Assembly: GCA_902764415.1 (NCBI GenBank) | Contig: CACWVU010000004.1 | Location: 15,758-79,757, forward strand | Direction: 5' to 3' | Origin: an uncultured bacterium | GTDB lineage: Bacteria > Verrucomicrobiota > Kiritimatiellia > RFP12 > UBA1067 | Length of the DNA: 64,000 bases | Shown: positions 1 to 64,000 of the stretch, piece after piece | Layout of the letters: the number at the start of each line of letters is the position of its first letter | Position numbering within the stretch: the first letter of the stretch is position 1 | Made by a program: the position numbers and the translations under genes | The notes under the pieces: model-generated | Told to the model about the DNA's origin: nothing | What the model saw: the letters and a program-made list of their open reading frames with translations, nothing else | The model's database searches: none

Positions 1-398
1 CTCGAGGAGACAAGCTTCATCCCCGGCGCGGTCTTGATGATCTGCAGGGCGGGACGGAGCATGTCGCCGGTCGAGTGGACCGCGCCGGACACCAGCCCGT
101 CGGCCTCGCCCTCCTTCACCATCATCATCCCGAAGTACATCGGGTCCGCCACCAGCTTCGCCGCGCCCTCCTCGGTGAGCCCCTTCGCCCGCCGAAGCTC
201 GTAAAGCGCCGCGGCATAGCGCCCGCGCCGCTCCGCATCCGCCGCGATCCCCGCCGGAGTCAGCAGCACCGGCTCCGCCAGCCCCTCGGCGCGGATTACC
301 TCCGCCGCCGCGATGGTGCGCTGCTCGTCGCCCTCCGGCAGCACGATCCGCCGCCGGTCCGCCCGCGCCTTGGCTCGGATTGTCTCTGTCAAACCCAT
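1..398 (-). CDS. pta: phosphate acetyltransferase / phosphotransbutyrylase family, N-terminal part; the gene runs off the window at position 1
   Basis: Minus-strand ATG at 396-398 preceded by AGGAGG. Translation MGLTETIRAKA...GAVHSTGDMLRPALQIIKT matches the Pta/Ptb signature. Absent from the ORF track because it is truncated by the window edge. Confidence 0.8.
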   Translation of the reverse strand, partial: MGLTETIRAKARADRRRIVLPEGDEQRTIAAAEVIRAEGLAEPVLLTPAGIAADAERRGRYAAALYELRRAKGLTEEGAAKLVADPMYFGMMMVKEGEADGLVSGAVHSTGDMLRPALQIIKTAPGMKLVSS

Positions 399-418
399 GA
401 TTCCCTCCTTTGCCGTGT

Positions 419-427
419 ATTATAACA
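419..427 (-). promoter_or_regulatory. extended -10 (TGTTATAAT) upstream of pta
   Basis: Minus strand reads TGTTATAATACACGG about 20 nt upstream of the pta ATG. Member of the recurrent TGnTATAATAC(G/A)C family. Confidence 0.4.
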
Positions 428-435
428 TAGATTCA

Positions 436-572
436 GTGACCAGCAGCCAACAACCAGTAACCAGCAACCAGTAACCAGCAACCAACAACCAATAATAAGG
501 ATGGACTGTCCTCTTTACTGACCGCTGAACACTGGCTGCTGGTTGCTGGCTGCTGAATTAGTGGTCAGTGGG
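436..572. repeat. CAGCAG-type inverted-repeat intergenic element, copy 1
   Basis: Left arm (CAGCAGCCAACAACCAG / TAACCAGCAACCAG)n and right arm CTGGCTGCTGGTTGCTGGCTGCTG flank the core 'AATAAGGATGGACTGTCCTC'. Related copies at 7228-7266, 46208-46355 and 48100-48170. Confidence 0.7.
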
Positions 573-576
573 GTGG

Positions 577-2376
577 TCACCATTTCCAGGTCAGCGACGC
601 GTAGGCGGAGATGCCGGCGGCGCGCTGGCCGGGGAAGACCTCGAAGCCCTGGTCGAAGAGGTCGTCCACCCCGAGGCTGGCGGTGACATTCCGGAAAAAC
701 GGCAGCTCCCAGCCCGCCTCCGCGCGCGAGACGTTGCGGACGCGTTCGCCGCGCCGGACCGGATTGCGCTCCCACACCTCCACTCCCTGGCGCCAGGACA
801 GCGAAAGACCGTCCGCGATCTCCCACCGGAGCGTGCCCACGAGCCCGGCGAGCGGATAGTCGAGCGCGTAGCGCGAGGCGTAGCCTTCCACATCGGAGAA
901 CTTCTTCGCGAGTTCTCCCTCCACGCGCAGCGTCACTCCGCCGCCGAGCCGCCACTCCCCTTCGCCCGACGCGCCGAAGATGTCGACTTCGCCCAGGTCG
1001 GTCGCGTACCACGCCGACGACCGCGAGGTCTTGAGCCAGTCGACGAGATGGGAGCTGCGCGCGTAGAATACGCCGACGCGTCCCTCGGCGAAAACGCCCC
1101 CGGCGCCTTCCTGGCTCCGCTCGCGCACGAGATCGAGTGCAACGGTGCGGCGTCCCTTGAGCGGCAGGCCGGAATTGCCGAGCGAGGACGGCGACTCGTA
1201 GTTGAGCTCGGTGTAGCTCGGCGCGCGATACGCTTCGCGGTACGAGAGCTGCGCCTTGGTGCGCTCGGCGAGGCGGTAGGCGATTCCGCCGGCTCCGGAA
1301 AAGCGGCTGTTGTAGTTGCTGAAGAGGTCGGCCGCCGGTCCAAGCGAAAACTCCCAGTCGCCGACGGCGACGCCGGGGATCGCGGCAAGCGACTCCTGGA
1401 CGCGGGAATGGTCGCCGAGCGATCTGGAGCGGATGATCTCGAAGAGCGTGTCGCTGCGCAGGTCGATGAAAAACCGCTCGGCGAAAACGCGCCGCGTCGC
1501 GCCGTGGAGGACGACGGTGTCTGAGGTGTGGCGGTTTTCATAGAACTCGTGGTCGTAGCGGTCGAGCCAGTAGACGTCGTGCTCTCGCTGCCAGGACACC
1601 GTCAGCTCGGCCGGCTGGCCGTCGCCGGCATCGTACTTCCAGGAGCCGAAAAGCATGCCTCCGGCGTCCTCCTCCCAGGCCGGATACTTCTCGTTCGCGC
1701 CATAGGCGCCGCGCACGCCGAAGTCGCGCCAGAACCCGGCGACGACCAGGTCCGCGCGCCAGTTCTCCGCCAGCGCGCCGACGCGTCCGCCAGCCGACAC
1801 CCGCCAGAGGGAATTGTCGTCGTAGCCGTCCACGCGGTCGGCGTGGGCAGAATCTACGAACGCACCCGCCCAGCCGCGCACGGAATCGGAAATCGCAAAA
1901 CCCTCCGCCGCGTCGGCGCGGACGAAGGCGAGCCCGCGCAGACCCGCACCCGCCGTGACTCCGCCGCTGGCGCCTGGCGGCGGCGCGGAGAGCTCGAGCG
2001 CAAGCGCGCCGGCGGTGTGCCCGGCGGTCCGCCGCGCGAGATCGAGCGCCGTCGGCACGTCCACGCCGCCGATCCACGCCGAGGGGATCGGCAGGTCGGC
2101 GTTGAAGTGCTCGGTGTGGGCGTTGCGGAGCGGCGCGCCGGCGAGGACGAGTCCGGACTCGGAGAACGCGCCGGCGTTGACGCTCAGGTCGGCGAGACCT
2201 CCCGCCGGCCCCTGCTCGCGCGCGGCAAACGCCGCGCCCGCCTCGCGCCAGGGCGCATCCGCCGGACTGGCGGCGGCGGCGACCAGCCGCTCGCCCCAGA
2301 CCTCGACCGGCTGGAGCTCCTGAACGGAATTGGTCGCGGCGGAAAGAGCCGCCGCGATTAGAAGCGCGCCTGTCAT
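577..2376 (-). CDS. TonB-dependent outer-membrane receptor
   Basis: Signal peptide and a TonB-box-like ELQPVEVW. Motif YREAYRAPSYTELNYESP. C-terminal aromatic residue (..LTWKW). RBS AAGGAG. Confidence 0.75.
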   Translation of the reverse strand: MTGALLIAAALSAATNSVQELQPVEVWGERLVAAAASPADAPWREAGAAFAAREQGPAGGLADLSVNAGAFSESGLVLAGAPLRNAHTEHFNADLPIPSAWIGGVDVPTALDLARRTAGHTAGALALELSAPPPGASGGVTAGAGLRGLAFVRADAAEGFAISDSVRGWAGAFVDSAHADRVDGYDDNSLWRVSAGGRVGALAENWRADLVVAGFWRDFGVRGAYGANEKYPAWEEDAGGMLFGSWKYDAGDGQPAELTVSWQREHDVYWLDRYDHEFYENRHTSDTVVLHGATRRVFAERFFIDLRSDTLFEIIRSRSLGDHSRVQESLAAIPGVAVGDWEFSLGPAADLFSNYNSRFSGAGGIAYRLAERTKAQLSYREAYRAPSYTELNYESPSSLGNSGLPLKGRRTVALDLVRERSQEGAGGVFAEGRVGVFYARSSHLVDWLKTSRSSAWYATDLGEVDIFGASGEGEWRLGGGVTLRVEGELAKKFSDVEGYASRYALDYPLAGLVGTLRWEIADGLSLSWRQGVEVWERNPVRRGERVRNVSRAEAGWELPFFRNVTASLGVDDLFDQGFEVFPGQRAAGISAYASLTWKW

Positions 2377-2385
2377 TTCTGAATC

Positions 2386-3759
2386 CTACTCCTTGACCTT
2401 GGGCAGCTTCTCGAGGCTGAGCCGGATGTCCTCGTCGGTCGGCTCGCGGTCCTCCATCCGCCCGTCGTTGAACGCCTGGTAGGCGGTGAGGTCGAAGTAC
2501 CCGGTGCCGGTGAGTCCGAAGAGGATCGTCTCCTCGCGCCCCTCGGCCTTGCACTTCAGCGCCTCGTCGATCGCCGCGCGGATGGCGTGGCTGGACTCCG
2601 GCGCCGGCAGGATGCCCTCGACGCGGGCGAACTGCACCGCGGCGGAGAATACGTCGGTCTGCTTCACCGAGACGGCCTCCATGAGCTTCTGGTCATAGAG
2701 CTCCGACAACGTGGAGCTCATGCCGTGGAAGCGGAGCCCGCCGGCGTGGCTCGGCGAGGGGATGTAGTCCGCGCCGATGGTGTACATCTTCGCGAGCGGG
2801 CAGATGCGGCCGGTGTCGCAGTAGTCGTAGGCGTACTTGCCGCGGGTGAACGACGGGCAGCTCGCCGGCTCGACGGCGACAATGCGGCAGTCGCGCTCGC
2901 CGCGCAGCTTCTCGCCCATGAACGGCGCGATGAGCCCGCCAAGGTTGGAGCCGCCGCCGGCGCAGCCGATGATCACGTCCGGATACTCGCCGAGCTTCTC
3001 GAACGCGGCGTGCGCCTCGAGGCCGATGATGGACTGGTGCAGGAGAACCTGGTTGAGCACCGACCCGAGAACGTAGCGGTAGCCGGGGTTCTTCACCGCC
3101 GTCTCCACCGCCTCGGAGATCGCGCAGCCAAGCGAGCCGGTGGTGCCGGGGTGCTCGGCGTTGATGAGCTTGCCGATTTCGGTGGTCATCGACGGCGAAG
3201 GCGTCACTTCGGCGCCGTAGGTGCGCATCACCTCGCGACGGAACGGCTTCTGCTCGTAGGAGCACTTCACCATGAAGACCTTGCAGTCGAGGCCGAAGAA
3301 CGCACAGGCCATCGAAAGCGCCGTGCCCCACTGTCCCGCGCCGGTCTCGGTGGTCACGCCCTTCAGTCCCTGCTCCTTCGCGTAGTACGCCTGGGCGACG
3401 GCCGAGTTGAGCTTGTGCGAGCCGGAGGTGTTGTTGCCCTCGAACTTGTAGTAGATCTTCGCCGGGGTGCCGAGCGCCTTCTCGAGGAAGTACGCGCGGA
3501 CGAGCGGCGAGGGACGGAACATGCGGTAGAAGTCGCGGATTCCAACCGGAATCTCGAACTGGGCGGTGTCGTTGTCCAGCTCCTGGCGGACCAGCTCTTT
3601 GCAGAACACCGGCTCGAGGTCCTCGGCGGTGCAGGGCTTGCCGGTGGCGGGCACGATGAGCGGAGCGGGCTTCTTCTTCATGTCCGCGCGCATGTTGTAC
3701 CAGAACTTCGGCACTTCGTCTTCGCCGAGGTAGGTCTTGTAGGGGATGATTTTACTCAT
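2386..3759 (-). CDS. tryptophan synthase beta-like PLP enzyme (TrpB2-type)
   Basis: Start moved to MSKIIPYKTY (RBS AAAGGAAG). Motifs GSHKLN and GGGSN typical of the TrpB family. The ORF-track N-terminal extension is Arg/Ala-rich GC artefact. Confidence 0.75.
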   Translation of the reverse strand: MSKIIPYKTYLGEDEVPKFWYNMRADMKKKPAPLIVPATGKPCTAEDLEPVFCKELVRQELDNDTAQFEIPVGIRDFYRMFRPSPLVRAYFLEKALGTPAKIYYKFEGNNTSGSHKLNSAVAQAYYAKEQGLKGVTTETGAGQWGTALSMACAFFGLDCKVFMVKCSYEQKPFRREVMRTYGAEVTPSPSMTTEIGKLINAEHPGTTGSLGCAISEAVETAVKNPGYRYVLGSVLNQVLLHQSIIGLEAHAAFEKLGEYPDVIIGCAGGGSNLGGLIAPFMGEKLRGERDCRIVAVEPASCPSFTRGKYAYDYCDTGRICPLAKMYTIGADYIPSPSHAGGLRFHGMSSTLSELYDQKLMEAVSVKQTDVFSAAVQFARVEGILPAPESSHAIRAAIDEALKCKAEGREETILFGLTGTGYFDLTAYQAFNDGRMEDREPTDEDIRLSLEKLPKVKE

Positions 3760-4364
3760 CTTGATGCTTCCTTTCTCATACTTGAAAATCCGTCCGCTCC
3801 TTCGCCGGCGAGAATCCGCCGCGCCTCCGCGAGCGCGCGGCCGCGGTGGGAGATAGCGTTCTTCTCGGCGGCGGAAAGCTCCGCGAAACTCTTCTCGAAG
3901 CCGTCCGGCACGAAGAGCGGGTCGTAGCCGAAGCCCTCCGCGCCGCTCGGCGCGAGGGCGATGCGGCCGAAGACGCGGCCGAAGACGACGTGCTCGCGGC
4001 CGTCTGGCCCGACGAGCGCCACCGCGCAGGTGAAGTTGGCGCGGCGGTCCGCGACGCCTTCGAGGTTCTTGAGGAGAAGCGCGTTGTTCGCGGGCGTGTT
4101 CGTCGGCTCGCCCGCGTAGCGCGCGCTCCTCACCCCCGGCGCGCCGCCGAGCGCGGCGACCTTGAGACCGGAATCGTCCGCCATGCACCACTCGCCGCGG
4201 TGTCGCGACGCGATCGCCCGCACCTTTATGAGTGCATTGCCGGCAAAGTCCGGCGCGTCCTCCACGACGCCAGCGGGGTCGTCGGCGACGATTTCGAACT
4301 TCGGCAGGATCTGGGAAATCTCGCGGAGCTTGTGCTCGTTGTGGGTGGCGACGTAGAGCTTCAT
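3756..4364 (-). CDS. rdgB: non-canonical purine NTP pyrophosphatase (RdgB/HAM1)
   Basis: MKLYVATHNEHKLREI..., GFGYDPLF and AELSAAEKNAISHR motifs. ATGA overlap with the downstream trpB-like gene. Confidence 0.8.
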   Translation of the reverse strand: MKLYVATHNEHKLREISQILPKFEIVADDPAGVVEDAPDFAGNALIKVRAIASRHRGEWCMADDSGLKVAALGGAPGVRSARYAGEPTNTPANNALLLKNLEGVADRRANFTCAVALVGPDGREHVVFGRVFGRIALAPSGAEGFGYDPLFVPDGFEKSFAELSAAEKNAISHRGRALAEARRILAGEGADGFSSMRKEASR

Positions 4365-5251
4365 CTGGTAATCACGAGACCGTTGGCCACGGCGCGCGGC
4401 TTGCCGTCGCTCGGCCGGTTGAGATATTCGCCTTCGACCCAGAGCGCGGTCGAGCCACCGCCGTCGAACTGCCCGGCGTCGGTGCAACCCTCGCGCCTGA
4501 GGATCTCCGCCGCGTGCATGGACGGCATCCCGAGCGACCAGCCGAGCTGCCGCGCATCGGCGACGAGAAACACCACCAAGTTGGTGCCGAGGCCGACGAT
4601 CGAGCGCGGATAGTTCTTCTGCTCGTCCTTCGGATAGCAGACGTGAACCTTGCCGTCGATAACCTTGCCGTTCTGGAGCGGACGGTTCCAGACGCGGATG
4701 GCGTCGACCAGCTCCGCGCCGTCCATGAACGCCCTGAATTCAGCGCCCTTGCCCTTCGACGAGAGCTTGCCGAAACCGAGCGAACCGTCGGCGCGGCGGC
4801 CGACAACCTCGTAGCCAGACGGTCCCCAGCAGCCCATCTCCTCGAGCCTGCCGTCGACGAGGGTGATCCCGAACGGACGCGCCGGCTCGGCCGGCTTGCC
4901 GTCCTTGGCGCCCTTCTCGTAGAGGAAGAAGTCGCCGTTGAGCGCGGCGACCGGCTTGCCGCCGGATTCGCGGGCCGCCTTCTTCGCCAGCGCCTCGGGC
5001 GTGAGGCGCGTGGCCCTGCCCTCCTTCCCCAGCACGAACCTGAGCTTCAGCTTCGGGTCGGCGGCGAGGTCGAATTTCGCCATCCTCACCTCGCACGGAG
5101 TCTCGGGAACGCGCATCGAGACGACGGTGACGCCTGGCGAGACCTGCCGCTCCTCGCGCACGACGGTCGCAAAGTCCAGTCCCGGCGACGTGGGCGCCGC
5201 CAGAGCTGAAAGCGCCTGCGAAAGCGCCGCGACCTGCGCGAGAAGCGACAT
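4361..5251 (-). CDS. phosphodiester glycosidase family protein (DUF2233 / NAGPA-like), secreted
   Basis: Signal peptide MSLLAQVAALSQALSALA and an NGDFF motif. The start is ambiguous, at 5251 or 5278. 4-nt overlap with rdgB. Confidence 0.55.
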   Translation of the reverse strand: MSLLAQVAALSQALSALAAPTSPGLDFATVVREERQVSPGVTVVSMRVPETPCEVRMAKFDLAADPKLKLRFVLGKEGRATRLTPEALAKKAARESGGKPVAALNGDFFLYEKGAKDGKPAEPARPFGITLVDGRLEEMGCWGPSGYEVVGRRADGSLGFGKLSSKGKGAEFRAFMDGAELVDAIRVWNRPLQNGKVIDGKVHVCYPKDEQKNYPRSIVGLGTNLVVFLVADARQLGWSLGMPSMHAAEILRREGCTDAGQFDGGGSTALWVEGEYLNRPSDGKPRAVANGLVITR

Positions 5252-5261
5252 CGCGACGGCC

Positions 5262-7064
5262 CTACCGGTTGGTCGCATAGAGAGGACCGAAGTTCGCGCA
5301 CGCGCGGTAGTCCGCGCCGGTCGGATCGTCGGACGCGCCGAAGAGCCCCCAGCAGTGCGGCTGGAACACCTTGTCCTCGGGCACGTTGTGCATGGCGACC
5401 GGGATGCGGAGCATCGAGGCGAGCGTGATGAGGTCCGCGCCGATGTGGCCGTAGGCGATCGCGCCGTGGTTCGCGGCCCACGCGTTCATCACCGAGTAGA
5501 CGTCCTTGAAGAAGCCCTTGCCGGTGAGCCGCGGCGTGAACCACGTGCACGGCCACTCGGGGTTGGTGCGCTCCATCAGCGTCTTCTGCTGCTTCGGGTC
5601 GAGCGTGACCGACCAGCCCTCGGCGATCTGGAGGACGGGGCCCTGGCCCTTGACGATCGAGATGCGCGTCATCGTCAGCGGCATCCCCTTCGGGGTGAGG
5701 AACGAGCTCGAGAAGCCACCGCCGCGGAAGTACTCGACGCCCGCCGGCACCCACTTCGTCGCCTTCAGCGTCGCGTCGATGTCCTTCTGGGTGACGTCCC
5801 ACCAGTTCTTGAAGACGGCCTTGCCCTTCTCCTTCATCTCGCCCGCCGCGTCAAGGCAGCAGGAGCCGGAGTTGAGGAGGTGGATGATGCCCGCCTTCGC
5901 GTCCTTCGGAAGCCCCTTGCCTGTCGCGCGCTTCACGGCCGCGTCGCTCCAGTACGTGCGGACGTCGGCGAACATCGACGCCTTGTTCGTGAGGAGCCAC
6001 ATGAGGAGCATGCAGATGCCGTTGAGCGAGTCGTTCTCTGTCGCGAGGATCTGCGGCATCTTCTTGCCGTTCCAGTCGAACGAGGTGTTGCACATCACCT
6101 CGGCGACGTCGCCGTTCGGCCAGTGATCTGTCCACTGCCGCTGGCCCTGGAAGCCGCCGGCGATCGCGTTGCGGCCGACCGCCTCCTCGCCGAAGCCCAT
6201 CTCCTTGAGCTTGGGATTGCCGGCCATCATGTCGCGGACGATGATCGCCATCTTGGCGATGAACTCCCAGTCCTTGTCCTTCTCGGCGCGCGACTTCTGG
6301 ATCTTGGCGGGGTTGTAGTCCTTGCCCTCCTTGAGGTTCTTGCGCATCCACGCGATCGCCTTCTTGTACTCCTCCTTGTCGTAGATGCCCTCCTCGATAC
6401 GGCGGAGGATCTCGCACTCGTCCATGTTCTCAGGGGCGATGCCGAGGTAGTCCTGCATGAAGTTGACGTCCACGAACGAGCCCGCGATGCCCATCGCCGA
6501 GGTTCCGATGGAGAGATAGCTCTTGCCCTTCATCATCGCGACGGCGAGACCGGCCTTGGCGAAGCGGAGGATCTTCTCGGCGACATCGGCGGGGATCTTC
6601 GAGGACTCGTCGCGGTTCTGCACCTCGTGGCCGTAGATGCCGTAGGCGGGCATGCCGCGCTGCGCGTAGCCCGCGAGCATGCAGGCGAGGTAGACCGCGC
6701 CGGGGCGCTCGGTGCCGTTGAAGCCCCAGACGGCCTTCGGCATCTGCGGGTCGAGGTCCATCGTCTCGGTGCCGTAGCACCAGCACGGCGTAACCGAGAG
6801 CGAGACGCCCACGTTGTTGTCGCGGAACTTGTTCGCGCACATCGCCGCCTCGAACCTGCCGCCGATCGTGGTGTCGGCGATGACGCACTCCACCTTCGAC
6901 CCGTCGGGGTACCTGAGGTTGTCTGAGATGAGCTTCGCCGCGGCCTTGGCCATGTCCATGGTCTGGACCTCGAGCGATTCCCTGACGCCGCGCCGGCGGC
7001 CGTCGATGATCGGGCGGATGCCGACCTTGGGGAAACCATTGTGGGTGAACACTGTCTGTGCCAT
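5262..7064 (-). CDS. fucI: L-fucose isomerase
   Basis: Nearly full-length colinear similarity to E. coli FucI ([34 protein letters not shown]). Start set at MAQTVF with RBS AAGGAG. Confidence 0.9.
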
Positions 7065-7227
7065 TTTCTTGTCCTCTCCTTGTCTGTTTGTCGCCTGCAG
7101 CGAAACCTTCTGGCGGCGCCGCGACGCCGCGGGGCCGATTGGTGGCAAATAATACCACAACCCGGGCCCCGGAGTCAAGTGCGACTGGTGCCATTTGGGG
7201 CCAACTCATGAATGCGTTGGAAGTGTT

Positions 7228-7266
7228 TCAGCAGCCAGCGGCCAGCGTTCAGCAGCCAGTGCAGTT
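7228..7266. repeat. CAGCAG-type repeat fragment in the divergent fucI / ydbH-like promoter region
   Basis: CAGCAGCCAGCGGCCAGCGTTCAGCAGCCAGTGCAG. Same family as 436-572. Confidence 0.5.
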
Positions 7267-7288
7267 GGCCGTCGACGGCGGCGACTTT

Positions 7289-7297
7289 TGGTATAAT
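7289..7297 (+). promoter_or_regulatory. extended -10 TGGTATAAT, leaderless promoter of the ydbH-like gene
   Basis: TGGTATAAT + ACACGCC (7 nt) + ATG at 7305. The predicted TSS coincides with the start codon. Confidence 0.55.
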
Positions 7298-7304
7298 ACA
7301 CGCC

Positions 7305-8651
7305 ATGAAGGAGAGTCGCAAGTCGTCCGGCGGAGTCTGGCGGCGCCTCGCGAAGGCGCTCGCCGTCGCGGCGCTTGTCCTCGTCGCCCTCGTTGTTCTC
7401 CTCGCCGCGGCGCTTCCCTTCGTCGCGCCGCTCGTCCCGCTGCCGGAGCTCAAGCTCGACCTCGCGCCGCGCCTCCAGGGGAAGGCGGCGGAGCTCTTCC
7501 AGCGCAAGAAGGCGACCGCGAGGATTACGCTCCGGCGGGCGGGGCTCTCGATGATGACCGTGCTCGCCGAGGGCGACGTCCTCGACTGGCGGTACTTCGC
7601 CACCGCGAACGTCCGCTTCGGCTGGCTGGGCGCGAAGGGCGACCTCTACGTCTCGATTCCCGGCACCGACCTCGAGCTCCGCGGCGAATTCGACTACCGC
7701 TCCGCGAAGGACTGGAGCTTCAGCGCCAGGGTCCCGGAGGCCCGGTTCGCCCACGACGACGCGATGCTCGGCGAGGTGCTGCCGCGCCTCGGAATCGCCG
7801 CGGTCTCCAACCTCGTCTGCTCCGGCGTCTTCTCGCTCGAGGCGAACGGCTCGTCGACCCCGCGCCGCCCGGTCCCAAGCTGGTCGGTGCGCGCCGCGGT
7901 CAAGGAGGTGGAGGCGTCCGCGCTCGCTGCGGGCGGGCGGCCGGTCGAGGTCCACGGGCTGCGCGCGCGCTTCGGCGTGGACGGCATCGCCGACCACCGC
8001 GACATCGCGCCCATCAACCCGCGCGCCGACTCGGTCGTCGCCGCCGGCGTCGTCCTCTCCAACGTCTACGCGAGCGTGCGCGCCGAGGAGCGCTCGTACC
8101 TCGTCACCGAGGCCGGGGCGGACGCGTGCGGCGGCAGGCTCCGGCTCTACTCGCTCTTCCTCGACCCGAAGCGGCTCAGCGCCGGCGCGACGGTGTTCGT
8201 GGACGACGTGGACGCCGGGGAGGCGCTCTCGCACCTCTCGTGCTTCCACGGCGACGCCTCCGGGCGGCTCCACGGCAAGCTCCCCTTCTTCCTCAAGGAC
8301 GGGCGCACCCTCCGGCTCCGCGACGCCTACCTCTTCTCGAAGCCGGGCGAGACCGGCAAGGTGCGCGTGGTCGACGCCTCGCCCATCCTCGACAACCTCG
8401 AGCTCGGCGGCGTGCCGAAGGCCCAGCGCGACAACCTCGCGAGGGCACTTGCCGACCTCGACTACAAGGTGCTGAAGGTGGAGCTCCGCCGCGGCGCCGA
8501 CAACGAGGACTCCGCGCTCCAGCTGAAGCTCGAGGGCACGGCGACCGAAGGCTCCGTCACCGTGCCGGTCGTGCTCGACGTCACCTTCCACGGCGACTTC
8601 GACCGGCTCGTGGACACCGGCATGAACCTTACAAGGAGGAAACTGAAATGA
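7305..8651 (+). CDS. YdbH / AsmA-like membrane-anchored protein (short form)
   Basis: N-terminal TM helix followed by a large soluble domain. It is followed by a YnbE/YdbL-like gene, as in the E. coli ydbH-ynbE-ydbL operon. Start at MKESRK directly after the promoter. Confidence 0.5.
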   Translation: MKESRKSSGGVWRRLAKALAVAALVLVALVVLLAAALPFVAPLVPLPELKLDLAPRLQGKAAELFQRKKATARITLRRAGLSMMTVLAEGDVLDWRYFATANVRFGWLGAKGDLYVSIPGTDLELRGEFDYRSAKDWSFSARVPEARFAHDDAMLGEVLPRLGIAAVSNLVCSGVFSLEANGSSTPRRPVPSWSVRAAVKEVEASALAAGGRPVEVHGLRARFGVDGIADHRDIAPINPRADSVVAAGVVLSNVYASVRAEERSYLVTEAGADACGGRLRLYSLFLDPKRLSAGATVFVDDVDAGEALSHLSCFHGDASGRLHGKLPFFLKDGRTLRLRDAYLFSKPGETGKVRVVDASPILDNLELGGVPKAQRDNLARALADLDYKVLKVELRRGADNEDSALQLKLEGTATEGSVTVPVVLDVTFHGDFDRLVDTGMNLTRRKLK

Positions 8652-9088
8652 AGACACCGATCATCGTCGCCGCCGCTGCGCTCGCCGCCTGCGGCTGCAT
8701 CCAGGTCAAGACCGAAAGCGAAATCAAGCCCATCCACATCACGATGGACGTGAACCTCAAGGTGGACAAGGACCTCGACAAGGCGTTCGCCGACGAGGAC
8801 CAGAAGAAGCCGAAGGGCAACTTCAAGGCGGTGAAGGAGATGGTCGACCGGCATGCGGCCGGCATCACCCGCCTCGCGCTGCTCGAGGCGCGCGAAGGCG
8901 CGACCGACGACGACCGGCTCCTGATCGCCGAGGAGAACGCCTCGCGGATGAAACGCTTCAGCGCCGTCGCCAAATCCAACGGCACCTCGCTCGAAACAGT
9001 CCAGAAGCGCTACGCGGCGAAGTCGCGCGAGCGCCTGCCCAACGGCTGCTGGTACGAGACCGACGACGGCCGCTGGACCCGCAAGTAG
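8648..9088 (+). CDS. YnbE-like lipoprotein fused to a YdbL (DUF1318)-like domain
   Basis: Lipobox AACGC. 'PIHITMDVNLKVDKDLD' resembles E. coli YnbE 'PITINMNVKIEHEIHIKVDKDVE'. The C-terminal ...GRWTRK resembles the YdbL C-terminus. RBS AGGAGG. Confidence 0.55.
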   Translation: MKTPIIVAAAALAACGCIQVKTESEIKPIHITMDVNLKVDKDLDKAFADEDQKKPKGNFKAVKEMVDRHAAGITRLALLEAREGATDDDRLLIAEENASRMKRFSAVAKSNGTSLETVQKRYAAKSRERLPNGCWYETDDGRWTRK

Positions 9089-9092
9089 CGGC
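9032..9092. repeat. 61-bp direct repeat, copy 1 (3' end of the ynbE-ydbL gene including its stop); att-like
   Basis: Identical to 10507-10567. Confidence 0.8.
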
Positions 9093-9139
9093 CGAGGCAT
9101 ATACACTTTTGCCTGGCGACATGCAGCACAAACGCTCCT

Positions 9140-10369
9140 TTATGACCAAAGCACAGACATTGGCACTGCCAACATCCCATTACCAAACGAAAGTGTTTCA
9201 CTTCCCGAATATAGGACGATGCCGACAAATCGGCGTCCCTTGGTCAAATGCTCGCGAAACCACTCAAGATGCCGGAAGTCATTCTTTCCGACTCCAGCAC
9301 CGGCTTTGACCTCAACACCTGCAAGATTGCCGTCTGCATCCTCAACAATGAAGTCTATCTCACGTTTGTCAATGTCGCGGTACTGGTAAAGCGAGTATTC
9401 GCCAGATAAATCGATCTGTGCGGCAAGTTCCGTAAATACAAGCGTCTCGACAATCTTGCCAGACTTGTCAGCATCGAGTTCAATGTCCTTCGTGCGCCAA
9501 TTCAGCATAGCCGCCATGAGACCGGTATCGCACATGTACCATTTCGGACGTTTGCCGATACGCGCATAGTCCGACCCTGTCCAGGCCTCCACGCTTTCGC
9601 AAAGATAGTAGCGTTCCAGCACCCCAAGATACTCCCTGTAGGTGGAACGGGAAAGTCCACACGCAGACTGAAGCGCGTTGGAATCGATATACTTCGACGA
9701 CCATGCGGCAACTGCTTTAAGCAAGTCATAGAGCGCACGCTGCCGACGTATGCGCTCATCATCCTTGATGTCTTTGGAGAACAACGACTTGACATAGTCC
9801 TGAAACCATTCGCGTCTATCCTCAGGCGACAACCTAACCACTTCGGGATATCCTCCGCGAAAGGCAAGGTCTAATACTGTTCTCTTGTCGCAGTCAGGAT
9901 ATAGGCTGTCATAGTCGTTCGCAAAGAGCCTGTCAAGAAACGTTGGCTCCACGCCCTGAATCTCGCCCTGCGCAAACGTTCTCATGCGTATGTTCTTTAC
10001 GCGTCCGGCAAGGCTCTCGTCTGTTTCCGGTGCAGAATATATGTCGGACGAACCCGTTATGACATATTGCCCCGGACGACGATTCCTGTCGACTACCAAC
10101 TTGATCTCCGAAAGGAGCTCCGGAGCCTTTTGCACCTCATCTATGACCATCGGCCCGTCACCGTCATAGCGTACAAAACTCTGCGGGTCAAGAAGCGCGG
10201 CCTCTCGAAGCCGCTTGGAATCAAGACTGCGGATTTCCACCTTGCCATCAAAGAACATTTCAAGCAATGTCGATTTGCCGCATTGCCTTGCACCAGATAT
10301 AATGACTACACGACGCGTTTTAAGCGCCTTGCCAAGAACACGAAAATTCCACCTTGTGACATTGTCCAT
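9140..10369 (-). CDS. AAA-family ATPase with a DUF4143 C-terminal domain
   Basis: Walker A GARQCGKSTL. Paralogue of 29394-30725. Lies in the AT-richer DNA between the 61-bp direct repeats. Confidence 0.75.
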   Translation of the reverse strand: MDNVTRWNFRVLGKALKTRRVVIISGARQCGKSTLLEMFFDGKVEIRSLDSKRLREAALLDPQSFVRYDGDGPMVIDEVQKAPELLSEIKLVVDRNRRPGQYVITGSSDIYSAPETDESLAGRVKNIRMRTFAQGEIQGVEPTFLDRLFANDYDSLYPDCDKRTVLDLAFRGGYPEVVRLSPEDRREWFQDYVKSLFSKDIKDDERIRRQRALYDLLKAVAAWSSKYIDSNALQSACGLSRSTYREYLGVLERYYLCESVEAWTGSDYARIGKRPKWYMCDTGLMAAMLNWRTKDIELDADKSGKIVETLVFTELAAQIDLSGEYSLYQYRDIDKREIDFIVEDADGNLAGVEVKAGAGVGKNDFRHLEWFREHLTKGRRFVGIVLYSGSETLSFGNGMLAVPMSVLWS

Positions 10370-10430
10370 GTGATTTCCCTCTCCTTCTCAAGCAATTTGA
10401 AACATAGTATATCACAACCCCGATAATTTG

Positions 10431-10476
10431 TCTATTAGGAATCCGAGGATTTGTCTATTAGGAATCCGAGGATTTG
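10431..10476. repeat. perfect 23-bp tandem duplication (TCTATTAGGAATCCGAGGATTTG x2)
   Basis: Seen directly in the sequence, immediately upstream of direct-repeat copy 2. Confidence 0.85.
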
Positions 10477-10506
10477 ACAGACTCAAGTCGCCGCCGCGGC
10501 GCTCGC

Positions 10507-10567
10507 CGCCTGCCCAACGGCTGCTGGTACGAGACCGACGACGGCCGCTGGACCCGCAAGTAGCGGC
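10507..10567. repeat. 61-bp direct repeat, copy 2 (duplicate of the 3' end of the ynbE-ydbL gene); att-like
   Basis: Identical to 9032-9092. Confidence 0.8.
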
Positions 10568-10640
10568 AGCCGCCGGCCCCGGTTCCAGGACGGCTCCGGC
10601 AGGTGGTCGCAGAAGAAATGATCAGCAGCCGCATTAAACC

Positions 10641-11408
10641 CTATGGTTTTAAATGCTTTTGCTTCATTAGGTCACGCACCGAAGAATATCCTACTGATGA
10701 AACAACCAAGTGATCGATGAGTGGAATGCCAAGGTCTTTGGAGGTCGCCATTAGCTGACGCGTGGTCTCGATGTCGCCTTCGGATGGCGTGTGGTCACCG
10801 TTTGGATGGTTGTGGGCCACCACTATGCAGTGGGCATCCCATTTTATCGCTTCGCGAAAAACATCCCTCGGCATGACATAAGACGAGTTGGCCTGTCCAC
10901 GCGCAACCTTGATGGGCTCACAGATGGGAATTCGTTTGGCCGTCAAAGGCAGAACCCAGAAATTCTCAAGCACATCTCCTTCTTGCGCGATGAACTTGAA
11001 CACTTCGTATGCATCTTCGGCAGTTGCAACACGCATCTTCTTCAAATCGTCCGGTTTCACGCGAAGACGGCGATACCCGAGTTCAAATGCCGCTGCCAGT
11101 TCCAGCGCCTTGACCTTCCCAATGCCCTTGATAGGCGCTTCTGGGTTCTTTTTGTTGTAGTCAGATATCTTTGCGACAAGAGTACGCCAATCGGCGGTTA
11201 CAAGGTCTTGAATGCACCCAAACGCCCGGATGAGCCGTCTTGCGAGTTCCAAGACGTCACAGCCAGGCGCACCTGTCTTGAGCAGTATCGCAAGAACGGC
11301 CTCATCCTTTAGGTCGTGCGGACTCGCCGCACGCTCCATCTGCTCGCGCGGCAGGAGTTCGCTTGAAACTCCGTTCTTCTTGAAATTGCTTTCCCGCTTC
11401 TTGACCAT
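10641..11408 (-). CDS. radC: RadC-like JAB/MPN domain protein
   Basis: HNHPNGDHTPSEGD JAMM motif and an N-terminal helix-hairpin-helix region. Last gene of the island operon. Confidence 0.8.
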   Translation of the reverse strand: MVKKRESNFKKNGVSSELLPREQMERAASPHDLKDEAVLAILLKTGAPGCDVLELARRLIRAFGCIQDLVTADWRTLVAKISDYNKKNPEAPIKGIGKVKALELAAAFELGYRRLRVKPDDLKKMRVATAEDAYEVFKFIAQEGDVLENFWVLPLTAKRIPICEPIKVARGQANSSYVMPRDVFREAIKWDAHCIVVAHNHPNGDHTPSEGDIETTRQLMATSKDLGIPLIDHLVVSSVGYSSVRDLMKQKHLKP

Positions 11409-11409
11409 A

Positions 11410-12138
11410 TTATACCTCCTCCATCGGCATGGCTATAAAATCATTAAGTTCTTTCCGCAAAATCCTCCAGCGCGGCAATCGCCTGTCCATAAGCTCTACA
11501 AACGCTCTGGAGTGGTTCGACACCTCGAAATGCGTCAGCTCATGTACGACCACATACTCAATGCATCTTGCGGGCACTCTTCCAAGCGCGGCGTTGAAAA
11601 CGATCTTGCCGCGTTTCTTAAGACAACTCGCCCACCGAGTCTTCATCTTCCTAATTTCGGTTTCGGGAAGAGCAAGCTTCAACTTCCTGCACCATCCTTT
11701 CATCTTGCCCGCCAGAGACTCACCCAACATCGCCTTCTGCCATGATTCGACGATCCTCTCCTTATGCCCTCGTGAAGCGCCCTCCCGCACGTACAACGAC
11801 AACTTGTTGCCGCCCCACGTCACCTTTTCCGTCGCATAACGATCTTCCACGACAACCAATAGTTTATACCGGCGGCCAAGACAATAAATGCTCTCTCCGC
11901 TCACATACTCCCGACGCGTCTGGCGAGGCTGGGAAAGAACAGTCTTCCGCTGGTCGCGTATCCAGCCAATCTTGGATGCAAGAAAACTTCTCAAATCGCG
12001 GTCGGAAAGATCATCTGGCGCAGAGACATGCACCCTGGCATCCGGCGGATAGATGGCAAGATGCGTGTGCTTGATCTTCTTTCGCTCGACTTCAATCTGT
12101 ATTCCGGCAACTATCATAGCATCACATCCACGGTTCAT
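11410..12138 (-). CDS. YgjP-like metal-dependent hydrolase (DUF45 / M48 family)
   Basis: HELTHFEVSNHS zinc-binding motif. Sits in the classic position downstream of hsdR. Confidence 0.75.
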   Translation of the reverse strand: MNRGCDAMIVAGIQIEVERKKIKHTHLAIYPPDARVHVSAPDDLSDRDLRSFLASKIGWIRDQRKTVLSQPRQTRREYVSGESIYCLGRRYKLLVVVEDRYATEKVTWGGNKLSLYVREGASRGHKERIVESWQKAMLGESLAGKMKGWCRKLKLALPETEIRKMKTRWASCLKKRGKIVFNAALGRVPARCIEYVVVHELTHFEVSNHSRAFVELMDRRLPRWRILRKELNDFIAMPMEEV

Positions 12139-15100
12139 CGCTCATATAGGAATCTGCATCGAACTCACCTTGGTGTTCGACGATCTGATATACGGTAAGG
12201 GGATTGAAGTCCGTGCCCTGAAGCGCATCTTCTATCGCCATCTCGACCTTTCGCCGGCGTATGGCGTTTCTTCGAAAGCCGGGCTTGGCGCTTGCTCCGA
12301 CAGCCTCGAAGACCTTGAGCGCAAGGTCAGCATCGCCGCCCAGGTTGTCGCACAGGCTACGCTTGGCCTCGGTGTCCAGGCGCGGATCTTCAACTGCCGT
12401 GTCGCCTTTCAGTTCCTTGCCCATCTTTGCGATTTCCGCAAGTAGCTTTCTGTATTCAATCTTCTCCTTGCGGTAGTCTTCGAGAAGCCTGTTAATGCGC
12501 TCAGAGAACTTGCGGTACTCGGCAGGGTTGGTCTCTTTCTTTCTGAAGATGTAGCGTCTGACGTTTGCCACAAGCGTTTCCGCGACGCCGCGTTCGCCCC
12601 CGACCTCGGACTCCACGTCGGGATCGACCGACCCTCCATCGTCTTTGTCGATTTTTATCAGATCGAGAAACGAAAGATCCTCGAGGTCGGCGAGTTTCAA
12701 CGCATGCTTGGCCGTGACGAAATTGTCGAGAAGCGATCGCATCTCGGCATCGTAGAGCTTGAGGTCCACGAAATCGCCGGCTCGCTTCATGATCGCCTCG
12801 CGCAGCATGTCGTAGTTGCGCACCTTCTCCTTTAGCGCAGCCGCCTCGGCGGGGGAGTAGCCGGCCTCGTCAGTTTCCTGCGCGATGTCGCTCCAAGCCC
12901 TTACCGCGGCGATGCAGGCCTGGTAGAAGTCTTCCCGCAGCTGCGAATCCCCGGGTCTCTGCGCTTCACCGCCAGGTTCTGCGCCTGGGCGCGTGCCGTT
13001 CTGCGCTTCGTCGCGTGCGATGAAGTAATCGCAATACTCATCGATCCCCTTCGGCGGCAGTACCGGTTCCGAAAGAATATCGCACCGTTCAAGAGCTGCT
13101 TCAAGCGCCTTGCGACCTTCTTCAAGCCGTCCCTTGAGGAGCCCCTCTACATCTTCTTTCTCAAAGTTCTTGAACGCGCCGTTGGTGTAGTCTTTGACTG
13201 CGCCCCTTATGCTCTCAAAGAGATGTTTGTAGTCGATGATGTAGCCATAGCGCTTTTTCTCCCCGTTTAGCCGGTTGACGCGGCAGATGGCCTGGAAAAG
13301 GTTGTGGTCTTCCATCTTCTTGTCGATGTAGAGATAGGTTGCGGGCGGCGCGTCAAAGCCGGTCAGCAGCTTGTCAACCACAATCAGCAGCTTCATCTTC
13401 GCCGGATGCTCGACAAACTCCTTCTTCGCCCATTCTTCGAAATCTTCGGGCGATTTTTCTCCGCGCATAGCAAGGTTCATCCTGTGCTTGTACTCGGCTT
13501 CGGTAAGCTGCTCGCCGGTGAACGCCTCGGCAAGACTTGGCTCGTCGCCACCGTAGCTCGTCACTACGGCGCAATGATCCTTCAGCGGCGAGAGAGCGTC
13601 GCTGAACATCGCCCAAAACCGATATGCCTGATACACCGACTCGCAAACCAGCATCGCATTGCCCCATCCGTCGCGGAGCGCTGGCTTGAGCCCCATGTCC
13701 ATGCAGATGTCGGTGACAATACGCTGTACGCGCTCTTTCGCCGAAAAGAGATTCTGCATCCGCGCCCAGCGCTTCTTCAGCTCTTCCTTCTTGGCGGGAA
13801 GAAGGTTCTTGGTCTTATGTTCGAAAATCGAGTCGAAAGTCACGTCTTCGGCGAGGTTCTGCTCGATGTCGCGCGCCTCATAGCGCAAATCAAGCACGAC
13901 GCCGTCCTCTACCGCCTCATCGAATTTGTAGGTGTGGATGAACGGCCCGAAATTGGCATAGCTCGTAAGCACTCCCTTCTCGCTTTTGAGAAGAGGCGTT
14001 CCCGTAAAGCCGATCAGCATTACATCTGGCCCCATGATCTTCTTCATCGCCAAGTTCATCACCCCGCCTTGCGTGCGGTGGCACTCGTCAACGAAAACGA
14101 AGATATCGCCCTTCGCCTTGAAGCCCAGCGGCAATTTCTCGGCAAGCTCCTTCAAATAAACCGCAGCCGACCTTTCACCCCGCAATCTGCGCTCGCGAGC
14201 ATCAAGCTTCTCCTTGGACCCATTCGCGCCAAATTTGTGAATCAGTGTTGTAATAAGCCGTTCACGCGATTTGTTCAACGTTGCTATCAAGTCGGCGCCA
14301 CTTGTCGCGCGATATGGCTTCTCGCCGGCCTCCTTGAAGCCGTTTGTAATCTGCTTGTCGAGTTCGTCGCGGTCGGTGATTATCACCACCCGCGCATCGG
14401 GGCGATGTTCCTTGATCCACTGCGCAAGCCAAACCATCGTAAGCGACTTGCCGGAGCCCTGCGAATGCCAGATGATGCCCGACTCCTTGCGCATGATGCG
14501 AGGCTTCGCCGCCTCCAGCGCAAAGAACTGTGCAGGTCGCATAACCTTCTTCACACCGCCGTCAAAGACGATGCCGTCGTGTATAAAGGCCAGCAACCGC
14601 TCCTTGTCAAGCATCTGTGCAAACGAGCGGTCAACGAGCGGCTTTATCTCCGCTTTGCTCCACCTCGGCACGGCGCACGGATTGCCACAAGGCTCTTTCC
14701 ACTTCAGCCAGTGTTTCTCAGGGGTGAGCGTCGTCGCATACTTCAGACCCTCAGATTCGTTGCCCGCCATCAGCAGCTGCGCAGCGGCAAAAAACGCCGG
14801 TATCTCCCCCTCTTGCTGATTGCGGTAGTTCTGGCGAATTCCCTCGGCCACGCTCACATTCGCCTTCTTTAGCTCGATCACGCAAAGGGCAATGCCATTC
14901 ACCCAGATCACGACATCAGGCCGGCGATGGCCGTTTGCCGCGACCTGCCGCCTTACAGTCACCTCCTCGGCTATGGAGAAGTTGTTTTCGAGCGGGTGTT
15001 GCCAGTCGATGAAATAAACCTGTTTCATCGGCTTCCCGGGCTCGGTCGCAATCGACATCGGGTATCTGAGGGTCAAATACACTTCTTTGTTTACGTTGTA

Positions 15101-15376
15101 GAGGTCGGCCTGGCCCGGGCATGCCATGCGCTTCGCGAGCTCGGCTATTGCACGGTCGGCACATGCGGGCTCTAGCTTTTGCTTGCAGACAAGGAACTCC
15201 TTCAGCGCCTGGCGGTCAAGGCAAGAATTCTCTCTTTCCGAAAGATCGCCCAGATAATCATAGCCAAGCTTTGTTCGCAATAGTCCAATGATGCGATCTT
15301 GAACCGCTCGTTCGGAGGCAACCACAGCGCCCGCGCCGTGGAACGAAACCTCGCCTTCAACCTTATCGTTTTGCAT
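12122..15376 (-). CDS. hsdR: type I restriction enzyme R subunit
   Basis: HsdR_N-like N-terminus, SF2 helicase motifs (GSGKSLT, FVDECHRTQGG), 1084 aa. Confidence 0.9.
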   Translation of the reverse strand: MQNDKVEGEVSFHGAGAVVASERAVQDRIIGLLRTKLGYDYLGDLSERENSCLDRQALKEFLVCKQKLEPACADRAIAELAKRMACPGQADLYNVNKEVYLTLRYPMSIATEPGKPMKQVYFIDWQHPLENNFSIAEEVTVRRQVAANGHRRPDVVIWVNGIALCVIELKKANVSVAEGIRQNYRNQQEGEIPAFFAAAQLLMAGNESEGLKYATTLTPEKHWLKWKEPCGNPCAVPRWSKAEIKPLVDRSFAQMLDKERLLAFIHDGIVFDGGVKKVMRPAQFFALEAAKPRIMRKESGIIWHSQGSGKSLTMVWLAQWIKEHRPDARVVIITDRDELDKQITNGFKEAGEKPYRATSGADLIATLNKSRERLITTLIHKFGANGSKEKLDARERRLRGERSAAVYLKELAEKLPLGFKAKGDIFVFVDECHRTQGGVMNLAMKKIMGPDVMLIGFTGTPLLKSEKGVLTSYANFGPFIHTYKFDEAVEDGVVLDLRYEARDIEQNLAEDVTFDSIFEHKTKNLLPAKKEELKKRWARMQNLFSAKERVQRIVTDICMDMGLKPALRDGWGNAMLVCESVYQAYRFWAMFSDALSPLKDHCAVVTSYGGDEPSLAEAFTGEQLTEAEYKHRMNLAMRGEKSPEDFEEWAKKEFVEHPAKMKLLIVVDKLLTGFDAPPATYLYIDKKMEDHNLFQAICRVNRLNGEKKRYGYIIDYKHLFESIRGAVKDYTNGAFKNFEKEDVEGLLKGRLEEGRKALEAALERCDILSEPVLPPKGIDEYCDYFIARDEAQNGTRPGAEPGGEAQRPGDSQLREDFYQACIAAVRAWSDIAQETDEAGYSPAEAAALKEKVRNYDMLREAIMKRAGDFVDLKLYDAEMRSLLDNFVTAKHALKLADLEDLSFLDLIKIDKDDGGSVDPDVESEVGGERGVAETLVANVRRYIFRKKETNPAEYRKFSERINRLLEDYRKEKIEYRKLLAEIAKMGKELKGDTAVEDPRLDTEAKRSLCDNLGGDADLALKVFEAVGASAKPGFRRNAIRRRKVEMAIEDALQGTDFNPLTVYQIVEHQGEFDADSYMSDEPWM
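12955..13022. repeat. GC-rich 22-24-bp tandem repeat (GTTCTGCGCYTSGSCGCGTGC x3), in-frame inside hsdR
   Basis: Same repeat family as 16015-16112 and 16276-16322. Encodes ...GAEPGGEAQRPGDSQ... Confidence 0.7.
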
Positions 15377-15389
15377 CTCTTCTCCTCCC

Positions 15390-16700
15390 TTAACTAACTG
15401 CTTGCGCCACCGCCTCGTCGATGCCGCTCAACACTGCTCCTTTGTAATCGATTTCAACCGCGCCATCATCGGCAATCAGCTGGGCAATGCGGTTTAAAAC
15501 CTGCGCCTCGTGGCGCGTCATTGCTTTCTCGCCCGGCACATACGGCCAGCCAATCGGCGCGAGCATCAGCAAATTGCCCGCCGCACACGTTTCAAATAGC
15601 TTGCCGCCCGGCTTGTAGAGCGGCGAAAAGCCCTTGTTCTGCAATGTTATCACGCGGTGCCCCGCCTCGAAGGCGCGGCGGGCGATCTCGCGCTCGCCAT
15701 GGCTGATGCATGGGCTAAGCAACACCGCGCCCTGCGCCGCCGCGCGCATGGCGGCGGTCGCCTTTTCCTCAAATTCAGGTGTTGATTTTTCCACCATCGG
15801 CTTGCCGGCGGAATCGCGGCAAATTTGCCAACCACTCGGCAACCGCCGCCGCTTGTAGGCGAAGAAAGAGCGCGAGCATTGAATCTGGCAAATAATCGGC
15901 CGCGTCAAAAGAAAGTGGTTGCCAATCGCCATAAAATGCCCCTTCGCCGGGCCGCGCCAGGGGGGAATACCGGCTCGCTCGCGAGCCGACGCAGAACCAG
16001 CCTCGCCCCAACCGGGGTTCTGCGCTTGGGCGCGCGTGCTGTCCTGCGCTTCGCCGCGCGCACGGTTCTGCGCTTCGCCGCACGTGGGGTCCTGCGCTTC
16101 GCCGCGCGCGGCGAAGTCAACCTCAATATCGCGTGCCACCTTGAAAAGTTCTAGGCAAGCCCGCTTGATGCCCAAGCGCCGCGGGTTGGCACGAATGTAG
16201 GCAATCATCTTTTCAAGCTGCCCCGCGCGAAATAGTATCAAATCAACATACCCAGGCGCCCATAACCCTACCGCCATGTTCTGCGCTTGGGCGCGTGCGT
16301 GTCCTGCGCTTGGGCGCGTGTTCCAAAGTTCCCCCGCGCGGCTTGTACTTTTCGACTTGAAGCTGCCGATGATATTGCCAAGTTTTTTCTTCTGCTGCTC
16401 CTTCACGAAGATGATGCCATGAAAATGATCGGGCATCAGCTGGCTTTCAATCACTTCAACCCCTGGCCACTGCTGAGGAATCTCGCGCCAGCATTGCTCG
16501 ACAATCAACCCGATCTCGCTTGGCTCAACCCGCCACTCCTCGCCCTCGCCGACAAGCCGCCCCAAAGCCGGCCGCGACCGATCGGCCAGCGTGATCGTGA
16601 TCATGTAAATGCAGCGCGAGGAATAGTCCCAGTTGAAGCACCGCCGTCCCATGTGGTGCTTCACCTCCTGCCTCACTTCGCTCTTATGTTTAGCGGTCAT
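15390..16700 (-). CDS. RayT/IS200-like HUH Y1 transposase domain fused to an unknown C-terminal domain, interrupted by in-frame repeats
   Basis: HuH motif MPDHFHGIIF plus LWAPGYVDLILF...YIRANPRRLG (the RayT 'W..F.DH.I...Y..NP..GL' pattern). Unknown C-terminal domain of about 200 aa. Repeat-encoded RAQAQN/GEAQD stretches. Confidence 0.6.
   Translation of the reverse strand: MTAKHKSEVRQEVKHHMGRRCFNWDYSSRCIYMITITLADRSRPALGRLVGEGEEWRVEPSEIGLIVEQCWREIPQQWPGVEVIESQLMPDHFHGIIFVKEQQKKKLGNIIGSFKSKSTSRAGELWNTRPSAGHARAQAQNMAVGLWAPGYVDLILFRAGQLEKMIAYIRANPRRLGIKRACLELFKVARDIEVDFAARGEAQDPTCGEAQNRARGEAQDSTRAQAQNPGWGEAGSASARERAGIPPWRGPAKGHFMAIGNHFLLTRPIICQIQCSRSFFAYKRRRLPSGWQICRDSAGKPMVEKSTPEFEEKATAAMRAAAQGAVLLSPCISHGEREIARRAFEAGHRVITLQNKGFSPLYKPGGKLFETCAAGNLLMLAPIGWPYVPGEKAMTRHEAQVLNRIAQLIADDGAVEIDYKGAVLSGIDEAVAQAVS
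16015..16112. repeat. GC-rich 24-bp tandem repeat x4 inside the RayT-like gene
   Basis: GGTTCTGCGCTTGGGCGCGCGTGC-type units, in frame. Confidence 0.75.
16276..16322. repeat. GC-rich 24-bp tandem repeat x2 inside the RayT-like gene (between the HuH and Tyr motifs)
   Basis: ATGTTCTGCGCTTGGGCGCGTGCGTGTCCTGCGCTTGGGCGCGTG. Confidence 0.75.
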
Positions 16701-16717
16701 GGATTGCCTCGAAACTT

Positions 16718-19700
16718 TTATGACTGAGTTGTGTTTACCTGAATCTTGCCATCAGCTTTTTCGCTAGTGGAAGACACAATACCTTTCCCTTTTAGAAACT
16801 CGATGAAAGCCCCGACACCTTCCCATTTTGAAATCTGGGGATGACACCCGAGTTCTCCAAGTCTATTATATGGCTCTGACATTCTCCTTAACCGATTGCG
16901 TATTTCATCGGTGTCGCCACCAAGATGCTGGATGATCTTACACTGCAATGTCGCCAAACTTAGCTTCCCAACAACCGCATCGAGTATCGCCTCATCAAAC
17001 TGTGTGTAGTTTCCAACATTGATGTAAGACGCGACACCAATAATTAAATCTTCATTGCCGAGTACAACATCTTTAAGCGTGTTGGCAACCATCGGTATGT
17101 TACGACGCGAAATCTTGTCAGGCGCAAAAAGTTTCTTGACATCATCCCTGTTTGCCATACCGTCAGAATACTCATTGCAAAACTCATTTATAAACATTGC
17201 CGCATAAACAATGTGAGAATCATTGCCTATATCACGAAGAGCCTGATACAGCTCATTTGAATACTTAATACGATTACCTTTCGCAAGATACTCAATTCGC
17301 TTGGGCGTCGCATTTGCTCCTGAATATCTTGATATAACGCCTTTACTCATACCTGACAAGAGGCCATTCATTGCGTCATCTGACAATTGCACTTCTTCTG
17401 CCAATCGCTTTGCCAAATTCTCATCTTCCTCCCACGCTATACCGCGCGAATTCTTCTGAGATAAAACCGAATAACAATCTATGTCATTTACATACTCCCA
17501 GAACAAGGTCTCGTCATCTGTGTTTCTATTCCACACCTCAGCTGCGTTATTCCATGTTGGCACAAGCCACTTGAGTCTTATACAAAGAGCAAGCGCCCTA
17601 TCCGACACGAGCTTCTTTGCGTCATCAATTCTACCTTGTTTTGATTGTTTCTCCACGAAACGAGTTATGTCATCCTCGCCCAAATCATCACGGTTGAAAA
17701 CAAAAGCAATATTCTCAATAGAATCTTCCTGCTGCGACTCCAATTGCAAATACACATTGTCAAGATACGTTTTAAACTCTCTGTCCACATAGTCAACAAG
17801 TTGCTTGATTCCACAACTATTAATCACCGAATAGTTCTTCTTCTCAAAATCGCTCACATCAATCCCTTTGGCGTTCAATATCTCCTTCAGCATATTTGCA
17901 TCAAGTAAATATGCGCATTCAGATATGACAACCTCAATAAATCCAGTCTCTTGCGCCAATTTAAAGTCAAGCACTTCGAACTTCAAGTCAAACTGCCTCA
18001 CAAAAGCTGTCATAGTCTCTACATCGTTAATCCCATTGTCTCGCAGCAACTGCGGCATGGCCGCTGTCTGCTCCACATACTCTTTTACAATGTTAGACGG
18101 AACAACAGCTTTCTCCTGTCGCATTGTCCACGCGACATACAGCCCCAATTGCTTTTCAATAAACTCGCGTGGCCAGCCGTCTCCCGAAACTGAAGTCTCT
18201 ATCAACTCTGCCATGTAGTTCGGAGTTGCCGACATGATGCAGTCAAACAACTTTCTTGCATCGTCTCCCTTTGCCACTTCCGTAAGATATCCATCTACAA
18301 ACTCATAACTTCTCAAATCCTTTTTGGAAATTAGTTGCCAAAATTCCTTTGCCTTCTCACTCTCGGGGCTTGTCAAAAGTTCGCGGCAAATGTCATAGTT
18401 CGGCATAGATGGAGTCGAGAAATAATGCAGCTCAAGACTTTCAATTAGCGCCCTAGGATTTTTGAGTTTGGTTTTCCAATCAGCATCATCGCCTCGCGTA
18501 ACACCAACTTCAAAAAGGTAATCCTGAATAGAATTAACTCCGTCAACCTCATGGAAGATCGAAATGTTGTAATAATACTTTTCGTTGAGATAGCCATTCT
18601 TCAACAAGAGAATCACAAGTTCTGCATCTTGCCGATCTTCGCTGCTTTCCTGAATGATTACCTTAATCTCATCATCTTTCAAGACGCCTTCTACCATTAA
18701 TTCCTGAATCGTTTTATGCTTGATAGTTAGGCGACGTTCCTTTAGGACCTGAATTTCCTGTTTGATCTTTTCAATACGCCCATTTTGATGCGACTCAATT
18801 CGTTTGACGTGTTCATCGTATGTACAGTTAGGGTCTGTCTTCTTTTCGATATCCGCCCATTTTATCGGGCGATTTCCATACGAACCTCCTGAAAATCCAT
18901 TTCTGCGCAACACCTCAAACCAATTATCATAGTAGAGTATCGCCGAGGCAAACCTTTGTTCTCCCTGAATATGCACATAGGCGTTGTGAGGATCAAACTC
19001 TCGCATCAATGTAGCATAATACAACAATTGCAATTGTTGAATGTCCGTCAACTTTTCCCCATTGATGCAATCAATCTCATGTTTCAAATTGCTAATCTTA
19101 TCATCAATATCTTTTGCCAACCTTTCCTGGGCTTCTTTTTTCTTCTCAAGGAACTTCCACATCATACCTCTTTCATCATGCATGAGGGCAAAATCCTTGG
19201 GAAAGAAGTTTTTGAACACAACAAGTCCCAAGAGTTCTTGCTCAGAGGTATAATCGATTACTTGCTCTCTGTAAGTGTAATATTCATTGCAAATGTTCTT
19301 GAGAAGCCGCATATCCGAGATGTACGGCGAAACCACCTTTACAAATCTTACCAATGTCTCATCTGGCTTAGTGTCGCTCCAGTCATTGAGAAACGCCAAC
19401 AACTCCGTGCGTGAATTAGATGCATTTATTCGCGGAATGATCGGAATAACAAAATCAAAGAATTTCACTTTGCTCTTTTCATCTTCAAACAGTTCTTCCC
19501 GAAGCGCATATATAAATCTTATAGGTTTTTTCTTGACACTTATCTGATGGGAATTGTTCAGAAGTAGATTTAGCTCCCGCAACTTCGTGAAGATACATAA
19601 ATCATTAAATCTATCGATGTCCTCAAAAACAACTATAGAACATTTTGAGGCAGAAAAGAAATTAATGATTGTCCTTATGTTACGGTTAAGCATAGAACAT

Positions 19701-20380
19701 GACGGGATATCCGGCATCTCAATTTCCAAGCCAGCAAGCCCAGCGCCACTTACATCAACACGTTTAATGCCTGTATCCTTTAGCCAGTAAACCACTTTAC
19801 GCATAGCCATTAGAGAAACAGCAACAACCTCAAACAATGAAAACCAAAATATAACACATGCGTAATTTGCGACCCAATCATGTATCGCCGGTGTTACATA
19901 CTTCACAAAAACATCTGGTTGCATAATGCCAATGATACCCCCACCTATCAAAAGCACTACGGTAATTATTTTCCAACTCCACCATGCCGCATCCTTATGC
20001 AGGTGAACTATTTGCTGCAAAATACTTAATTCTAATTTGTGCTCAAACTCAGTTTTTTCCTCTTCTGTCTTGCCAATTCTATGTTGCTCAAGGAATAAGG
20101 CCAAAGAAACCCACAGAACATTCTTCTTTCCCTTGAAATAAGTCCTCAAGAATGAACTTTTCCCAGCCCCATACAATCCAGTTACCGCAATATTTTTGAT
20201 AGCATCGTTCTTTGACGACAGCGCAAAATCCATCGCCTCAGAGTACGTCTTGATATCTTCCGCGTTCTCTGTCGGTGTTAGCGATTGGAACGGCGATTCT
20301 ATCGAATGCCAAATATTTGTCGGCAGCATCAATTCCAAGACTTTCATAAGACATTTCTTCATGGCATATCCTCCCGTCAA
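16718..20380 (-). CDS. KAP-family P-loop NTPase (1220 aa) with TM segments inserted in the NTPase domain and a large uncharacterised C-terminal region
   Basis: Walker A GLYGAGKSSFL, inserted hydrophobic helices (WWSWKIITVVLLIGGGIIGIM...), Walker B VVFEDIDRF. 4-nt overlap with the upstream gene. Confidence 0.8.
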   Translation of the reverse strand: MTGGYAMKKCLMKVLELMLPTNIWHSIESPFQSLTPTENAEDIKTYSEAMDFALSSKNDAIKNIAVTGLYGAGKSSFLRTYFKGKKNVLWVSLALFLEQHRIGKTEEEKTEFEHKLELSILQQIVHLHKDAAWWSWKIITVVLLIGGGIIGIMQPDVFVKYVTPAIHDWVANYACVIFWFSLFEVVAVSLMAMRKVVYWLKDTGIKRVDVSGAGLAGLEIEMPDIPSCSMLNRNIRTIINFFSASKCSIVVFEDIDRFNDLCIFTKLRELNLLLNNSHQISVKKKPIRFIYALREELFEDEKSKVKFFDFVIPIIPRINASNSRTELLAFLNDWSDTKPDETLVRFVKVVSPYISDMRLLKNICNEYYTYREQVIDYTSEQELLGLVVFKNFFPKDFALMHDERGMMWKFLEKKKEAQERLAKDIDDKISNLKHEIDCINGEKLTDIQQLQLLYYATLMREFDPHNAYVHIQGEQRFASAILYYDNWFEVLRRNGFSGGSYGNRPIKWADIEKKTDPNCTYDEHVKRIESHQNGRIEKIKQEIQVLKERRLTIKHKTIQELMVEGVLKDDEIKVIIQESSEDRQDAELVILLLKNGYLNEKYYYNISIFHEVDGVNSIQDYLFEVGVTRGDDADWKTKLKNPRALIESLELHYFSTPSMPNYDICRELLTSPESEKAKEFWQLISKKDLRSYEFVDGYLTEVAKGDDARKLFDCIMSATPNYMAELIETSVSGDGWPREFIEKQLGLYVAWTMRQEKAVVPSNIVKEYVEQTAAMPQLLRDNGINDVETMTAFVRQFDLKFEVLDFKLAQETGFIEVVISECAYLLDANMLKEILNAKGIDVSDFEKKNYSVINSCGIKQLVDYVDREFKTYLDNVYLQLESQQEDSIENIAFVFNRDDLGEDDITRFVEKQSKQGRIDDAKKLVSDRALALCIRLKWLVPTWNNAAEVWNRNTDDETLFWEYVNDIDCYSVLSQKNSRGIAWEEDENLAKRLAEEVQLSDDAMNGLLSGMSKGVISRYSGANATPKRIEYLAKGNRIKYSNELYQALRDIGNDSHIVYAAMFINEFCNEYSDGMANRDDVKKLFAPDKISRRNIPMVANTLKDVVLGNEDLIIGVASYINVGNYTQFDEAILDAVVGKLSLATLQCKIIQHLGGDTDEIRNRLRRMSEPYNRLGELGCHPQISKWEGVGAFIEFLKGKGIVSSTSEKADGKIQVNTTQS

Positions 20381-21585
20381 TACTCGCCCATCTCTCGTTT
20401 AATCGGCTGATGTTTGCCATATTCATAATAGCAGGCCAACGTAAGAAGCATTTTAATCTCACTATCAGGCATATCGCGCTGGTCGATCTTGACCCACTTG
20501 CATACAAAATCTTTTGCAATCATATCTATGTCTGGTGTCGCCCAATCACGCTTGTCTGGATTCCCAAGATATTCAAATATTTTTCGCAAAGTATAATTCA
20601 ATTTTCGAGACTCTTCCACCTCTATTTCTGTCAGATGATTTACTATGCTAAAGTATTCAGCGTAGTCAAGCCTCGAGAAAGCCTTGCAAAGCGCGGGTAG
20701 GGAATCAACAATCTCTTGCCTGAACATCTTTACACGCGATTGATTTACTTCAAGCGTACACGGGCATTCCAAGAGATCAATAAGTTGCTGTGTCTCGTAA
20801 ACAGACCAATCATCACATCGCTTGTCAAACTCATCCCGCATAAACTTCAGTTGATCCAATGGTGGTAACTGACTGTCAACTTTGACCATTTTCCAGGCCT
20901 TAGTGCTCTCCTTTATTTTCTTGTTCACTTTATCAAGCACTAAACCGAGGGACTCATACCGTGACTTCAGATAATCTTTTAAAACCGAGAACCGAACACG
21001 TAAAGTCTTCCAATCACGTTCTTTGACAGACGAATATATCATAACACCGACATAATCATCTGGCTCGTATGCGTATCTCTTCAGCGCGCGCTCGACAATG
21101 AAGGGGCAATACTGAACCTCTCCTTCAAGAAGAATGCCTTGTGATCTTGTAACCATACCCGGATGGGCAAATACCAAAGAACGAAAGTATTGAAAAAATG
21201 CATCATCAGTAGGACAACCTTCTTCGGGAATGCTTAACGGCTCGCCCATGCAGACATTTTTGAAGAACTTACAACTATCTGGATGCCCCTTGTCAAAAAT
21301 TGTTGCGCTTAAACCAAACTCCTCGCGCAGGCGCTCTATTGAGTCCTTAACTACGCTTGCAAACATCATGAATGTCATCAACCCTGTCGGGGCATCCATA
21401 CCCTTGGGAGTCTCCTGATGAGTGTTTATCCATGCCGTCGCATGTCGCAACCGATCAAGCACCGCACAAACCTGCGAATGTTTGGCTTTTAACTCCTCGT
21501 CATAGGAAAATACATTTGTGCTATTCAATGTGCCGTACATTGAATCACAAATACGCTCATCGAGTAATGGTTTAAAGGAGTTCAT
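20377..21585 (-). CDS. hypothetical protein (402 aa), translationally coupled to the KAP NTPase
   Basis: Non-GC-artefact amino-acid composition. ATGA overlap with the KAP gene. No motif recognised. Confidence 0.6.
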   Translation of the reverse strand: MNSFKPLLDERICDSMYGTLNSTNVFSYDEELKAKHSQVCAVLDRLRHATAWINTHQETPKGMDAPTGLMTFMMFASVVKDSIERLREEFGLSATIFDKGHPDSCKFFKNVCMGEPLSIPEEGCPTDDAFFQYFRSLVFAHPGMVTRSQGILLEGEVQYCPFIVERALKRYAYEPDDYVGVMIYSSVKERDWKTLRVRFSVLKDYLKSRYESLGLVLDKVNKKIKESTKAWKMVKVDSQLPPLDQLKFMRDEFDKRCDDWSVYETQQLIDLLECPCTLEVNQSRVKMFRQEIVDSLPALCKAFSRLDYAEYFSIVNHLTEIEVEESRKLNYTLRKIFEYLGNPDKRDWATPDIDMIAKDFVCKWVKIDQRDMPDSEIKMLLTLACYYEYGKHQPIKREMGEY

Positions 21586-21615
21586 AGTTAGTCGGTTCCA
21601 TAGCGTAGTTCAAGA

Positions 21616-22623
21616 TTATTCATAACAAGCTGGCCGATGTCCTCGCGCCCAGACCCAGTTATTAGAATGGTCTGCTCCAATGGTGTTTACAATGGTAATA
21701 GTACTAGACTCAATTTGATGCTTTGATAGGAACTTATAGATCGTTTTTACGTCATCCTCCGTAATAACACAACCCCCAATAACACGTATCAGGTCAAAGC
21801 CTGCGCTTGTTAGAGAAAATGTATGCACCCACAGTACGCCTCCGGTTATTCTAAGCCTAGACACACCATCACTTAATCTAATCGTCAACTCTTCTGATCC
21901 TTCAAGTGGATTCATCTTTGCCGCCGACTGAAGGTTACTCATCAAGCCAAGTTCTTGAAATCGTACGATGTCGTCATACGAACCAAATATTGGCCTGTTA
22001 TCATAGCTGACAATCAATTCGCCGCCAATCGCTCCTCTACACAGATTGGCAAAACACATGCAATCGTTCTTTGACAGGTTCTTAACAACATCTAACGTTC
22101 GCATCGAGATTCGATTAGGCTGCACGACCTCTTCTTTCAAGAGCCCTGCCCACCACTGACGAAGTTCATTATCGTCAATCATTTCCGCCTCTCGACGCCA
22201 ACGATTGAAAAAAGTCTGTGATATCGGTTCATCAGAAATTTCTTCGGATGGGACTGTAGATATCTGTCGTATTGCCTCTTCCATGGCTGCCTGTAAGCGA
22301 CGTGCGTCTGACATATGGTTTAGTGTATGCAAAGCATCATAGGCATCCACAACCGTAACAGGTGCAGGGCAATCCAGCAATTGACCTTCTCTGTAAACTT
22401 TTATACCGTTTCTTACGTCAGTACAGTCTTTTTCTGTCTGCGCTTGAATCAACGCTACAGCCCGTTCGTTCTTAGCGATCCATTTGCCAAACAAAGCTTT
22501 TAGCAACTTGCCTAACCCTTTATTGGACGACGACACAACATCGGCTGTCGCCTGAACCAATGGCGTAGCATCAGCACTCACATCTGCATTAACATTTCCT
22601 TGCACTGGAATTGTCGCTCTCAT
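21616..22623 (-). CDS. hypothetical protein (335 aa); possible DUF2806 / Abi-like
   Basis: Segment ...FFNRWRREAEMIDDNELRQWWAGLLKEEVVQPNRISMRTLDVVKNL... resembles the DUF2806 family as I recall it, with low certainty. 3-nt gap after hsdS. Confidence 0.55.
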   Translation of the reverse strand: MRATIPVQGNVNADVSADATPLVQATADVVSSSNKGLGKLLKALFGKWIAKNERAVALIQAQTEKDCTDVRNGIKVYREGQLLDCPAPVTVVDAYDALHTLNHMSDARRLQAAMEEAIRQISTVPSEEISDEPISQTFFNRWRREAEMIDDNELRQWWAGLLKEEVVQPNRISMRTLDVVKNLSKNDCMCFANLCRGAIGGELIVSYDNRPIFGSYDDIVRFQELGLMSNLQSAAKMNPLEGSEELTIRLSDGVSRLRITGGVLWVHTFSLTSAGFDLIRVIGGCVITEDDVKTIYKFLSKHQIESSTITIVNTIGADHSNNWVWARGHRPACYE

Positions 22624-22626
22624 GTC

Positions 22627-23997
22627 TTATTCTCCTTTCAACCTTGTCTTACCCGTCAGCAGTTCCTGCATCATGCCGGATTTGATGCGCTCGTATTTCG
22701 CACAGTCGGCCTCAAGCGCCGCAATCTCCGCATCCATGTCTGATACCACCGCCCCAATCGCCTTCTGCTCGGCAAGAGTGGGGAAAGCAAACGCCAACCC
22801 TTCAATATCCTTTGCATTCAAATTGTTGATTGCCGACCCAGTAAGGATATCATCCAACTGCCGCCGGTAACTCTGTGATTGAAGCAGATATCCCACAAAG
22901 CATGAATCAACACTTTTTACACATCGAAATACAGCCATAAAAGCACCAAAAGTAGCTACCTCCGCTTTATGCCATACTGCCGCCTTACCAACAAGGTTTC
23001 TACTGCCGTTTGCGGCACAAATGAGTATATCCCCTTCAGTCAACTGCTGACAACCTGCTATACACTCATTCATCACATACAAAACATCATGGCAAATGAT
23101 CTGGTTGTCTTGAATATTATTAGCTCTAAGTAGCACTGTGGCGTTTGGCATTAACGTAAGTGATGATTGCTCTGGCCTGAAACTAACACCTCTAATCGAT
23201 TCACCGATCCCTCCCAGCCGCTTCACCTCCCAATCCACGGGAATGGGGCCAAGTTCAGTCTGCTTGAACTCGGCGCGTGCTGCGCCAAACCCCGGCAGGC
23301 GGGTTTTGCCGGTGAGGAGCTGCTGCATTGCACCAGTCTTGATGTTACGCTTTTTCTCGATGAGTTTCCCCAACGCCGAAATCAACTCATCGACATCCGA
23401 CAACGCCCTCGCGATCCTCCGCTGCTCGGCGAGAGGGGGAAGAGGGATTTCACTTCGCGAAAGATCGCCTATACTTATACTTGCTTGGTTAATAGCTATT
23501 TTAGCCAGCTCGCGTGCCTTGCTCCTCATGGGGGATGATGAAAGAGCATAATACAAATAGTTTGCATTGGCACTTTCGTTACACCGCAAGAGCAGAAGAT
23601 TCATCCCATGATATAACAGCTCCTTGCCATCATATAATGCAACATTCCCAATGTATGGCAAACTATTTATGTGGCTAAACAGGATATCACCGTTGCTCAA
23701 CATATAATCAGCGGGCGGCGCATCTTTTACATAACCAACGCGAGAATAATTCACAACGCCTTTTGAGATTGTCTCAATTCGAGAAATCTTATAAGAGCCA
23801 CGATTACACACCGAATAAGTAAATCCATTTTTTATTCGTGTGCAACATTCCCCCAGCCGCTTCACCTCCCAATCCACGGGAATGGGGCCGAGTTCGGTCA
23901 TCTTGAACTCTGCGCTCTCAGCGGTCTCTGCGTGAGGTTTTTCCCCGCCCGTAGCATTAGAACCGAGTTCAGCCTTTCTTGATTTCGGCGGCTTCAT
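22627..23997 (-). CDS. hsdS: type I restriction-modification specificity subunit
   Basis: Two target-recognition domains, each preceded by the conserved repeat ...TELGPIPVDWEVKRLGE... Confidence 0.9.
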   Translation of the reverse strand: MKPPKSRKAELGSNATGGEKPHAETAESAEFKMTELGPIPVDWEVKRLGECCTRIKNGFTYSVCNRGSYKISRIETISKGVVNYSRVGYVKDAPPADYMLSNGDILFSHINSLPYIGNVALYDGKELLYHGMNLLLLRCNESANANYLYYALSSSPMRSKARELAKIAINQASISIGDLSRSEIPLPPLAEQRRIARALSDVDELISALGKLIEKKRNIKTGAMQQLLTGKTRLPGFGAARAEFKQTELGPIPVDWEVKRLGGIGESIRGVSFRPEQSSLTLMPNATVLLRANNIQDNQIICHDVLYVMNECIAGCQQLTEGDILICAANGSRNLVGKAAVWHKAEVATFGAFMAVFRCVKSVDSCFVGYLLQSQSYRRQLDDILTGSAINNLNAKDIEGLAFAFPTLAEQKAIGAVVSDMDAEIAALEADCAKYERIKSGMMQELLTGKTRLKGE

Positions 23998-25076
23998 TCA
24001 CCCTCCTTTCCGCGCTCGCCCTTCTCCTTCTTGATCTCTTCTTCGAGCGCGAGGAGGTAGCGGTCGTAGTCGCTCATGAAGAGCCGGTCTTGCACGATGC
24101 GGTATTTCTCGAACTCGTTTTCAGCATGTTCTTCCGCAATTGCGGCGGTCACATTCTCGACCTGTTCAATCGTAATCGGTCCGTCCCAAATCGCCACAAA
24201 CTTGTCGAGGCGCCTCTCCCACGCCTCCATCGTCATAGGGATATGCCGAAGCGCGGCATTCTCCGCAAATTCCAGGTAGGCATTGACAAGCCTCTCAAGC
24301 ATTCCAAGTTCATCTTCGGTCAAGTAGTTCTTGGCAATGACTACGTCGCTCTTGCGAATCTTTCCATTGGGCGAAGCCGCCCAGCTACTCAGCCCCATGT
24401 GCTCCTTCGCCGCGTCGGCACGCGAAAAGATGATTTGGGCTGCCGTAAGGCCGTTGACAGCTTGGTGCATCTTGTTCTGGACTGTCGCAAAGAATCTCCG
24501 TGTCCGAAGTGCCTTGCTGTCATAGTCGATGGCAGTCGCGTAGATGTCCGTCACCTTCTGATAGAACTTACGCTCGCTCAGGCGTATTTCTCGAATATCT
24601 TCAAGGAGACGTTCAAAATATTGATTTGAAATCGGAGAACCATCCTTCATTCGAGGCTTGTCGAGAACATAGCCACGAATCGTGTACTGTGAAACGATCT
24701 GGTTGGCCCACTTTCTGAACTGCACCGCCCGCTCGTTATCTATCTTGAAGCCAAGAGCGATTATAACTTGCAAGTTGTAGTGGTTTACACGGTAGTTCTT
24801 GCCGTTGTCGGCAACTATTAAAATTTCTTTAATAGTTGACGCCTTATCAAGCTCGGCGTCTTCGTACAATTTCCGCAAATGGTAGGCGATGTTCGGCACC
24901 TCCACGCCATACACCGCCGCGAGCATTTTCTGGCTCATCCAGATATTCTCGTCTTCGTAGCGTATTTCATACCGCTCGTCGACAGCACCGACAGAGGCAA
25001 TGTAAGTAATGAACTGGGCCGCGCTCGACTTCTGAGGCTCCATGTTGTCCCAATTGCTCTTTTTCTTCTTTGCCAT
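23994..25076 (-). CDS. RhuM-family protein (often embedded in type I RM loci)
   Basis: N-terminal ...IWMSQKMLAAVYGVEVPNIAYHLRKLYEDAEL... is typical of RhuM. 4-nt overlap with hsdS. Confidence 0.65.
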   Translation of the reverse strand: MAKKKKSNWDNMEPQKSSAAQFITYIASVGAVDERYEIRYEDENIWMSQKMLAAVYGVEVPNIAYHLRKLYEDAELDKASTIKEILIVADNGKNYRVNHYNLQVIIALGFKIDNERAVQFRKWANQIVSQYTIRGYVLDKPRMKDGSPISNQYFERLLEDIREIRLSERKFYQKVTDIYATAIDYDSKALRTRRFFATVQNKMHQAVNGLTAAQIIFSRADAAKEHMGLSSWAASPNGKIRKSDVVIAKNYLTEDELGMLERLVNAYLEFAENAALRHIPMTMEAWERRLDKFVAIWDGPITIEQVENVTAAIAEEHAENEFEKYRIVQDRLFMSDYDRYLLALEEEIKKEKGERGKEGE

Positions 25077-25087
25077 TGGCTGCCTCC

Positions 25088-27421
25088 TTACGGTTTAGCG
25101 ACCTTCGCCACTATCCCCATCTCTACGAGGTGCGCCATTACCTTTCCGCGCAGGGCGGCGACATCGGCCTCGAGCGATGCGAGCGGCCTGTCGTAGCGTT
25201 CAGCGAGTGCCTTTACCTCTGCGGCGATTTGCGAGAGCGTGCGGTCAAGCTCTGCGTCGAAACGGCGGTGTAGTTCCTCTGCCCACTTGTGATGAACGAC
25301 GAGAGTCTTTACATCATCTCCTGTAAGTTCCTCGTAGATGCTCTCGATCTCCCATGCAAAGCGCCTGTCGTCCTCGCGCAGATCTTTCTTGAATAACGCT
25401 ATGCTTTTCTTTAGCTTTTCGACCTCTTCGGGCATTTCATCATCTTCGCCAAGCCCTTCGGTCAATTCGGCGAATTGCGATTCAAGGCCTTCAAGCTCTT
25501 CGACGCGCTCCAAATAGCTCTCGTATGTTTTTGCGCACCGCCCTTTTGCCACGACTTCAGGCGGCAAAAGGTCGCACTGAAGGTCGCGCCAGCCATACGA
25601 TTTCTTCTTGGGTTTTACGAGCCTGGCCTGCCAGCCATCGCGGCAGATAAGATAGCAATCATCTTGCATAGTCTCCGCCCAGTAGTTCATCAGATGTTCG
25701 TATAGGGCGTAGGGGGATGCCAGAGATTGGCTCGCACGCGAGCCAGCGCAGGACAACGCGGGCTGGCGCAAAAGTTCTTCGCCCCATTCTGCGATAATTT
25801 TCTTTGGCTCGGCACCGCGCTTGAGGCCAAGCGCCTTGCGCGTAAAATCGCCAAGCCACCGCGCACAGGCGTTCTCAAACGCATCTATCTGCCCGGCCAT
25901 TTCATCACCCTCTCGCAATTCGCCAACAATCTCTTCCTTGGGCAACGCGAGCTTTACAAAGCCCTTGCGAAGCGGCTTAAAGAGACACGCTGGGTATTTC
26001 GCCGCCTCGTCGACCGGGATACCACCCTTTAGATGGGATGTAAGATTCTGCCGAACTTCCTTGTCGGATGGTGCGACATAGCGCGGTATGTTGAGGTTGT
26101 AGTCGTTTGCCTCAATGTCGGCATACTTCACGAACTGCGCGTAGTGTGGCACGTTCTCGCCGGCGTTCCAGACGTCGACAATGCGCCTTACGTCGCTTTC
26201 GCGCAAGCGGTTCTTCGCGCCATCTTTGGCAAAACCATCTTTGGCATCGATCATAAAGACACCCTTCGATGCCGTCGCGCCTGCTTTATCGAGCACTATG
26301 ATGCAGGCGGGGATGCCCGTGCCGAAGAAAAGGTTTGGTGGCAACCCGATGATGCCCTTTATCCAATGGTGGCGCACGATGTACTTGCGTATCTCCGCCT
26401 CGGCGTTGCCACGGAACAAAACGCCATGCGGCAGAATGACGGCGGCGCGTCCGCTCGGTTTCATCGACTTCAGGATGTGCAGCAAGAAGGCATAGTCGCC
26501 GCACTTCGGCGGTGGCATGGGCGCGACCCCCTCGCCATGCCCCCAGCGCCCGAAGCGATCCTCTTCGCTCGCGCCCTTGAGCCAGCTCTTGACGGAGAAC
26601 GGAGGATTGGCAACGACATAGTCGAACGTGCAAAGCTCGCGGTCGTTGCGCTTGTGCAGGGGATCGGTCAACGTGTCGCCGTGCCTGAGGTCTGGATCGT
26701 CCACGCCATGTACGACCATCGACATGCGCGCCATGCCGATTGTGGCCACGTCCTTTTCCTGGCCTTGTATGGCGACACCCCCTTTCGCCTCCGCCGCCGC
26801 GCGAAGAAGAAGCGACCCGGACCCGCAAGTCGGATCGTAGATCGAAATCATCCTGCGCTTGTCGTCGCCGATGCCGATCACCTTCGCCATTACGCGGCTA
26901 ACTTCGGCGGGGGTGTAGAACTGCCCCTTCGACTTGCCCGACTGCGTGGCGAAGTTTTTCATCAGGTACTCGTATGCGTCGCCGATCAGGTCGTCGTCGG
27001 CAGCGCGGTTGTTAGAGAAGTCGAGGTCTTCGTCCTGGAACACGCCGATGAGTCCGCTCACCGTGTCGACGAGGTCCTTGCCCTTGCCAAGCTTCGTCTC
27101 GTCCGCGAAGTCGGCGTTGTTGACAACGCCTTCAAGGTCGTTCGCGGAGGCGATCTTGGCGAGGATCACATTCACCTTCTCGCCAATGTCCTTGCTGCCC
27201 TTGAGCTGGACAAGGTCGTCAAAGCTGCAGCCCTTCGGTAGTTCTATCAAGAGCGACTTGTCGCCCGATTTCTTCTTGTCGCTCAGGTACTTGATGAACA
27301 GCACCACCAGCACATAGTCCTTGTACTGGCTCGCGTCCATTCCGCCGCGCAGTTCGTCGCATGCTTCCCAGAGCTTTGAATATAGCTGTGATTTCTTAAT
27401 TGCCATCGCTGATACCTCCAC
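25088..27421 (-). CDS. hsdM: type I RM N6-adenine DNA methyltransferase subunit with a long coiled-coil C-terminal extension
   Basis: HsdM_N-like N-terminus, SAM motif, VVANPPFSVKSW (NPPF). 777 aa. Confidence 0.9.
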   Translation of the reverse strand: MEVSAMAIKKSQLYSKLWEACDELRGGMDASQYKDYVLVVLFIKYLSDKKKSGDKSLLIELPKGCSFDDLVQLKGSKDIGEKVNVILAKIASANDLEGVVNNADFADETKLGKGKDLVDTVSGLIGVFQDEDLDFSNNRAADDDLIGDAYEYLMKNFATQSGKSKGQFYTPAEVSRVMAKVIGIGDDKRRMISIYDPTCGSGSLLLRAAAEAKGGVAIQGQEKDVATIGMARMSMVVHGVDDPDLRHGDTLTDPLHKRNDRELCTFDYVVANPPFSVKSWLKGASEEDRFGRWGHGEGVAPMPPPKCGDYAFLLHILKSMKPSGRAAVILPHGVLFRGNAEAEIRKYIVRHHWIKGIIGLPPNLFFGTGIPACIIVLDKAGATASKGVFMIDAKDGFAKDGAKNRLRESDVRRIVDVWNAGENVPHYAQFVKYADIEANDYNLNIPRYVAPSDKEVRQNLTSHLKGGIPVDEAAKYPACLFKPLRKGFVKLALPKEEIVGELREGDEMAGQIDAFENACARWLGDFTRKALGLKRGAEPKKIIAEWGEELLRQPALSCAGSRASQSLASPYALYEHLMNYWAETMQDDCYLICRDGWQARLVKPKKKSYGWRDLQCDLLPPEVVAKGRCAKTYESYLERVEELEGLESQFAELTEGLGEDDEMPEEVEKLKKSIALFKKDLREDDRRFAWEIESIYEELTGDDVKTLVVHHKWAEELHRRFDAELDRTLSQIAAEVKALAERYDRPLASLEADVAALRGKVMAHLVEMGIVAKVAKP

Positions 27422-29144
27422 CGCTTACAGTTTGGGTAAACTGTATTGATACTTCCATGAGATTTCTCTTAAGCTCCCGCTTCAACCTCTTGATTCTCTC
27501 AAGACGCTCACGTACCGCCGATGCCACCTCTCTCGCCTTGTCACTTGCGGCCATTGGAACCGGAAGCTGCAACAGCTTCTTCACGGAAAGCGTCTGCTGA
27601 AGTCCGCTGCTTAGGCGCTTCAGCCACTTCGCACCCTCGGCATCTTCAAAATAGCCCTTAAGAAAATAGGGATCAACACCGATTGGGCGACAGACGAACA
27701 AGTTGCCATCTACGACGTAGATCTTGTTCGGTTCGTCAACCACGGCGCATTTGAATGGTGCGCCAGAACGGGAAATCACCAAATCACCCACCTTAGCCAC
27801 AAAACTTTCGCACCCGTCTGGAATCGCCGAAAGCTTCGACACCTCGTCTTCTATTACGCCGTCGGTTATGCTCTTCGGCGTCAAGTAACATATACCTGGG
27901 CTAGAGTCAGGCGGCAGAAGCAGCCTATCTAACGCTTCCTTCGGCATGACAACGCCACGACGGATCTCCTGAACCAACTCGCCAAGCGGACGCTGTCGCT
28001 CTGACTGCGAAGGTTCGGCAAGATAAACCGCAGGGTCTAGTTCGCCGTCGCGTTTGAGAATCTGGTCCTTGCTCCTCGTCACTATATCCCCGAAATTAGC
28101 AAGGTTTGCGAGATCCTTGACTATTCTCGAGATATTGAAGTTAATCCCGGATACATCGTATTGATCAGAACCGGCCACATCAAAAAGCTTCGTAGAATAG
28201 CACCCCTTCCTAAACGTCACGATAGCTATCGCAATAGACGTGCCTGGATAGACGCCTTCTGGAAACGCCACAACGCCTTCAATCATTCCACGAGCCACGA
28301 AATAGCGTCTGTACGATGCACTTTGAGCACTGCTCAATGCGGCACGTGGCATGATGACTACAGCCCGACCGCCCTCTTTCAATGCAGAAACCGCCTGTGC
28401 AGCAAAAAACCATTCAGAGGAAACAAGCGAAATCTGCGGGAAATCTGGAAATGCTTCTACGAGCGACTGCCTAACACTATTGAAATTAAGTTCACGAACA
28501 TTCAAACCAAACGGCGCATCACAATGTACCTTGTCGAATTTCGCTCGCCTTAAGAGCTTGGGATCGAAGCAGTCGGCCACATGAACCTTCCCATGCGTTC
28601 CGCGAATGAGCGCAATCAGGCCTGCATAACGAGCAATATTTTTATCAAATTCTACGCCAACAATCTCAAATGACTTGTTGTCATTCAGGGCATGGCCATA
28701 TTGCATCCACGCCATATTGACAAAAAAACCAGCGCCAGCACAAAGATCAAGACAAGCATCTCCCGGATGGATGTCAAGTAAAGCAAGCGATAGCGCATCT
28801 AACCTAACCGAATAGTTGACCTTGATATGTATTCGCTTCACATAGTATGTCTCAAAAAGGTCAACCGCATCATCCTCGGAAACCCTCCCGGCCAATTCGT
28901 AGTATTCATTCCAATGTGCGCCAATCGCAGAAACGATAGAATCCAGACAAGGCTTTGGAACATTGCAACTTGAAAGAAAACCGTCCAGGTCAGCGATGTC
29001 AGCTGACATTCCAATATGTCTAGCCCAAAGGCACAAAACCGTTAAGCCACACACCTCGTTGAACAGAGTATCCAATGCATACTTCCGCTCAATGCGATGT
29101 ATGATTTCTCCAATAATCAATATATCTTCTCTCCTGTTTTTCAT
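27396..29144 (-). CDS. second N6-adenine methyltransferase fused to a single HsdS-like target-recognition domain
   Basis: Motif I LDLCAGAGFF, motif IV-like CDAPFG, C-terminal TRD plus the conserved HsdS helix (KKLLQLPVPMAASDKAREVASAVRERLERIKRLK). The ATG at 29142-29144 is preferred over the track's TTG. 26-nt overlap with hsdM. Confidence 0.65.
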   Translation of the reverse strand: MKNRREDILIIGEIIHRIERKYALDTLFNEVCGLTVLCLWARHIGMSADIADLDGFLSSCNVPKPCLDSIVSAIGAHWNEYYELAGRVSEDDAVDLFETYYVKRIHIKVNYSVRLDALSLALLDIHPGDACLDLCAGAGFFVNMAWMQYGHALNDNKSFEIVGVEFDKNIARYAGLIALIRGTHGKVHVADCFDPKLLRRAKFDKVHCDAPFGLNVRELNFNSVRQSLVEAFPDFPQISLVSSEWFFAAQAVSALKEGGRAVVIMPRAALSSAQSASYRRYFVARGMIEGVVAFPEGVYPGTSIAIAIVTFRKGCYSTKLFDVAGSDQYDVSGINFNISRIVKDLANLANFGDIVTRSKDQILKRDGELDPAVYLAEPSQSERQRPLGELVQEIRRGVVMPKEALDRLLLPPDSSPGICYLTPKSITDGVIEDEVSKLSAIPDGCESFVAKVGDLVISRSGAPFKCAVVDEPNKIYVVDGNLFVCRPIGVDPYFLKGYFEDAEGAKWLKRLSSGLQQTLSVKKLLQLPVPMAASDKAREVASAVRERLERIKRLKRELKRNLMEVSIQFTQTVSGGGISDGN

Positions 29145-29160
29145 AATTAATTTTGCGCGT

Positions 29161-29169
29161 ATTATAGCA
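29161..29169 (-). promoter_or_regulatory. extended -10 TGCTATAATACGCG, candidate promoter of the 11-gene island operon
   Basis: About 16 nt upstream of the ATG of the MTase-TRD gene. No SD. Confidence 0.45.
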
Positions 29170-29393
29170 TATTGGCCGCACTGTGTCAAATCGGTATCTT
29201 AATACCAAATACAATGGTAGTAAAATCCTTTGCTTGCCCGTCTCAAACATACTCAATATGATATGGATTAGGTGGCCCATCAGTAACACGCGAAAGTCGG
29301 TCCAAGACCCGTGCCCTTCCGTGGAAAGGGCATGCCTAAGCCTCTATACAATACTGCCGCGAGACGGCAAAATATCACGCAAAAAATGGCGGA

Positions 29394-30725
29394 TTAGTTC
29401 TTCATGCCGATGGCGTAGAATGGCAGTGTGGTGAGTTCGCAGCGACCATTGTCGCCTGCGCGCACGGTCTGCCTGCTGAAACGTCCGGCGTCAAACCTGA
29501 TGGCCTGGTCAAGGTGTTTGTCGGCCGTCATCTGCCACAGCGACCTGAGCGAGCCCGCCGCACCGGCCTTGACCTCTATCGGCATGACGACGGAACCGTC
29601 CTCGACAACATAGTCGACCTCGGCATTGCTCTTCGCGCATTCGCGCAGCCAATAGTTCAGGCGCGGCTCTTCAAAATCGCCGCGCCGGAAAAACAGGTGC
29701 TGACCGACAAACTGCTCGGCTATGCTGCCCTCGTTGACCAGCGCAATGTCGTCCATGTCCGACAAACGCGTCCAGGTCAAGCCGTTCGCATAGTTCATCA
29801 GCCCGACATCGATGAACAGCAGCTTCCTCACCGACGGCCGCTCCTCGGCGCCGAGCGGAATACCGTTCGAGTCCGAATGCACCACCGGGCAGGCGATTCT
29901 GGCCTTTATGAACAGGTCGATTACCGACGCCACCTTGGCAGCCTTGCTTTCACGCGAATAGTTGACGAACTTGACCTTCTCTCCGACGCGGGCCGGTATG
30001 GCGCGGAACACGCTCTGCATAAGAGCAAGGTCGGCTCCGTAGGCATATTTTGCGAAATCATCTATGTATGTGTTCACTATCCTGCGGTGCACCGCCGAGA
30101 CCTCCGCGAAGTTCTGCGTGTCAAGCCACGTCTGAGTAGCCTCGGGCATGCCCCCGACAAGCATATAGCGGCGCACAAGATCCATCAGCTTCTCGTGGAC
30201 TGCATCCGAGACGCCGGCGACTACATTCTCCATTGAGATGGATTTGAACAGATATTCATCTGCGGCGGCGACAAACTCGCCGAAGGTAATCGGCCCCAGG
30301 AACATATACTCCACCCTTCCAACGGGCATAGAGAAGTTGTGCCGGGCAAGGGCGAACTCAAGAAGAGATCCTGCCGCAACGATTGGCAGGTTGGGCATTT
30401 CCTCGTAGAAATACCTCAAGGCGTCAATCGCCTCCGGAATCGCCTGAATCTCGTCAAGGAACAAGATGCCCCCGGGTGCCGTCACATCCGATGAAATCCT
30501 GTCGGATATTTCCTGGCAAATCCGCTTGGGATCAAGCGATCGAAATGCCGGTATCAAATCAAGATTCCGGTAGAGATTAATTTCACGAAGCGCGAGACCC
30601 TCGGCCAAGGCGAAATCACGTACAAGCGTTGACTTTCCAACTTGCCGAGCTCCTCGAATAACAAGAGGATGGCGATTGTGGCCTGAAAACCACTTCTTCA
30701 TGCTATTTATCGCATCTCTTTTCAT
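29394..30725 (-). CDS. AAA-family ATPase with a DUF4143 domain (paralogue of 9140-10369)
   Basis: Walker A GARQVGKSTL. At the right edge of the AT-richer island. Confidence 0.75.
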   Translation of the reverse strand: MKRDAINSMKKWFSGHNRHPLVIRGARQVGKSTLVRDFALAEGLALREINLYRNLDLIPAFRSLDPKRICQEISDRISSDVTAPGGILFLDEIQAIPEAIDALRYFYEEMPNLPIVAAGSLLEFALARHNFSMPVGRVEYMFLGPITFGEFVAAADEYLFKSISMENVVAGVSDAVHEKLMDLVRRYMLVGGMPEATQTWLDTQNFAEVSAVHRRIVNTYIDDFAKYAYGADLALMQSVFRAIPARVGEKVKFVNYSRESKAAKVASVIDLFIKARIACPVVHSDSNGIPLGAEERPSVRKLLFIDVGLMNYANGLTWTRLSDMDDIALVNEGSIAEQFVGQHLFFRRGDFEEPRLNYWLRECAKSNAEVDYVVEDGSVVMPIEVKAGAAGSLRSLWQMTADKHLDQAIRFDAGRFSRQTVRAGDNGRCELTTLPFYAIGMKN

Positions 30726-30900
30726 ATTTATCCCCTGTTTATATATTCATCATGGACAAAATAACCCCGTATTTTGTCTAGTGAGCTGACATTTTGTCGG
30801 GTATTTTATCATAATACCCAAACAAATGCAACCGCCATTTGATTGTTTAGCGGAGTTTCGTTCGGTAGTTTGACGCGATTCCGTTCGGCGGTTCGGCGGA

Positions 30901-31734
30901 TCAGTTCTTCATGTGGACGTCGACCTGCGGGAAGGGCTGGGAGATGCCGCCGGCGACGAAGGCGTTGTTGACCGCCTCCACCGCGCCGTTGTAGACCGCC
31001 CAGTAGTCGTCGCTGCGGCACCACGCGCGCGCGCCGATCTTGATCGAGCTGTCGTCCAGCGCCGAGACCATCGACACCGGCGCGGGATCGGCGAGCGCCC
31101 CCGGGACCTTGGAGACGGTTTCCAGCACCAGCGCGCGCGCCGCGGCGAGGTCGGTGCCGTAGGCGACGCTGAAGAGGAGATCGACACGCCGCATCCCGAG
31201 CGCGGTGTAGTTGACGATCGGCGAGCCCCAGGCCGACTTGTTCGGGATGGTGACGCGGCGGTTGTCGACGGTAGCGAGCGTGACCGCCATCATGTCCAGC
31301 GCCTTCACCGTGCCCTCGAAGCCGGCGACGGTCACGAAGTCACCGACCTTGAACGGCTTGTTGAGCGCGAGCATGATGCCCGCGGCGAGCGAGCCGAGCG
31401 ACTCCTGGAAGGCGAATCCGATGATGAGGCCGGTGGCGCCGAGACCGGCGACGAGCGGCCCCACCTCGACTCCGAGACGGCCGAGCACCACCACGAAGAG
31501 GAACGCCCAGCAGGTCTTCACCGCCACCGAGACGACGAACTTGACCAGCATCTCGTTCTCGCCCTTCACCCGCTGCTCCAGCGTCCGCCGGATAAACGCC
31601 GAAATGCACTTGATGACGAACGCGCCGACCAGCAGGATCAATGCCGCGCTCAGAATCCTCGCACCCAGCACCAGTCCCTGGGTCTGGAGCCACTCCACCA
31701 CCGGACGAACCGCGTCCGCCGCCTGTTCCTTCAT
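30901..31734 (-). CDS. mscS: mechanosensitive channel, MscS family
   Basis: TM helices plus ..GLIIGFAFQESLGSLAAGIMLALNKPFKVGDFV... MscS signature. RBS AAGGAAGG. Confidence 0.85.
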   Translation of the reverse strand: MKEQAADAVRPVVEWLQTQGLVLGARILSAALILLVGAFVIKCISAFIRRTLEQRVKGENEMLVKFVVSVAVKTCWAFLFVVVLGRLGVEVGPLVAGLGATGLIIGFAFQESLGSLAAGIMLALNKPFKVGDFVTVAGFEGTVKALDMMAVTLATVDNRRVTIPNKSAWGSPIVNYTALGMRRVDLLFSVAYGTDLAAARALVLETVSKVPGALADPAPVSMVSALDDSSIKIGARAWCRSDDYWAVYNGAVEAVNNAFVAGGISQPFPQVDVHMKN

Positions 31735-31781
31735 TTCTGCCTTCCTTTCGTTTTAGTTCTTCAGGAATTTTATTTACGCGT

Positions 31782-31790
31782 ATTATACCA
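31782..31790 (-). promoter_or_regulatory. extended -10 TGGTATAATACGCG upstream of mscS
   Basis: About 45-nt leader to the mscS ATG. Heptamers CACGAAT/CACGAAC lie immediately upstream. Confidence 0.5.
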
Positions 31791-31818
31791 TATCTGCGGT
31801 TCGTGATTCGTGATTATA

Positions 31819-32052
31819 AACTCCGATCCGTAGGGCTCTCGCTACCGCTCCGCAGAATGGTCGATGCTTCGCATTTGACATTCGTCTTACACGGCCATAC
31901 TGACCTTATTTTATATCTGCGGCTTCGCCGCAGGGGGCTCATGGGGTCTGGGGCGGAGCCCCAATTAAAAAACAAAGTCATGATATCATCAGTATTGGGG
32001 TTGGCAGATGCGAAGCTGCGGAGCGGTAGCGGGAGCCCCAACCATCGGAGTT
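31819..32052. repeat. structured repeat element with about 45-bp terminal inverted repeats, copy A (MITE-like or structured RNA)
   Basis: Ends AACTCCGATCCGTAGGGCTCTCGCTACCGCTCCGCAG ... CTGCGGAGCGGTAGCGGGAGCCCCAACCATCGGAGTT. Core TTTTATATCTGCGGCTTCGCCGCAGGGGG. Hairpin TGGGGCGGAGCCCCA. Second copy at 51958-52227. Confidence 0.75.
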
Positions 32053-32062
32053 CCAACTATCC

Positions 32063-33460
32063 CTACGCGATGACGCGGTCGTTGCGGCCGGGGATGCCGA
32101 GCTTGTCGCGGTACTTCGCGACCGTCCGCCGCGCCACCGGATAGCCCGCGGCCTTGAGCTCGGCGACGATCTTCTCGTCCGACAGCGGGTTGGACTTGTC
32201 CTCGCCGTCCACGATCTCCCTGAGCTTGCCCAGCACCGCCTCCTGCGAGACGGTCTCGCCGGCGGCGGTCTTCACTCCGGTCGAGAAGAACCGCCGCAGC
32301 TCGATGGTGCCGAACGGCGTCTCGGCGTACTTGTCGCGCACCGTGCGCGAGACGGTGGTGCCGTGCACCCCGACCGCCGCGGCGACCTCGAGCTCGGTGA
32401 GCGGCTTCAGCGCGCCGAAGCCGCGCTCGAAGAAGTCCTGCTGGCGGTCGAACACCGCCTGCGCGATATCCCTCACCGTCTGGCGCCGCTTCTCGATCGC
32501 CTCGCGGAACGCACGCGCGGCCGCGATGCGCTCGCGCACGTACGCCTTGGTCTCGGCGGTCTGGCTCTTGTCCTTCAGCAGGTCCTCGAACGACTTCGAG
32601 AAGCGGATCTCCGGGAGCGACCGCTCGTCGGTCTCGGCGATCCAGCGGCCGTCGAGCTTGCGCGCATGGATCTCCGGGTTGACGAACTCGACGCGCTCGC
32701 GCTCGCTGGGGAACTGGCGCCCGGGACGGCCGTCGAGCGAACGGAGCGCGACCATGGCGGCGGCGAAGCGCTCCTTGGAAAAGCCGTGCGCCTTGCAGAT
32801 CGCGTCGGTCCGCCCGGCCTCGATGTCGGCGAGGTGGCCGGAGACGATTTTGCGGACGTCCTCGCGGACGGCAGGGTCGGCGATCGACTCGAGCTGGGAG
32901 AGGAGGCACTCCTCCACCGTGCGCGAGCCGCAGCCGGGCGGGTCGAGGTCGCGGATCTTCGCAAGCACGGCAATGACCTCGTCCTCGCTCTTGCCGAACG
33001 CCATCGCCACGTCGGCAAGCGAGCCTTTGTAGTACCCCTTCTCGTCCAGGTCGCCGATCAGCACCTCGGCCATCGGGAAGTCGGCTGCGTCGATGTCGGA
33101 AAGCGGCAGCTGCTCGACGAGGTGGCCCTGCAGCGTCTCCTCCTTGACCAGGTTGTCGAAGAACGCCTGGCGGCGCTCGGCCGCCTCCTCGTCGTGCCCG
33201 ACGGTGGGCTCGTAGCCGTCCTCGGGGAAGTCCGGCTCGTCCTGCTCCCGCTCGCGGTCGAGCTTGGCCTCCACCTCGGAAAGCGGCGTCTCGAGCGGAT
33301 GATCCATGTCCTCGATCGCCGGGTTGGCGCTCATTTCCGCGGCGATTTCGGCGCGCAGCTCCGGAAGCGACATCGCCAGCAGCTTCAGCCCCTGCATCTG
33401 GCGGCCGGAGATCGCGAGCTTCTGCTGCTGCGCGGCGGTTATGGACATCGACTGGTTCAT
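32063..33460 (-). CDS. rpoN: RNA polymerase sigma-54 factor
   Basis: RpoN box ARRTVAKYRDKLGIP. Start moved to MNQSMSIT (33458-33460), ATGA overlap with the upstream gene. The ORF-track extension is GC artefact. Confidence 0.9.
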   Translation of the reverse strand: MNQSMSITAAQQQKLAISGRQMQGLKLLAMSLPELRAEIAAEMSANPAIEDMDHPLETPLSEVEAKLDREREQDEPDFPEDGYEPTVGHDEEAAERRQAFFDNLVKEETLQGHLVEQLPLSDIDAADFPMAEVLIGDLDEKGYYKGSLADVAMAFGKSEDEVIAVLAKIRDLDPPGCGSRTVEECLLSQLESIADPAVREDVRKIVSGHLADIEAGRTDAICKAHGFSKERFAAAMVALRSLDGRPGRQFPSERERVEFVNPEIHARKLDGRWIAETDERSLPEIRFSKSFEDLLKDKSQTAETKAYVRERIAAARAFREAIEKRRQTVRDIAQAVFDRQQDFFERGFGALKPLTELEVAAAVGVHGTTVSRTVRDKYAETPFGTIELRRFFSTGVKTAAGETVSQEAVLGKLREIVDGEDKSNPLSDEKIVAELKAAGYPVARRTVAKYRDKLGIPGRNDRVIA

Positions 33461-34359
33461 CTCTCGGGCGGCTCCAGGATCCAGCGCTTGTTGTACCAGT
33501 ACCAGTCGCCGGGGCGCTTGCGCACCTCGCGGTCGATGAGCGACATCGCCTCGCGCGTGATCCGCTCCGCCTCGGCGCGCGGGTCGGCGGCGGAGGGGTC
33601 GGGGCGAAGGGTGGCGATGTGGTTGAAGACGTGGCGCCCGCCGTCGCGGACCATCTGCGCCACCACCACCGGCGAACCGCAGCGGACGGCGAACATCGCG
33701 CCGGCGCGGCTGACGTTGGCCTTGCCGCCGAAGAAGTCCGCCTCGACGTCGCGCTTGCGCACCCTGAGGTCGGGCAGGATCGCGAACACGCGCCCCGCCT
33801 CGAGCCCGGCGCGGATCTTCGCGAGCGTGTCGCGGCAGTCGCGGTCCAGCACCTCCACCGCGCCGTACTGGCGGTTCATCCACGCGTCGATCTTCGGGTT
33901 GCGCTGGCGCGCGGCGATGGCGAAGAGCCTGAGCCCGTAGACCGCCATCGACCACGCCGCCATGTACCAGTTGCCGGAGTGGGGCACCATCACCACCACG
34001 CCGTGCCCTTCGTCGGCGTAGGCCTGGAGGCGCTCCTTGTACTTGAGCCCGTCCAGCACGTGGCGGTCCATCCACCTGCGGCCGAGCTTCGGCGCGCGCA
34101 TCATCTCGACCGCGTTGAGGAGCATGTTCTGGAGGGAGCGGACGGCGACGCGGCGCACCTCGCGCGCGGACATCTCCGGAAACACCGAGCGGATGCGCCC
34201 TTCGGTACGGCGGCGCTTGAAGGCGAAGACGCGAACAAGCATCCAGCCGACGGCGCGGGCGAGCGCCGCGGCGCAGCAGTAGGGAAGCGCGTTCACGAGC
34301 CCGCACGCGAGGCGCAGCCCGGCGTACTCGGCGTTTACCGCAGCTCTTCCCTTGGCCAT
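33457..34359 (-). CDS. lipid A biosynthesis lauroyl/myristoyl acyltransferase family (LpxL/HtrB-like)
   Basis: N-terminal TM segment, HSGNW motif, PF03279-like. Confidence 0.7.
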   Translation of the reverse strand: MAKGRAAVNAEYAGLRLACGLVNALPYCCAAALARAVGWMLVRVFAFKRRRTEGRIRSVFPEMSAREVRRVAVRSLQNMLLNAVEMMRAPKLGRRWMDRHVLDGLKYKERLQAYADEGHGVVVMVPHSGNWYMAAWSMAVYGLRLFAIAARQRNPKIDAWMNRQYGAVEVLDRDCRDTLAKIRAGLEAGRVFAILPDLRVRKRDVEADFFGGKANVSRAGAMFAVRCGSPVVVAQMVRDGGRHVFNHIATLRPDPSAADPRAEAERITREAMSLIDREVRKRPGDWYWYNKRWILEPPER

Positions 34360-34364
34360 CGCGC

Positions 34365-34844
34365 CTACTGCGCCTCGGCGAGGTTGCGCCGGGCGTCCTC
34401 GATCGCGCGGCAGACGGCGCGCGAGGTGATGGTGGCGGCGGTGATCGCTTCGATGTCGCCGCCGTCCTTCTTCACCTTGAGCGAGGTCGCGTCCTTCCCC
34501 GAGAACTGCCCGGCGAACTCTGGCGTCTTCAGCTTCATCCCAAGGCCGGGCGTCTCCGACGCCTGCAGCACCTTGTAGGAGATGACGGTCTTCTTGTCCT
34601 TTTTGAAGCCGACCATCAGCACGATGTCGCCGCCGTAGCCGTCCTTGCAGCGGCCCTCCGCGGTGAAGCCGTCCTCGCCGCAGAGGACGGCCGCCTTCGC
34701 CGCCTCGCGGGCCTTCGCGGCCGTGGCCTTGATCGGCTCGGCGGTGATGCCGTTCACGTACGCAAGCACCGCGGCGCAGACGCCGCTGATGAGCGTGAGG
34801 CTGACGACGAGACTAAGTATCTTCTTCATATCACTTCGCTCCAA
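34365..34844 (-). CDS. rnfG: Rnf electron-transport complex subunit G (FMN-binding)
   Basis: TM anchor and the TGATITS FMN_bind motif. Confidence 0.8.
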   Translation of the reverse strand: MERSDMKKILSLVVSLTLISGVCAAVLAYVNGITAEPIKATAAKAREAAKAAVLCGEDGFTAEGRCKDGYGGDIVLMVGFKKDKKTVISYKVLQASETPGLGMKLKTPEFAGQFSGKDATSLKVKKDGGDIEAITAATITSRAVCRAIEDARRNLAEAQ

Positions 34845-35832
34845 AAGGCTTGGGCTGGGTCCAGCGGTTGATGAGGGGGCAGACCGCGTTCATGATCAGG
34901 ATCGCGAACGAGCAGCCCTCGGGATAGGAGCCGAACTGGCGGATGAGCATGCAGACGAGTCCGCAGCCGCAGCCGAAGATCAGCTTGCCCTTCGCGGTGA
35001 TCGGGCTCGTGACGTAGTCCGTCGCCATGAAGCACGCGCCGATCATCACGCCGCCGGTGAGGACCTGCATCGTCGCCGGCGCACCGCCCGCGATCAGCGA
35101 ATAGACGAACACCGTCGCGATGAAGGCGACCGGGATGTGCCAGGTGATGACCTTGCGGAAGAGGAGGTACGCCGCGCCGACCGCGATTGCAATCGCCGAC
35201 ACCTCGCCGATGCAGCCGGGGATGTTGCCGATCGCCATGTCCCAGAGGCCGGGCACGCCCTTGCAGGCGGCGTTGCAGAGCCCGTGCGGCGTCGCCGACG
35301 ACATCGCCTCGGCGCCGAACCAGGTCTTCATCACGGCGAGCGGCGTCGCGGTCGTCATCGCCTCGGGCGTCTTCCACCAGAACGGCTTGAGCCAGGTGGT
35401 CATCGGTCCGGTGAAGCTGATGAGCATGAACGCGCGCGCGGCGAGCGCGGGGTTGAAAGGGTTCATGCCTAGTCCGCCGAACACCTGCTTGGCGACGCCG
35501 ATCGCGAACACCGAGCCGACGACCGCCATCCAGAGCGGCAGCCCCGCCGGCAGGTTGAGCGCGAGGAGGAGTCCAGTCACGACGGCCGAGAGGTCGCCGA
35601 TGGTGTTCTCGCGCTTCATCGCGAGCCGGCACAGCGCCTCCGTGACGATGCAGGTCGAGACGCAGGTCGCGATCGTCCAGACCGCCGGCATCCCGAAGAA
35701 CCAGATGCCCGCGGCTGTCGTCGGCAGCAGCGCGATGATCACGTCGAGCATGATGCGCGACACGCTCGCACGCCCGTGCGCGTGCGGCGACGAGCTCAGT
35801 ATGTAGTGTTCCGCTGTTTCCTTCGGTTTCAT
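34831..35832 (-). CDS. rnfD: Rnf complex subunit D
   Basis: Polytopic membrane protein, RnfD/NqrB family pattern. Confidence 0.85.
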   Translation of the reverse strand: MKPKETAEHYILSSSPHAHGRASVSRIMLDVIIALLPTTAAGIWFFGMPAVWTIATCVSTCIVTEALCRLAMKRENTIGDLSAVVTGLLLALNLPAGLPLWMAVVGSVFAIGVAKQVFGGLGMNPFNPALAARAFMLISFTGPMTTWLKPFWWKTPEAMTTATPLAVMKTWFGAEAMSSATPHGLCNAACKGVPGLWDMAIGNIPGCIGEVSAIAIAVGAAYLLFRKVITWHIPVAFIATVFVYSLIAGGAPATMQVLTGGVMIGACFMATDYVTSPITAKGKLIFGCGCGLVCMLIRQFGSYPEGCSFAILIMNAVCPLINRWTQPKPFGAK

Positions 35833-37223
35833 TTAGCCTCCTTTGCGGCCGCGGCGGCGGCCTTGGCCTTCTCTGCGGCGACGCGCGCGCGGATGGACGC
35901 CTTGGCGCGGCGGCAGCTCTGGGTGATGGTGCGGTAGGCCGGGCAGCCGAAGCTGCACGCGCCGCATTCGATGCAGTCCATCACGTGCGCGTCCTCCGCC
36001 GCCTTGACGTCGTTGGCGTCCACGACCCGCGAGATGAGCGCGGGGTTGAGGTTCATCGGGCAGGCGCGGACGCACCGACCGCAGCCGATGCACGCGCCCG
36101 ACGCGTACTGGAAGACGCGCTTCTTCGAGAGGAGCAGCAGCCCCGAGGTCGTCTTGGTGGTGCCGATCTCCAGCGTCGAGACGGCGAAGCCCATCATCGT
36201 GCCGCCGGAGATCACCTTGGCCGGCGGCTCCTTCTCGCCGCCGCAGAACGCGACCAGGTCGGAGTACTTGGTGCCGCTCGGCGCCAGCACGTTCTTCGGC
36301 TCCGCCACGGCGTCGCCCGAGACCGTCGTCACGCGCTCGAGGAGCGGCTCGCCCTTCTCCACCGCGTCGGCTATCGCCGCGACGGTGCCGACGTTCTCGA
36401 CCACGCAGCCGACGTCGATCGGCAGCGCCGGCGGCTCTGGGACTACGCGCCCGACCGTCGCGTAGATCTGGTGCTTTTCGCTTCCCTGTGGATAGAGGAC
36501 GGGGAGAACCACGATCTCGACGTTGCCCTCGATGTCCGCAAACGCCTTCTCCATCGCCGCGATCGCCTCCGGCTTGTTCGCCTCGATGGCAATCCTCACC
36601 GCCGGGCCGCCGAGGATCTTGCGCATGATCTCCACGCCGACGCAGATGCGGTCGGCGCGCTCAAGCATGACGCGGAAGTCCGCGGTCAGGTACGGCTCGC
36701 ACTCCGCGCCGTTCAGGACCAGGTACTCGCAGCGCTTGTTCGGCGGCGGATTGAGCTTGACGGCGGTCGGGAAGCCGGCGCCGCCCATGCCGCAGATGCC
36801 AGCCTCCTCGACGCGCTTCAGCAATTCCTCCCTCGAGGCCGTCTTCCAGTCGAGCGGCGCAAGAACGGGCGAAACGCCCGGAACCGCGCCCTCCGGCGCC
36901 TCTGCCGTCGTGTCCAGAATCACCGCGTCGGCCTTGGCGCCGGTCGGTCCCGGACGCTTCTCCACCGCCTTGACGAGGCCGTCCGCCGGCGCACGCACGA
37001 GGACGGAGATGAAGCCGTTCTTCTCGCCGATGAGCTGGCCGCGCGTCACGAAGTCCCCGGCCTTGACGATGCACTTCGCCGGCGCGCCGAGGTGCTGGCT
37101 CATCGAGACGACCAGCTCCGCCGGCACCGGCATCCGCTCGATCGCCTTGCCGCGCGCGAGTTCCTTGTTGTAGTCGGGGTGAACCCCGCCCTTGAACTTA
37201 AACGGACTTTTGACCGTCTTCAT
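35829..37223 (-). CDS. rnfC: Rnf complex subunit C
   Basis: Two 4Fe-4S motifs (CIGCGRCVRACP, CIECGACSFGCP) and GxGGAGFP. RBS AAGGAGAAG. Confidence 0.9.
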   Translation of the reverse strand: MKTVKSPFKFKGGVHPDYNKELARGKAIERMPVPAELVVSMSQHLGAPAKCIVKAGDFVTRGQLIGEKNGFISVLVRAPADGLVKAVEKRPGPTGAKADAVILDTTAEAPEGAVPGVSPVLAPLDWKTASREELLKRVEEAGICGMGGAGFPTAVKLNPPPNKRCEYLVLNGAECEPYLTADFRVMLERADRICVGVEIMRKILGGPAVRIAIEANKPEAIAAMEKAFADIEGNVEIVVLPVLYPQGSEKHQIYATVGRVVPEPPALPIDVGCVVENVGTVAAIADAVEKGEPLLERVTTVSGDAVAEPKNVLAPSGTKYSDLVAFCGGEKEPPAKVISGGTMMGFAVSTLEIGTTKTTSGLLLLSKKRVFQYASGACIGCGRCVRACPMNLNPALISRVVDANDVKAAEDAHVMDCIECGACSFGCPAYRTITQSCRRAKASIRARVAAEKAKAAAAAAKEAK

Positions 37224-38476
37224 CTTGTCTTCTCCTTCCCGAGGCCGATCTTCTTGCAGACGTTGTCATGGATGCGATATCCGTCTGGCAGCGACTGCCC
37301 TTGGCCATTATGCGCATTGCAATAGACGAGCCCGTGGGGCGCCTCCTCGAAGACATTGCCCGAAACGTCAATGTCAACCGAATCGGTCTCCATGGCGTAG
37401 ACGAGGAGCGGCGTCGCCGCCTTCCGGCACGGACGGGCCGTCTCGCCCCAACCGCCGCCAACTCGCAGGGTGCGGTTTCCCGTAAAGGAACAGTTCGCGA
37501 AACCCACGCCCTTCGGAGCCTTCCGGCACCAGACCTCAAACGCCTGGCTGCAGTCCGTCATCGTGCAATCGCGGCACAGGACGTTCCGCCAGCCCTTCTT
37601 CGGATAGCCCTGCATCGTAAAGGCCACGTCGTAGACGCCGCGGAAGGAACAGCGCTCGATGATGACGTTCTCGGCGTCGCCGCCCAGTTCGACGCCGTTG
37701 CCGAAGCGAACGCGGAATCCCCGTTCCTTCTCGTACCCCGGCAGCTCCGATCCGCCGATGTTCTCGAGATCGCAGTCCGCGATGCGGACGTCGCGAACCG
37801 AATGGCCCCAGCCGGCATGCATGCCGTGCGCACCCGTCGCGCGGACCGCGATGTTGCTGATGACGGTGAACGAGCCGAACTGGACGCAGTATACGCGCAG
37901 CGCCACGCGGATGTCCTTCGCCAGCTTCGCCGGATTCTCGTCCGCATGCACGTACAGCCAGCCATCCGTGCCACAGAAATCCCACGGCGAGACGAGATCA
38001 GCGCGGCAATACCGACGCCACGGCTTCAGCGCGCCATCCACCAGCAGGAAGCCTGGATTGCAGTCCATCGAGACGAGGCCATCGTAATTCGAAGGGTTGG
38101 AAAGGTCGATCCGCCAGAAGCAGTGCGACAGATCCTCCCAGGCGGACGGATCGCTCCGCAGGTTCTTCGTCGCGGAAATGACGGGCTTCGGCCCCTCTCC
38201 CCAGCTCGTCACCACAGTCGGACGCCGCGCATCCAGTCCCGCTGCCGGACGCAGCTGTCCGTAGAAGACGTCCCCGCTCTTCAGACACAATGTCGCGCCC
38301 CCCGGCAGCTCCGCGGAGGCCTTCGCCAAGGTGCGCCACGCCGTTGCCGGCGTCCGCCCGTCCGCCGCGTCGTCGCCGGCGTTCGCCAAGTAGCGCGTCT
38401 CGACCGCGACCCCGCGCGCACCTGCGCACGCAAGAGTCGTCGCCAAGGCCAGCGCCACTCGTGTCAAACCACTCAT
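37220..38476 (-). CDS. secreted right-handed parallel beta-helix (pectin-lyase-fold) protein inserted inside the rnf operon
   Basis: Signal peptide MSGLTRVALALATTLACAGA. Repeated N..C/N.I beta-helix rungs. 2-nt gap after the rnfB stop and ATGA overlap with the rnfC start. Confidence 0.65.
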   Translation of the reverse strand: MSGLTRVALALATTLACAGARGVAVETRYLANAGDDAADGRTPATAWRTLAKASAELPGGATLCLKSGDVFYGQLRPAAGLDARRPTVVTSWGEGPKPVISATKNLRSDPSAWEDLSHCFWRIDLSNPSNYDGLVSMDCNPGFLLVDGALKPWRRYCRADLVSPWDFCGTDGWLYVHADENPAKLAKDIRVALRVYCVQFGSFTVISNIAVRATGAHGMHAGWGHSVRDVRIADCDLENIGGSELPGYEKERGFRVRFGNGVELGGDAENVIIERCSFRGVYDVAFTMQGYPKKGWRNVLCRDCTMTDCSQAFEVWCRKAPKGVGFANCSFTGNRTLRVGGGWGETARPCRKAATPLLVYAMETDSVDIDVSGNVFEEAPHGLVYCNAHNGQGQSLPDGYRIHDNVCKKIGLGKEKTR

Positions 38477-38478
38477 TC

Positions 38479-39288
38479 TCAGTGTCCGGTTTCGAAGTGG
38501 GGGTCGACCGACATGCACTTGGCCGGGCATTTGGCGACTATCTGCTCGTCGTCCGGCGGGTTCGCGTAGTTGACCTTGGCGAGGAAGCCCTGGAACTCGA
38601 AGTGCCCGGCCTCCTTGCCGCCGGAGTTCTTCTCGCAGAGGTGGCAGCCCATGCAGCCGACGCCGCAGACCTTGCGCACCGCCGGGCCCTTGTCGGGATT
38701 GTTGCAGAGGACGTGGATCGTCGCCGACGCGGGGACGAGCTCGATGATGTGCTTCGGGCACGCGGTCACGCACTTGCCGCAGCCGATGCAGAGGCGCTTG
38801 TCCACCTTGGCGAGGCCGTCGTGGATCGAGATCGCGCCCTTGGGACACACGTTCGCGCACGCGCCGTAGCCGAGGCAGCCGTAGGTGCAGCCCTTGTCGC
38901 CGCCCGCCGTCATCGCGGCGACGCCGCAGTCGCAGATGCCGTTGTAGTCGCCGACGCGGATCGCCTCCGAACGCGTGCCGCAGCACTTGACGAGCGCGAC
39001 GCGACGTTCGGTCGCCGTCGCCTCCACGCCGAGGATCTTCGCGATCTCCTTCGCGCAGGCGTCGCCGCCGGCCGCGCAGGCGCCGTTGGGCGCTGTCCCC
39101 GCGACGAGAGCGCGCGCGTAGCCGTCGCAGCCGGGGAAGCCGCAGCCGCCGCAGTTCGCGCCGGGGAGCGCGGCGGTCACCATGCCGATGCGCGGGTCCT
39201 CCTTGACGCTGAGGTAACGGTCCGCCACGGCGAGCGCGACGGCCGCGACCAGCCCCACTCCGGCGATGACTGCAATTGCGATGGTCAT
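38479..39288 (-). CDS. rnfB: Rnf complex subunit B
   Basis: N-terminal TM, cysteine clusters, two ferredoxin CxxCxxCxxxCP motifs. Confidence 0.9.
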   Translation of the reverse strand: MTIAIAVIAGVGLVAAVALAVADRYLSVKEDPRIGMVTAALPGANCGGCGFPGCDGYARALVAGTAPNGACAAGGDACAKEIAKILGVEATATERRVALVKCCGTRSEAIRVGDYNGICDCGVAAMTAGGDKGCTYGCLGYGACANVCPKGAISIHDGLAKVDKRLCIGCGKCVTACPKHIIELVPASATIHVLCNNPDKGPAVRKVCGVGCMGCHLCEKNSGGKEAGHFEFQGFLAKVNYANPPDDEQIVAKCPAKCMSVDPHFETGH

Positions 39289-39313
39289 ATGGCTGTTTGT
39301 CCTTTTCGAGGTG

Positions 39314-39337
39314 TCTAGGATCCTAGGTTTCTAGGAG
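39314..39337. promoter_or_regulatory. CTAG-rich palindromic motif TCTAGGATCCTAGGTTTCTAGGAG in the rnfB-rnfA intergenic region
   Basis: Shares about 22 bp with 48046-48076. CTAG is otherwise nearly absent from the window. Confidence 0.4.
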
Positions 39338-39346
39338 ACTGGGATT

Positions 39347-39934
39347 TTAGTAGGGGAGCTTCACGAGGCCAGAGAAGCCCATGAACGCGAGGCTCAGGAG
39401 ACCGCCGGTGACGAGCGCGATCGCCATGCCGCGGAAGCACCGCGGCGGATCGGCGTAGGCGAGCTTCTCGCGGATGCCGGAGAAGATGACGAGCGCGAAG
39501 CCGAAGCCGACGGCGGCGGAGAAGGAGAAGAAGACCGACTCGAAGAAGCCTGTCCCCTGCTTGCAGTTGATCTCCGCCGCGCCGAGGACGGCGCAGTTGG
39601 TGGTGATGAGCGGCAGGAAGATGCCGAGCGCCGCGTGGAGCGGCGGCAGGAAGCGCTTCATCGCAATGTCGATGAACTGCACCAGCGAGGCGATCACCAG
39701 GATGAACGCGAGGGTGTGGATGTAGCCGAGGCCGAACGGCTGCAGCAGCCAGTGGTCGATCGCCCAGGCAACAGCCGAGGCCGCCGTCATCACGAACACC
39801 ACCGCGCCCGACATGCCCAGCGCGGTCTCGGTCTTCTTCGAGACCCCGAGGAAGGGGCAGCACCCAAGAAACCGGCTGAGGACGAAGTTGTTCACCAGCA
39901 CGGCGCCAACGAGAATCATCAGATAGTAGCTCAT
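39347..39934 (-). CDS. rnfA: Rnf complex subunit A
   Basis: Strong colinear similarity to E. coli RsxA (LVNNFVL..FLG.CPF.GVSKK..TA.GM..., ITTNCAVLG). Confidence 0.9.
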
Positions 39935-39941
39935 GGGCGGT

Positions 39942-39950
39942 ATTATACCA
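39942..39950 (-). promoter_or_regulatory. extended -10 TGGTATAAT, leaderless rnf operon promoter
   Basis: TGGTATAAT + ACCGCCC (7 nt) + ATG of rnfA. Confidence 0.55.
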
Positions 39951-39976
39951 AAATTTCGCGGCGGCGGCGGAAGAAT

Positions 39977-42379
39977 TCAGGACTTCAGCGTACGGCGGGA
40001 GGCGACGGCGGAGAGCGGATCCTCGGGCCAGTTGTGCTTGGGGTAGCGGCCGCGCATGTCCTTGCGGACGAGTTGGTAGGCGCCGGTCCAGAAGCCGGCG
40101 AGGTCCTTGGTGACCTGAATCGGACGCATCGCCGGGCTCAAGAGCGTCATCACCACCGGCACCCTTCCGTCCGCCACCCGCGGCGTCGCCATCAGCCCGA
40201 AGCACTCCTGCAGCTTCACCGAGGCCGTCGGCTCGTCGCCCTCGTAGTCAATCGCCACCTTCGAGCCGCTCGGCACCTCCATCCGCGCCGGTGCGAGGCG
40301 GTCGATCTCCCGTCGCGAGCGTCCGGCCGCGGCGAGGACCGACTCCACCACCGCGGCGAGGTCGAGCCGCTCGAGGTCCTGCCACTTCGTCATTCCGCCG
40401 ACAAACCCGGGCAGCGCGGCGAGGATCGCCGCGTCGGTGATTTCCGGCCAGCCGTTATCCGCGGGCATCGTCCGCGCGAGGAAGTTCGCGCGGGCGCGGA
40501 GCGCGCGGCTCTCGCGTGTCCACGCCGGCAGGTTGCCGACGCCCTTCTGCCGCACGCCCTCGACCAGCGCGGCGGCGACCTTTTCCGGATCGGCGTCCGC
40601 CACCTGGCGCTCGCCGAGCGTGACCGCGCCGAGGCGGCGCTGGACCACACACCGCACCCTTTCCGCGCGGCGGTCCCATTCGCAGCACGGCGCCTCGACG
40701 ATCGAGTCCGCGAACAGCTCCTCGACCTCGGTTTCGGAAATCGGGCAGGCGAGAAACACCTTGGCGTCGCCGGGACGGTCGTCAAGCTCGCAGCAGACGA
40801 GGAACGGCTCGCGGGCGAGCGGGTCGCCGTCGTCGAGGAAAGCGCCGCGGCCGGAGACCATCCTGAAGCCGCCGTTGCCGCGGCCGCGCGCGACGCGGTC
40901 GGGATAGGCGAAGGCGAGCATCGCGCCCTCGGAAAGCGTCCGTCCGGAGGCGCCACGGCCGCGGCAGGCCGAGGCGAAGCGCCGCGCCAGCTCAAGGACG
41001 CGACGAGAATAGGGAAGCTTCGGCGTCTCGCGCACTTCGTCCATCACCCGGCGGATGTCGGTCTCGCGCGTGCGCGCGCCTTCCTCGACGATCGCCGCGA
41101 GGACGCAGGCTGTGTCGTCCCCGCCGCACTCGACCGCCATCGACGCGAGGCGCGGGTGCATGGCGAGGCGCGCCATCCGCTCGCCCTTGGCGGTGAGGCG
41201 TCCGTCCGCGCCGACGGCGCCGAGCTGCCTCAAAAGCGCCATCGCAGAGTCCCACGCCGCCGCGGGCGGAGGCGTCATCCAGGGGAGGTCTTCGCGGCGC
41301 AGCGCACCCCAGGAAACCGAGGACATGACGAGCGGCGCGAGGTCGGCGTCGAGGATCTCCGGCATCGCCTTCTCGGGATGCGACGGGTTCTCCGCCTCAG
41401 TCCAGAGCCGGTAGCAGACGCCGGCGCGGACGCGGCCGGCGCGCCCGCGGCGCTGTTCGGCGCGGTCGCGGGTGACGCTCAGGGTGACGAGGCCGGTCAT
41501 GCCGGTGCCGGGCGAGAAGCGGGGTACGCGCATAAGCCCGGAGTCGACCACCGCCGTCACGCCCTCGAGCGTGAGCGAGGTCTCGGCGATGGAAGTCGAG
41601 AGCACCACCTTGCGCGGACCGCCGCGCGCGAAGACGCGGTCCTGCTCCTCCTTCGGCAGCGAGCCGTGGAGCGGCAGCACCGCGGCGGACGGCGCGACGG
41701 CGCGGACGGATTCCATGGCGCGGCGGATCTCGCCTTCGCCGGGCAGGAAGCAGAGGACGTCGCCGTCGGTCTCCGCGAGCGCACGGCCGACCGCGGCGGC
41801 CACCGACACCGCGCCGAGGTAGCGCACGTCGACCGGATACATCCGCCCCTCGGCGCGCACCATCGCCGCGTCGCCGAGATGGGCGGCGACGGACTCCGCG
41901 TCGAGCGTGGCGGACATGACGAGGATTCTGAGGTCCGGCCTGAGCGCGCGGCGCACCTCGAGCGCGAGCGCGAAGGCGAGGTCGCAGGCGAGCGACCGTT
42001 CGTGGAACTCGTCGAAGATGACGAGCCCGGTGTCGGAAAGCTCCGGGTCAGAGAGGATGCGCTGCGCGAGCAGGCCCTCGGTCACGATCTCCAGCCGGGT
42101 GCGCGCGGAGACCTTGCGCTCGAGCCGCACCTGGTAGCCGACGGTCTCGCCCAGCTCCTCGCCGCGGCGGCGGGCGATGTAGGCGGCGCAGCCGCGCGCG
42201 GCGAGGCGCCGCGGCTCGAGCATGACGATCTTGCGGCCGGCGAGCCAGGGCGCGTCGAGGAGGGCCGGCGCGACGCAGGTCGTCTTGCCGCTACCGGGGG
42301 GAGCAGTGAGGACGACGCAGCGGTTCGCCGCCAGGGCCGCGGCGATCTCGCCGATCTTCTCTTCGACGGGAAACGCCAT
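39977..42379 (-). CDS. hrpB: ATP-dependent RNA helicase HrpB
   Basis: DEAH-box SF2 helicase, LTAPPGSGKTT, 800 aa, HrpB-like C-terminus. Confidence 0.85.
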   Translation of the reverse strand: MAFPVEEKIGEIAAALAANRCVVLTAPPGSGKTTCVAPALLDAPWLAGRKIVMLEPRRLAARGCAAYIARRRGEELGETVGYQVRLERKVSARTRLEIVTEGLLAQRILSDPELSDTGLVIFDEFHERSLACDLAFALALEVRRALRPDLRILVMSATLDAESVAAHLGDAAMVRAEGRMYPVDVRYLGAVSVAAAVGRALAETDGDVLCFLPGEGEIRRAMESVRAVAPSAAVLPLHGSLPKEEQDRVFARGGPRKVVLSTSIAETSLTLEGVTAVVDSGLMRVPRFSPGTGMTGLVTLSVTRDRAEQRRGRAGRVRAGVCYRLWTEAENPSHPEKAMPEILDADLAPLVMSSVSWGALRREDLPWMTPPPAAAWDSAMALLRQLGAVGADGRLTAKGERMARLAMHPRLASMAVECGGDDTACVLAAIVEEGARTRETDIRRVMDEVRETPKLPYSRRVLELARRFASACRGRGASGRTLSEGAMLAFAYPDRVARGRGNGGFRMVSGRGAFLDDGDPLAREPFLVCCELDDRPGDAKVFLACPISETEVEELFADSIVEAPCCEWDRRAERVRCVVQRRLGAVTLGERQVADADPEKVAAALVEGVRQKGVGNLPAWTRESRALRARANFLARTMPADNGWPEITDAAILAALPGFVGGMTKWQDLERLDLAAVVESVLAAAGRSRREIDRLAPARMEVPSGSKVAIDYEGDEPTASVKLQECFGLMATPRVADGRVPVVMTLLSPAMRPIQVTKDLAGFWTGAYQLVRKDMRGRYPKHNWPEDPLSAVASRRTLKS

Positions 42380-42394
42380 CGCCGCGCGGCAGGA

Positions 42395-43765
42395 TCAGAA
42401 CTTGAACATGATCTGCCAGCGGAGGAACCACGCCGGCCGGGAGGTCTCGTAGTAGTCGCCGGGGTTGAAGAACTCGGCGTAGAGGTGGCCGAAGATCTCC
42501 AGCCGCTCGCCCTTGTCGCGGTCGGCGAGCAGGATCGGGAACTCGTACCGAAGCACGCTCAGAAGGCCCTTGAACATGCCGTCGCCGCCGCCGAGGCCGT
42601 CCTGCGCCGCGGCGAAGACGGGTCCGGTGTAGGCGAGGAAGTTGTGGCCGCGCGAGATGTCCAGTCCGGCGGCGAGCTTGAGGTGGTACATGTTGCTCCA
42701 CCAGCCGACGGCGTAGTGGGTGCCGTAGAGGAAGATCTCGGAGTCGTTGGCGCCGCGGTACCACATCGGGTCCCAGGCGGTGCAGCCGGCGGGCGCGGAC
42801 TTGACCTCGTCGTCGCCGCTCATGAACATGAGGCCGAGCGAGCCGAAGGGGCGGATCCCCTCGCGCGCGCTCTTCCACTTCACCGCCGCGTAGCCGAAGC
42901 CGCCGCAGAGGGTGTGGCCGTCGCCGTCGCGCCCGCACTGGCCCATCGCCTCGAGCTGGAGCGACCATTCCTCGTCGAGGCGCGGATCGATCCTGGCGCC
43001 GAGGAGCGCGCGGCGGGTCCAGGGGTACCTCACGTCGTCCACCCAGAACGTGGTGGACCCCTTCTCCATCGCGAAGATCTGGTAGGGGAGGTTGTCCGAG
43101 AGCTTCGAGCTCCAGATCGCGCCGTAGCCCCACTCGTCGCGATCGCCGCCGCGGCCGAGTCCGGTGAGGTGGGTGTGGCGGCTGCGGTCGGTGCCCCAGC
43201 GGACGTCGCAGTCGTCGGTGTTGTAAAGCGCGAATAGATCGAGCTTGGAGTCCTCGGTGAAATGGAAAGTAAACGCGGCCATGTCGGCGTAGCACGTGCG
43301 CGAGCCGTCGCCGGGCGTGCCGTCCACGAAGATGTGGTCGAGCCCGCAGTAGTTGTAGAGGTTTTGGCGGCCGATTCTGAGATCGAGGAAGCCGTCGAAC
43401 ACGCCCTTGCCCTCGATGAAGAGGTTGTCGAGGATGAGTTCGCACGGGAAGGTGGTGGTGTCGACCTTCGGCTCGGGATTCCAGCGGAACTCGTCCGTGA
43501 GCTTCGTGAATATGCGCCACTCGCCCATCGTCTCTGAAGACGCCTTGAGCTCGAACCAGACGTCGGGACGGAACCTCAACTGGTTGCGGAAAGGTCCGCT
43601 CTTGGCGGTGCTCAGCCAGCCGCCGCCGGGCAGGCCGGGGACGTTCTTCATCAGCTCCTGGCGGATCCTCAGGTCGGCCCCGAGGTCGAATTCGAATTCG
43701 CCGCGCGCGGTCGCGGCAAGCGCCGCGGCAAGCGCCGCGACGGCGAGGGCGGATTGCGTTTTCAT
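42395..43765 (-). CDS. outer-membrane beta-barrel protein (porin / alginate-export-like)
   Basis: Signal peptide MKTQSALAVAALAAALAATA. Alternating amphipathic strands. C-terminal ...IMFKF. The real gene is buried in a 1256-aa artefactual ORF. Confidence 0.55.
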   Translation of the reverse strand: MKTQSALAVAALAAALAATARGEFEFDLGADLRIRQELMKNVPGLPGGGWLSTAKSGPFRNQLRFRPDVWFELKASSETMGEWRIFTKLTDEFRWNPEPKVDTTTFPCELILDNLFIEGKGVFDGFLDLRIGRQNLYNYCGLDHIFVDGTPGDGSRTCYADMAAFTFHFTEDSKLDLFALYNTDDCDVRWGTDRSRHTHLTGLGRGGDRDEWGYGAIWSSKLSDNLPYQIFAMEKGSTTFWVDDVRYPWTRRALLGARIDPRLDEEWSLQLEAMGQCGRDGDGHTLCGGFGYAAVKWKSAREGIRPFGSLGLMFMSGDDEVKSAPAGCTAWDPMWYRGANDSEIFLYGTHYAVGWWSNMYHLKLAAGLDISRGHNFLAYTGPVFAAAQDGLGGGDGMFKGLLSVLRYEFPILLADRDKGERLEIFGHLYAEFFNPGDYYETSRPAWFLRWQIMFKF

Positions 43766-45063
43766 TTTACGGGGTCGAGGCGCACGGCGCCTCCCATGTA
43801 GGGCCGGAGCGCCTCGGGGATGGTCACCGAGCCGTCGGCGTTGAGGTGCTGCTCGAGGAGCGCCACGAGGAGGCGCGGCAGCGCCACGCCCGAGCCGTTG
43901 AGGGTGTGGACGAGCTTGGTCTTGCCGTCCGAGTCCTTGAAACGGCAGTTGAGGCGGCGCGCCTGGTAGTCGGTGAAGCACGAGCAGCTGGAGACCTCCA
44001 GCCACTGCTGCTCGCCCGGCGCCCAGAGCTCGAGGTCGTAGCACTTCGCCGCCGAGAAGCCCATGTCGCCCGAGGAAAGCATGATGACGCGGAACGCGAG
44101 GCCGAGGCCCGTAAGCACCTCCTCCGCCTCCTTGACCAGCGTCTCGAGCTGCTGGAAGGAGCTGGACGGGTGGACGAAGTTCACCATCTCGACCTTGTCG
44201 AACTGGTGGACGCGCAGCATGCCGCGGGTCATCTTGCCGGCGGACCCGGCCTCGCGACGGAAGCACGGCGTGTAGGCGGTTAGCTTGACGGGGCTCTCGG
44301 GCGTGATCTTCGGCAGGCTCACTCCGTCGAAGATGTCGTCGCGGTAGTAGTTGGTGACCGGCACCTCGGCGGTCGGGATGAGCCAGAAGTCGTCGATCTG
44401 GCAGTGGTAGAGGTCCTCCGCGAACTTCGGGAGCTGGCCGGTGCCGGTCATCGACTCGGAGTTGACGACGAACGGCGGCAGCATCTCGGTGTAGCCCTGC
44501 TTCTGGCAGTGGAGGTCGAGCATGTACTGGATGAGCGCGCGCTGGAGCTTCGCGCCCTGGCCGAGGATGATCGGGAAGCCGGTGCCGGTGAGCTTGACGC
44601 CGCGCGGGAAGTCGAAGATGCCGAGCTTCTCGCCGATCTCGATGTGGGTGGGGATCTTGAAGTCCGGGTCCTTCCACTCGCCGACCATGCGGACGACCTT
44701 GTTGGTGGAGCTGTCGGGTCCGGTGGGAATCTCCTCCGCCGGGATGTTGGGGATCATCAGCAGCGTCTCGCGGAGGTCGACGTCGACCTGCGCGAGCTCG
44801 CGGTCGATCTCGGCGATGCGGTCGCCGACCTTGCGCATCTCCTCCTTCGCCGCGGCGATGTCGCCGCCCTCCTTGGCGACCTTGCCGATCTCCTTCGAGG
44901 CGGCGTTGCGCTTCGCCTTCAGGGTCTCGGTCTCGGCGATGAGCTCGCGGCGCTTCGCGTCGAGGTCGCGCGCCTTCGCGAGCCTTTCCTTCTCCACCCC
45001 GCGGCGCGCGAGCGCGGCGGCGGTGGCGTCGAAGTCGTCCCTCAGTTTCTTGATGTCGATCAT
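43762..45063 (-). CDS. serS: seryl-tRNA synthetase
   Basis: N-terminal coiled-coil plus class II core motifs, 433 aa. Confidence 0.95.
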   Translation of the reverse strand: MIDIKKLRDDFDATAAALARRGVEKERLAKARDLDAKRRELIAETETLKAKRNAASKEIGKVAKEGGDIAAAKEEMRKVGDRIAEIDRELAQVDVDLRETLLMIPNIPAEEIPTGPDSSTNKVVRMVGEWKDPDFKIPTHIEIGEKLGIFDFPRGVKLTGTGFPIILGQGAKLQRALIQYMLDLHCQKQGYTEMLPPFVVNSESMTGTGQLPKFAEDLYHCQIDDFWLIPTAEVPVTNYYRDDIFDGVSLPKITPESPVKLTAYTPCFRREAGSAGKMTRGMLRVHQFDKVEMVNFVHPSSSFQQLETLVKEAEEVLTGLGLAFRVIMLSSGDMGFSAAKCYDLELWAPGEQQWLEVSSCSCFTDYQARRLNCRFKDSDGKTKLVHTLNGSGVALPRLLVALLEQHLNADGSVTIPEALRPYMGGAVRLDPVK

Positions 45064-45111
45064 TTCGGGTGTTCCTTTCCGGAGAGATTGGTGGGGATCG
45101 GTGCCGCGGCC

Positions 45112-46131
45112 TCAGCCGAGCTGGCGCAGGAACCGCAGGTCGTTTTCGTAGAGCCAGCGGATGTCGGGGATGCCGTACTTGATCATCGCGATTCGCTCGA
45201 CGCCAAAGCCGAAGGCGTAGCCGGAGTACTTCTCCGGATCGTAGCCGACATGCTTGAAGACGCGCGGGTCGACCATTCCCGCGCCGGCGACCTCGATCCA
45301 GCCGGACTGCTTGCACACGCCGCAGCCCTTGCCCTTGCAGACGTGGCAGGAGAAGTCGACCTCGACCGAGGGCTCGGTGAACGGGAAGAAGTGGGGTCGG
45401 AAGCGCACGGTGACGCCGTCGCCCATCATCTCGCGGGCGAAGTAGGCGAGCACGGACTTGAGATCCGCGAGCGAGACCGGCTTCGTCGCCGTCTCGTCCA
45501 CGTACAGCCCCTCGATCTGGTGGAAGTTCGCCGAATGGGTGGCGTCGGTAGTGTCGCGGCGGAAGGTGCGCCCGGGGCAGATCACCCTGACCGGCGGCTT
45601 GTTCGCGAGCATCGTGCGGATCTGCACCGGCGAGGTCTGGGTGCGCAGCAGGCAGTCGTCGTTGAACCAGAAGGTGTCGGTGCGGTCCTGCGACGGGTGG
45701 TGCGGCGGCGTGTTGAGCGCGGTGAAGTTGTTGAAGCGGTTCTCGAGCTCGGGGCCGTCGGCGACGGTGAAGCCGAGGTGGCCGAAGATGCGCGCGGTCT
45801 CCTCGATCACGCGGGTGAGCGGGTGCTTGACGCCGAGGGCGCGCCAGCGCCCGGGCTGGGAGAGGTCGCCGTCGAACGCCTTGGCGCCGGACGCGCCGGC
45901 GCCCTTGGCGGCGAGCGCGGACTCGACCTCGGCGCGCCAGGCCTGCACGGCCTTGCCGAAGGCGGGGCGCTCCTCCTTGGGGACGTCCTTCATCGCCTTG
46001 ATGAGCGCGGGGATGGAGCCGTTGCGCCCGACGTACTTCACGCGCAGCGCCTCGACCGCCGCGGCGTCCGCCGCCGCCGCGATCTCCGCGAGGCTGCCGG
46101 CCTTGGCCGACTCTAGTTCCGAGAGTGTCAT
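45112..46131 (-). CDS. pheS: phenylalanyl-tRNA synthetase alpha subunit
   Basis: FRRDTTDATHSANFHQIEGL, GFGVERIAM. Start moved to MTLSELESAK. No pheT adjacent. Confidence 0.9.
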   Translation of the reverse strand: MTLSELESAKAGSLAEIAAAADAAAVEALRVKYVGRNGSIPALIKAMKDVPKEERPAFGKAVQAWRAEVESALAAKGAGASGAKAFDGDLSQPGRWRALGVKHPLTRVIEETARIFGHLGFTVADGPELENRFNNFTALNTPPHHPSQDRTDTFWFNDDCLLRTQTSPVQIRTMLANKPPVRVICPGRTFRRDTTDATHSANFHQIEGLYVDETATKPVSLADLKSVLAYFAREMMGDGVTVRFRPHFFPFTEPSVEVDFSCHVCKGKGCGVCKQSGWIEVAGAGMVDPRVFKHVGYDPEKYSGYAFGFGVERIAMIKYGIPDIRWLYENDLRFLRQLG

Positions 46132-46174
46132 GTGTTTCTGTCCTTGGGCACCCTGCTGGGTGCAATAGGTGTGT

Positions 46175-46183
46175 ATTATAGCA
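46175..46183 (-). promoter_or_regulatory. extended -10 TGCTATAATACACACC upstream of pheS
   Basis: About 38-nt leader. Confidence 0.4.
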
Positions 46184-46207
46184 TATTCGGGGGGAGCGTG
46201 GTTAGTA

Positions 46208-46355
46208 TTCAGCAGCCAGCAGCCAGTATTCAGCAACCAGTAATAAGGATGAATCGTCCTCATCCCACTGGAAGCTGATCACTGGCTGCTGGTTGCTGGC
46301 TGCTGGCTGCTACATTAGTGTTCAACAGCCAACAACCAGTATTCAGCAACCAGTG
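46208..46355. repeat. CAGCAG-type inverted-repeat element, copy 3
   Basis: CAGCAGCCAGCAGCCAG...core TAATAAGGATGAATCGTCCTCAT...CACTGGCTGCTGGTTGCTGGCTGCTGGCTGCT...CAACAGCCAACAACCAG. Confidence 0.7.
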
Positions 46356-46357
46356 AT

Positions 46358-47893
46358 TTAGAAGAACAGGTCGCGTTCGCCGCGGCAGGTGGCCTCGTAC
46401 TGCTTCATCACCGCCGGGTAGAACTTCGGCACCCACTCCTTGATGCCGGCGAGCTCCTTTTCGATCAGCGCGTCGCCAAGGCGGCGCGTCTCGTCGGACG
46501 CGAAGTCGTCCAGCCATTCCCGGAAGGTCAGCACCGCGTTGATCTTGCAGAACTTCCCCTCCCGCCCGGTCTTCAGCGCGTCCATGATGCAGCCGCCCGT
46601 CCGTCCGCAGCGGTAGCCGGCGGTGCAGAACGAGGTGATGATGCCGCGCGAGGCGAGGTAGCGCACCATCTCGTCGAGCGAGCGGTTGTCGCCGAGCATG
46701 AACTGCTGGCGGTCCTTGTCCTGCTGCGCCTCGTTCGCGAAGTCGCTGTAGCCCTTGATCGCGATGTTGGAGGAGCAGTCGAGCTGGGTCATGCCGCAGC
46801 CGAGGACGCGGTTGCGCGACTCCGGGCTCTCGCGCGCGGTGATGATGATGCCGGTGTAGGGGACGGAGAGGCGCGCGATGACGACGATGCGCGCGAAGGT
46901 CTCGTCGTCGATCAGCCACGGCGACTCCTCCGGCACCTTCGTGCCGCTCGCCGGCTCGAGGCGCGGGAACGAGAGGGTGTGCGGGCCGATGTTGAACCAG
47001 CGCTCGAGGTCGCGTGCGTGCATCACCGTCGCGAGGAGCTCGAACCGCCAGTCGCAGAGGCCGTAGAGGACGCCGAAGCCGACGTCGTCCACGCCCGCCT
47101 CGAGGCAGCGGTGGAAGCAGGTGACGCGCCAGTCGTAGTCGCCCTTCACGCTCCACTTCGGGTGCATCGACTCGTAGAGCCGCCGGTTGTACGTCTCCTG
47201 AAACACCTGGAAAGTGCCGATGCCCACCGACCGCAGCACCTTGAGGTCGGCCACGGGCAGCGGCGCTGCGTTCACGTTGACGCGCCGGATGCCCACCGGC
47301 GCGCCTGTCTTCGGCGCCCTGACCTGGTGGCGGTAGCAGGTCTCGATCGTCTCGGCGATGTACTCGGTGGAGGTGGTCGGGTGCTCGCCGTAGACGGCGA
47401 TGAGCCGCTTGTGGCCGATGCGCCCGGCGAGGACGTCGATCTCCTCCTTGAGCTCGTCCATCGTGAGGACGCGGCGCTTCTGCTCGCCGTTGCCCTCGCG
47501 GAAGCCGCAGTAGCGGCAGCCATTGACGCAGAGGTTGGACATGTAGAGCGGAGCGAAGACGACGATGCGGTTGTCGTAGACCTTGTGCTTGATGCGGTCC
47601 GCCGCCGCGCGCATCTCCTCGAAGAGCGCGGGGTCGGCCGACGCCGCCATCAGCGCGGCCGTCTCCTCGGGCTGAAGCGTCTCGCAGGACGCCTCCGCCT
47701 TGGCGATGATCTCCCTGACGCGCGCCGGGTCCGCCGGCTTCGCCGCGATCTCGTCGATGCAGCGCGAAATCCGAGCCTCGTCGATGAAATGCCGTCCGCC
47801 GGGGAGGTAGCGCTCCACCTCCCCGCGCACGACGAAGTTCCTGCGGTAGTCGTCCGCGTCCTTGAATTTTCTTATGCCTGAACAGTCTGCCAT
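46358..47893 (-). CDS. radical SAM enzyme of the ThiH/HydG family (likely the [FeFe]-hydrogenase maturase HydG)
   Basis: YDNRIVVFAPLYMSNLCVNGCRYCGF N-terminal cluster motif. A C-terminal extension with CTAGYRC..GRTG..C resembles the HydG auxiliary-cluster region. 511 aa. Confidence 0.7.
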   Translation of the reverse strand: MADCSGIRKFKDADDYRRNFVVRGEVERYLPGGRHFIDEARISRCIDEIAAKPADPARVREIIAKAEASCETLQPEETAALMAASADPALFEEMRAAADRIKHKVYDNRIVVFAPLYMSNLCVNGCRYCGFREGNGEQKRRVLTMDELKEEIDVLAGRIGHKRLIAVYGEHPTTSTEYIAETIETCYRHQVRAPKTGAPVGIRRVNVNAAPLPVADLKVLRSVGIGTFQVFQETYNRRLYESMHPKWSVKGDYDWRVTCFHRCLEAGVDDVGFGVLYGLCDWRFELLATVMHARDLERWFNIGPHTLSFPRLEPASGTKVPEESPWLIDDETFARIVVIARLSVPYTGIIITARESPESRNRVLGCGMTQLDCSSNIAIKGYSDFANEAQQDKDRQQFMLGDNRSLDEMVRYLASRGIITSFCTAGYRCGRTGGCIMDALKTGREGKFCKINAVLTFREWLDDFASDETRRLGDALIEKELAGIKEWVPKFYPAVMKQYEATCRGERDLFF

Positions 47894-47907
47894 GGTGATG
47901 GGTGCGT

Positions 47908-47916
47908 ATTATACCA
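47908..47916 (-). promoter_or_regulatory. extended -10 TGGTATAATACGCACC, near-leaderless promoter of the radical SAM gene
   Basis: 14 nt between the -10 and the ATG. The heptamer array lies immediately upstream. Confidence 0.5.
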
Positions 47917-47924
47917 CTTTTTGG

Positions 47925-48046
47925 GGTTCGTGGTTCGTGGTTCGTGGCTCGTGGTTCGTGGCTCGTGGTTCGTGGCTCGTGGTTCGTGGCTCGTGGGGCG
48001 GGGCTCGTGGTTCGTGGCTCGTGGGGCGGGGCTCGTGGGGCGGGGC
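47925..48046. repeat. tandem heptamer array (GTTCGTG / GCTCGTG alternating, about 15 units, degenerating into GGGGCGGGGCTCGTG)
   Basis: Seen directly in the sequence. Occupies the -35 and upstream region of the promoter. Confidence 0.85.
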
Positions 48047-48076
48047 TAGGATTCTAGGCTTCTAGATTTCTAGGAC
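48046..48076. promoter_or_regulatory. CTAG-rich motif CTAGGATTCTAGGCTTCTAGATTTCTAGGAC (second copy)
   Basis: Related to 39314-39337. Confidence 0.4.
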
Positions 48077-48099
48077 AGGTAGGACGGGAGGGTTGAAAG

Positions 48100-48170
48100 C
48101 AACCAACAACCAGCGGCCAGGGATGTTGCTGGCTGCTGGGTACTGGCTGCTGGTTGCTGGTTACTGCTAC
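48100..48170. repeat. CAGCAG-type inverted-repeat element, copy 4 (short)
   Basis: AACCAACAACCAGCGGCCAG...TGCTGGCTGCTGGGTACTGGCTGCTGGTTGCTGG. Confidence 0.6.
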
Positions 48171-48174
48171 AACT

Positions 48175-48657
48175 CTACTGCAGCAGCACCTCGCGCTGCT
48201 CGTAGTGGCCGGGCTGCCAGACGCGGATCACGGTGCCGTTCGCCTGGACCTGGTCGACGTACCGCCCCTCGACCCAGACGTTCTGCACCGTCGCCGCGGG
48301 CGCGGTGACCACCGGGGTGGTGACCACCGTCGGCGTGGTGACCACCGTCGGAGTCGTGACCACCGTCGGAGTCGTCACGTAGGTGACAGGCCTGATCGAG
48401 TTGTAGACAAGCCCGCCAACAACCCCGCCGACGAAGCCCGGCCAGAAATGACGCCCGCCACGGCCCCAGCCGCTGTGGTAGTGGTGCGGCCCGTGGTGGA
48501 AGCCGTGGTGCATCACCGGACGCGGACCGTGGTGGAAACCGCCAGGACGAGGCCCGCCCCGGAAGCCGCCATGCCCACCGTGGAAGCCGTGGGGACCTGC
48601 AAACGCGCCGATTGCGAGGACGGCAGTGCCAACCGCAACTATGAGTTTCTTGTTCAT
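48175..48657 (-). CDS. secreted His/Gly/Pro-rich protein with TTPTVV repeats
   Basis: Signal peptide MNKKLIVAVGTAVLAIGAFA, RBS AAAGGAG. (GFHHGP)-type His-rich stretches. 18-nt DNA tandem repeats encode VVTTPT x4. Confidence 0.55.
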   Translation of the reverse strand: MNKKLIVAVGTAVLAIGAFAGPHGFHGGHGGFRGGPRPGGFHHGPRPVMHHGFHHGPHHYHSGWGRGGRHFWPGFVGGVVGGLVYNSIRPVTYVTTPTVVTTPTVVTTPTVVTTPVVTAPAATVQNVWVEGRYVDQVQANGTVIRVWQPGHYEQREVLLQ

Positions 48658-48747
48658 TTCTGTTCTCCTTTCTTAAGTTACCGGCAAGGTCTATTCGCCC
48701 TGCAACAGTGGGTAAGGCGGGACTGTCCACAGAATCTGACAAAAAAA

Positions 48748-48825
<78 letters not shown>

Positions 48826-48839
48826 TTGGTTTGACGCGT

Positions 48840-48848
48840 ATTATACCA
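48840..48848 (-). promoter_or_regulatory. extended -10 TGGTATAATACGCG, tRNA-Pro promoter
   Basis: 14 nt upstream of the mature tRNA 5' end. Confidence 0.5.
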
Positions 48849-48876
48849 AAAATGGCGCGCCGCCGCTTTGACGCCC

Positions 48877-50211
48877 TCAGCCCAGCACCAGGCCGCGGCG
48901 GACGAGGTCGGCGGCGTCGAGTGCGTAGGCGGGGTCGATCTCGAGCGGCATCGACGCCGGCGCCTTCACCCCGGCGGCGGCGAGCATCTTCGCCCACTTC
49001 GCACGCAGGTCGGCGCGGCAGGTCGCCGGCGAGTCGTTGCCCTCGGCGTTCTTCACCGGCGAGAACTCGTCCTTCTGGTCGAAGGCGAGGAACGCCGCAC
49101 GGCGCGCGTTGGGTAGGATGTCGAAGATGAACTTCTCGAACTTGTAGCCGTTGGGCTCGGTGGGCTTCACCACCTTGCCGCCGACCACGCAGGGGATCTT
49201 CTTGAACGCCAGGTGGAGCGGCATCGACTTCGCCGCCTCGCGCGCCAGGAACGCGCGGTCGAAGACGTGGATCGCCGGCGAGCCGTAGAGGTAGTAGAGC
49301 TTGCCGCCCTTCTTGCGCAGGCACTGCTCCTTGGTCATCTCGGTGTACTCGACCATGCGGTAGCGTCCGCCGACGAGCATCGGCATGCCAACCTTCTCGA
49401 ACGGGTCGCGCTTGGCGCAGAGCTTGAGCGAGTACTCGCTCCGCTCGAGCACGTGGTAGCCGACGAACGCCGGGTCGGCGATCTCGACAAGCGGGTTGTC
49501 GACCTGGAAGAAGAACACCGACTTGATGCCGCGGCGCTTCATGTCGTCGAGCGCGCCGGAGCGCTTCAGCGCGGCGAGGAGCCCGCCGTGGCCGTCCGGG
49601 CTCATGAAGACGTGGCCGGGCGCGTCGAGGATGATCTTGCCGTCCTTGGTCATCCCCGGCCACATGCCCTGGGTGAAGAAGAAGACGTCCTTGGGGTCGA
49701 GGCCGAAGTAGCCGTTCGTGCGGAAGCACTCCACCGTCGCCGCGTTGTTGGCCTCGCTCGTCATCACGTAGAACGGGATCGGCCGGCCGTAGCGGCGCGA
49801 GCGCGCGAGGATCTTGCGCGCGTGGAAGTGGAAGAGCGGCGCGCCGGTGACGGGGCCGATCGAGTAGCAGCCCTTGGGGCCGTCGTAGCCGAGGCGCGAG
49901 CCCTGGCCGCCGGCGACGAGCAGCGCCGCGACGCGCCCGGCCTTGAGCTCCCGCTCGCCCGCCGCGACCGCGCGCGCAAGCGCCGCGCCCTTCAGCTCGG
50001 CCACCTTCGGGGCGAGCCCGCGCGAGGTGTCGACCGCCGCCGCGACGCCGCCCTTGAGCGCGGCCGCGCAGGCCTTGACGCTCTTCGGGTCGATCGCCGC
50101 GACCTGGGCGAGCAGCGCGGAGCGCTCCGCCTTCGAAAGGCCCTTCCAGTATTCGAGCACATGCTCCTGGCCGCATGCCGCGAGCCGCTTCTTAGCCTCC
50201 GCGAGGTTCAT
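48877..50211 (-). CDS. UDP-sugar / UDP-GlcNAc pyrophosphorylase (UDPGP family, UAP-like)
   Basis: LVAGGQGSRLG, and DNPLVEIADPAFVGY-like segments. Start moved to MNLAEAKK with RBS AGGAGG. Confidence 0.75.
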   Translation of the reverse strand: MNLAEAKKRLAACGQEHVLEYWKGLSKAERSALLAQVAAIDPKSVKACAAALKGGVAAAVDTSRGLAPKVAELKGAALARAVAAGERELKAGRVAALLVAGGQGSRLGYDGPKGCYSIGPVTGAPLFHFHARKILARSRRYGRPIPFYVMTSEANNAATVECFRTNGYFGLDPKDVFFFTQGMWPGMTKDGKIILDAPGHVFMSPDGHGGLLAALKRSGALDDMKRRGIKSVFFFQVDNPLVEIADPAFVGYHVLERSEYSLKLCAKRDPFEKVGMPMLVGGRYRMVEYTEMTKEQCLRKKGGKLYYLYGSPAIHVFDRAFLAREAAKSMPLHLAFKKIPCVVGGKVVKPTEPNGYKFEKFIFDILPNARRAAFLAFDQKDEFSPVKNAEGNDSPATCRADLRAKWAKMLAAAGVKAPASMPLEIDPAYALDAADLVRRGLVLG

Positions 50212-50237
50212 CTCCGTTTCCTCCTTCTTGTTTTCGT

Positions 50238-50489
50238 TCAGTACATCTTCTCGTATTCGCCGCGGCCGACGCGCTTGAGCGAGTGGAAGCCGGCGCGCTT
50301 GGCGCGGTAGTTGAGGTCGGTCTGCGAACGGCCGAGCCCCGGCGCCTGGATCACCCTGAAGACCGGCGCGCCGCAGTCCGGGCAGCTCTCCAGCTTCGCG
50401 TCGTGGATCGACTGCGAAACCTCGAAGCCGCCGCGGCAGCGTCCGCACGCGCGCTTGGCGTCCCTTGCCTCGTAGACGTAGATCGGCAT
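50238..50489 (-). CDS. FmdB-family zinc-ribbon putative regulatory protein
   Basis: Starts MPIYVYE, with CxxC...CPDCG pairs. Confidence 0.7.
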   Translation of the reverse strand: MPIYVYEARDAKRACGRCRGGFEVSQSIHDAKLESCPDCGAPVFRVIQAPGLGRSQTDLNYRAKRAGFHSLKRVGRGEYEKMY

Positions 50490-50502
50490 CGCGCGCGCCC
50501 GG

Positions 50503-51861
50503 CTACCGCCGGTCCTTGAGCGGGACGTAGGTGCGGGGACGGAAGATCGGCTTGTAGGCCGGACGGATGATCGGCCCCGCGTTCACCAGCTCCTCCATCC
50601 GGTGCGCGCACCACGAGACGCAGCGGGCGACCGCGAAAAGCGGCGTGTAGAGGTCCTTCGGGATGCCGAGCATGTCATAGACGAAGCCGGAGTAGAGGTC
50701 GACGTTGGCGCACACGTCCTCGGCGCGCGGATGGCGCTTGCGCACGATCGCCGGACCCAGCTCCTCGATCGCCTCGAAGAGCTTCATCTCGTCCGTCCGC
50801 CGCTTCTCCCTCGCCAGCGCCTCGGCCTTCGCCTTGAGCATCTGCGCGCGCGGGTCGGACACTGTGTAGACCGCGTGGCCGAGGCCGTAGATGAGGCCCG
50901 AGCCGTCCCCGGCCTTGCGGTCGGCGATGCGCTCGAGGTACTTCGCCACCGCGTCGCCGTTGCGCCAGTCCTTCACGTTGGACTTGATCTCGTCCATCTG
51001 CCGCATGACCCGGAGGTTGGCGCCGCCGTGCCGCGAGCCCTTCAAGGACAGGATCGACGCCGCGACCGACGAGTAGAGGTCGGAGTGGGCGGAGGTGACG
51101 ACATGGGTGGTGAAGGACGAGTTGTTGCCGCCGCCGTGCTCGGCGTGCAGGATCAGCGCCAGGTCCAGCGTCTCCGCCTCGAGCCTGGTGTAGCGCCCGT
51201 CCTCGCGCGTGAGCATGAGGACGTTCTCGGCCGTGGACTTGTCCGGGGCCGGATTGCGGATCATCAGCGAGCCGCCGTCGTGGTAGTGGGCCTTGGCCTG
51301 GTAGGCGTAGGCCGCGATGGTCGGCATCGCGCCGATGAGGTCTATCGACTGCGCGAGGCACGTCTCGAGCGAAAGGTCGTCGGGCGAGGCGCTGGAGTCG
51401 TAGGCGTAGGCGAAGAGCACCGCGCGGGCGAGCGCGTTCATGAGGTCCTTCGGCGGATGCTTCATGATCGCGTTCTCCTTGAAGCCGTCGGAGAGCTTGC
51501 GGTGGGCGCCGATGCGGTTCTTCCAATCGACGAGCTCGCGCGGCGTCGGCAGTTCGCCGAAGAGCAGCAGGTAGGCCGTCTCCTCGTAGCCGAAACGGTG
51601 CTCGCGGCGGTCGGCCTGCACGATGTCGCGCACGTTGATGCCGCGGTAGTACAGCTCGCCCGGCACCGCGCGGCGCTCGCCTTCGTCCATCACGTAGCCG
51701 TGCACGTTGCCGATGGTGGTAAGCCCCACCAGCACGCCGATGCCGTTGTCGTCGCGCAAACCCCGCTTGACCCCGTACTTGCGGTAGAGGGACGGGTCGA
51801 TGTAGTCAACCGCCCGTACCTTCTCCGCCTGGGCCCTCAACCATTTCTTATTATCCGCCAT
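50503..51861 (-). CDS. gltA: citrate synthase
   Basis: HAEHGGGN, GLGHAVY, and the DPR segment. Start moved to MADNKKW. Confidence 0.85.
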   Translation of the reverse strand: MADNKKWLRAQAEKVRAVDYIDPSLYRKYGVKRGLRDDNGIGVLVGLTTIGNVHGYVMDEGERRAVPGELYYRGINVRDIVQADRREHRFGYEETAYLLLFGELPTPRELVDWKNRIGAHRKLSDGFKENAIMKHPPKDLMNALARAVLFAYAYDSSASPDDLSLETCLAQSIDLIGAMPTIAAYAYQAKAHYHDGGSLMIRNPAPDKSTAENVLMLTREDGRYTRLEAETLDLALILHAEHGGGNNSSFTTHVVTSAHSDLYSSVAASILSLKGSRHGGANLRVMRQMDEIKSNVKDWRNGDAVAKYLERIADRKAGDGSGLIYGLGHAVYTVSDPRAQMLKAKAEALAREKRRTDEMKLFEAIEELGPAIVRKRHPRAEDVCANVDLYSGFVYDMLGIPKDLYTPLFAVARCVSWCAHRMEELVNAGPIIRPAYKPIFRPRTYVPLKDRR

Positions 51862-51870
51862 AACTGGTGA

Positions 51871-51879
51871 ATTATACCA
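51871..51879 (-). promoter_or_regulatory. extended -10 TGGTATAAT, near-leaderless gltA promoter
   Basis: TGGTATAAT + TCACCAGTT (9 nt) + ATG. Confidence 0.5.
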
Positions 51880-51957
51880 AAAACCGTGGCCGTGGCGCAA
51901 ATCGGGTGTGGGGTTCTCGCGGCTGATTTTTCTCACACAGAGACACAGAGGTTTTTT

Positions 51958-52227
51958 AACTCCGATCTGTGGGGCTCTCGCTACCGCTCCGCAGAATAGG
52001 CTATGCTTCGCATTTGATATTCGTCAATACACAGCCACTTTTGCCATGTTTTATATCTGCGGCTTCGCCGCAGGGGATATAGTTCGGGGGTCTGGGGGTA
52101 GCGCCCCCAGATAAAAAACTATGTGCCCTTTGTGCTCTCTGCGTTATAGACAAATGACATGGTACTGGATTGGGGTTGCGAGATGCGAAGCGGCGGAACG
52201 GTAGTGAGAGCCCCAACCATCGGAGTT
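51958..52227. repeat. structured repeat element, copy B
   Basis: Same termini and core as 31819-32052. The hairpin is replaced by CTGGGGGTAGCGCCCCCAG, a compensatory change. Confidence 0.75.
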
Positions 52228-52237
52228 TCATACAAAA

Positions 52238-53263
52238 TCAGGGCAAAACATCCTCCAGCACGTGGAAGGTGGAGCCGGCGCGCATCGGGGCGACCGACGG
52301 GCCGAAGTCCTTCATGTGCGGCGCGGCGAGGTGGGCCTTCAGCTCCGGGAGCGAGCGCCACTTCTCGAGCATCCAGAAGGTGCGATCTCCGAAGCGCTGG
52401 GGCTTGTCCCAGTCGGTCTCGGCGTCGCCGAGGAGCCGGTACTCGCAGCAGCCAGGCTCGGCGCGGACCGCCGCCATCACGGCCTTGGTCTTCGCCAGGT
52501 ACGCTGCGCGGCCGGCGTCCTGCTTGAGGTCAAAGCGGCAGAGCACCCAGACCGGCTTCCAGCTCTCCCAACCGAGCGCCGCGACGCGGTCCTCCGCCAT
52601 GCCGAGCGCGCGCAGGACTCCGCGGGCCATCAGGCGGTTGCCGGCCGGGTTCATGTGCACGTTGTCGCGCGTGAGCCTCACGGACGGATCGGCGGCGTGG
52701 GCCTTCCACATGTCGGCGTTGAGGTCGGCGACTGGATAGCCGCGGCGCTTCGCCTCGGCGCGGAGCCACTCGTTGTACGGCGCGAGGGTAACGTTGTGCT
52801 TGGACTTGTCCATCTCGCGCTCCTCGAACATCGTAGCGGTCAGCACGACCACCTGGCAGTTCGACGCCGCGCACTTGTCGAATATCGCCGAGATGTTCTT
52901 CTGGTAGTCCTCGAGCGAAACGCCGCGGTTGTTGTCCTGGTGCCAGACATCGTTGACGCCGCAGGAAAGCGTCATCACCTTCGGCTTCTTCACGAGCACG
53001 TCGCGGTCGAGCCGCGCGAGCATGTCGTTGGACTTGTGGCCGCTCACGCCGGCCTTGACGGGCTTAACGTACACGCCCTCGACGGCGAGCGAGCGCAGGA
53101 CGAGGTTGACGTATCCGTCGGGGTTTTCCTGACCCTGCTGGGTGATCGAGTCGCCGAGGAACGCCAGCGTGTCGCCGCTCTTGACGAGCAGCCCGTCCTC
53201 CGCAGCCGCCGCGAACGCAACCGCAACCGCCGCAACCGCAACCATAAGTTTCTTCATGTTCAT
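52238..53263 (-). CDS. secreted SGNH/GDSL hydrolase fused to a C-terminal ABM (antibiotic-biosynthesis-monooxygenase-like) domain
   Basis: Signal peptide, FLGDSIT block I, and a C-terminal segment of roughly 100 aa matching the ABM fold pattern. Confidence 0.65.
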   Translation of the reverse strand: MNMKKLMVAVAAVAVAFAAAAEDGLLVKSGDTLAFLGDSITQQGQENPDGYVNLVLRSLAVEGVYVKPVKAGVSGHKSNDMLARLDRDVLVKKPKVMTLSCGVNDVWHQDNNRGVSLEDYQKNISAIFDKCAASNCQVVVLTATMFEEREMDKSKHNVTLAPYNEWLRAEAKRRGYPVADLNADMWKAHAADPSVRLTRDNVHMNPAGNRLMARGVLRALGMAEDRVAALGWESWKPVWVLCRFDLKQDAGRAAYLAKTKAVMAAVRAEPGCCEYRLLGDAETDWDKPQRFGDRTFWMLEKWRSLPELKAHLAAPHMKDFGPSVAPMRAGSTFHVLEDVLP

Positions 53264-53284
53264 TTTCCTTTCGCTTTGGCGTAT

Positions 53285-53293
53285 ATTATACCA
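53285..53293 (-). promoter_or_regulatory. extended -10 TGGTATAATATACGCC upstream of the SGNH gene
   Basis: Heptamers CACGAAC/CACGATT lie directly upstream. RBS AAAGGAAA. Confidence 0.45.
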
Positions 53294-53296
53294 GAA

Positions 53297-53323
53297 TCGT
53301 GGTTCGTGGCTCGCGGCTCGCGG
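53297..53323. repeat. short heptamer array (GTGGTTCGTGGCTCGCGGCTCGCGG)
   Basis: Same family as 47925-48046. Confidence 0.6.
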
Positions 53324-53326
53324 GAG

Positions 53327-55480
53327 CTAACGCTGCCGCGGGCACTCCCTGCAGGGCCAGGACTTCGGCGGCTCGTAGCCGGGGCGGCCGACGGGGCGGC
53401 TGGTCTCCAGGACGCGGTAGAAGCCGTTCATGCGGATGTCCGTGAGCCCCTTCCTGAGACCCGCGCCGTCCACCGGATACAGCCGCACGAGCTGCGTCGC
53501 GAGCGGCGGGACGTCGCAGGAGTATTCCGCGGCGAAAGTGCCGAGGTCGCGCTGGCGCCAGAGGTCGCGCACGCGCCACTTGCCCTCCAGCCCGAGCGAC
53601 GCGAAGTCGGCGGTGACCGTGGTCGCCTTGCGCACCGTGTTGACGAGCGCGAGCGCGAAGGAGCCGTCGCTCATCGGCTTCGCCCAGATCTCGGCGCGAG
53701 GACCGGACGCGACGACCTCGGCCTGGGCGCCGAGCTCGTCCTGGTTGGTCTCGATGACCTCGTCGTTGGTCAGCAGGGAGAGCGTGAAGTCGTCGAGCTT
53801 AGTCAGGTCGCAGCCGATCAGGAGCGGCGAGCAGAGCATGCACCAGAGCGAGATGTGGGTGTACTGCATGTTCTGGGTGAGGCGCGTCGGGCGGCGGAAC
53901 TTCCATGGGCCGCCGATGACGCCGACGACGAGCATGTCGGAATCGTTCCAGGCGCCGGGGCGCGCGAAGAGCCAGCGGTGACGCTGACCGTCGACCATCC
54001 TGCGCACCTTGTACCAGGAGTCGTTGATGTCGTCGGTGGTGCGCCAGCTGTTGGCGCCGGCGATCGCCGCCGCGCCGGCGAGGAGAGGCGTGTGCGAACC
54101 GGCGCCGTAGGGGTTGATCGAGAAGACGATGTCCCGGTCCTGGGCCTTCAGCGCCTCGGCCATGACCAGGAACGGCATGACGTGGCCGGTGGTGCCCTCG
54201 CCAACGAGGTGCTTCGCGTAGCTGCAGCCGTCGTACTTGAGGTAGTCGTAGCCCCACTTCGCGTAGGTCTCGGCGTCCTTCCACTCGTGGCCCCACGACC
54301 CCTCGCAGCCGCCGCAGGTCTTCGCCGCGGGCGAGGAGTAGAGTCCGGCCAGCAGGCCCTTGGAGTGGATGTAGTCGGCGAGCGCCTTCATGTCCGGGAA
54401 CTTGACGTTCGGCACGACCGTGCCGTCGGCGGCGCGCAGCGGCCCCTTGAGCGTCGGTTCGTCGGTGGAGTCGACGCTGTTCTGCCAGTAGTCGTCGAGG
54501 TTGACGTAGCTCCAGCCGTGGTCGGCGAGGCCGGTAGCGATCATCGCGTCTGCGGCGGCGCGCATGTCGGCGTCGGTCACGAAGGAGCCGAAGACGTTCC
54601 AGCTGTTCCAGCCCATCGGCGGCGTGAGCGCGAGCCGGTCGCCGACGACGAGCCGGAGCGTCGACGCGGCCTTGCCCGCGGCGTTTTCGGCCGTGAAGGA
54701 GATCCGGTACTCGCCGGGCGCGGCGACGTTGCCGGAGAGGAGACCAGTCGCCGCGTCGAACGCCGCGCCGGCCGGCAGGTTCGCCGCGGCGAACCGCATC
54801 GGGCGCGCGCCGGTGACCGGAAGCCGCCAGAGGATCGGATGGCCGGGGCGGACGCCGAACACGCGCGCGCCGTTGATGCGCGGCGCCTCGCCCGGCGGCG
54901 GCGTCAGGATGCCGAGCTGGCCTTCGAGACCCGACCACGCCTCGACCGCGGCGCCGTCCTCGAGCGTGAAGCGCGCATCGCCCCAGACCGAGATGTCCCA
55001 GCTCTGCGAGCCGAGTTCGTCGATTTCGAGCCGCACGAGCTTCGCCCCCGTGAGATCGGCCTTCAGCGCGAAAGCCGGCGTCGCGGACACCATCTCCGGC
55101 GACTCGGCGACGACCTTGCCGTCCGCCACGACGCGGAAGCGCACCTTGGCGTCGTCATGCATCTTCCAGAGCGCCGCGTGCTCGGCGACCCAGGCGTCGA
55201 CGCCCACCACGGCCTCGAAGGACTTGGCGCCGCCGTTGGGAAACTCGTAGACCGAGGCCGAGGGCGCATGGGAGCCGACGCCGCGGCTGAACGTGCGCGC
55301 GCCGATCCTGAGCGGGGCCGGCTCCTCGGGCGTGCTCTGATAGCTTTCGCGCGCCTTTGGCACCGGAAGCGAGCCGACGTCCATTCCGTCCAGCGGCAGA
55401 TCGTCGACCCAGACGACGCGGTCGGCGGCCGCGGCGCCAGCCGCAAGGCACAGCGCCAGGGTTACGGAGGAGTATCTCAT
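53327..55480 (-). CDS. GH27 alpha-galactosidase with an N-terminal NPCBM-like carbohydrate-binding domain, secreted
   Basis: Signal peptide MRYSSVTLALCLAAGAAA. LTPPMGWNSWN and LKYDGC GH27 motifs. Start moved to 55478-55480 (ATGA overlap with pyrD). Confidence 0.75.
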   Translation of the reverse strand: MRYSSVTLALCLAAGAAAADRVVWVDDLPLDGMDVGSLPVPKARESYQSTPEEPAPLRIGARTFSRGVGSHAPSASVYEFPNGGAKSFEAVVGVDAWVAEHAALWKMHDDAKVRFRVVADGKVVAESPEMVSATPAFALKADLTGAKLVRLEIDELGSQSWDISVWGDARFTLEDGAAVEAWSGLEGQLGILTPPPGEAPRINGARVFGVRPGHPILWRLPVTGARPMRFAAANLPAGAAFDAATGLLSGNVAAPGEYRISFTAENAAGKAASTLRLVVGDRLALTPPMGWNSWNVFGSFVTDADMRAAADAMIATGLADHGWSYVNLDDYWQNSVDSTDEPTLKGPLRAADGTVVPNVKFPDMKALADYIHSKGLLAGLYSSPAAKTCGGCEGSWGHEWKDAETYAKWGYDYLKYDGCSYAKHLVGEGTTGHVMPFLVMAEALKAQDRDIVFSINPYGAGSHTPLLAGAAAIAGANSWRTTDDINDSWYKVRRMVDGQRHRWLFARPGAWNDSDMLVVGVIGGPWKFRRPTRLTQNMQYTHISLWCMLCSPLLIGCDLTKLDDFTLSLLTNDEVIETNQDELGAQAEVVASGPRAEIWAKPMSDGSFALALVNTVRKATTVTADFASLGLEGKWRVRDLWRQRDLGTFAAEYSCDVPPLATQLVRLYPVDGAGLRKGLTDIRMNGFYRVLETSRPVGRPGYEPPKSWPCRECPRQR

Positions 55481-56400
55481 AATTGCAGTCCTTCGGCGGT
55501 GAGCGCGGCGACGGAGGCGAAGCCGTGGCGCGCGCAGTAGTCGGCGATGCCGTCGTGGACCGCCGCTACAACGCCGGGGTCGGAGAAAAGCGCGGTGCCG
55601 ACGGCGACGGCGTTTGCGCCGGCGAGCAGGAATTCGACCGCGTCCTTCGCCTCGTAGACGCCACCCATCGCGAGAATCGGCAACTTCGTCGCCGCACGCG
55701 CGTCGTGCACCACCTTGACCGCCACCGGATGCACCGCGCGGCCGGAGAGCCCGCCAGAGCCGTTGGCGATGACTGGACGCCGCCGCTCGACGTCGATCAC
55801 CATCGCCGGAATCGTGTTGATGAGCGAAAGCGCGTCCGCGCCCGCGTCTTCGCACGCGCGCACGTAGGGGACGATCGACGGCACGTTCGGCGCGAGCTTC
55901 ACGAAAAGCGGCAGCTTCGTCGCCGCGCGCACGGCCGAGACCACCTCGAAGAGCACCTTGGGGTCCTGTCCGAAGGTGTGGCCGCCCTCCTTCACGTTGG
56001 GGCAGGAGACGTTCATCTCGATCGCCGCCACCGCGTCGCCGATCCGCCGCGCGACCTCGGCGTAGCCTTCCACCGACCCGCCCCAGATGTTGGCGATCAC
56101 CGGCGGCGCGTCCGGCACCGTCGCGCGATAGCGCGGCAGCGTGATCTCGAGGAAATGGTCCACCCCGGTTCCCTGCAGCCCGATCGCGTTCACCAGCCCG
56201 CCCGGGACTTCGCAATGGCGCGGCATCGGGTTGCCGGGCCACGGCTCGACGCGGATTCCCTTCGCCGTCACCGCGCCGAGCTTGGGGTAGTCGACCGCGC
56301 CGAAGTATTCGAAGCCGTAGCCGAAGGTACCGCTCGCCGTGGCGACGGGCGTGCGCATCTTAAGCCCGCCCAGGTCGACGCGCATATCCACCGCCGCCAT
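55477..56400 (-). CDS. pyrD: dihydroorotate dehydrogenase (class 1 catalytic subunit)
   Basis: TIM-barrel DHOD pattern (MNVSCPN, GGLSG, conserved Lys/Asn). Confidence 0.8.
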   Translation of the reverse strand: MAAVDMRVDLGGLKMRTPVATASGTFGYGFEYFGAVDYPKLGAVTAKGIRVEPWPGNPMPRHCEVPGGLVNAIGLQGTGVDHFLEITLPRYRATVPDAPPVIANIWGGSVEGYAEVARRIGDAVAAIEMNVSCPNVKEGGHTFGQDPKVLFEVVSAVRAATKLPLFVKLAPNVPSIVPYVRACEDAGADALSLINTIPAMVIDVERRRPVIANGSGGLSGRAVHPVAVKVVHDARAATKLPILAMGGVYEAKDAVEFLLAGANAVAVGTALFSDPGVVAAVHDGIADYCARHGFASVAALTAEGLQL

Positions 56401-56401
56401 G

Positions 56402-56905
56402 TCAGGAATCCCCCTTCGCTTCGTCCGCCGGCGGGAAAAGCTCCGCCGCCGCCTCGCGCACGCCGAGATGATGCCAGGCGTCGAGGACGACCGAGCCGCC
56501 GTCCGCCAGCTTCAACTTAAGGATGCCCTTCGCCTCCCAGCGCGAGCGGTCGAGCTGCGCGACATCGGCGGGCGAGTGCCTACGGCCAGCGACGGAAAAG
56601 CCGGCTTCGTCCCAGGCGAAGTCGAGCCGCGAGGAGAGGAACAGCCTCAGCCCCACCACGCCGGCGGCGACGAGGAGGACGAGCGCAAGCCCGAGCTGGG
56701 CGTTCGTCTTCTGGTGCTTGAACGCCTCGAGGTCGGCGCCGGCCGGCGGCTCCGCCTGCTCGATCGAGCGGTAGAGCTCGTCCGGCGCCATGCGCGGATA
56801 GCGCACCGCGCCGTCGTAGCCGAACCAGCAGCCGAGCGCGGCCATGACCACCGCGGCGAAAAGGTGGCGGCGCAGGTAGTCGGGGTTGAGGCGGAGGCGC
56901 TTCAC
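56402..56905 (-). CDS. small membrane protein, GTG start overlapping the gspE stop (GTGA)
   Basis: VKRLRLNPDYLRRHLFAAVVMAALGCWFGY... with two TM helices. The start is uncertain. Confidence 0.4.
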   Translation of the reverse strand: MKRLRLNPDYLRRHLFAAVVMAALGCWFGYDGAVRYPRMAPDELYRSIEQAEPPAGADLEAFKHQKTNAQLGLALVLLVAAGVVGLRLFLSSRLDFAWDEAGFSVAGRRHSPADVAQLDRSRWEAKGILKLKLADGGSVVLDAWHHLGVREAAAELFPPADEAKGDS

Positions 56906-58593
56906 TGCTCCTCCGTCACGCGCAGAATCTCCTTGACGCTCGTCACCCCGGCGAACACCTTGGCCCAGCCGTCTTCGCGCAGCGTCTTCATGCCCTTCGA
57001 GAGCGAGAGGTTGCGGATCTGGGTGGCGTTCTCGCGGCGGACGATCGCGCCCTCGATGTCCTCGTCCACCTCCAGCACCTCGAAGAGCGCGCGGCGGCCC
57101 TTGTAGCCAGTGCGGGTGCAGGCGTCGCAGCCGTCCGGCTCGAACACGGTGTTCTGCGGCGGCGGCGTGTCGAGGTTGTAGTACTTCATGTCGAGCGGAA
57201 CCTCGCGGCGGCACTTCGGGCAGAGGCGGCGGCAGAGGCGCTGGCCCATCACGCCCGCGACGGCGGAGGCGATGAGGAACGGCTCGACGCCCATGTCGAT
57301 GAGGCGCGGGAACGCGCCGGCGGCGTCGTTGGTGTGCAGGGTCGAGAACACCATGTGGCCGGTGAGCGAGGCGTTGATGGCGATCTCGGCCGTCTCGCGG
57401 TCGCGGATTTCGCCGACCATGATGATGTCCGGGTCCTGGCGCAGGAACGCGCGGAGCGCGCGCGCGAAGGTCATGCCGATCTCGGACTGCATCTGCACCT
57501 GGTTGATGCCGGCCATGTGGTACTCGATCGGGTCCTCGGCGGTCATGATGCGGACGTCGATCTTGTTGACTTCCGAGAGGAAGGAGTAGAGCGAGGTCGA
57601 CTTGCCGGAGCCGGTCGGGCCGGTCACGAGGAAGATGCCGTTCGGGCGGTGGATGATCTTGTTCACCACCTCGTAGTCGCGCTCGTTGAAGCCGAGGTCG
57701 TCCATCTTCACGAACGAGCCGGACTTCGCGAGGAGTCGGAGCGAGATCGACTCGCCGTAGGCAGCCGGCATCGTGGAGACGCGGATGTCGATGTCCTGCC
57801 CGGCGATGCGGATGCCGATGCGGCCGTCCATCGGCAGGCGCTTCTCGGCGATGTCGAGGTTGGCCATCACCTTGATGCGCGAGATGATCGCGTTCTTGAG
57901 GCGGTTGAGCTGCGGGGGGACGTCCACCTTGTGGAGCATGCCGTCGATGCGGTAGCGGATCCTGAGCTCCGTCTCCTGCGGCTCGATGTGGATGTCGGTC
58001 GCTCCCTGGCGGTCGGCCTCGGCGATGATCTGGTTCACGAAACGGACGATCGACGCCTCCTCGCCCATCTCGTTGACGTCGATCTTCGTCATCGTGCCGA
58101 TGTCGTCGCCGACCTCGTAGCGGCCGTCCTCGAGCATCTTCTCGATCGCCTCGGCGCCGACGCCGTAGAACTTCTTGACGGCCTTCTCGACCTCCTCCTT
58201 CGGCGCGAGCGCCACCTTCACCGCCACCCCGGCCGCGAGCCGCGCGCCATCCGCCGCCGCGGTGTCGAACGGGTCGGAGGCGACGATGGTGAGCGCGTTG
58301 CCGTCGAGCCGGAACGGCAGCACGGTGAACTGGTTCACCGCCGCGGCGGTCAGTTTCTGCAACGCCTCGGGGGACGGGTTCTGGCGCGAGAGGTCGACGG
58401 TCTCGAGGCCGAGCGCGCGCCCGACGGCGGCGAGGAACTCCGCCTCCTTCACGCCGCCGAACTTGACCGCCGCCTCGGCGAGCCCCATGCCAGGGTTCGC
58501 GGCGCGCTGCGAGACGATGCGCTCGATGGCCTCGTCGGAGTAGACGCCCGTCGACTTCAGGATCAGCGTGGCCAGTGAGGAGCTTTCGGACAT
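56902..58593 (-). CDS. gspE: type II secretion / type IV pilus assembly ATPase (GspE/PilB family)
   Basis: GSPII_E_N-like N-domain, Walker A GPTGSGKST, the tetracysteine CRRLCPKC...CDAC. Confidence 0.85.
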   Translation of the reverse strand: MSESSSLATLILKSTGVYSDEAIERIVSQRAANPGMGLAEAAVKFGGVKEAEFLAAVGRALGLETVDLSRQNPSPEALQKLTAAAVNQFTVLPFRLDGNALTIVASDPFDTAAADGARLAAGVAVKVALAPKEEVEKAVKKFYGVGAEAIEKMLEDGRYEVGDDIGTMTKIDVNEMGEEASIVRFVNQIIAEADRQGATDIHIEPQETELRIRYRIDGMLHKVDVPPQLNRLKNAIISRIKVMANLDIAEKRLPMDGRIGIRIAGQDIDIRVSTMPAAYGESISLRLLAKSGSFVKMDDLGFNERDYEVVNKIIHRPNGIFLVTGPTGSGKSTSLYSFLSEVNKIDVRIMTAEDPIEYHMAGINQVQMQSEIGMTFARALRAFLRQDPDIIMVGEIRDRETAEIAINASLTGHMVFSTLHTNDAAGAFPRLIDMGVEPFLIASAVAGVMGQRLCRRLCPKCRREVPLDMKYYNLDTPPPQNTVFEPDGCDACTRTGYKGRRALFEVLEVDEDIEGAIVRRENATQIRNLSLSKGMKTLREDGWAKVFAGVTSVKEILRVTEEQ

Positions 58594-58618
58594 TGCGGTG
58601 GGATTCCTTGTGCGGTGG

Positions 58619-59728
58619 TCAGACTACGGGACGGATGTACTTCGACTTGAGCGCCCGCCAGAGAACGACGCAGAACGCCGACAGCGGAATCGCCAGCAGC
58701 ATCCCGAGGAGCGGACCGAGGAGCGTCGACCAGAGGAAGAACGAAAAGATCACCCCGGCGTAGCCGAGCCCGGTACGGCCGCCCTGGATCTTCGGAGTGA
58801 TGAAGTAGCCGTCGAGCAGCTGCCCCGCAAGCCACACCGCGAGCACCGCCACCAGCCGCAGCGAGGAGCCGCCCGCGCCGAAGTAGGCGAGCGGCAGCGC
58901 GACCGGCAGGCAGACGAGCGAGCCGAGGAACGGCACCAGGTTGATCGTGCCGAGCGCGAAGCCGACGAGGAATCCGTATGGGAGGCCGACGAGCGTGAAG
59001 CCGACGCCGTAGAGCACGCCTTCCACGAGGCAGATCACCGCCTGGCGCTGGAAGAAGGAGACCAGGATGCCGGTGAACGCGTCGAACTGCTCCGCCACGA
59101 ACGCGCGCGTCTCGGGCTTGAGGAACGCGAGCTCCTCCACGATCTCGCTGCCGCGGCGCTCGCGCGTGGTGAGGAAGAAGACGAAGAAGATCACCGTCAC
59201 CAGCGCGGAGATGAGTCCGCCGAGGAGCTTCAGCGCGCCGGTGCCGGCCTTGAGCGCCGTCGCGCCGTATTGGGTGTAGAAGTCGCCGAGGCTCTCGTAG
59301 GGGACGCCCATCTGCACCAGCAGCGAGTGGAGGCGCGGGAAGGTCTCGCGGAACCACGCCGTCACCTGCGCGGCGAGGTGAGGCCCCTGGGAGATGAGGT
59401 TGGAGAGCTGGTCCACCACCACCGCGCCGGCGTACCACACCGCGAAGCCGACCGGCACGAAGATCGTGGCGCACATGACGACGAGCGCCAGCGTCGGGTT
59501 GTGCACAAGCCGCCGCCACCAGTGGTAGTAGGGGCGGAAGAAGAGCGCGAGGAAGAACCCCAGGAGCACCGGCACCAGCGCCGGCGAGGCAAACGCGAGC
59601 GCCCGGAGCAGGAACCAAGCCACGAACGCGGCGAACGTCAGCAGCGCCACCGTCGCCAGCACCGCAAGCCCGTTCGCGCCAGACCGGCGCGGACGATCCT
59701 GCCCGCCAACACTCTTTTCTTCCACCAT
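58619..59728 (-). CDS. AI-2E family transporter (PerM/UPF0118)
   Basis: 8 TM helices in the typical AI-2E pattern. Appears leaderless: TGGTATAATACGCCCAC + ATG. Confidence 0.75.
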   Translation of the reverse strand: MVEEKSVGGQDRPRRSGANGLAVLATVALLTFAAFVAWFLLRALAFASPALVPVLLGFFLALFFRPYYHWWRRLVHNPTLALVVMCATIFVPVGFAVWYAGAVVVDQLSNLISQGPHLAAQVTAWFRETFPRLHSLLVQMGVPYESLGDFYTQYGATALKAGTGALKLLGGLISALVTVIFFVFFLTTRERRGSEIVEELAFLKPETRAFVAEQFDAFTGILVSFFQRQAVICLVEGVLYGVGFTLVGLPYGFLVGFALGTINLVPFLGSLVCLPVALPLAYFGAGGSSLRLVAVLAVWLAGQLLDGYFITPKIQGGRTGLGYAGVIFSFFLWSTLLGPLLGMLLAIPLSAFCVVLWRALKSKYIRPVV

Positions 59729-59751
59729 GTGGGCGTATTATACCATAAATA

Positions 59752-60390
59752 TCACCAGAACTCCCAGTGGTCGGCGAAAACGACGAGGAGGCCGAGGGCG
59801 AGGTTGGTGACGGCGTGGGCGACGATCGCGGCGAAAAGACCGAACCGCCGCGCGACGAGTCCGTAGACGACGCCGGCCACCGCGCCCACCGCCCAGCGAT
59901 CGCCATGCTCGACGGCGAAGAGCGCCACCATCCACCAGAATCCGGCGAAATCCACCAGCCACCGGCGGAAGAAAAGCTCCTCCGCGGCGGAAATGACGAA
60001 CGCACTCGCCGCCAGCTTCGCAAGCGTCAGCGCCCAGCCGCAGACCTCGGGCGAATACGGCGAATCCGCCGCGGAAAGCGGCGCGGCGGCGGGGACGCCG
60101 GGGAACGAGCCGAGCCAGAGCTCGGGCGCGATCCAGACGACGAAGACGAGAAGGCCGGCGAGAACGGAGAGGGCGTGATTCGTGGTTCGTGGTTCGTGGT
60201 TCGTGGTTCGTGGTTCGTGACTCGTGGTTCGTGGTTCGCGGTTCGTGGGGAGAAATGCGATGAGCAACGCGGCGGTAACGGCGCCGCGGACGGCATACGC
60301 CCAGGCGGTCGCGGGCAGCGTGACCATCAGCGCCATCCAGGCCGCGTAGGGGGCGACGAGGGCCACGCTTCTCTTCGCTCCGTCCGTCAT
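59752..60390 (-). CDS. CPBP (CAAX) family intramembrane metalloprotease
   Basis: AAEELFFRRWL (the EExxxR motif) and FxxxH. Contains an in-frame heptamer array encoding (HEPRTTN)3. Confidence 0.75.
   Translation of the reverse strand: MTDGAKRSVALVAPYAAWMALMVTLPATAWAYAVRGAVTAALLIAFLPTNREPRTTSHEPRTTNHEPRTTNHALSVLAGLLVFVVWIAPELWLGSFPGVPAAAPLSAADSPYSPEVCGWALTLAKLAASAFVISAAEELFFRRWLVDFAGFWWMVALFAVEHGDRWAVGAVAGVVYGLVARRFGLFAAIVAHAVTNLALGLLVVFADHWEFW
60170..60235. repeat. heptamer array (GTTCGTG x about 9) in-frame inside the CPBP protease gene
   Basis: 63 nt = 9 heptamers = 21 codons. Gain or loss of one unit would shift the frame. Confidence 0.8.
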
Positions 60391-60400
60391 CGGCGCCGTC

Positions 60401-61441
60401 CTACTTCGCCTTGAGCGAGCGCTTGAGGATCGCCAGCAGCCGGCGACGGTCGTCGACCGAGAGCGCGGCGATCCGCGGCTCCCACTCGGACTCGAACTCG
60501 CCCTTCTCCTCGGCGAAGGAGAGGAAGTGCGCCTTGAGCACCTTGCGGGCGGCGTCGAGGTGGCGGCGGACCTCGGGGTTGAGCTCGTCCATCACCAGCG
60601 CGTTCTCGGCGTGGAGCGCGGGGAATCGCGGCGAGACGAGGTAGGCGGTGAAGCTCGCGCCGACGCCGGTGCGGACGCCGGCGGGCAGCTCGTGGAGCTG
60701 GAAGCCGTCGGGTCCGGCGAGGATGAGCTTGCCGGACCCGGCGAACTTGCGCTTCCACTCGATCACCTCGAGCTTGGCCTCCTGCCCGCCCTCGACGGTG
60801 AGCTTGTAGTCGGTGGCGCGCTTCTGGACGATCACCGGGGTGACCGGCAGTCCGTTGAAGTAGATGCGCACGTGCGGGTAGCTCTTGAGGTAGAGCGCGA
60901 AACGCGCGGCAAGGCTGCGCACCGCCTCGCCCGCGTCAAGCAGCGAGTCGCAGACGGCGCGGACGCCGGTGATGTACACCTCGGTGCCGGTCGCGGGACC
61001 GATCTCCGCGGCGTCGAGGTCGAAGACGCCGGGACGGTCCGCCTCGCCGACGATGCGGTAGGACATCAGCTCCTTGCCGACGCGCATCGTGGTGCGCCAC
61101 TCGGCGTGGAGGCCGAGCGCGAACGCGCGGAAGCGCCCGCGCCCGTGCCGCCCGTGGAGGCGTCGTCCCGCCGCCGGCGTGTTGCCGCCCTCGCGCTTCC
61201 AGCTGCCGCCGAGGTTGCCGAAGGTGGAGTCGGCCTTGAGGACGTCGATGCCGGTGCCGTCGTCGACTACCCTCACCGCCTCCACTCCACCGAGCGGGTT
61301 GGTGAGGACATCGACCTTGACCTCGTTCGCGTCTGCGTCGAGCGCGTTCCAGACGAGCTCCTCGACCGCCGAGAGCGGCGTGCCCTTGAAGAGCGACTCG
61401 ATGTGGTCGGCCTGGGCCTGGACGTATATCTGCTTGCTCAT
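60401..61441 (-). CDS. GHKL-superfamily (histidine-kinase / HSP90-like) ATPase, standalone
   Basis: N-box SAVEELVWNALDADA and G1 box VDDGTGI. No kinase dimerisation or other domains recognised. Confidence 0.55.
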   Translation of the reverse strand: MSKQIYVQAQADHIESLFKGTPLSAVEELVWNALDADANEVKVDVLTNPLGGVEAVRVVDDGTGIDVLKADSTFGNLGGSWKREGGNTPAAGRRLHGRHGRGRFRAFALGLHAEWRTTMRVGKELMSYRIVGEADRPGVFDLDAAEIGPATGTEVYITGVRAVCDSLLDAGEAVRSLAARFALYLKSYPHVRIYFNGLPVTPVIVQKRATDYKLTVEGGQEAKLEVIEWKRKFAGSGKLILAGPDGFQLHELPAGVRTGVGASFTAYLVSPRFPALHAENALVMDELNPEVRRHLDAARKVLKAHFLSFAEEKGEFESEWEPRIAALSVDDRRRLLAILKRSLKAK

Positions 61442-61490
61442 GTTCTGGTTTCGCTCCTCGTGGCCTGGCGGCGCGGCCGAACTGCCGCGC

Positions 61491-61703
61491 CTACGCCTCC
61501 ATCGGCTCGACCGCGCCGGACTTGGTCACTTTCTCGATCCGCAGGCGGATCGCCTCGAGGCTTTTCTGGCATTCGGCGACGAGCTTCCTGCCGTCCTCGA
61601 ACGCGGCGATCATCTCGTCCAGCCCCATCTCGCCGGACTCCATCCTGGAGACCAGCGCCTCAAGCTTCTTGAGACTGTCCTCGAACTTCACTTCCGCCGC
61701 CAT
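61491..61703 (-). CDS. xseB: exodeoxyribonuclease VII small subunit
   Basis: FEDSLKKLEALVSRMESGEMGLDEMIAAFEDGRKLVAECQKSLE follows the XseB consensus. No xseA nearby. Confidence 0.8.
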   Translation of the reverse strand: MAAEVKFEDSLKKLEALVSRMESGEMGLDEMIAAFEDGRKLVAECQKSLEAIRLRIEKVTKSGAVEPMEA

Positions 61704-61704
61704 G

Positions 61705-63384
61705 TCACTTCGCGTTGCGCATGCACATGGTGACGGTCTGCACGGTGTTCGGCTCGATGACGATGTCGATCGCGCGGGCGTCTGGCTTCATGCCCTCGTA
61801 CTTCTCCATCGCCACGCCGTCATAGCCCCACTGCGTGTCCTCCCAGGAGAGCTGGCGCCAGGGCTTGGCGTCGCCCGGCACCTCGCGGCAGTCGAGGAAC
61901 TGCTCGGGGCAGCTCACGGTGCGGTAGGTGGGCGCCGCGAGCAGCTTGCCGGCGACGGTGACGCGGACGGTCTCCGGCGTCTGCTTGGTGTTGACCATCA
62001 TGAGGCAGAGCTCGCCGAGGTTGTCGCTCGTCGCCGCCACCCACTCGACCTCGCCGTCGACCTTGGGGGCCTTCCTGCGTCCGTCGACGCCGCCCTCCTT
62101 GAGCGCGCGGCGGCGGGCGTAAACCTGGTCCATCACCCGCGAGGAGGTGTAGAACGTGTCCTCGACGTCGGTCGCCTTCGAGGTGCCGTGGTGGAAGAGG
62201 AGCGGATGCTCCTTGATGCCCTCGGTGAGAATGCGGTAGACGGCGCCCATGCCGCCGATGTCGAGGCGCGGACGGTTGTACGGCGAGCGCATGTCGCGGT
62301 ATTCACCGCCGGCGTCGCGCCACTGGATCGCCCAGTTCTTGCCGGTGGACTGGTAGATGCCGCCGGAGATCGCCAGGATCTGGTGGTGGTTGTAGCCGTC
62401 CACCTCGGGCTGCATGATCATCGAGAGCGCGTAGTGGCCCATCACCAGCGACTCGCGGAACATGCGCTGGCAACGGTTGTCCTCGTCGGAGCGCGGACGG
62501 ATCTCGGTTAGCCAGTACTGCTTGCCCTTGAGCTCCGGGAACGCCTCGCAGAACGCGCGGAAGCGCTTGATGCCGTAATAAGAGCAGCTGTAGGGCGACT
62601 CCGCGCCATAGGCGTGCCAGATCACGTGGGTGATGTGCTTGAGCGCGCCGAGCTCGGACATCTTCGTCACGAACTGCGCCGAGTAGCGGTTGAAGTCGGC
62701 CGCGGCGAAGTAGGTGTTGCGCTCGATCTTGCCCTCGCTGAGCATGCGGTTGCGGACCTGGGTGATGTCGGGGTTGAGCTCGAAGAGCTCGGCGACGTTG
62801 ATGCCGAGCTTGATGCCGGGCCAGATCTTGACGAGCTTCTCCACGACCTCGGCCCAGTGCGGGGCGAGTTTCGGGTAACTGGGGCTGTAGTAGGTCTCGT
62901 TGCCGAGCTCGAAGCCGGCGACGACGTCCTTGTAGTCGTTGTCGACGATCCACTGGACGAACTCGTAGATGCCGGGCTTCTGCTTGTCGCCCCAGCACTC
63001 GAGGGTGAAGACGACCTTGATGCCGTTCGCCTTCCAGAACCTGAACGCGGCGTCGGGGTTGGAGAGCGGCTTGCCCTCCTTGTCCTTCTTGTTGCGCTCC
63101 TCGAACCAGGCGTTGGCGCTCCACATGCGCTGGAACCAGGCGCCGGCGTCCTTCATCGCCTGCGCGGTCTCGAGCCCGTGGTCCTGGAACCAGTAGGTGT
63201 CGGGGTCGGCCGGCAGTCCGTAGCCATAGAAGCGGCAGCCGGCGTAGCCGATGATCGGTCCGCAGGTCGATTTCCTTACGTCCTTGACCGGCTTCCCCGA
63301 GAGGTCGAGGTCGATCTTGAAGTCCGCCATGGACGGCCCGGCGCAGGCCAGGACCAGCACGGCGGCGATAGTCTTTGCGTTCAT
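61705..63384 (-). CDS. secreted glycoside hydrolase (TIM-barrel, GH5/GH30-like NE catalytic motif)
   Basis: Signal peptide MNAKTIAAVLVLACAGPSMA, GFELGNETYY. RBS AAAAGGAGAA. Confidence 0.55.
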   Translation of the reverse strand: MNAKTIAAVLVLACAGPSMADFKIDLDLSGKPVKDVRKSTCGPIIGYAGCRFYGYGLPADPDTYWFQDHGLETAQAMKDAGAWFQRMWSANAWFEERNKKDKEGKPLSNPDAAFRFWKANGIKVVFTLECWGDKQKPGIYEFVQWIVDNDYKDVVAGFELGNETYYSPSYPKLAPHWAEVVEKLVKIWPGIKLGINVAELFELNPDITQVRNRMLSEGKIERNTYFAAADFNRYSAQFVTKMSELGALKHITHVIWHAYGAESPYSCSYYGIKRFRAFCEAFPELKGKQYWLTEIRPRSDEDNRCQRMFRESLVMGHYALSMIMQPEVDGYNHHQILAISGGIYQSTGKNWAIQWRDAGGEYRDMRSPYNRPRLDIGGMGAVYRILTEGIKEHPLLFHHGTSKATDVEDTFYTSSRVMDQVYARRRALKEGGVDGRRKAPKVDGEVEWVAATSDNLGELCLMMVNTKQTPETVRVTVAGKLLAAPTYRTVSCPEQFLDCREVPGDAKPWRQLSWEDTQWGYDGVAMEKYEGMKPDARAIDIVIEPNTVQTVTMCMRNAK

Positions 63385-63613
63385 TTGTTCTCCTTTTTTG
63401 TTTTTGAAAAATGTCGTAATGAGTATAGTATAGCAAATCCCGGTTCTGCGCGCAACGGCGGCGCAAGTGGTTTTCTTTTAGCCGCAACCGCCTTCGCCAA
63501 GGCTGCGGTGGTCAAGAAGAACGCAAAGGTCGCAAAGTGCACCCCTGCTAGTGCATCCGCTTCGCGGACAGCCTACGGCTGGGGGATATGCGCAAACTGT
63601 CGCGGGATCCTCT

Positions 63614-63802
63614 CTAATCCCCTGGCCTCACATAGTAGCCGCCGTTTTTGGGAGCGCCTCGATATTCAATCTCGCCGGATTCTTTCAACGACTTGATATA
63701 TCGCGAAACCGTGGGGATGCTTTTGCCAATGTGAGTTGCGATTTCATTCGTCCGAACACCAGGGCGCTTGGCTATGGTTTCAAGAACGGCTTTCGCAACC
63801 AT
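63614..63802 (-). CDS. small winged-helix DNA-binding protein
   Basis: VRTNEIATHIGKSIPTVSRYIKSLKESGEIE helix-turn-helix. Start at MVAKAV, preferred over the upstream in-frame M that runs through the iterons. Confidence 0.45.
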   Translation of the reverse strand: MVAKAVLETIAKRPGVRTNEIATHIGKSIPTVSRYIKSLKESGEIEYRGAPKNGGYYVRPGD

Positions 63803-63805
63803 GCA

Positions 63806-63850
63806 GTTTACTCTATCATTTACTCTATCATCCCCTTTGTCATTTACTCT
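63806..63850. repeat. three direct 13-bp repeats (TTTACTCTATCAT/C) immediately upstream of the wHTH gene; candidate operator iterons
   Basis: Seen directly in the sequence. Confidence 0.7.
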
Positions 63851-63860
63851 ATCACCGTCA

Positions 63861-64000
63861 ATGGCTAAGGAAGTCGTATGCCTTCGCGTGGCCTGTCGCT
63901 TCATATACATCCTTGAGCGGCTTGCCGCCGATGGCAAGGCCATCCTCTATTACGACCTTGGTCTCGCTCTCTGTGAGCGAATTGCCTTCAAGCGCATTGC
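63861..64000 (-). CDS. C-terminal end of a minus-strand gene running off the window (unknown; weak resemblance to a Fic-family segment)
   Basis: Open frame ...NALEGNSLTESETKVVIEDGLAIGGKPLKDVYEATGHAKAYDFLSH*. Confidence 0.3.

Follow-up and report, generated by a model that had tools for sequence, protein, structure and literature searches.

A RayT-like Y1 HUH domain fused to a DprA-like domain, with in-frame hairpin repeats, in a type I restriction-modification operon of Kiritimatiellia

Closest described systems and the two domains of the Y1 protein

RayT-type enzymes are, to our knowledge, the only known domesticated Y1 transposases. RAYTs occur mainly in Proteobacteria, whereas the family described here, in which a Y1 HUH domain is fused to a DprA-like domain (the Y1-DprA family), is found in PVC bacteria. 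This family bears on two standing questions, namely what benefit a RayT brings to the cell and how REPs move. Hairpin repeats that are associated with the gene and track the protein lineage are a hallmark of RAYTs and REPINs, and in a 16-mer frequency test the repeat flanking a RAYT is highly abundant across the genome (PMC5581495). Rickettsia palindromic elements (RPEs) are palindromic mobile DNA carried in-frame in genes where the fold of the encoded protein tolerates it; they are ~150 bp long, are found genome-wide in unrelated genes and have been described without an adjacent transposase (PMC10969869). ShosA, of the ShosTA system, has a DprA-type Rossmann domain that binds ssDNA (PMC11961720). 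Literature searches for a Y1-DprA fusion, for a RayT linked to restriction-modification (R-M) and for such elements in Kiritimatiellae returned nothing relevant, and we found no prior description of a HUH-DprA-like fusion in an R-M operon combined with in-frame hairpin repeats.

The gene considered here (the Y1 gene) was analyzed in a window of 64,000 nucleotides, by which we mean the whole stretch of DNA, from an uncultured bacterium of the Kiritimatiellia. Its ORF (15390..16700, minus strand) encodes 436 aa comprising a RayT-like Y1 HUH domain, a disordered repeat-bearing linker and a DprA-like domain; the ORF and the three motifs picked out in an earlier note on this DNA, MPDHFHGIIF (H92/H94), LWAPGYVDLILF and AYIRANPRRLG (Y168), were all recovered. 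By structural comparison the N-terminal domain (16137..16637, minus strand; aa 22-188) shows the characteristic alpha/beta fold of the Y1 HUH superfamily, and the RayT-like assignment made in that note holds, the domain being a statistically supported Y1 HUH fold closest to the RayT profile. The HUH motif H92-F93-H94 (16419..16427, minus strand) aligns with that of ISDra2 TnpA. Across 69 homologues there is no variation at H92 or H94, nor at the catalytic Tyr168 and Asn172 (Y-x3-N; 16185..16199, minus strand) in the C-terminal helix of the domain; Asn172 stands where the superfamily has its polar metal ligand, four residues after the Tyr, and helix around Tyr168 is predicted at residues 161-170 and 172-181.

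The best-scoring curated family for the window protein is NF047646, REP_Tyr_transpos (46.5 bits, E 3e-12; cutoff 80), for which eight relatives score 35-51 bits, all under the 80-bit equivalog cutoff. Against Pfam PF01797 (Y1_Tnp) the window protein scores 21.4 bits (E 2.9e-4), below the gathering threshold of 23 bits that is passed by the relatives P0261 (25.4 bits) and P0221 (26.2 bits), and against NCBIfam transpos_IS200 it scores 18.7 bits (cutoff 55; range 18-22 bits including relatives). These scores under threshold can be explained by in-frame hairpin insertions, since the domain of the window protein is split by one. Like RAYT (TnpA_REP; E. coli YafM, PDB 4ER8; NF047646), the protein combines a Y1 HUH fold with the HUH motif, the Tyr and Y-x3-N. 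The Y1 gene may resemble RAYT genes further, in that it is single copy in the window, is under purifying selection and belongs to a family often found among housekeeping genes. Unlike RAYT, it carries a DprA-like C-terminal fusion of ~190 aa.

That C-terminal domain (15393..15968, minus strand; aa 245-436), which the earlier note had considered unrelated, is a new sequence family of ~190 aa whose predicted structure shows a DprA-type extended Rossmann fold, as in DprA and ShosA. Pfam DprA PF02481 (DNA_processg_A) gave no match to it at E <= 0.01, and a profile of the domain built from 21 sequences found no DprA chain among PDB sequences at E <= 10; the link to DprA therefore holds only at the level of fold. 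Unlike DprA/Smf and ShosA, to which it has no detectable sequence similarity, the domain lacks a SAM domain and a C-terminal winged helix, is fused to a HUH nuclease and has no ShosT-like partner gene. By analogy with DprA and ShosA it may hold ssDNA, and the fusion suggests a way in which such enzymes may do so.

The fusion of a second domain to the HUH domain was itself correctly recognized from the sequence, as the two-domain architecture is kept in >1,300 homologues, and both domains are confidently folded in the predicted structure. The family comprises 883 clusters at 50% identity, its named homologues being from Kiritimatiellae and Victivallales. All 79 full-length related loci keep the reading frame unbroken, and a dN/dS of 0.10-0.22 shows, at the level of sequence, purifying selection on a gene that appears to be selectively maintained; neither an unsupported fold nor a disrupted ORF in relatives, the two outcomes that the earlier note had set against its own proposal, was found. 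Phase variation through frameshifting repeat units was rejected, with 0 of 79 loci frameshifted. The Pfam score just below the gathering threshold and the repeat insertions that interrupt the ORF might suggest a decaying IS200/IS605-type remnant, a pseudogene in the making. This reading is hardly credible, and is effectively refuted by the intact frames, the dN/dS and the invariant catalytic residues; the confident folding of both domains also counts against it, as do the single copy and the absence of tnpB beside the gene in the window. Unlike TnpA of IS200/IS605 (IS608, ISDra2), the Y1 gene is not multicopy (one copy in 64 kb), has neither bracketing left-end and right-end hairpins nor tnpB, and encodes the DprA-like domain in addition.

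Anatomy and distribution of the hairpin repeats

On the sense strand the full repeat unit is a GC-rich hairpin, CTT-SSSC-GCGCGC-GSSS-AAG, followed by a 3' tail, CGCAGRAC (written out, GACTTCGCCGCGCGCGGCGAAGCGCAGAAC; a GGGC/GCCC arm variant also occurs). Cluster A (16273..16331, minus strand; aa ~124-142), in the loop between the HUH and Tyr motifs, holds an imperfect hairpin unit and a half unit 23 nt apart; there are two copies here rather than the single one reported earlier, and owing to the 23-nt spacing they are read in two different frames (RPSAG and AQAQN). Relative to the empty sites of two relatives (L076 and L078) the cluster is a 57-nt insertion, and it lies at a pLDDT of ~55 in a loop whose length ranges from 0 to 72 aa across homologues. 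Cluster B (16016..16116, minus strand; aa 195-229), in the interdomain linker, holds a full palindromic unit, with a perfect 20-nt palindrome at 16097-16116, and then three half units at 24-nt spacing; pLDDT is <50 at residues 200-236, and the linker measures 0 to 98 aa across homologues. TRF reports these arrays as 24 bp x 3.9 copies at 16016-16108 and 23 bp x 1.9 copies at 16277-16320. Three further copies, missed by the earlier note, lie inside hsdR (12956..13025, minus strand), where a near-palindrome, CTTCATCGCACGCGACGAAG, with its tail is followed by two half units; the site falls in the linker that joins T1R_D3-like to T1RH-like_C. Within the window the core pattern is matched 12 times, a count that 0 of 100 shuffles attain, where 1.69 matches would be expected. 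With the Y1 gene and hsdR set aside, the remaining 59 kb of the window hold no good copy (0-2 mismatches). Rfam returned only a tRNA on the whole window.

When the arrays were folded in silico as ssDNA, neither strand did better than its dinucleotide shuffles (z -1.1 to +0.7); since folding energy is unexceptional, the argument for a hairpin rests on co-variation of the arms, which are matched in 31 units (19 CGCC/GGCG and 12 GGGC/GCCC) and mismatched in 2. Across 120 homologues the repeats are used in three sense frames, GEAQN occurring 184 times, RPSAE 56 times and AKRRT 5 times, so that 245 peptide occurrences are on the sense strand vs 8 on the opposite strand, a bias that could stem from selection on the encoded peptides and not from mechanism. 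Copies that seem intergenic all lie within C-terminal or N-terminal coding tails. The core (15-28 nt) is conserved across homologues at 51-97% identity though its positions shift, both filled and empty sites are present among close relatives, and repeat copy number differs between strains, a point that had been proposed for checking. Comparison of filled with empty sites gave no readable target-site duplication or defined cleavage site. Because the same core occurs at non-adjacent sites in three frames, with filled and empty sites and strain indels, the repeats appear to be a DNA-level mobile unit; what recurs is a stretch of DNA rather than a peptide.

In the DNA available, copies occur solely in the Y1 gene, hsdR, hsdM, YgjP and the hsdS tail, those in hsdM and YgjP being found in relatives. 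Over 43 loci, copy density is 0.95 per kb inside the Y1 gene vs 0.15 outside it, with nearly all of the outside copies in hsdR or YgjP. In a scan of all GTDB species genomes that covered the tandem core, the matches in Kiritimatiellia fell only inside the Y1 gene; matches in Acidobacteria, Chloroflexi, Myxococcota and others were rejected as unrelated tandem repeats. The earlier idea of the 24-bp repeat as a genome-wide, REP-like partner was not borne out, as copies occur only in the Y1 gene and its operon in the DNA available, which consisted of parts of genomes. Searched against 2.9 million viral contigs, the full hairpin plus tail gave 0 matches. A search with the repeat-derived peptides against a 5.8-billion-protein collection, aimed at other host proteins with the element, yielded only 19 candidates, none of which scored, and was uninformative, probably through low complexity.

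Element and protein are linked in several ways: distant homologues carry different, lineage-specific repeats in the same permissive loops, the repeated 12-mers of each family gene are almost never found beyond that gene and its immediate surroundings, and an HsdR lineage without a Y1 gene carries no element copies. Like the repeats of RAYTs, these GC-rich hairpins are physically tied to the gene and change along with the lineage of the protein. Unlike them, they are intragenic and in-frame and also occur in terminal tails and neighbouring ORFs instead of in extragenic flanks, they have no GTAG or CGTC tag, and they are confined to the gene and operon in the DNA available, where the genome-wide abundance that the 16-mer test finds for RAYT repeats is not seen. 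With RPEs they share a palindromic nature and an in-frame position at structurally permissive sites of the ORF, and they differ from them in being 22-29 nt long, often tandem, restricted to one operon and located beside or inside the gene of a candidate mobilising enzyme. Such in-frame hairpin insertions would clearly illustrate how mobile DNA can remodel the loops of proteins.

We also considered whether the repeats might be unrelated to the enzyme, that is, GC-rich low-complexity DNA that grows and shrinks, through replication slippage or unequal recombination, in disordered linkers that tolerate it, while the Y1-DprA protein has another substrate. Consistent with this, the arrays are tandem, relatives differ by unit-sized indels, repeats occur only in low-pLDDT loops and tails, folding energy is unexceptional and superficially similar tandem arrays exist in unrelated phyla. 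However, slippage does not account for one 15-28-nt core that recurs at distinct places in four genes and three frames, and it leaves unexplained the arm co-variation (31 matched vs 2 mismatched), the conservation of the core at 51-97% identity with shifting positions, the lineage-specific repeat families that track the Y1 protein, and the confinement to one operon in a genome that is 68% GC and rich in other GC-rich DNA. We regard this alternative as quite improbable.

The type I restriction-modification operon and its cargo

The Y1 gene lies on the minus strand within a type I R-M operon that contains, in the direction of transcription, an extra N6_Mtase gene (27396-29189), hsdM (25088-27421), RhuM (23994-25076), hsdS (22627-23997), a gene for a YobI-like/Tmn-like P-loop NTPase (16718..20380), the Y1 gene itself, hsdR (12122..15376) and, at the conserved 3' end, genes for a YgjP-like metallopeptidase (11410-12138) and RadC (10641-11408), all on the minus strand. 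The tight packing described in the earlier note was confirmed, with the stop codon of the upstream NTPase gene (16718-16720) 17 nt away and the start of hsdR (15376) at a distance of 13 nt, and no minus-strand terminator-like site was found between the NTPase gene, the Y1 gene and hsdR. The NTPase was previously labeled KAP, but its matches are to Pfam YobI-ATPase and to the Tmn model of PADLOC; its gene belongs to the cargo that varies by strain and occupies the interval from hsdS to the Y1 gene. Genes of the Tmn-like, RhuM/PDC-S05 and PDC-S01 types make the neighbourhood of the Y1 gene a defence island.

Unlike this variable cargo, the Y1 gene has a position fixed directly 5' of hsdR across species: every homologue of at least 60% identity with enough flank immediately precedes hsdR, either 13 nt away from it or overlapping it by 4 nt. 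One clade of the family is embedded in type I R-M operons, which is not the case for RAYTs. Like R-M accessory genes (RhuM, Fic, YgjP-like, RadC, KAP/Tmn NTPases), the Y1 gene occupies the hsdS-hsdR interval; it differs from the variable cargo among them by its fixed place 5' of hsdR, and it has no PADLOC model and belongs to a family of which ~60% lies outside R-M loci. That many Kiritimatiellae of gut and rumen keep the gene in this fixed slot points to a possible new accessory function in type I R-M.

The protein could be an accessory effector of type I R-M, a defence role of the kind raised in the earlier note. It would be a functional partner co-translated with HsdR, in which the DprA-like domain would capture ssDNA that escapes restriction by HsdR, and nicking of the captured DNA would fall to the HUH domain; the targets would be incoming or replicative ssDNA (ssDNA phages, conjugative or transforming DNA), and the intragenic repeats would be a side effect or a regulatory device. 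In addition to the synteny at 60% identity and above, homologues at 49-52% identity adjoin other type I R-M families, a Y1-DprA protein at 36% identity fills the same slot before an HsdR of 64% identity, and in one relative (L012) dS is similar for the Y1 gene (1.51) and hsdR (1.52); the setting in a defence island and the DprA-like ssDNA binder known from the ShosTA defence system also favour such a role. Against it, of the 62 family loci whose downstream sequence extends for 400 nt or more, 19 have the hsdR start within 350 nt, and type I R-M genes are found within ~2.5 kb in just 5 of the 43 loci that have no adjacent hsdR. Several distant members sit among housekeeping genes (gyrA, glycosidase and transporter genes), the PADLOC-DB v2 and PHROGs models gave no match to the Y1 protein, and an abundant HsdR lineage at 58% identity operates as hsdM-hsdS-hsdR-YgjP without a Y1 gene. 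Furthermore, the hairpin element is absent from the viral contigs searched, and cognate-looking hairpins in the host's own genes fit the RayT/REP pattern and not a foreign-DNA sensor. As a full account of the locus, such an effector seems to us rather unlikely.

Comparison of the window with one relative (L001) showed both flanks to be 96-99% identical and the cargo between them to be replaced; the breakpoints lie inside hsdS and 11 nt 5' of the Y1 ATG. Cargo varies in nearly every locus examined, and the operon sits at different chromosomal sites in different species. These observations might be explained by an integron-like recombinase that mobilises the island or swaps hsdS-Y1 cargo cassettes, a role akin to the island mobilisation suggested in the earlier note. 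The cargo junction, however, when searched for att-like sites or hairpins, showed only a conserved ribosome-binding site (CGAGGCAAYCC), with no hairpin, repeat copy or other conserved site, and the integron-like idea was set aside. The ends of the island likewise have no repeats or hairpins, the gene lies mid-operon, one locus (L159) has zero cargo between hsdS and the Y1 gene, and many family members have neither cargo nor R-M context. Type I R-M loci elsewhere hold variable genes without such an enzyme. A role in mobilising the island or its cargo is very unlikely.

A proposed role for the enzyme and its elements

The explanation we prefer, and consider reasonably probable, is that of an active RayT-like Y1 enzyme with locally spreading REP-like substrates, resident in a type I R-M operon. 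The protein would be a selectively maintained ssDNA nuclease/transferase of the RayT type, with the GC-rich hairpin and its CGCAGRAC tail as its cognate DNA. We infer that it moves the elements as follows: the hairpin would be recognized when the DNA is single-stranded, the enzyme would cut beside it and then rejoin the strands, and units would in this way be duplicated, deleted or re-inserted locally. Because these operons are nearly without intergenic DNA, insertions would survive only in-frame, in disordered loops and tails, and would come to lie in the enzyme's own gene and in the co-inherited hsdR, hsdM, YgjP and hsdS tail. In the clade of the window, the Y1 gene has become a stable resident immediately 5' of hsdR, where it may serve restriction or only travel with it.

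The genome-wide REP scatter of classical RAYT systems is absent in the DNA available, which counts against the preferred explanation, as do the lack of a readable target-site duplication or defined cleavage site, the unexceptional ssDNA folding of the arrays, a sense-strand bias that selection on the peptides could produce, and RayT scores well below the curated cutoff.

The RayT-like and R-M readings can also be joined, in a rather doubtful proposal, as a new kind of REP/RAYT system with a DprA-like ssDNA clamp, operon-confined in-frame substrates and HsdR as partner. The hairpin substrates would then live in-frame in the enzyme's own gene and spread solely within its own operon, and a possible reason for this local spread would be that the enzyme works in cis, on operon DNA that transcription or replication has rendered single-stranded. 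If this joint proposal is true, the enzyme could arm type I restriction against ssDNA or, alternatively, could remodel or regulate the operon.

The locus offers a compact natural test system, in which a few kilobases hold the enzyme together with all its candidate substrates. Sites with and without insertions, as well as strain differences in copy number, are already visible in the family: two loci (L004 and L005) that encode an identical Y1 protein nonetheless differ in their repeat indels in hsdR and YgjP.

A predicted RayT-like nuclease with a DprA-like module

The minus-strand ORF at 15390-16700 encodes 436 aa (Y1-DprA) and contains the motifs that the earlier note read in it, namely MPDHFHGIIF (H92, H94), LWAPGYVDLILF and AYIRANPRRLG (Y168). 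The N-terminal domain scored 21.4 bits against Pfam Y1_Tnp (E 2.9e-4), narrowly missing the gathering score of 23, while the NCBIfam RayT model gave 46.5 bits (E 3.4e-12; cutoff 80) and the IS200 model merely 18.7 bits; eight relatives showed the same pattern, with RayT scores of 35-51 bits. An AlphaFold2 model built with 69 homologues (mean pLDDT 77.7) was confident in both domains, with disorder limited to residues 1-22 and 200-236. The HUH motif of ISDra2 TnpA was aligned with that of Y1-DprA by the family profile, and H92, H94, Y168 and N172 were invariant in 69 sequences. From the domain scores, the model and the invariant residues, Y1-DprA is therefore predicted to join a RayT-like HUH nuclease to a DprA-like module, the latter resembling DprA in fold only. 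The protein is predicted to work as RayT does, yet it fell below the curated RayT cutoff.

This two-domain architecture is common to more than 1,300 homologues, and those with a named source come from Kiritimatiellae and Victivallales. The C-terminal domain alone as query returned 883 clusters at 50% identity, mostly of proteins of 340-460 aa with the DprA-like domain at the C-terminus; where anything was detectable upstream of it, this was a weak Y1_Tnp match. Searches of the literature, PADLOC and PHROGs turned up neither the fusion nor the intragenic elements nor the linkage to hsdR.

The earlier note held that disruption of the ORF in related strains would mark a decaying pseudogene; the frame was uninterrupted in 79 of 79 full-length loci examined. 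Additionally, dN/dS against relatives was 0.10-0.22 (0.045-0.08 for hsdR), and the window holds one copy of the gene. These three observations (intact frames, dN/dS and single copy) speak against a decaying IS, to which we attach next to no probability, and the Y1 gene is maintained and functional.

Anatomy and distribution of the repeat elements

The repeats seen within the Y1 gene are real, with Tandem Repeats Finder reporting two arrays, one of 24-bp units (3.9 copies, 16016-16108) and one of 23-bp units (1.9 copies, 16277-16320). Their core pattern occurred 12 times in the window versus 1.69 expected, a count reached in 0 of 100 shuffles. What had been counted as one copy between the HUH and Tyr motifs is actually two, which their 23-nt spacing places in different reading frames. 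hsdR contains three further copies (12956-13025).

Homologues range in length from 385 to 527 aa, with the variation confined to five places. Two are the HUH-Tyr loop (0-72 aa) and the linker between the domains (0-98 aa); the other three are the C-terminal tail (0-53 aa), a beta-hairpin at residue 288 (0-27 aa) and a loop at residue 387. Both element-occupied sites of the window protein are low-confidence loops in the AlphaFold2 model. The repeats are DNA elements, and a single DNA core, GGCGAAGCGCAGRAC or GCCCAAGCGCAGRAC, yields the inserted peptides ARGEAQN, RTRPSAE and PHAAKRRT when translated in its three sense frames. In 120 homologues the element peptides occurred 245 times in sense frames and 8 times in antisense, a strand bias that is not attributable to mechanism because every seemingly intergenic copy sits in a coding tail.

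The full unit reads (A)CTT-[CGCC/GGGC]-GCGCGC-[GGCG/GCCC]-AAG followed by CGCAGRAC, and the window copy at 16097-16116 is a perfect palindrome of 20 nt; half units, comprising the right arm and tail, follow the full unit in tandem. Among 83 distinct units, the left arm before a GGCG right arm was the matching TTCGCC in 19 cases and the other arm type in one; before GCCC, it was the matching arm in 12 cases and the other type in one. By folding energy the units did not outperform shuffled sequence, which leaves this arm co-variation as the argument for a hairpin.

The elements are polymorphic; whether repeat copy number varies between strains was a question raised in the earlier note. The HUH-Tyr loop site is filled in the window and in related loci L001, L077 and L004 and empty in L076 and L078; the insert begins with the left arm and ends with the tail, and no target duplication was evident between filled and empty sites. 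Loci L004 and L005 encode an identical Y1 protein, yet repeat indels set their hsdR genes apart (1147 vs 1133 aa), and a 54-nt insertion their YgjP genes. HsdR homologues at 79-100% identity range from 1021 to 1151 aa; the extra length of the L004 gene (L004:11462-14905) corresponds to the same hairpin element in four separate clusters. hsdR of a further locus (L160:7001-10456) also has copies along the gene, which indicates that insertions of the element are remodelling the restriction subunit.

Element copies in the window occur only in the Y1 gene and hsdR, with none within two mismatches in the other 59 kb, which include about 40 kb of host DNA at 68% GC. In relatives, copies are also present in hsdM, YgjP and the hsdS tail, and absent from low-GC cargo genes (the strain-variable genes between hsdS and the Y1 gene) and flanking housekeeping genes. 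A scan for two adjacent cores in one genome per species (185,579 species) returned 59 loci, of which 3 were from Kiritimatiellia, and all 3 fall within a Y1 gene adjoining hsdR; the remaining loci are unrelated repeats. Distant homologues (38-56% identity) lack the window core and have their own lineage-specific repeats at the same permissive loops (e.g., CGKYAAGPN, PAPAQICAGSCGS and LPVSAEAQN), the first of which could, by inspection, have a hairpin as its coding sequence. Outside each distant gene and the few hundred nucleotides around it, its repeated 12-mers are almost never found, and an HsdR lineage with a Y1-less operon has no element copies. This local, lineage-specific distribution indicates that the repeats track the Y1-DprA protein lineage and stay local; that they arose by slippage in tolerant linkers, independently of the enzyme, seems to us unlikely.

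What the data show directly is the fold of each domain, the catalytic residues, selection on the gene, synteny, and the anatomy, polymorphism and confinement of the elements; that the enzyme moves the elements, and in what manner, we infer. The reading toward which we lean, by a little over even chances, is that Y1-DprA would be an active ssDNA nuclease/transferase of the RayT type that carries its own DprA-like domain for binding ssDNA, and whose cognate hairpin elements would be duplicated, lost and re-inserted locally; in tightly packed operons the only survivors would be in-frame insertions in disordered loops. The RAYT/REPIN association combines protein-linked repeats with a genome-wide population (PMC5581495); the Y1-DprA repeats are similar in association, but the genome-wide REPs of RayT were not found for them in the DNA available, which holds no complete genome. 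Rickettsia palindromic elements (PMC10969869) are likewise in-frame palindromic insertions, but those linked to the Y1 gene are very small, arranged in tandem, limited to a single operon and next to a candidate mobilising enzyme.

The scan for adjacent cores also recovered long arrays of short GC-rich repeats from unrelated phyla (L032:6780-6960, L064:5250-5536, L072:4900-5260). Among them are units of the GCGCAAAGCGCAGA type in both Chloroflexaceae and Acidimicrobiia, while in Dysgonamonadaceae the end of a contig carries a 21-nt unit; these arrays are unrelated to the Y1-gene element.

Operon linkage, cargo and island

The tight spacing described in the earlier note holds, with the Y1 gene lying 17 nt 3' of a 1220-aa P-loop NTPase gene (16718-20380, minus strand; 39-43% GC in a 68% GC genome) and 13 nt 5' of hsdR, and no minus-strand terminator-like site was found between the three genes. 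The NTPase, previously called KAP, instead matches Pfam YobI-ATPase (E 7e-83) and PADLOC Tmn (E 1.6e-66). hsdR lies directly 3' of every homologue of at least 60% identity with enough flanking DNA, across a 13-nt gap or a 4-nt overlap. Among 62 metagenomic Y1-DprA loci that extend 400 nt or more downstream, hsdR starts within 350 nt in 19 and type I R-M genes lie within about 2.5 kb in 5 more, the remainder sitting among gyrA, glycosidases, transporters and the like. A 36%-identical Y1-DprA occupies the same slot before a 64%-identical HsdR, and hsdS abuts hsdR, with no Y1 gene, in an HsdR lineage that is abundant and 58% identical. On a less likely reading, Y1-DprA would serve type I restriction as a genuine accessory effector directed at ssDNA.

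The cargo block (16712-23286) is strain-variable between flanks that are 96-99% identical in the window and L001, and the L001 cargo differs, with two KAP NTPases and others. Homology between the two ends 11 nt upstream of the Y1 ATG, where a ribosome-binding site and nothing else was found, and resumes within hsdS, so part of hsdS was swapped too. That Y1-DprA is a cargo or island recombinase we consider quite improbable. A 402-aa cargo ORF (20377-21585, minus strand) matched nothing in Pfam, PADLOC or PHROGs; at 92% nucleotide identity it is present again in L004, within otherwise different cargo, and thus behaves as an independent cassette.

The surrounding 22-kb low-GC island (about 9.1-31.5 kb) contains, in order, an AAA_14/DUF4143 ATPase, an extra N6 methyltransferase, HsdM, RhuM, HsdS, DUF2806, the 402-aa ORF, the YobI/Tmn-like NTPase, Y1-DprA, HsdR, a YgjP-like protein, RadC and an AAA_14/DUF4143 ATPase. 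Its GC content is 39-60% (9000-31500) versus about 64-73% in the flanks, and related operons occupy different chromosomal sites in other species (in L012, next to smpB and tig-clpP-clpX), which indicates horizontal mobility of the whole R-M/defence island. The bracketing ATPase genes lie at 9140-10369 and 29394-30725 (both minus strand), the former, which was the one scanned against PADLOC, matching candidate system PDC-S01 (E 1.5e-128); a gene of this type also ends the island in L001 and is present in L014. The second N6 methyltransferase gene (27396-29189, minus strand), upstream of and overlapping hsdM, encodes a protein whose C-terminal part resembles a specificity subunit (matches to PADLOC mad2, MTase_I and Specificity_I) and is kept at that position in L004, L012, L014 and L156.

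Elsewhere in the window, GC skew changes sign at about 38500-40000, from negative on the left to positive on the right, with a cumulative minimum near 38-39 kb; this may merely reflect gene orientation. The only RNA gene detected was a tRNA-Pro (TGG) at 48749-48825 on the minus strand.

Follow-up and report, generated by a model that had tools for sequence, protein, structure and literature searches.

The region 16718-22623 of the window (the whole stretch of 64,000 nucleotides that was analysed) probably consists of three stacked single-gene defence cassettes that can be exchanged independently of one another, lie in the hsdS-hsdR hotspot and are co-transcribed with a type I restriction-modification (RM) operon. 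Each gene is found both in the company of the other two and apart from them, exchange breakpoints fall at gene boundaries and nucleotide identities are discordant; therefore the hsdS–hsdR junction is better described as a cassette hotspot than as the site of a three-gene system. The cassettes encode a DUF2806 protein of 335 aa, a 402-aa member of an unannotated family and the membrane NTPase Tmn. As they would be transcribed together with the RM operon, they may represent abortive-type, second-line defences added behind restriction.

Operon layout and framework genes

All three genes are held by an 11-gene type I RM operon on the minus strand, inside a low-GC island. In the direction of transcription, its features are:

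29161..29189, minus strand: predicted operon promoter, TTGACA-17 nt (TG-extended)-TATAAT, 12/12 against the sigma-70 consensus (a consensus match only)
27396..29144, minus strand: N6-adenine methylase with a half-HsdS-like specificity domain, 582-597 aa, first operon gene (Pfam N6_Mtase, 2.2e-17)
25088..27406, minus strand: HsdM, type I RM methylase subunit (HsdM_N and N6_Mtase in identical copies)
23994..25076, minus strand: RhuM-family protein, between hsdM and hsdS (Pfam Virulence_RhuM, 3.6e-93)
22627..23997, minus strand: HsdS specificity subunit (Pfam Methylase_S)
21616..22623, minus strand: cassette 1, 335-aa DUF2806 (Abi-alpha-related) protein (PF10987, 2.1e-14)
20377..21585, minus strand: cassette 2, 402-aa member of an unannotated family (no match in Pfam, NCBIfam, PHROGs or PADLOC)
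16718..20362, minus strand: Tmn, membrane NTPase (Pfam YobI-ATPase, 7.2e-83; PADLOC Tmn, 1.6e-66)
15390..16700, minus strand: RayT-like (HUH/Y1) domain plus unknown C-terminal domain, 436 aa (Y1_Tnp, 2.9e-4; REP_Tyr_transpos, 3.4e-12; both under curated cut-offs)
12122..15376, minus strand: HsdR, restriction/translocase subunit (HSDR_N, ResIII, SWI2_SNF2 and T1RH-like_C in identical copies)
11410-12138, minus strand: YgjP-like metallopeptidase, operon tail (Pfam)
10641-11408, minus strand: RadC-like JAB protein, operon tail (Pfam)

The order HsdM-RhuM-HsdS-335-402-NTPase-RayT-HsdR, proposed in an earlier sequence-only reading of this DNA, is borne out by Pfam, and the three minus-strand ORFs lie where that reading had placed them. 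The sequence at 29161..29189 is the probable operon promoter, lying ~17 nt before the likely first-gene start at ~29144; this start corresponds to Met16 of the listed ORF and is where both the homologues and the ENA gene calls begin. The first-gene methylase, which also matches the PADLOC models mad2, MTase_I and Specificity_I, is kept at the equivalent position in L015, L024, L039 and L048 among the related loci, and the YgjP-like and RadC-like tail is kept after hsdR in L015, L024, L031 and L033. HsdS, at just 35-46% identity across operons whose HsdM, RhuM and HsdR stand at 89-97%, is exchanged among related operons.

Spacers within the cargo region are short, with 3 nt between HsdS and the 335-aa gene, 30 nt between the 335-aa and 402-aa genes, and 17 nt between the NTPase and RayT-like genes. 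The RayT-like gene immediately precedes hsdR and forms one border of the variable slot in all related operons. Its homologues occupy this place in L024, L028, L031-L034 and L039 regardless of cargo; it is thus framework and not cargo. A PDB sequence search with the RayT-like protein returned no match. The GC content of the three cargo genes is 41-45%, compared with 56-60% for HsdM, HsdR and RayT. This shared low GC fits joint acquisition and was counted against the cassette explanation.

The three cargo genes

Homology identifies the third cassette as Tmn, a membrane ATPase that has been characterised before. The protein scores 279.5 bits against PF20693 (YobI-ATPase; cut-off 27), covering profile positions 1-362 of 363. 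The KAP-family hallmarks claimed for it are all located: Walker A (GLYGAGKS) at residue 68, Walker B (IVVFEDID) at residue 249 and, by hydropathy only, two hydrophobic helices at ~134-195 (19-mer windows starting at 132-141 and 169-176). The C-terminal ~800 aa, previously described as devoid of a recognisable motif, are in fact partly covered by the PADLOC Tmn model, which aligns with residues 227-879. Full-length homologues occur on 629 plasmids, with alignments that span 96-97% of the protein at 23-25% identity. The most variable segment is aa 401-500, just past the NTPase domain, and a PDB sequence search with the protein gave no match.

The longest NTPase ORF (16718-20380, 1220 aa) begins with TTG at 20380, so that the overlap with the 402-aa gene, earlier reported as ATGA, reads TTGA. 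The likely start is ATG 20362, which is preceded by the Shine-Dalgarno sequence GGGAGGA; the alignments of the L034-L037 homologues begin there, as do independent gene calls, giving 1214 aa. Because the NTPase starts at this codon, it lies 14 nt from the 402-aa gene and, as judged from the sequence, has its own ribosome-binding site.

Tmn is sufficient as a single gene, and no conserved operon emerged from a survey of 785 representatives ("no conserved operon architecture"; PMC13001434). E. coli Tmn functions alone, as a decameric membrane complex with trigger-stimulated ATPase activity, Mg2+ export, plasmolysis and phage protection, and its long alpha-helical, solenoid-like C-terminal arm sets specificity. 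Following this literature mechanism, the window protein would be a membrane-anchored P-loop NTPase that senses a phage protein through its long helical C-terminal arm; for the E. coli protein, such recognition raises ATP turnover and drives Mg2+ export, and infection is arrested by the ensuing plasmolysis.

The 335-aa protein, for which a DUF2806/Abi-like nature had been suggested, is a DUF2806 protein (PF10987, 54.3 bits against a cut-off of 24.5), whereas the Abi_alpha match (PF14337) is found only in some members of its 76 homologous clusters; the protein itself has no PF14337 match in Pfam at E <= 0.01. Its score against TIGR03899 (40.3 bits) is below the cut-off of 155.65, and no consistent match was obtained among the PADLOC v2 models, the PDC and HEC sets included. 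Belisama, a DUF2806 protein encoded in integron cassettes of Vibrio cholerae, has been validated as an abortive defence made up of a single gene (10.1101/2024.07.02.601686). The window protein is likewise predicted to be a stand-alone gene of the abortive-infection type, which would work alone as a toxic effector similar to Abi-alpha and Belisama.

The 402-aa protein is the most novel element of the locus. It is soluble and mostly helical, and its AF2 model (pLDDT 90.3) has no PDB match in PDB-based fold searches. Together with 64 family members, it shows no match to a P-loop family in Pfam, NCBIfam or PADLOC and no consistent match to the PDC and HEC models of PADLOC v2; flanking ATPases do match PDC-S01. 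Longer or fused members (~640 aa, with an N-terminal TM segment) have no match in Pfam. The family comprises 45 close clusters, extended by profile search to ~586 representative clusters (50% identity), with R45 and R135-x5-H141 as invariant residues. Three further candidates for membership were discarded: the 398-aa gene of L024-L027 proved by BLAST to be a RayT-like homologue, and two genes of 279 aa (L039) and 396 aa (L042) were negative in the HMM search.

Family members are embedded in type I RM operons in the window and in L015, L016, L018, L028 and L031-L033. In three phyla, the gene stands alone between hsdS and hsdR (L015, a Kiritimatiellae MAG; L016, Bacilli; L018, Alphaproteobacteria), its start and stop codons overlapping or abutting those of the neighbours, and in Clostridium L019 it comes after hsdS. 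It is also found inside BREX, flanked by the halves of a split PglX (L005 and L008) or upstream of the PglX C-terminal half (L007), as well as beside a PLD-helicase and an MmeI-like methylase (L009), a Gabija-like pair (L017), UvrD (L021) and an SLFN helicase (L006), and at a prophage moron position (L045-L047). We infer that the family is an uncatalogued stand-alone candidate defence gene; the best guess for the protein is a latent enzyme built on the invariant Arg/His residues. A modulatory role is also conceivable and was counted against the cassette explanation.

For cassette 2 alone, an alternative that could hold alongside the main explanation is that the family encodes a PrrC-like guard, that is, a latent toxin checked by an HsdMS, PglX or MmeI-type complex and released when a phage inhibitor of restriction, for example one of the Ocr or Stp type, disables that complex. 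PrrC itself offers the precedent, and its position between hsdS and hsdR is the one occupied in L015, L016 and L018, with L019 carrying the gene after hsdS; the embedding in the window, L028 and L031-L033 and the adjoining PglX halves and MmeI-like methylase point in the same direction, as does the resemblance of the invariant R-x5-H to the HEPN Rx4-6H signature. However, the members of L045 (prophage moron), L017, L021 and L006 have no adjacent RM gene, the family lacks the NTPase domain of PrrC/RloC type, and DarTG2 and TgvAB, embedded at the same site, act independently of RM, so that a guard of this kind is considered unlikely. Its more specific form, a latent guard of the methylase/specificity complex that is fired by a phage anti-restriction protein and follows PrrC-like logic with an unrelated fold and no NTPase switch, is quite improbable; if true, it would make the family a novel type of single-gene immune effector wired to type I RM, split-PglX BREX and MmeI-like immunity.

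Probable independent exchange among related loci

The comparison covered ~40 related loci, a context sample that is modest and partly redundant, and within it each of the three genes occurs both with and without the other two. DUF2806 and the 402 family are found without Tmn in L013 and L028, and DUF2806 without either in L024 and L042; in L024, it is followed by a different KAP NTPase. Tmn has no constant partner, as the 402-aa gene is missing in L034-L037 and L039 of its clade, where the slot is filled by AbiTii, PDC-S49 KAP-like proteins and unknown genes, and DUF2806 is missing in L031 and L034-L037. Beside Tmn relatives of <=69% identity the 402-aa gene is missing, and the 402 family mostly occurs without a nearby NTPase.

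The exchange breakpoints fall at gene boundaries, the exchanged block consisting of HsdS and DUF2806 in the comparison with L031, of the 402-aa gene and Tmn with L024, and of Tmn alone with L028. Nucleotide identities are similarly uneven: in L033, the 402-aa gene is 93.8% identical and its flanks 80.2% and 75.4%; in L050, the DUF2806 gene reaches 99.9% and its neighbours 87-95%. The full triad is confined to the window population, L050 and L033, the last carrying all three genes in the same order with a Tmn that is just 72% identical, and every pair is broken elsewhere. Within the window's species, the same three-gene arrangement is present on more than 23 contigs; this stable linkage was counted against the cassette explanation.

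The sequence-only reading had proposed a three-gene KAP-NTPase module as an undescribed system. This proposal is not sustained, since Tmn is known and self-sufficient and since the genes occur separately, with breakpoints at their boundaries and discordant identities; in other genomes, the triad is missing outside a narrow group of close relatives, an outcome set beforehand as speaking against the module. What does hold is the broader expectation of accessory anti-phage genes co-transcribed with type I RM: two of the three families (Tmn and DUF2806/Belisama) have validated members, and the hsdS-hsdR junction is a documented hotspot.

A related alternative is an obligate multi-gene variant of Tmn, in which the 402-aa protein, with or without DUF2806, serves as a dedicated sensor, regulator or antitoxin-like partner. 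The adjacency of the 402-aa gene and Tmn at the same junction in 5/5 variants with Tmn >=72% (window, L031, L032, L033 and L050) is consistent with such a partnership, as are the full triads of L033 and L050, the placement of DUF2806 upstream of Tmn or a KAP-type NTPase in L039 and L024, and the low GC common to the three genes. This alternative is nevertheless decidedly unlikely: all pairwise combinations are broken in other loci, the more distant Tmn relatives lack the 402-aa gene, most members of the 402 family have no NTPase nearby, the L033 402-aa gene was exchanged independently of both flanks, no translational-coupling overlap is present, and E. coli Tmn works alone, with no conserved operon among the 785 representatives.

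A non-defence origin, with the genes as passengers or remnants of a mobile element tied to the RayT-like HUH protein and devoid of any anti-phage role, is very improbable. It would account for the RayT-bounded slot, the foreign GC of the cargo and a 24-nt repeat common to the RayT-like gene and hsdR. Against it, validated defence members are known among the relatives of both Tmn and DUF2806, and elsewhere the slot is occupied by AbiTii, DUF4365, PDC-S49 and PifA/QatA-like KAP proteins. The three genes are also intact, closely spaced and oriented like the rest of the operon, neither terminal repeats nor REP hairpins were seen at the cassette junctions (spacers 3-30 nt), and the RayT-like gene stays while the cargo changes.

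For the three stacked cassettes, a loose interplay between the genes is more likely than obligate subunits. One possibility is that ATP collapse driven by Tmn would trigger the neighbouring genes, in analogy to what is published for Gabija and Septu. Synergy and co-occurrence of Tmn with PrrC are also published, and the position of the window Tmn clade bears on both this co-occurrence and the triggering of neighbours by ATP collapse. The locus provides a clear natural case of gene-by-gene cassette shuffling in the hsdS-hsdR hotspot, where breakpoints mark every gene boundary. It further extends the range of Tmn to a Kiritimatiellae/rumen clade whose sampled members all follow hsdS directly, in a type I RM-type cluster, and presents the ~400-aa family as a testable and fairly widespread candidate, with strong guilt-by-embedding in three kinds of methylase-based systems.

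Comparison with known systems

The window NTPase resembles described Tmn (PMC13001434; PADLOC PDLC02220) in fitting the Pfam YobI-ATPase and PADLOC Tmn models, in its length of ~1200 aa with a long C-terminal region, and in a variability peak after the NTPase domain, comparable to the reported proximal arm (PMC13001434). It differs in its identity of just 23-25% to plasmid homologues and in its host, a Kiritimatiellae-like rumen bacterium that is not among the phyla listed in that study (PMC13001434). Moreover, whereas the same study reports no conserved context, all sampled members of the window clade lie downstream of hsdS; wherever the contig reaches far enough, the setting is a type I RM operon in which the RayT-like gene and hsdR come next.

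The 335-aa protein resembles Belisama in its DUF2806 domain and, through the PF14337 matches of some homologues, Abi-alpha, although it has no Abi_alpha match of its own. Its gene also moves singly, as its own cassette; in contrast to the integron location of Belisama, its setting is that of RM or BREX operons. With PrrC/RloC (EcoprrI), the 402 family shares the hsdS-hsdR position, the co-orientation and tight coupling with hsd genes and, loosely, the Arg-x5-His element (cf. HEPN Rx4-6H). Unlike PrrC/RloC, the family has no N-terminal ABC/NTPase domain and no detected HEPN fold, and it is also found in BREX, other defence islands and prophage.

The hsdS-hsdR junction is a published recombination hotspot for defence cargo. 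DarTG2 of the EPEC RRDM island (PMC12255303) and TgvAB of V. cholerae VPI-2 (10.1101/2024.04.04.588119) are embedded there and act independently of RM, and the PDC candidates of Payne et al. 2024 belong to the same "guilt-by-embedding" paradigm. The 335-aa and 402-aa proteins differ from the PDC candidates in matching no PADLOC v2 model. The window cassettes share the site and the operon logic of DarTG2, TgvAB and the PDC candidates, and are distinguished from them by the stacking of three different single-gene cassettes.

Layout of the island and its operon

The three genes under study lie in an island of low GC content (39-60%, compared with ~67% for the genome) that spans about 9.1-31.7 kb and in which every gene is carried by the minus strand. 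The array opens with a PDC-S01-type ATPase, an N6-methylase/half-HsdS fusion, HsdM, RhuM and HsdS, continues with a cargo of a 335-aa, a 402-aa and a 1220-aa NTPase gene, and ends with a RayT-like 436-aa gene, HsdR, a YgjP-like peptidase, RadC and a second PDC-S01 ATPase. Window ORFs and domain matches bear out the coordinates and gene order of the sequence-only reading.

Features of the operon (window coordinates)
29189-29161, minus: promoter-like site, TG-extended sigma-70 consensus TTGACA-17-TATAAT, 12/12 match
22627-23997, minus: HsdS
21616-22623, minus: 335-aa gene
20377-21585, minus: 402-aa gene
16718-20380, minus: 1220-aa NTPase gene (longest ORF)
15390-16700, minus: RayT-like 436-aa gene
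12122-15376, minus: HsdR
16016-16108 and 16277-16320: GC-rich 22-24-nt repeat in the RayT-like gene
12976-13018: the same repeat in hsdR

The promoter-like site is found just 5' of where the first methylase gene probably starts; this implies a start near 29144 for the gene in place of the listed TTG at 29189. Taking into account that no convincing minus-strand terminator was found inside the array, the arrangement fits a single operon of about 18.5 kb.

The first methylase gene (27396-29144, minus strand) encodes a second methylase fused to a half-HsdS-like target-recognition domain, 5' of hsdM; its best PADLOC match is mad2, and it keeps its place in related operons sampled from databases (L015, L024, L039, L048). 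AAA_14/DUF4143 ATPases at 9140-10369 and 29394-30725 (both minus strand) flank the RM operon at the two ends of the island; they are distant relatives (23% identity to each other), and both are strongly matched by the PADLOC candidate PDC-S01 (1.5e-128 and 1.6e-138). A perfect 23-nt tandem repeat (ATTTGTCTATTAGGAATCCGAGG, 2.2 copies) at 10426-10476 falls in the intergenic region that separates RadC from the PDC-S01 ATPase gene downstream.

The RayT-like protein shows an HFH (HUH-type) motif, a YIRANP tyrosine motif and an unannotated C-terminal domain of ~190 aa; its Pfam and NCBIfam matches fall under the curated cut-offs. Its gene immediately precedes hsdR in all related operons (L024, L028, L031-L034, L039) and forms one boundary of the variable cargo slot. 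The GC-rich tandem repeat that it has in common with hsdR is in frame, with a unit of about GGTCCTGCGCTTCGCCGCGCGTGC (plus strand) encoding 'RGEAQ'-type peptides. All seven matches to the 15-nt repeat core in the window (0.96 expected) lie within these two genes, and RayT-like homologues (398-444 aa) show alignment gaps at the repeat region.

Identity of the cargo proteins

The NTPase of the window is, judged by its sequence, the known defence protein Tmn: the Pfam YobI-ATPase profile recognises it (7e-83), and end-to-end alignments pair it with homologues from 629 plasmids, for the most part from E. coli. The PADLOC search proposed by the sequence-only reading identified this protein as Tmn (1.6e-66) and returned no match for the 402-aa protein. 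The motifs previously read from the NTPase were confirmed (Walker A at residue 68, two hydrophobic helices at ~134-195, Walker B at 249). The supposed ATGA overlap with the 402-aa gene was not: the stop TGA (20379-20377) overlaps only a TTG, and the ATG lies downstream at 20362. A GGGAGGA Shine-Dalgarno sequence 5' of this ATG, the starts of homologue alignments and independent gene calls all indicate that Tmn is a 1214-aa protein, encoded 14 nt 3' of the 402-aa gene with its own ribosome-binding site.

In its published characterisation, Tmn assembles in the membrane as a decamer of P-loop NTPases. A phage trigger (T2 RIIB) is bound by the helical arm, after which ATP is turned over faster and Mg2+ is exported, causing plasmolysis; the authors regard the protein as self-contained and report no conserved operon architecture (PMC13001434). 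The protein of the window would act in the same way, by extension from its E. coli homologues. Residues 401-500, just past the NTPase domain, are the most divergent segment between close relatives (47% identity with L033 and 72% with L031, against 70-100% elsewhere), in agreement with the published variation peak in the proximal arm of Tmn.

The 335-aa protein, tentatively read before as DUF2806/Abi-like, indeed matches PF10987 (DUF2806, 54 bits); some of its 76 homologous clusters also match Abi_alpha. Its AF2 model (pLDDT 75) has no informative neighbour in the PDB. Belisama, a DUF2806 protein, is a validated single-gene defence, toxic and of abortive type (10.1101/2024.07.02.601686), and a similar function is predicted here from the common domain. 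Contigs from separate rumen and gut metagenomes, more than 23 in all, encode the exact protein, and two of these contigs match the window at 100% identity across eight genes; the gene arrangement is fixed within the window's own population.

Neither the 402-aa protein nor 64 diverse relatives match Pfam, NCBIfam, PHROGs or PADLOC. The protein has 45 close clusters, and a profile search of 1.84 billion representatives extends the family to 586 (374 at E <= 1e-10). Only R45, R135 and H141 are invariant, with a motif R-S-L-x-F-A-H-P. AF2 models the protein with confidence (pLDDT 90.3, pTM 0.78) as largely helical, with a three-stranded sheet. In some longer members (P0022, P0031, P0033, P0035; 638-668 aa) the N-terminus is extended by ~240 aa, which include a predicted transmembrane segment and match nothing in Pfam.

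Gene contexts of the 402-aa family

Gene contexts were sampled starting from each of the 402-aa family, DUF2806 and Tmn. The 402-aa gene is the sole occupant between hsdS and hsdR in Kiritimatiellae (L015), Bacilli (L016) and Alphaproteobacteria (L018) MAGs, and follows hsdS in Clostridium sp. KNHs205 (L019). In BREX loci its flanking genes encode the two halves of a split PglX, N-terminal on one side and C-terminal on the other (L005, L008), or it lies upstream of a C-terminal half (L007). It also adjoins a PLD-SNF2 helicase and an MmeI-like methylase (L009), and accompanies AbiH and DUF2806 in L013, where there is no NTPase. Distant members adjoin a Gabija-like pair, UvrD, type III RM genes, or PLD and PD-(D/E)xK nucleases. 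On three viral contigs of ~33 kb (L045-L047; e.g., L045 2119-3267), a family gene (32% identity) lies on the opposite strand directly past the endolysin, a typical prophage moron or defence position.

In three BREX loci pglX is divided between two genes, one for the N-terminal methylase part and one for the C-terminal part, and the interval between them holds 2-9 accessory genes, including YhcG/DUF1016, Fic, Tle1-like, HAD, CHAT, RhuM, DUF2806 and 402-family genes. This slot is analogous to that between hsdS and hsdR.

Split pglX halves (locus coordinates)
L005/L008: about 621-2429 and 11194-13257
L007: 5268-7115 and 13584-15035
L042: 2493-4763 and 8011-10002

The family recalls PrrC in being recurrently placed directly 3' of a specificity or methylase component. 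In type I RM it follows hsdS, in BREX it separates the PglX halves, and elsewhere it follows the MmeI-like enzyme, which suggested that the family might be a PrrC-like latent toxin guarding methyltransferase-based immunity. Such a role is rather unlikely, however: the 402-aa protein lacks an NTPase switch, no HEPN or nuclease fold is detectable in it, the family is also found in prophage and non-RM contexts, and other genes embedded at the hsdS-hsdR site act independently of RM.

Linkage and exchange of the cargo genes

Inspection of the loci sampled from the three families reveals that every pairwise link among them is broken somewhere. L024-L027 are near-orthologous operons (HsdM 90%, RhuM 97.5%, HsdR 93%) that carry DUF2806, a different 700-aa KAP NTPase and the RayT-like gene, with neither the 402-aa gene nor Tmn. 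DUF2806 is followed by 402, three small genes and the RayT-like gene in L028-L030, and by an unrelated 279-aa gene and Tmn in L039-L041; in L042-L044 it lies within BREX. The sampled Tmn relatives (54-91% identical) are downstream of hsdS in every case, and only L031-L033 among them keep the 402-aa gene. DUF4365 replaces DUF2806 in L031, and the slot of L034-L037 holds two small genes, PDC-S49 KAP-like proteins or AbiTii instead. One further cassette recurs with and without Tmn (245-aa gene in L034, 257-aa gene in L028, 55% identical).

Furthermore, collinearity of the window with its relatives ends exactly at gene boundaries.

Swapped blocks (window coordinates)
21572-24026: HsdS and DUF2806, against L031
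about 16710-21697: 402 and Tmn, against L024
16635-20417: Tmn alone, against L028

Nucleotide identities are likewise discordant. Against L033 they are 93.8% for the 402-aa gene, 80.2% for DUF2806, 75.4% for Tmn and 70.4% for HsdR; against L050, where HsdS is replaced, DUF2806 reaches 99.9%, with HsdM, RhuM, 402, Tmn and the RayT-like gene at 87-95%. Very high nucleotide identity beside flanks of 75-80% favours a recent exchange of cassettes over purifying selection.

The sequence-only reading had proposed that the three genes form one undescribed KAP system and had suggested looking for their co-occurrence elsewhere; this is not supported, since the NTPase is the known Tmn and all pairs are broken among the sampled loci, even though the 402-aa gene and Tmn stay adjacent in all five of the closest operon variants, L033 and L050 have the full triad, two further operon types place DUF2806 upstream of KAP-type NTPases, and the three genes have a low GC content in common (41-45%). 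The interpretation with the best support sees three autonomous single-gene defence cassettes stacked in the hsdS-hsdR hotspot and co-transcribed with the RM genes. Because PrrC and ATP-depletion-sensing systems are known to co-occur and act in synergy with Tmn, some loose functional interplay between Tmn and its neighbours would be plausible. Within the stack, the 402-aa family is the uncatalogued candidate worth testing.

The more general inference of an anti-phage function is supported by the defence relatives Tmn and DUF2806/Belisama and by the published embedding paradigm. The embedding of defence genes in type I RM operons is already known, as exemplified by prrC, by DarTG2 in the EPEC RRDM island (PMC12255303) and by TgvAB in V. 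cholerae (10.1101/2024.04.04.588119), and in a 'guilt-by-embedding' survey the genes embedded in type I RM, BREX and DISARM systems number in the thousands (Payne et al. 2024).

Follow-up and report, generated by a model that had tools for sequence, protein, structure and literature searches.

The window, as we call the whole 64,000-nucleotide (64-kb) stretch of DNA analysed here, contains two copies of an intergenic repeat, both in + orientation: copy A at 31819-32052 (234 bp) and copy B at 51958-52227 (270 bp). Copy A lies between rpoN and mscS, and copy B between gltA and a gene for a GDSL-ABM protein, for which no record was found. All four flanking genes are on the minus strand, and both copies lie 10 nt past a stop codon. 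Promoter-like TGGTATAAT boxes read on the minus strand from 31790 to 31782 and from 51879 to 51871. As the sequence-only reading had said, each copy has the stop of one gene on one side and the promoter of the following gene on the other; both genes read on the minus strand. Copy A is overlapped by a single ORF of 80 aa on the minus strand (31814-32056), which is not conserved.

Each copy is bounded by inner arms of 37 nt that are 86-89% complementary. In copy A these occupy 31819-31855 (+; 29 of 37 columns invariant in 18 copies) and 32016-32052 (-); in copy B they occupy 51958-51994 (+) and 52191-52227 (-), the latter with 3 mismatches to the consensus and 5 positions that differ from the orthologue of copy B, L054 in RUG11534. 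At up to 3 mismatches the window contains four occurrences of the 23-nt arm core GGGCTCTCGCTACCGCTCCGCAG, two per strand, against none in 100 shuffles; the 28-nt core TTTTATATCTGCGGCTTCGCCGCAGGGG is identical in copies A and B, and the shuffles contained none. Folding predicts a single long hairpin for each copy (z = -8.9 and -9.5). The proposal of a two-copy repeat with inverted termini and a shared core is borne out, with arms of about 37 nt, an exact 28-nt core and two GC-rich hairpins. Alignments further revealed an optional internal block of CTCTGYG heptamer-like repeats (52119-52156, +), which is present in copy B and about half of the copies but missing from copy A. Its reverse complement, GATTTTTCTCACACAGAGACACAGAGGTTTTTT, flanks copy B at 51925-51957 (+) and also adjoins the family member L042.

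Hairpin 1 spans 31917-31933 in copy A (CTGCGGC-TTC-GCCGCAG, +) and 52057-52073 in copy B (+). Its stem is unchanged in 21/21 copies of the window subfamily; in a second subfamily it is shorter on both sides, CTGCC-TTC-GGCAG. Hairpin 2 spans 31948-31964 in copy A (CTGGGGC-GGA-GCCCCA(A), +), where A31964 breaks the closing pair, and 52092-52110 in copy B (CTGGGGGT-AGC-GCCCCCAG, +). This hairpin was the subject of the claim that a compensatory substitution had changed the sequence between the two copies while preserving the stem, which was not supported: aligned as CT-GGGGC-GGA-GCCCC-A(A) in copy A against CTGGGGG(T)-AGC-(G)CCCCCAG in copy B, the two share the same stem, copy A being one G:C pair shorter, copy B having a G.U pair and the loops differing, so that the change is one paired shortening of a G-run and a C-run. 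The shortening is confined to one small lineage (copy A and its orthologue L008, L042, L053 and L063) and thus represents a single event. Two other readings of the purine runs, as a G-quadruplex and as a Shine-Dalgarno or anti-Shine-Dalgarno sequence, were dropped, as one subfamily has GGGGG and the other GGAGG, and there are only three runs.

The broader claim of selection on hairpin structure stands in part. The stems are constrained: among 18 copies that are 78% identical overall, 25 of 33 hairpin columns are invariant vs 28 of 127 in the rest of the interior (Fisher p=2e-8). Moreover, the hairpin 2 stem differs between subfamilies by compensatory change (CTGGGGGC/GCCCCCAG vs CTGGAGGA/TCCTCCAG); across subfamilies 96.6% of cells are paired, with double-sided change in 3/8 pairs, corresponding to about 3-4 independent events. 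Within the window subfamily, however, RNAalifold found double-sided change in only 1/52 pairs. Across the sampled contigs the orthologues of copy A hardly differ, and most have the broken closing pair of hairpin 2, position 31964 being G in L008 and L090; this loss in most strains speaks against structural selection at locus A.

These data bear on the possibility, proposed in the sequence-only reading, that the unit encodes a structured RNA such as a small RNA, or acts in cis as part of one, for instance as a regulatory element, with selection on RNA structure preserving its hairpins. Such a reading would fit the strongly conserved stems with their compensatory changes between subfamilies, the folding of the whole unit far better than shuffles (z about -9), and the one-sided arm changes, which mostly give G.U on the + strand, albeit in few independent events. 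Nevertheless, we consider it very improbable, given that the same arms flank a transposase gene (described below), that copies occur in both orientations relative to neighbouring promoters, that 1/52 pairs covary in the subfamily, and that copy A has lost a stem pair. An Rfam search found no known RNA family: the unit had no match at gathering score, the only match in the window being a tRNA elsewhere, and searching at E up to 10 returned three sub-threshold matches at chance level, of 12-23 bits vs cut-offs of 39-50. Each strand reads as a T-run, two hairpins and an A-run; the T-runs precede and the A-runs follow the hairpins, and no intrinsic terminator (hairpin plus U-tract) was found on either strand in copies A and B. 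No conserved promoter was found within the unit, the one promoter-like site in copy A sitting in a segment that differs in copy B.

The repeat belongs to a large family. Our scan identified 70 loci with 146 arm termini in 25 gut and rumen Kiritimatiellae-type MAGs, including at least 18 loci with different flanks in RUG11534, a near-conspecific of the window; the scan thus confirmed a repeat family at many unrelated sites. The window subfamily comprises 21 full-length copies in differing genomic contexts, and paralogous copies are 70-87% identical. Units range from 160 to 420 bp, and they have no coding potential, with indels between copies that are not multiples of 3. Relative to the arms, the central module has opposite orientations in different subfamilies; within each subfamily its orientation is fixed, which points to one ancient inversion rather than flip-flop replication. 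Flip-flop at locus A was rejected, as 11/11 orthologous copies have one orientation. No match to the element was found in viral contigs, plasmids or phages, and a full-text literature search pairing Kiritimatiellae with MITE or transposase found no paper. By these searches the family is previously undescribed and, as far as sampled, restricted to gut and rumen Kiritimatiellae.

Comparison of related contigs at the rpoN-mscS locus showed that copy A is part of a longer inserted block (31756-32062) that is missing from close contigs. Where the window has 306-307 bp, the empty allele of L096 and L098 has 17 bp, with flanks 96-98% identical on both sides. The empty locus in L096, L097 and L098 consists of the rpoN TAG, 38 bp and the mscS ATG, and has no TGGTATAAT box; the filled junction has a 328-bp spacer with its own promoter-like box. 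The filled allele is found in the window, L008 and nine further contigs (L086-L094), and copy A occurs wherever a contig encodes an MscS identical to that of the window. The 17 bp of the empty allele do not occur in the filled allele, indicating that the insertion is not clean. By this comparison, copy A is an insertion polymorphism whose direction no outgroup polarises. Empty sites in relatives, which the sequence-only reading had proposed to seek, therefore exist at locus A (L096-L098). Among the 70 loci, all-against-all BLAST of the flanks found no empty sites, as expected from how the loci were collected. A match to the arm upstream of an mscS homologue (L103/L105) was spurious, lying within coding sequence.

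The inserted block also corrects the extent of the element: the copies lie where they had been placed, but the repeat unit is not the whole element, as the insert at locus A runs from 31756 to 32061 or 32062. To the left of the unit, an outer arm (31756-31818, +) contains the outer terminus GTTCTTCAGGAATTTT (31756-31771), two heptamers, GTTCGTG/ATTCGTG, and, inside the inserted block, an extended -10 box TGGTATAAT (31782-31790, -) that points outward toward mscS. One edge of the indel falls exactly at G31756, the outer terminus. To the right, only a 10-nt remnant of the outer arm remains (CCAACTATCC, 32053-32062, +), which abuts the rpoN stop codon and matches the start of the right outer arms in L029, L064 and L017 (TCAACTATCCC...). 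Copy A keeps one outer end, and copy B keeps none.

Long-form relatives have outer terminal inverted repeats, GTTCTTCAAAGAATTTT / GYTCTTCGAAGTTTT. In L012, L017 and L050 the terminus GTTCTTCAAAGAATTT lies 45-46 nt outside the unit with unrelated DNA beyond, and this terminus abuts unrelated DNA in the window too. A 9-bp target duplication is convincing in only two of the four elements with both outer termini, namely L017 (TAAAAATCA, 9/9) and L012 (TAAACCGC(A/G), 8/9); L050 has a 6/9 match and L033 has none. Composite copies of subfamily 2 have clean 9-10-bp duplications. No target duplication was found at copies A and B, nor directly at the AACTCC/GGAGTT ends of the unit, where a systematic offset scan gave no consistent signal. 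Beyond AACTCC/GGAGTT, the adjoining sequence remains semi-conserved and resembles an inverted repeat; AACTCC therefore marks a change in conservation, not a demonstrated junction. L038 and L042 are surrounded by direct repeats of 13-14 bp at asymmetric distances. The outcome that the sequence-only reading had named as refuting its structural interpretation, clear target duplications and thus a plain MITE, is largely what was found, with 9-bp duplications in two intact relatives and an empty allele at locus A. With no duplication at either window copy and no more than one outer end in each, we infer mobility from the relatives and the single empty site.

The search at locus B found no orthologous empty site; instead, a relative at 98% shows a synteny break. 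Relatives with GltA at 84-86% identity have other genes upstream, and the gltA promoter occurs in relatives that do not have the element.

The inner arms connect the family to an insertion sequence (IS). In L062 and L079-L085, the IS consists of an outer terminal inverted repeat CTGGAGTTTACCCATTTTTT, an AACTCC arm, a promoter, a transposase gene (tnp), a second AACTCC arm and the outer terminal inverted repeat; its termini read CTGGAGTTTACCC... and have CTG tips. The transposase is a DDE_Tnp_1 protein of 438 aa (Pfam 6e-12) with weak IS701/IS4 matches, the NCBIfam IS4/IS701 models scoring about 40 bits vs cut-offs of 150-170. L079, the only IS copy with readable flanks, has a 9-bp target duplication (GAAATGTCA); most IS copies are on contigs of 1.5-3 kb. 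A reading of L062 in which the AACTCC repeats themselves form the ends of an autonomous IS was rejected, because distant relatives end directly in CTGGAGTTTACCC... and have no arms, and closer relatives place the CTGGAGTTTACCC ends outside the arms, where the 9-bp duplication of L079 lies. The features of a parent element, DDE_Tnp_1, 5'-CTG termini and a 9-bp duplication, were thus found in sequence for the IS only.

Alignment of the repeat arms with the inner arms of the IS extends over 54 nt, with 83% identity (E=1e-12). In subfamily-2 composites the outer terminal inverted repeat is that of the IS, whereas the window subfamily shares inner arms only. Among the collected loci we found no transposase gene bounded by GTTCTTCAAAG... 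ends and no IS with GTTCTTC ends. More distant IS relatives (66-69% transposase identity) are bounded directly by CTGGAGTTTACCC... ends and have no arms. Conservation is higher in the inner arms than at the ends where cleavage presumably occurs.

Taken together, these data suggest, with a probability of roughly three in four, that both repeats belong to a family of non-autonomous, non-coding foldback MITEs from gut and rumen Kiritimatiellae. The full element would start with a short outer terminal inverted repeat, followed by subterminal DNA of about 25-60 nt, a highly conserved inner arm of about 37-85 nt (AACTCCGAT...GCTACCGCTCCGCAG), a central module with two GC-rich hairpins between a T-run and an A-run, and then the inner arm, subterminal DNA and outer repeat in mirror image. 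The inner arms are homologous to the inverted repeats that flank the transposase in one IS4-like DDE lineage, and the intact outer ends with 9-bp duplications are what IS10/IS50-type transposition would leave. A later deletion of about 60 bp probably removed the outer end of copy A on the rpoN side, along with the second duplication and some 16 bp of target, and copy A would now be immobile. The transposase that moves the window subfamily may be an unsampled relative of the IS4-like enzyme; its autonomous source is predicted to have the ends GTTCTTCAAAGAATTTT...(1-2 kb)...AAAATTCTTTGAAGAAC enclosing a DDE transposase, ideally with AACTCC arms. We hypothesize that arms and stems are constant because they are needed in cis to propagate active source copies, not for a function at each site.

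A different possibility is that the AACTCC unit is an independently mobile or recombining module which inserts without duplication, the elements with outer terminal inverted repeats and the IS being shells that it invaded. The unit occurs in two unrelated shells (CTGGAGTTTACCC... and GTTCTTCAAAG...) with arms 80-90% identical and flanks tnp; its inner arms show stronger conservation than the outer ends do, the distant IS relatives have no arms, and subfamilies differ in which way round the central module lies between the arms. In addition, the unit holds three GCGAAGC/GCTTCGC motifs. GCGAAGC is the sequence of a hyperstable DNA mini-hairpin (PMC13037366), which hints at a single-strand DNA form. 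However, we found neither a unit-free shell nor a unit with clean boundaries in unique DNA, the IS arms are separated by tnp and could not be produced by insertion of the unit, the AACTCC flanks are semi-conserved and inverted-repeat-like, and no candidate enzyme is known; we therefore regard an independently moving unit as quite improbable. A related proposal, that the foldback unit, with its arms, two hairpins and three GCGAAGC/GCTTCGC motifs, is a portable cis-acting module acquired by unrelated transposon shells and by the IS4-like IS because of some benefit to a mobile element, would explain why the unit is better conserved than the transposon ends, and we hold it to be unlikely. If it were true, the module might act as a single-stranded DNA or RNA form in transposition, or insulate the element from outside transcription.

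Returning to the MITE reading, the insertion at locus A likely put a -120 kcal/mol hairpin into the 38-bp rpoN-mscS junction and gave mscS a promoter of its own. Copy A supplies the sole promoter-like box between rpoN and mscS; its outer arm carries this box, whose promoter activity is predicted from the consensus only. The TGGTATAAT motif is the promoter-like box found generally in this genome; the 64 kb contain 14 copies with no more than 1 mismatch. Across the family, copies are strictly intergenic and an outward TGGTATAAT box usually lies 37-95 nt away. The common orientation of both window copies toward a promoter, noted in the sequence-only reading, is coincidence: of 19 independent copies, six have the nearby outward promoter at the left end and six at the right. 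The promoter at L017 is situated outside the target duplication; together with the gltA promoter of element-free relatives, this indicates that the proximity mostly reflects an insertion preference for promoter-upstream DNA.

Such placement could alternatively mean that the elements are mobile in origin and kept by host use, as in REP/BIME or Correia repeats, acting on the upstream mRNA as 3'-end stabilisers or insulators or as donors of outward promoters, with hairpin conservation due to host-level selection at each site. Consistent with this are the strictly intergenic positions near outward boxes, the location of both window copies just after stop codons, and the status of copy A as the only source of a box between rpoN and mscS in all contigs with the exact MscS; MITE-like elements with outward promoters are also documented (BrickBuilt, PMC4596501). 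However, promoter proximity is mostly insertion preference, and the resident copies decay (a broken hairpin 2 pair in copy A, a right arm with 3 mismatches in copy B). We consider retention by host use somewhat unlikely, and it is compatible with the main explanation.

Among known systems, the family resembles MITEs derived from IS4-type elements in being small, non-coding and multi-copy with terminal inverted repeats, in the 9-bp duplications of intact relatives and the filled/empty polymorphism, and in its relationship to an IS with DDE_Tnp_1, CTG tips and a 9-bp duplication. Unlike in those MITEs, conservation among the inverted repeats is highest in the inner arms, which flank tnp in the IS, and not at the cleaved ends, and the outer ends of the window subfamily (GTTCTTC...) have no matching IS in the collected loci. 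REP/BIME and ERIC sequences of enterobacteria are likewise mosaic intergenic palindromes, often just past stop codons, that can form stable stem-loops in read-through transcripts. REP/BIME consist of palindromic units of 20-40 nt tied to a RAYT (IS200/IS605-like) gene, whereas the unit here is longer (160-420 bp), shares its arms with a DDE IS rather than with a RAYT-type enzyme, and has intact copies with 9-bp duplications; unit size and the IS link, both read from sequence, argue against membership in REP/BIME.

Correia elements of Neisseria, which duplicate TA and are 100-155 bp long, and BrickBuilt of Porphyromonas gingivalis are similarly intergenic foldback or MITE-like repeats, which can affect how adjacent genes are expressed and may have outward promoters, represented here by the consensus box only. 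There is no sequence similarity to either, and in most copies here the nearby promoter belongs to the host gene. BrickBuilt is MITE-like, has outward promoters and has trapped a short tandem repeat (PMC4596501), and some copies of the present family similarly contain heptamer-like blocks. As a structural analogy only, eukaryotic foldback elements and the T-shaped terminal repeats of parvoviruses also combine a long palindrome with two small internal hairpins and an internal module found in both orientations relative to the arms; here, in contrast, orientation is fixed per subfamily, there is no Rep/HUH gene, and the setting is a bacterial chromosome.

Kiritimatiellae are abundant in rumen and gut and almost wholly uncultured. 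The family and its IS4-like relative probably break metagenome assemblies, and they mark insertion polymorphisms between strains as well as at least one break in synteny; their annotation removes a spurious 80-aa ORF and accounts for recurrent “conserved intergenic” DNA in these MAGs. On the present comparisons, the element is a new MITE family with an unusual architecture. Its nesting, with inner arms better conserved than the cleaved ends, and the occurrence of one hairpin module in different shells and in both orientations are unusual for bacterial MITEs and offer a handle on the parts needed in cis. The rpoN-mscS junction provides a testable case of a mobile element that may rewire expression.

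The repeat is present twice in the window, as copy A (31819-32052, 234 bp) at the rpoN-mscS locus and copy B (51958-52227, 270 bp) between citrate synthase (gltA) and a GDSL-ABM gene. Both lie in the same orientation, as an earlier sequence-only reading had described, and its terminal inverted repeats were confirmed as 37-nt arms with 86-89% complementarity. The window contains the 23-nt arm core GGGCTCTCGCTACCGCTCCGCAG four times, two per strand, and the 28-nt core TTTTATATCTGCGGCTTCGCCGCAGGGG has two exact occurrences; neither was found in 100 shuffles. Each copy folds into a single long hairpin (z about -9), with a G+C content of about 50% vs about 68% for the host DNA. Because mscS, rpoN, citrate synthase and the GDSL-ABM gene are all on the minus strand, each copy is located between one gene's stop and the next gene's promoter box, TGGTATAAT, which agrees with the placement first proposed. 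A tRNA gene (48752-48825, minus strand) is the sole Rfam match within the window.

This foldback element is non-coding and multi-copy. Scanning one genome per species by exact pattern matched 70 loci with 146 arm termini in 25 assemblies, nearly all of them MAGs from rumen or gut that bear the labels Kiritimatiellae, Lentisphaerae or Verrucomicrobia; Kiritimatiellae is the name on homologues of the window's citrate synthase. Full-length copies of the window's subfamily (sub1) numbered 21 by nhmmer, the majority in the near-conspecific assembly RUG11534, where copy A has its orthologue in L008 and copy B in L054 (flanks 92-98% identical). Further subfamilies of 160-420 bp have the arms in common and differ in their interiors. 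Searches of viral contigs, plasmids and phages gave no match to the family, and a full-text literature search for the clade name together with MITE or transposase terms turned up no paper. Two loci carrying the family, L062 and L014, come from bins of unrelated phyla (Gemmiger sp. and Candidatus Nanosyncoccus), probably through binning contamination by short repeat-rich Kiritimatiellae contigs; the L062 contig is interrupted by a scaffold gap and has one IS end in duplicate.

A sub1 unit opens with the left arm (AACTCCGATCYGTRGGGCTCTCGCTACCGCTCCGCAG) and a GCTTCGC motif, followed by a conserved stretch (CATTCGTC..ACACGGCC) and a T-run. Next come hairpin 1 (CTGCGGC-TTC-GCCGCAG), a variable spacer that is rich in G and ends in GGGGTCT, and hairpin 2 (CTGGGGGC-loop-GCCCCCAG), whose loop of 2-5 nt is hypervariable. 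An A-run, an optional block of about 40 nt with CTCTGYG repeats, a GCGAAGC motif and the right arm complete the unit. Mean identity among sub1 copies is only 78% (range 70-87%), and conservation differs greatly along the unit: in the hairpins, 25 of 33 columns are invariant vs 28 of 127 in the remaining interior (Fisher p=2e-8), and arms and hairpins together reach 78/107 (p=5e-15). Two elements, L038 (7618-7895) and L042 (3547-3766), are flanked by 13-14-bp direct repeats, AAAAAAGCCGGCG and GCTGAGGCTAACGG, at asymmetric distances from the unit (42/56 nt and 24/67 nt); these repeats are too long for a 9-bp duplication, and the right flank of L038 resembles a 5S rRNA 3' end with its terminator.

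The sequence-only reading had also proposed a compensatory change in hairpin 2 between copies A and B, pointing to a small RNA or a recognised structure. The two copies have a common stem, one G:C pair shorter in A and with a G.U pair in B, and unlike loops. Since the short-stem form is shared by A and its orthologue L008, L042, L053 and L063, and A, L042 and L053 are mutual closest relatives, it represents one event; the window copies by themselves do not show structural conservation. Within sub1, double-sided change affects 1/52 pairs (RNAalifold). The stems do covary between subfamilies: in sub2, the subfamily with IS-type outer ends, hairpin 2 is CTGGAGGA-loop-TCCTCCAG and hairpin 1 is CTGCC-TTC-GGCAG, and the upstream purine run shifts in step (AGGAGGTCT vs GGGGGTCT). 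Across 29 distinct hairpin 2 sequences, 96.6% of cells pair, with double-sided change in 3/8 pairs, a score reached by 0/500 shuffles; slid controls fall to 37-58% paired. This covariation, perhaps three or four independent events, indicates that the hairpins are conserved as structures over the family's life. For a small RNA, the Rfam check returned no family match, no terminator was detected by scan in copy A or copy B, no U-tract follows a hairpin on either strand of these copies, and a scan revealed no conserved promoter inside the unit. Either strand of the unit reads T-run, two hairpins, A-run.

From one subfamily to another, the central module is turned around with respect to the arms. 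When L025, L048 and other sub2 loci were compared with window 31909-31975 and 52049-52120, the arms aligned +/+ and the module +/- (E=2e-7), and the module orientation is fixed inside each subfamily.

Outer ends were identified beyond the arms. In L012, L017 and L050, a sharp boundary marked by GTTCTTCAAAGAATTT lies 45-46 nt outside the left arm, with unrelated DNA beyond; L003 and L033 have a more diverged form at 44-45 nt, and beyond the right arm, at 43-51 nt, comes the matching end GYTCTTCGAAGTTTT in inverted form. Among the four elements with both outer ends, L017 carries a perfect 9-bp duplication (TAAAAATCA), L012 an 8/9 (TAAACCGC) and L050 a 6/9 duplication, and none was found in L033. 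The sub1 outer ends bear no likeness to the IS end CTGGAGTTTACCC, and thus one inner unit is housed in two different shells of outer DNA.

The second shell is that of an IS4-like insertion sequence. In L062, the family's inner arms lie on either side of the gene for a DDE_Tnp_1 protein of 438 aa, which has weak matches to IS701/IS4 and >2,600 relatives. Relatives at 66-69% identity belong to compact IS of about 1.55 kb with CTGGAGTTTACCCATTTTTT directly at the ends and without AACTCC arms. In those at 77-86% (L079-L085), and in L062 too, the layout is nested: outer TIR, about 58 nt, arm, promoter, transposase gene, arm, about 100 nt, outer TIR. In L079, a 9-bp duplication (GAAATGTCA) flanks the outer ends; CTG tips and 9-bp duplications are hallmarks of the IS10/IS50 type. 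The outer ends of the relatives rule out L062 as an autonomous partner bounded by the AACTCC arms. Over 54 nt, the window arms are 83% identical to the inner arms of the IS (E=1e-12), demonstrating homology at the sequence level. The sub2 elements have the outer arms of this IS, with the hairpin module in place of the transposase gene and duplications of 9-10 bp (e.g. CAGGCGGAC, CTTAGTAGTC); they are its non-autonomous form.

The 5' coding region of the transposase gene holds a copy of the element's terminal repeat, GTTTACCCATTTTT (L062 4355-4368, L073 478-501, L077 200-216), conserved across lineages 66-100% identical. In L062, DNA upstream of the transposase promoter pairs with the ribosome-binding region through an inverted repeat (4223-4242/4271-4290, AAAGGAGAAG). 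IS10 and IS50 use fold-back protection against transcription from outside, which this repeat looks like. In L073, which represents another lineage of this IS (transposase 85% identical), the AACTCC-arm positions (158-311 and 1800-1970) are taken up by two small inserts, unrelated and palindromic, whose arms measure 31 and 36 nt.

A metagenome scan using MscS uncovered the empty site of copy A, a check for which the sequence-only reading had called. Contigs L096-L098 are 96-98% identical to the window on either side of the copy and have 38 bp between the rpoN stop and the mscS ATG; in place of the window's 306-307 bp (31756-32061/2) they have 17 bp. On the mscS side, the edge of the inserted block coincides exactly with G31756 of GTTCTTCAGGAATTTT, the outer terminus that other loci had delimited independently. 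The DNA from this terminus to the unit holds two heptamers and a TGGTATAAT box (31790->31782, minus strand); the box is within the inserted block, and therefore the only promoter-like box of mscS arrived with the element. On the rpoN side, just 10 nt of the outer arm are left, the duplication has no second copy and the target lacks about 16 bp; a later deletion of about 60 bp would account for this. The filled allele, present in L008 and nine further contigs (L086-L094), is almost invariant. Position 31964, where A breaks the closing pair of hairpin 2, is A in the window and 8/10 other contigs compared and G in L008 and L090. Downstream of mscS, gene calls in L086-L089 are unlike those in L090-L094, yet in this part L090 and the window are 99.98% identical. 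About 900 bp separate copy A from the edge of a low-G+C island (~9000-31000, 39-58% vs 68%) encoding a type I restriction-modification system (HsdR 12122-15376, HsdS 22627-23997, HsdM 25088-27421), a YobI-like ATPase, RhuM, DUF2806, two AAA_14/DUF4143 proteins and a second N6 methylase.

Copy B lies about 78 nt upstream of the gltA promoter; this promoter is native, and relatives that lack the element have it too. At its other end, copy B is 10 nt away from the upstream stop codon. In L179, the closest relative found (GltA 98%), pta lies 85 bp upstream of gltA and homology to the window begins at 51883; pta-like DNA is at window 1-374, about 51 kb away, which places copy B at a synteny break. 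Its right arm has five differences from the orthologue L054 and is nearer to the paralogue L033, a hint of ectopic conversion.

An outward TGGTATAAT-like box lies 37-95 nt from an end in 11/19 independent sub1 copies, six on the left and six on the right (one copy has both). The L017 box is beyond the target duplication and so belongs to the host. The general pattern is insertion into promoter-upstream DNA, with copy A the exception that carries a box. In the window, the extended -10 box TGGTATAAT is very uniform (14 sites at <=1 mismatch in 64 kb, e.g. 31782-31790(-), 51871-51879(-), 7290-7298(+) and 39943-39951(-)), often with ACGCAC after it. Several genes begin 7-10 nt after it (for gltA, TGGTATAATtcaccagttATG), which suggests leaderless or near-leaderless mRNAs. 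Intergenic 7-nt tandem arrays (47887-48073, 60160-60276, 53294-53324, 433-560, 46202-46366 and 7227-7260) are built of GTTCGTG/GCTCGTG and CAGCAGC/CAGCAAC/CAGTAAC units; several are directly upstream of TGGTATAAT boxes, e.g. 47905-47913 (minus strand), and at other loci many element copies are separated from the adjacent promoter by these same heptamers.

Taken together, we propose that sub1 is mobilised in trans via its outer ends by an IS4-like transposase outside the sampled set. Paralogues differ by 13-30%, whereas there is hardly any difference among resident orthologues, which have even lost stem pairs. The most likely reason for the uneven conservation is therefore that selection acts on active source copies, through a cis requirement for propagation, rather than on a function at each site. 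Candidate roles for the arms and hairpins are subterminal binding of transposase or host factors, a single-stranded form, GCGAAGC being the sequence of the hyperstable DNA mini-hairpin (PMC13037366), and insulation from outside transcription. Among known elements, the family comes closest to MITEs derived from the IS4 family and to intergenic foldback repeats that bear promoters, such as Correia elements and BrickBuilt (PMC4596501). What is unusual in this family is that the inner arms are better conserved than the cleaved ends, that one unit occurs in two shells and around a transposase gene, and that the central module is turned around between subfamilies.
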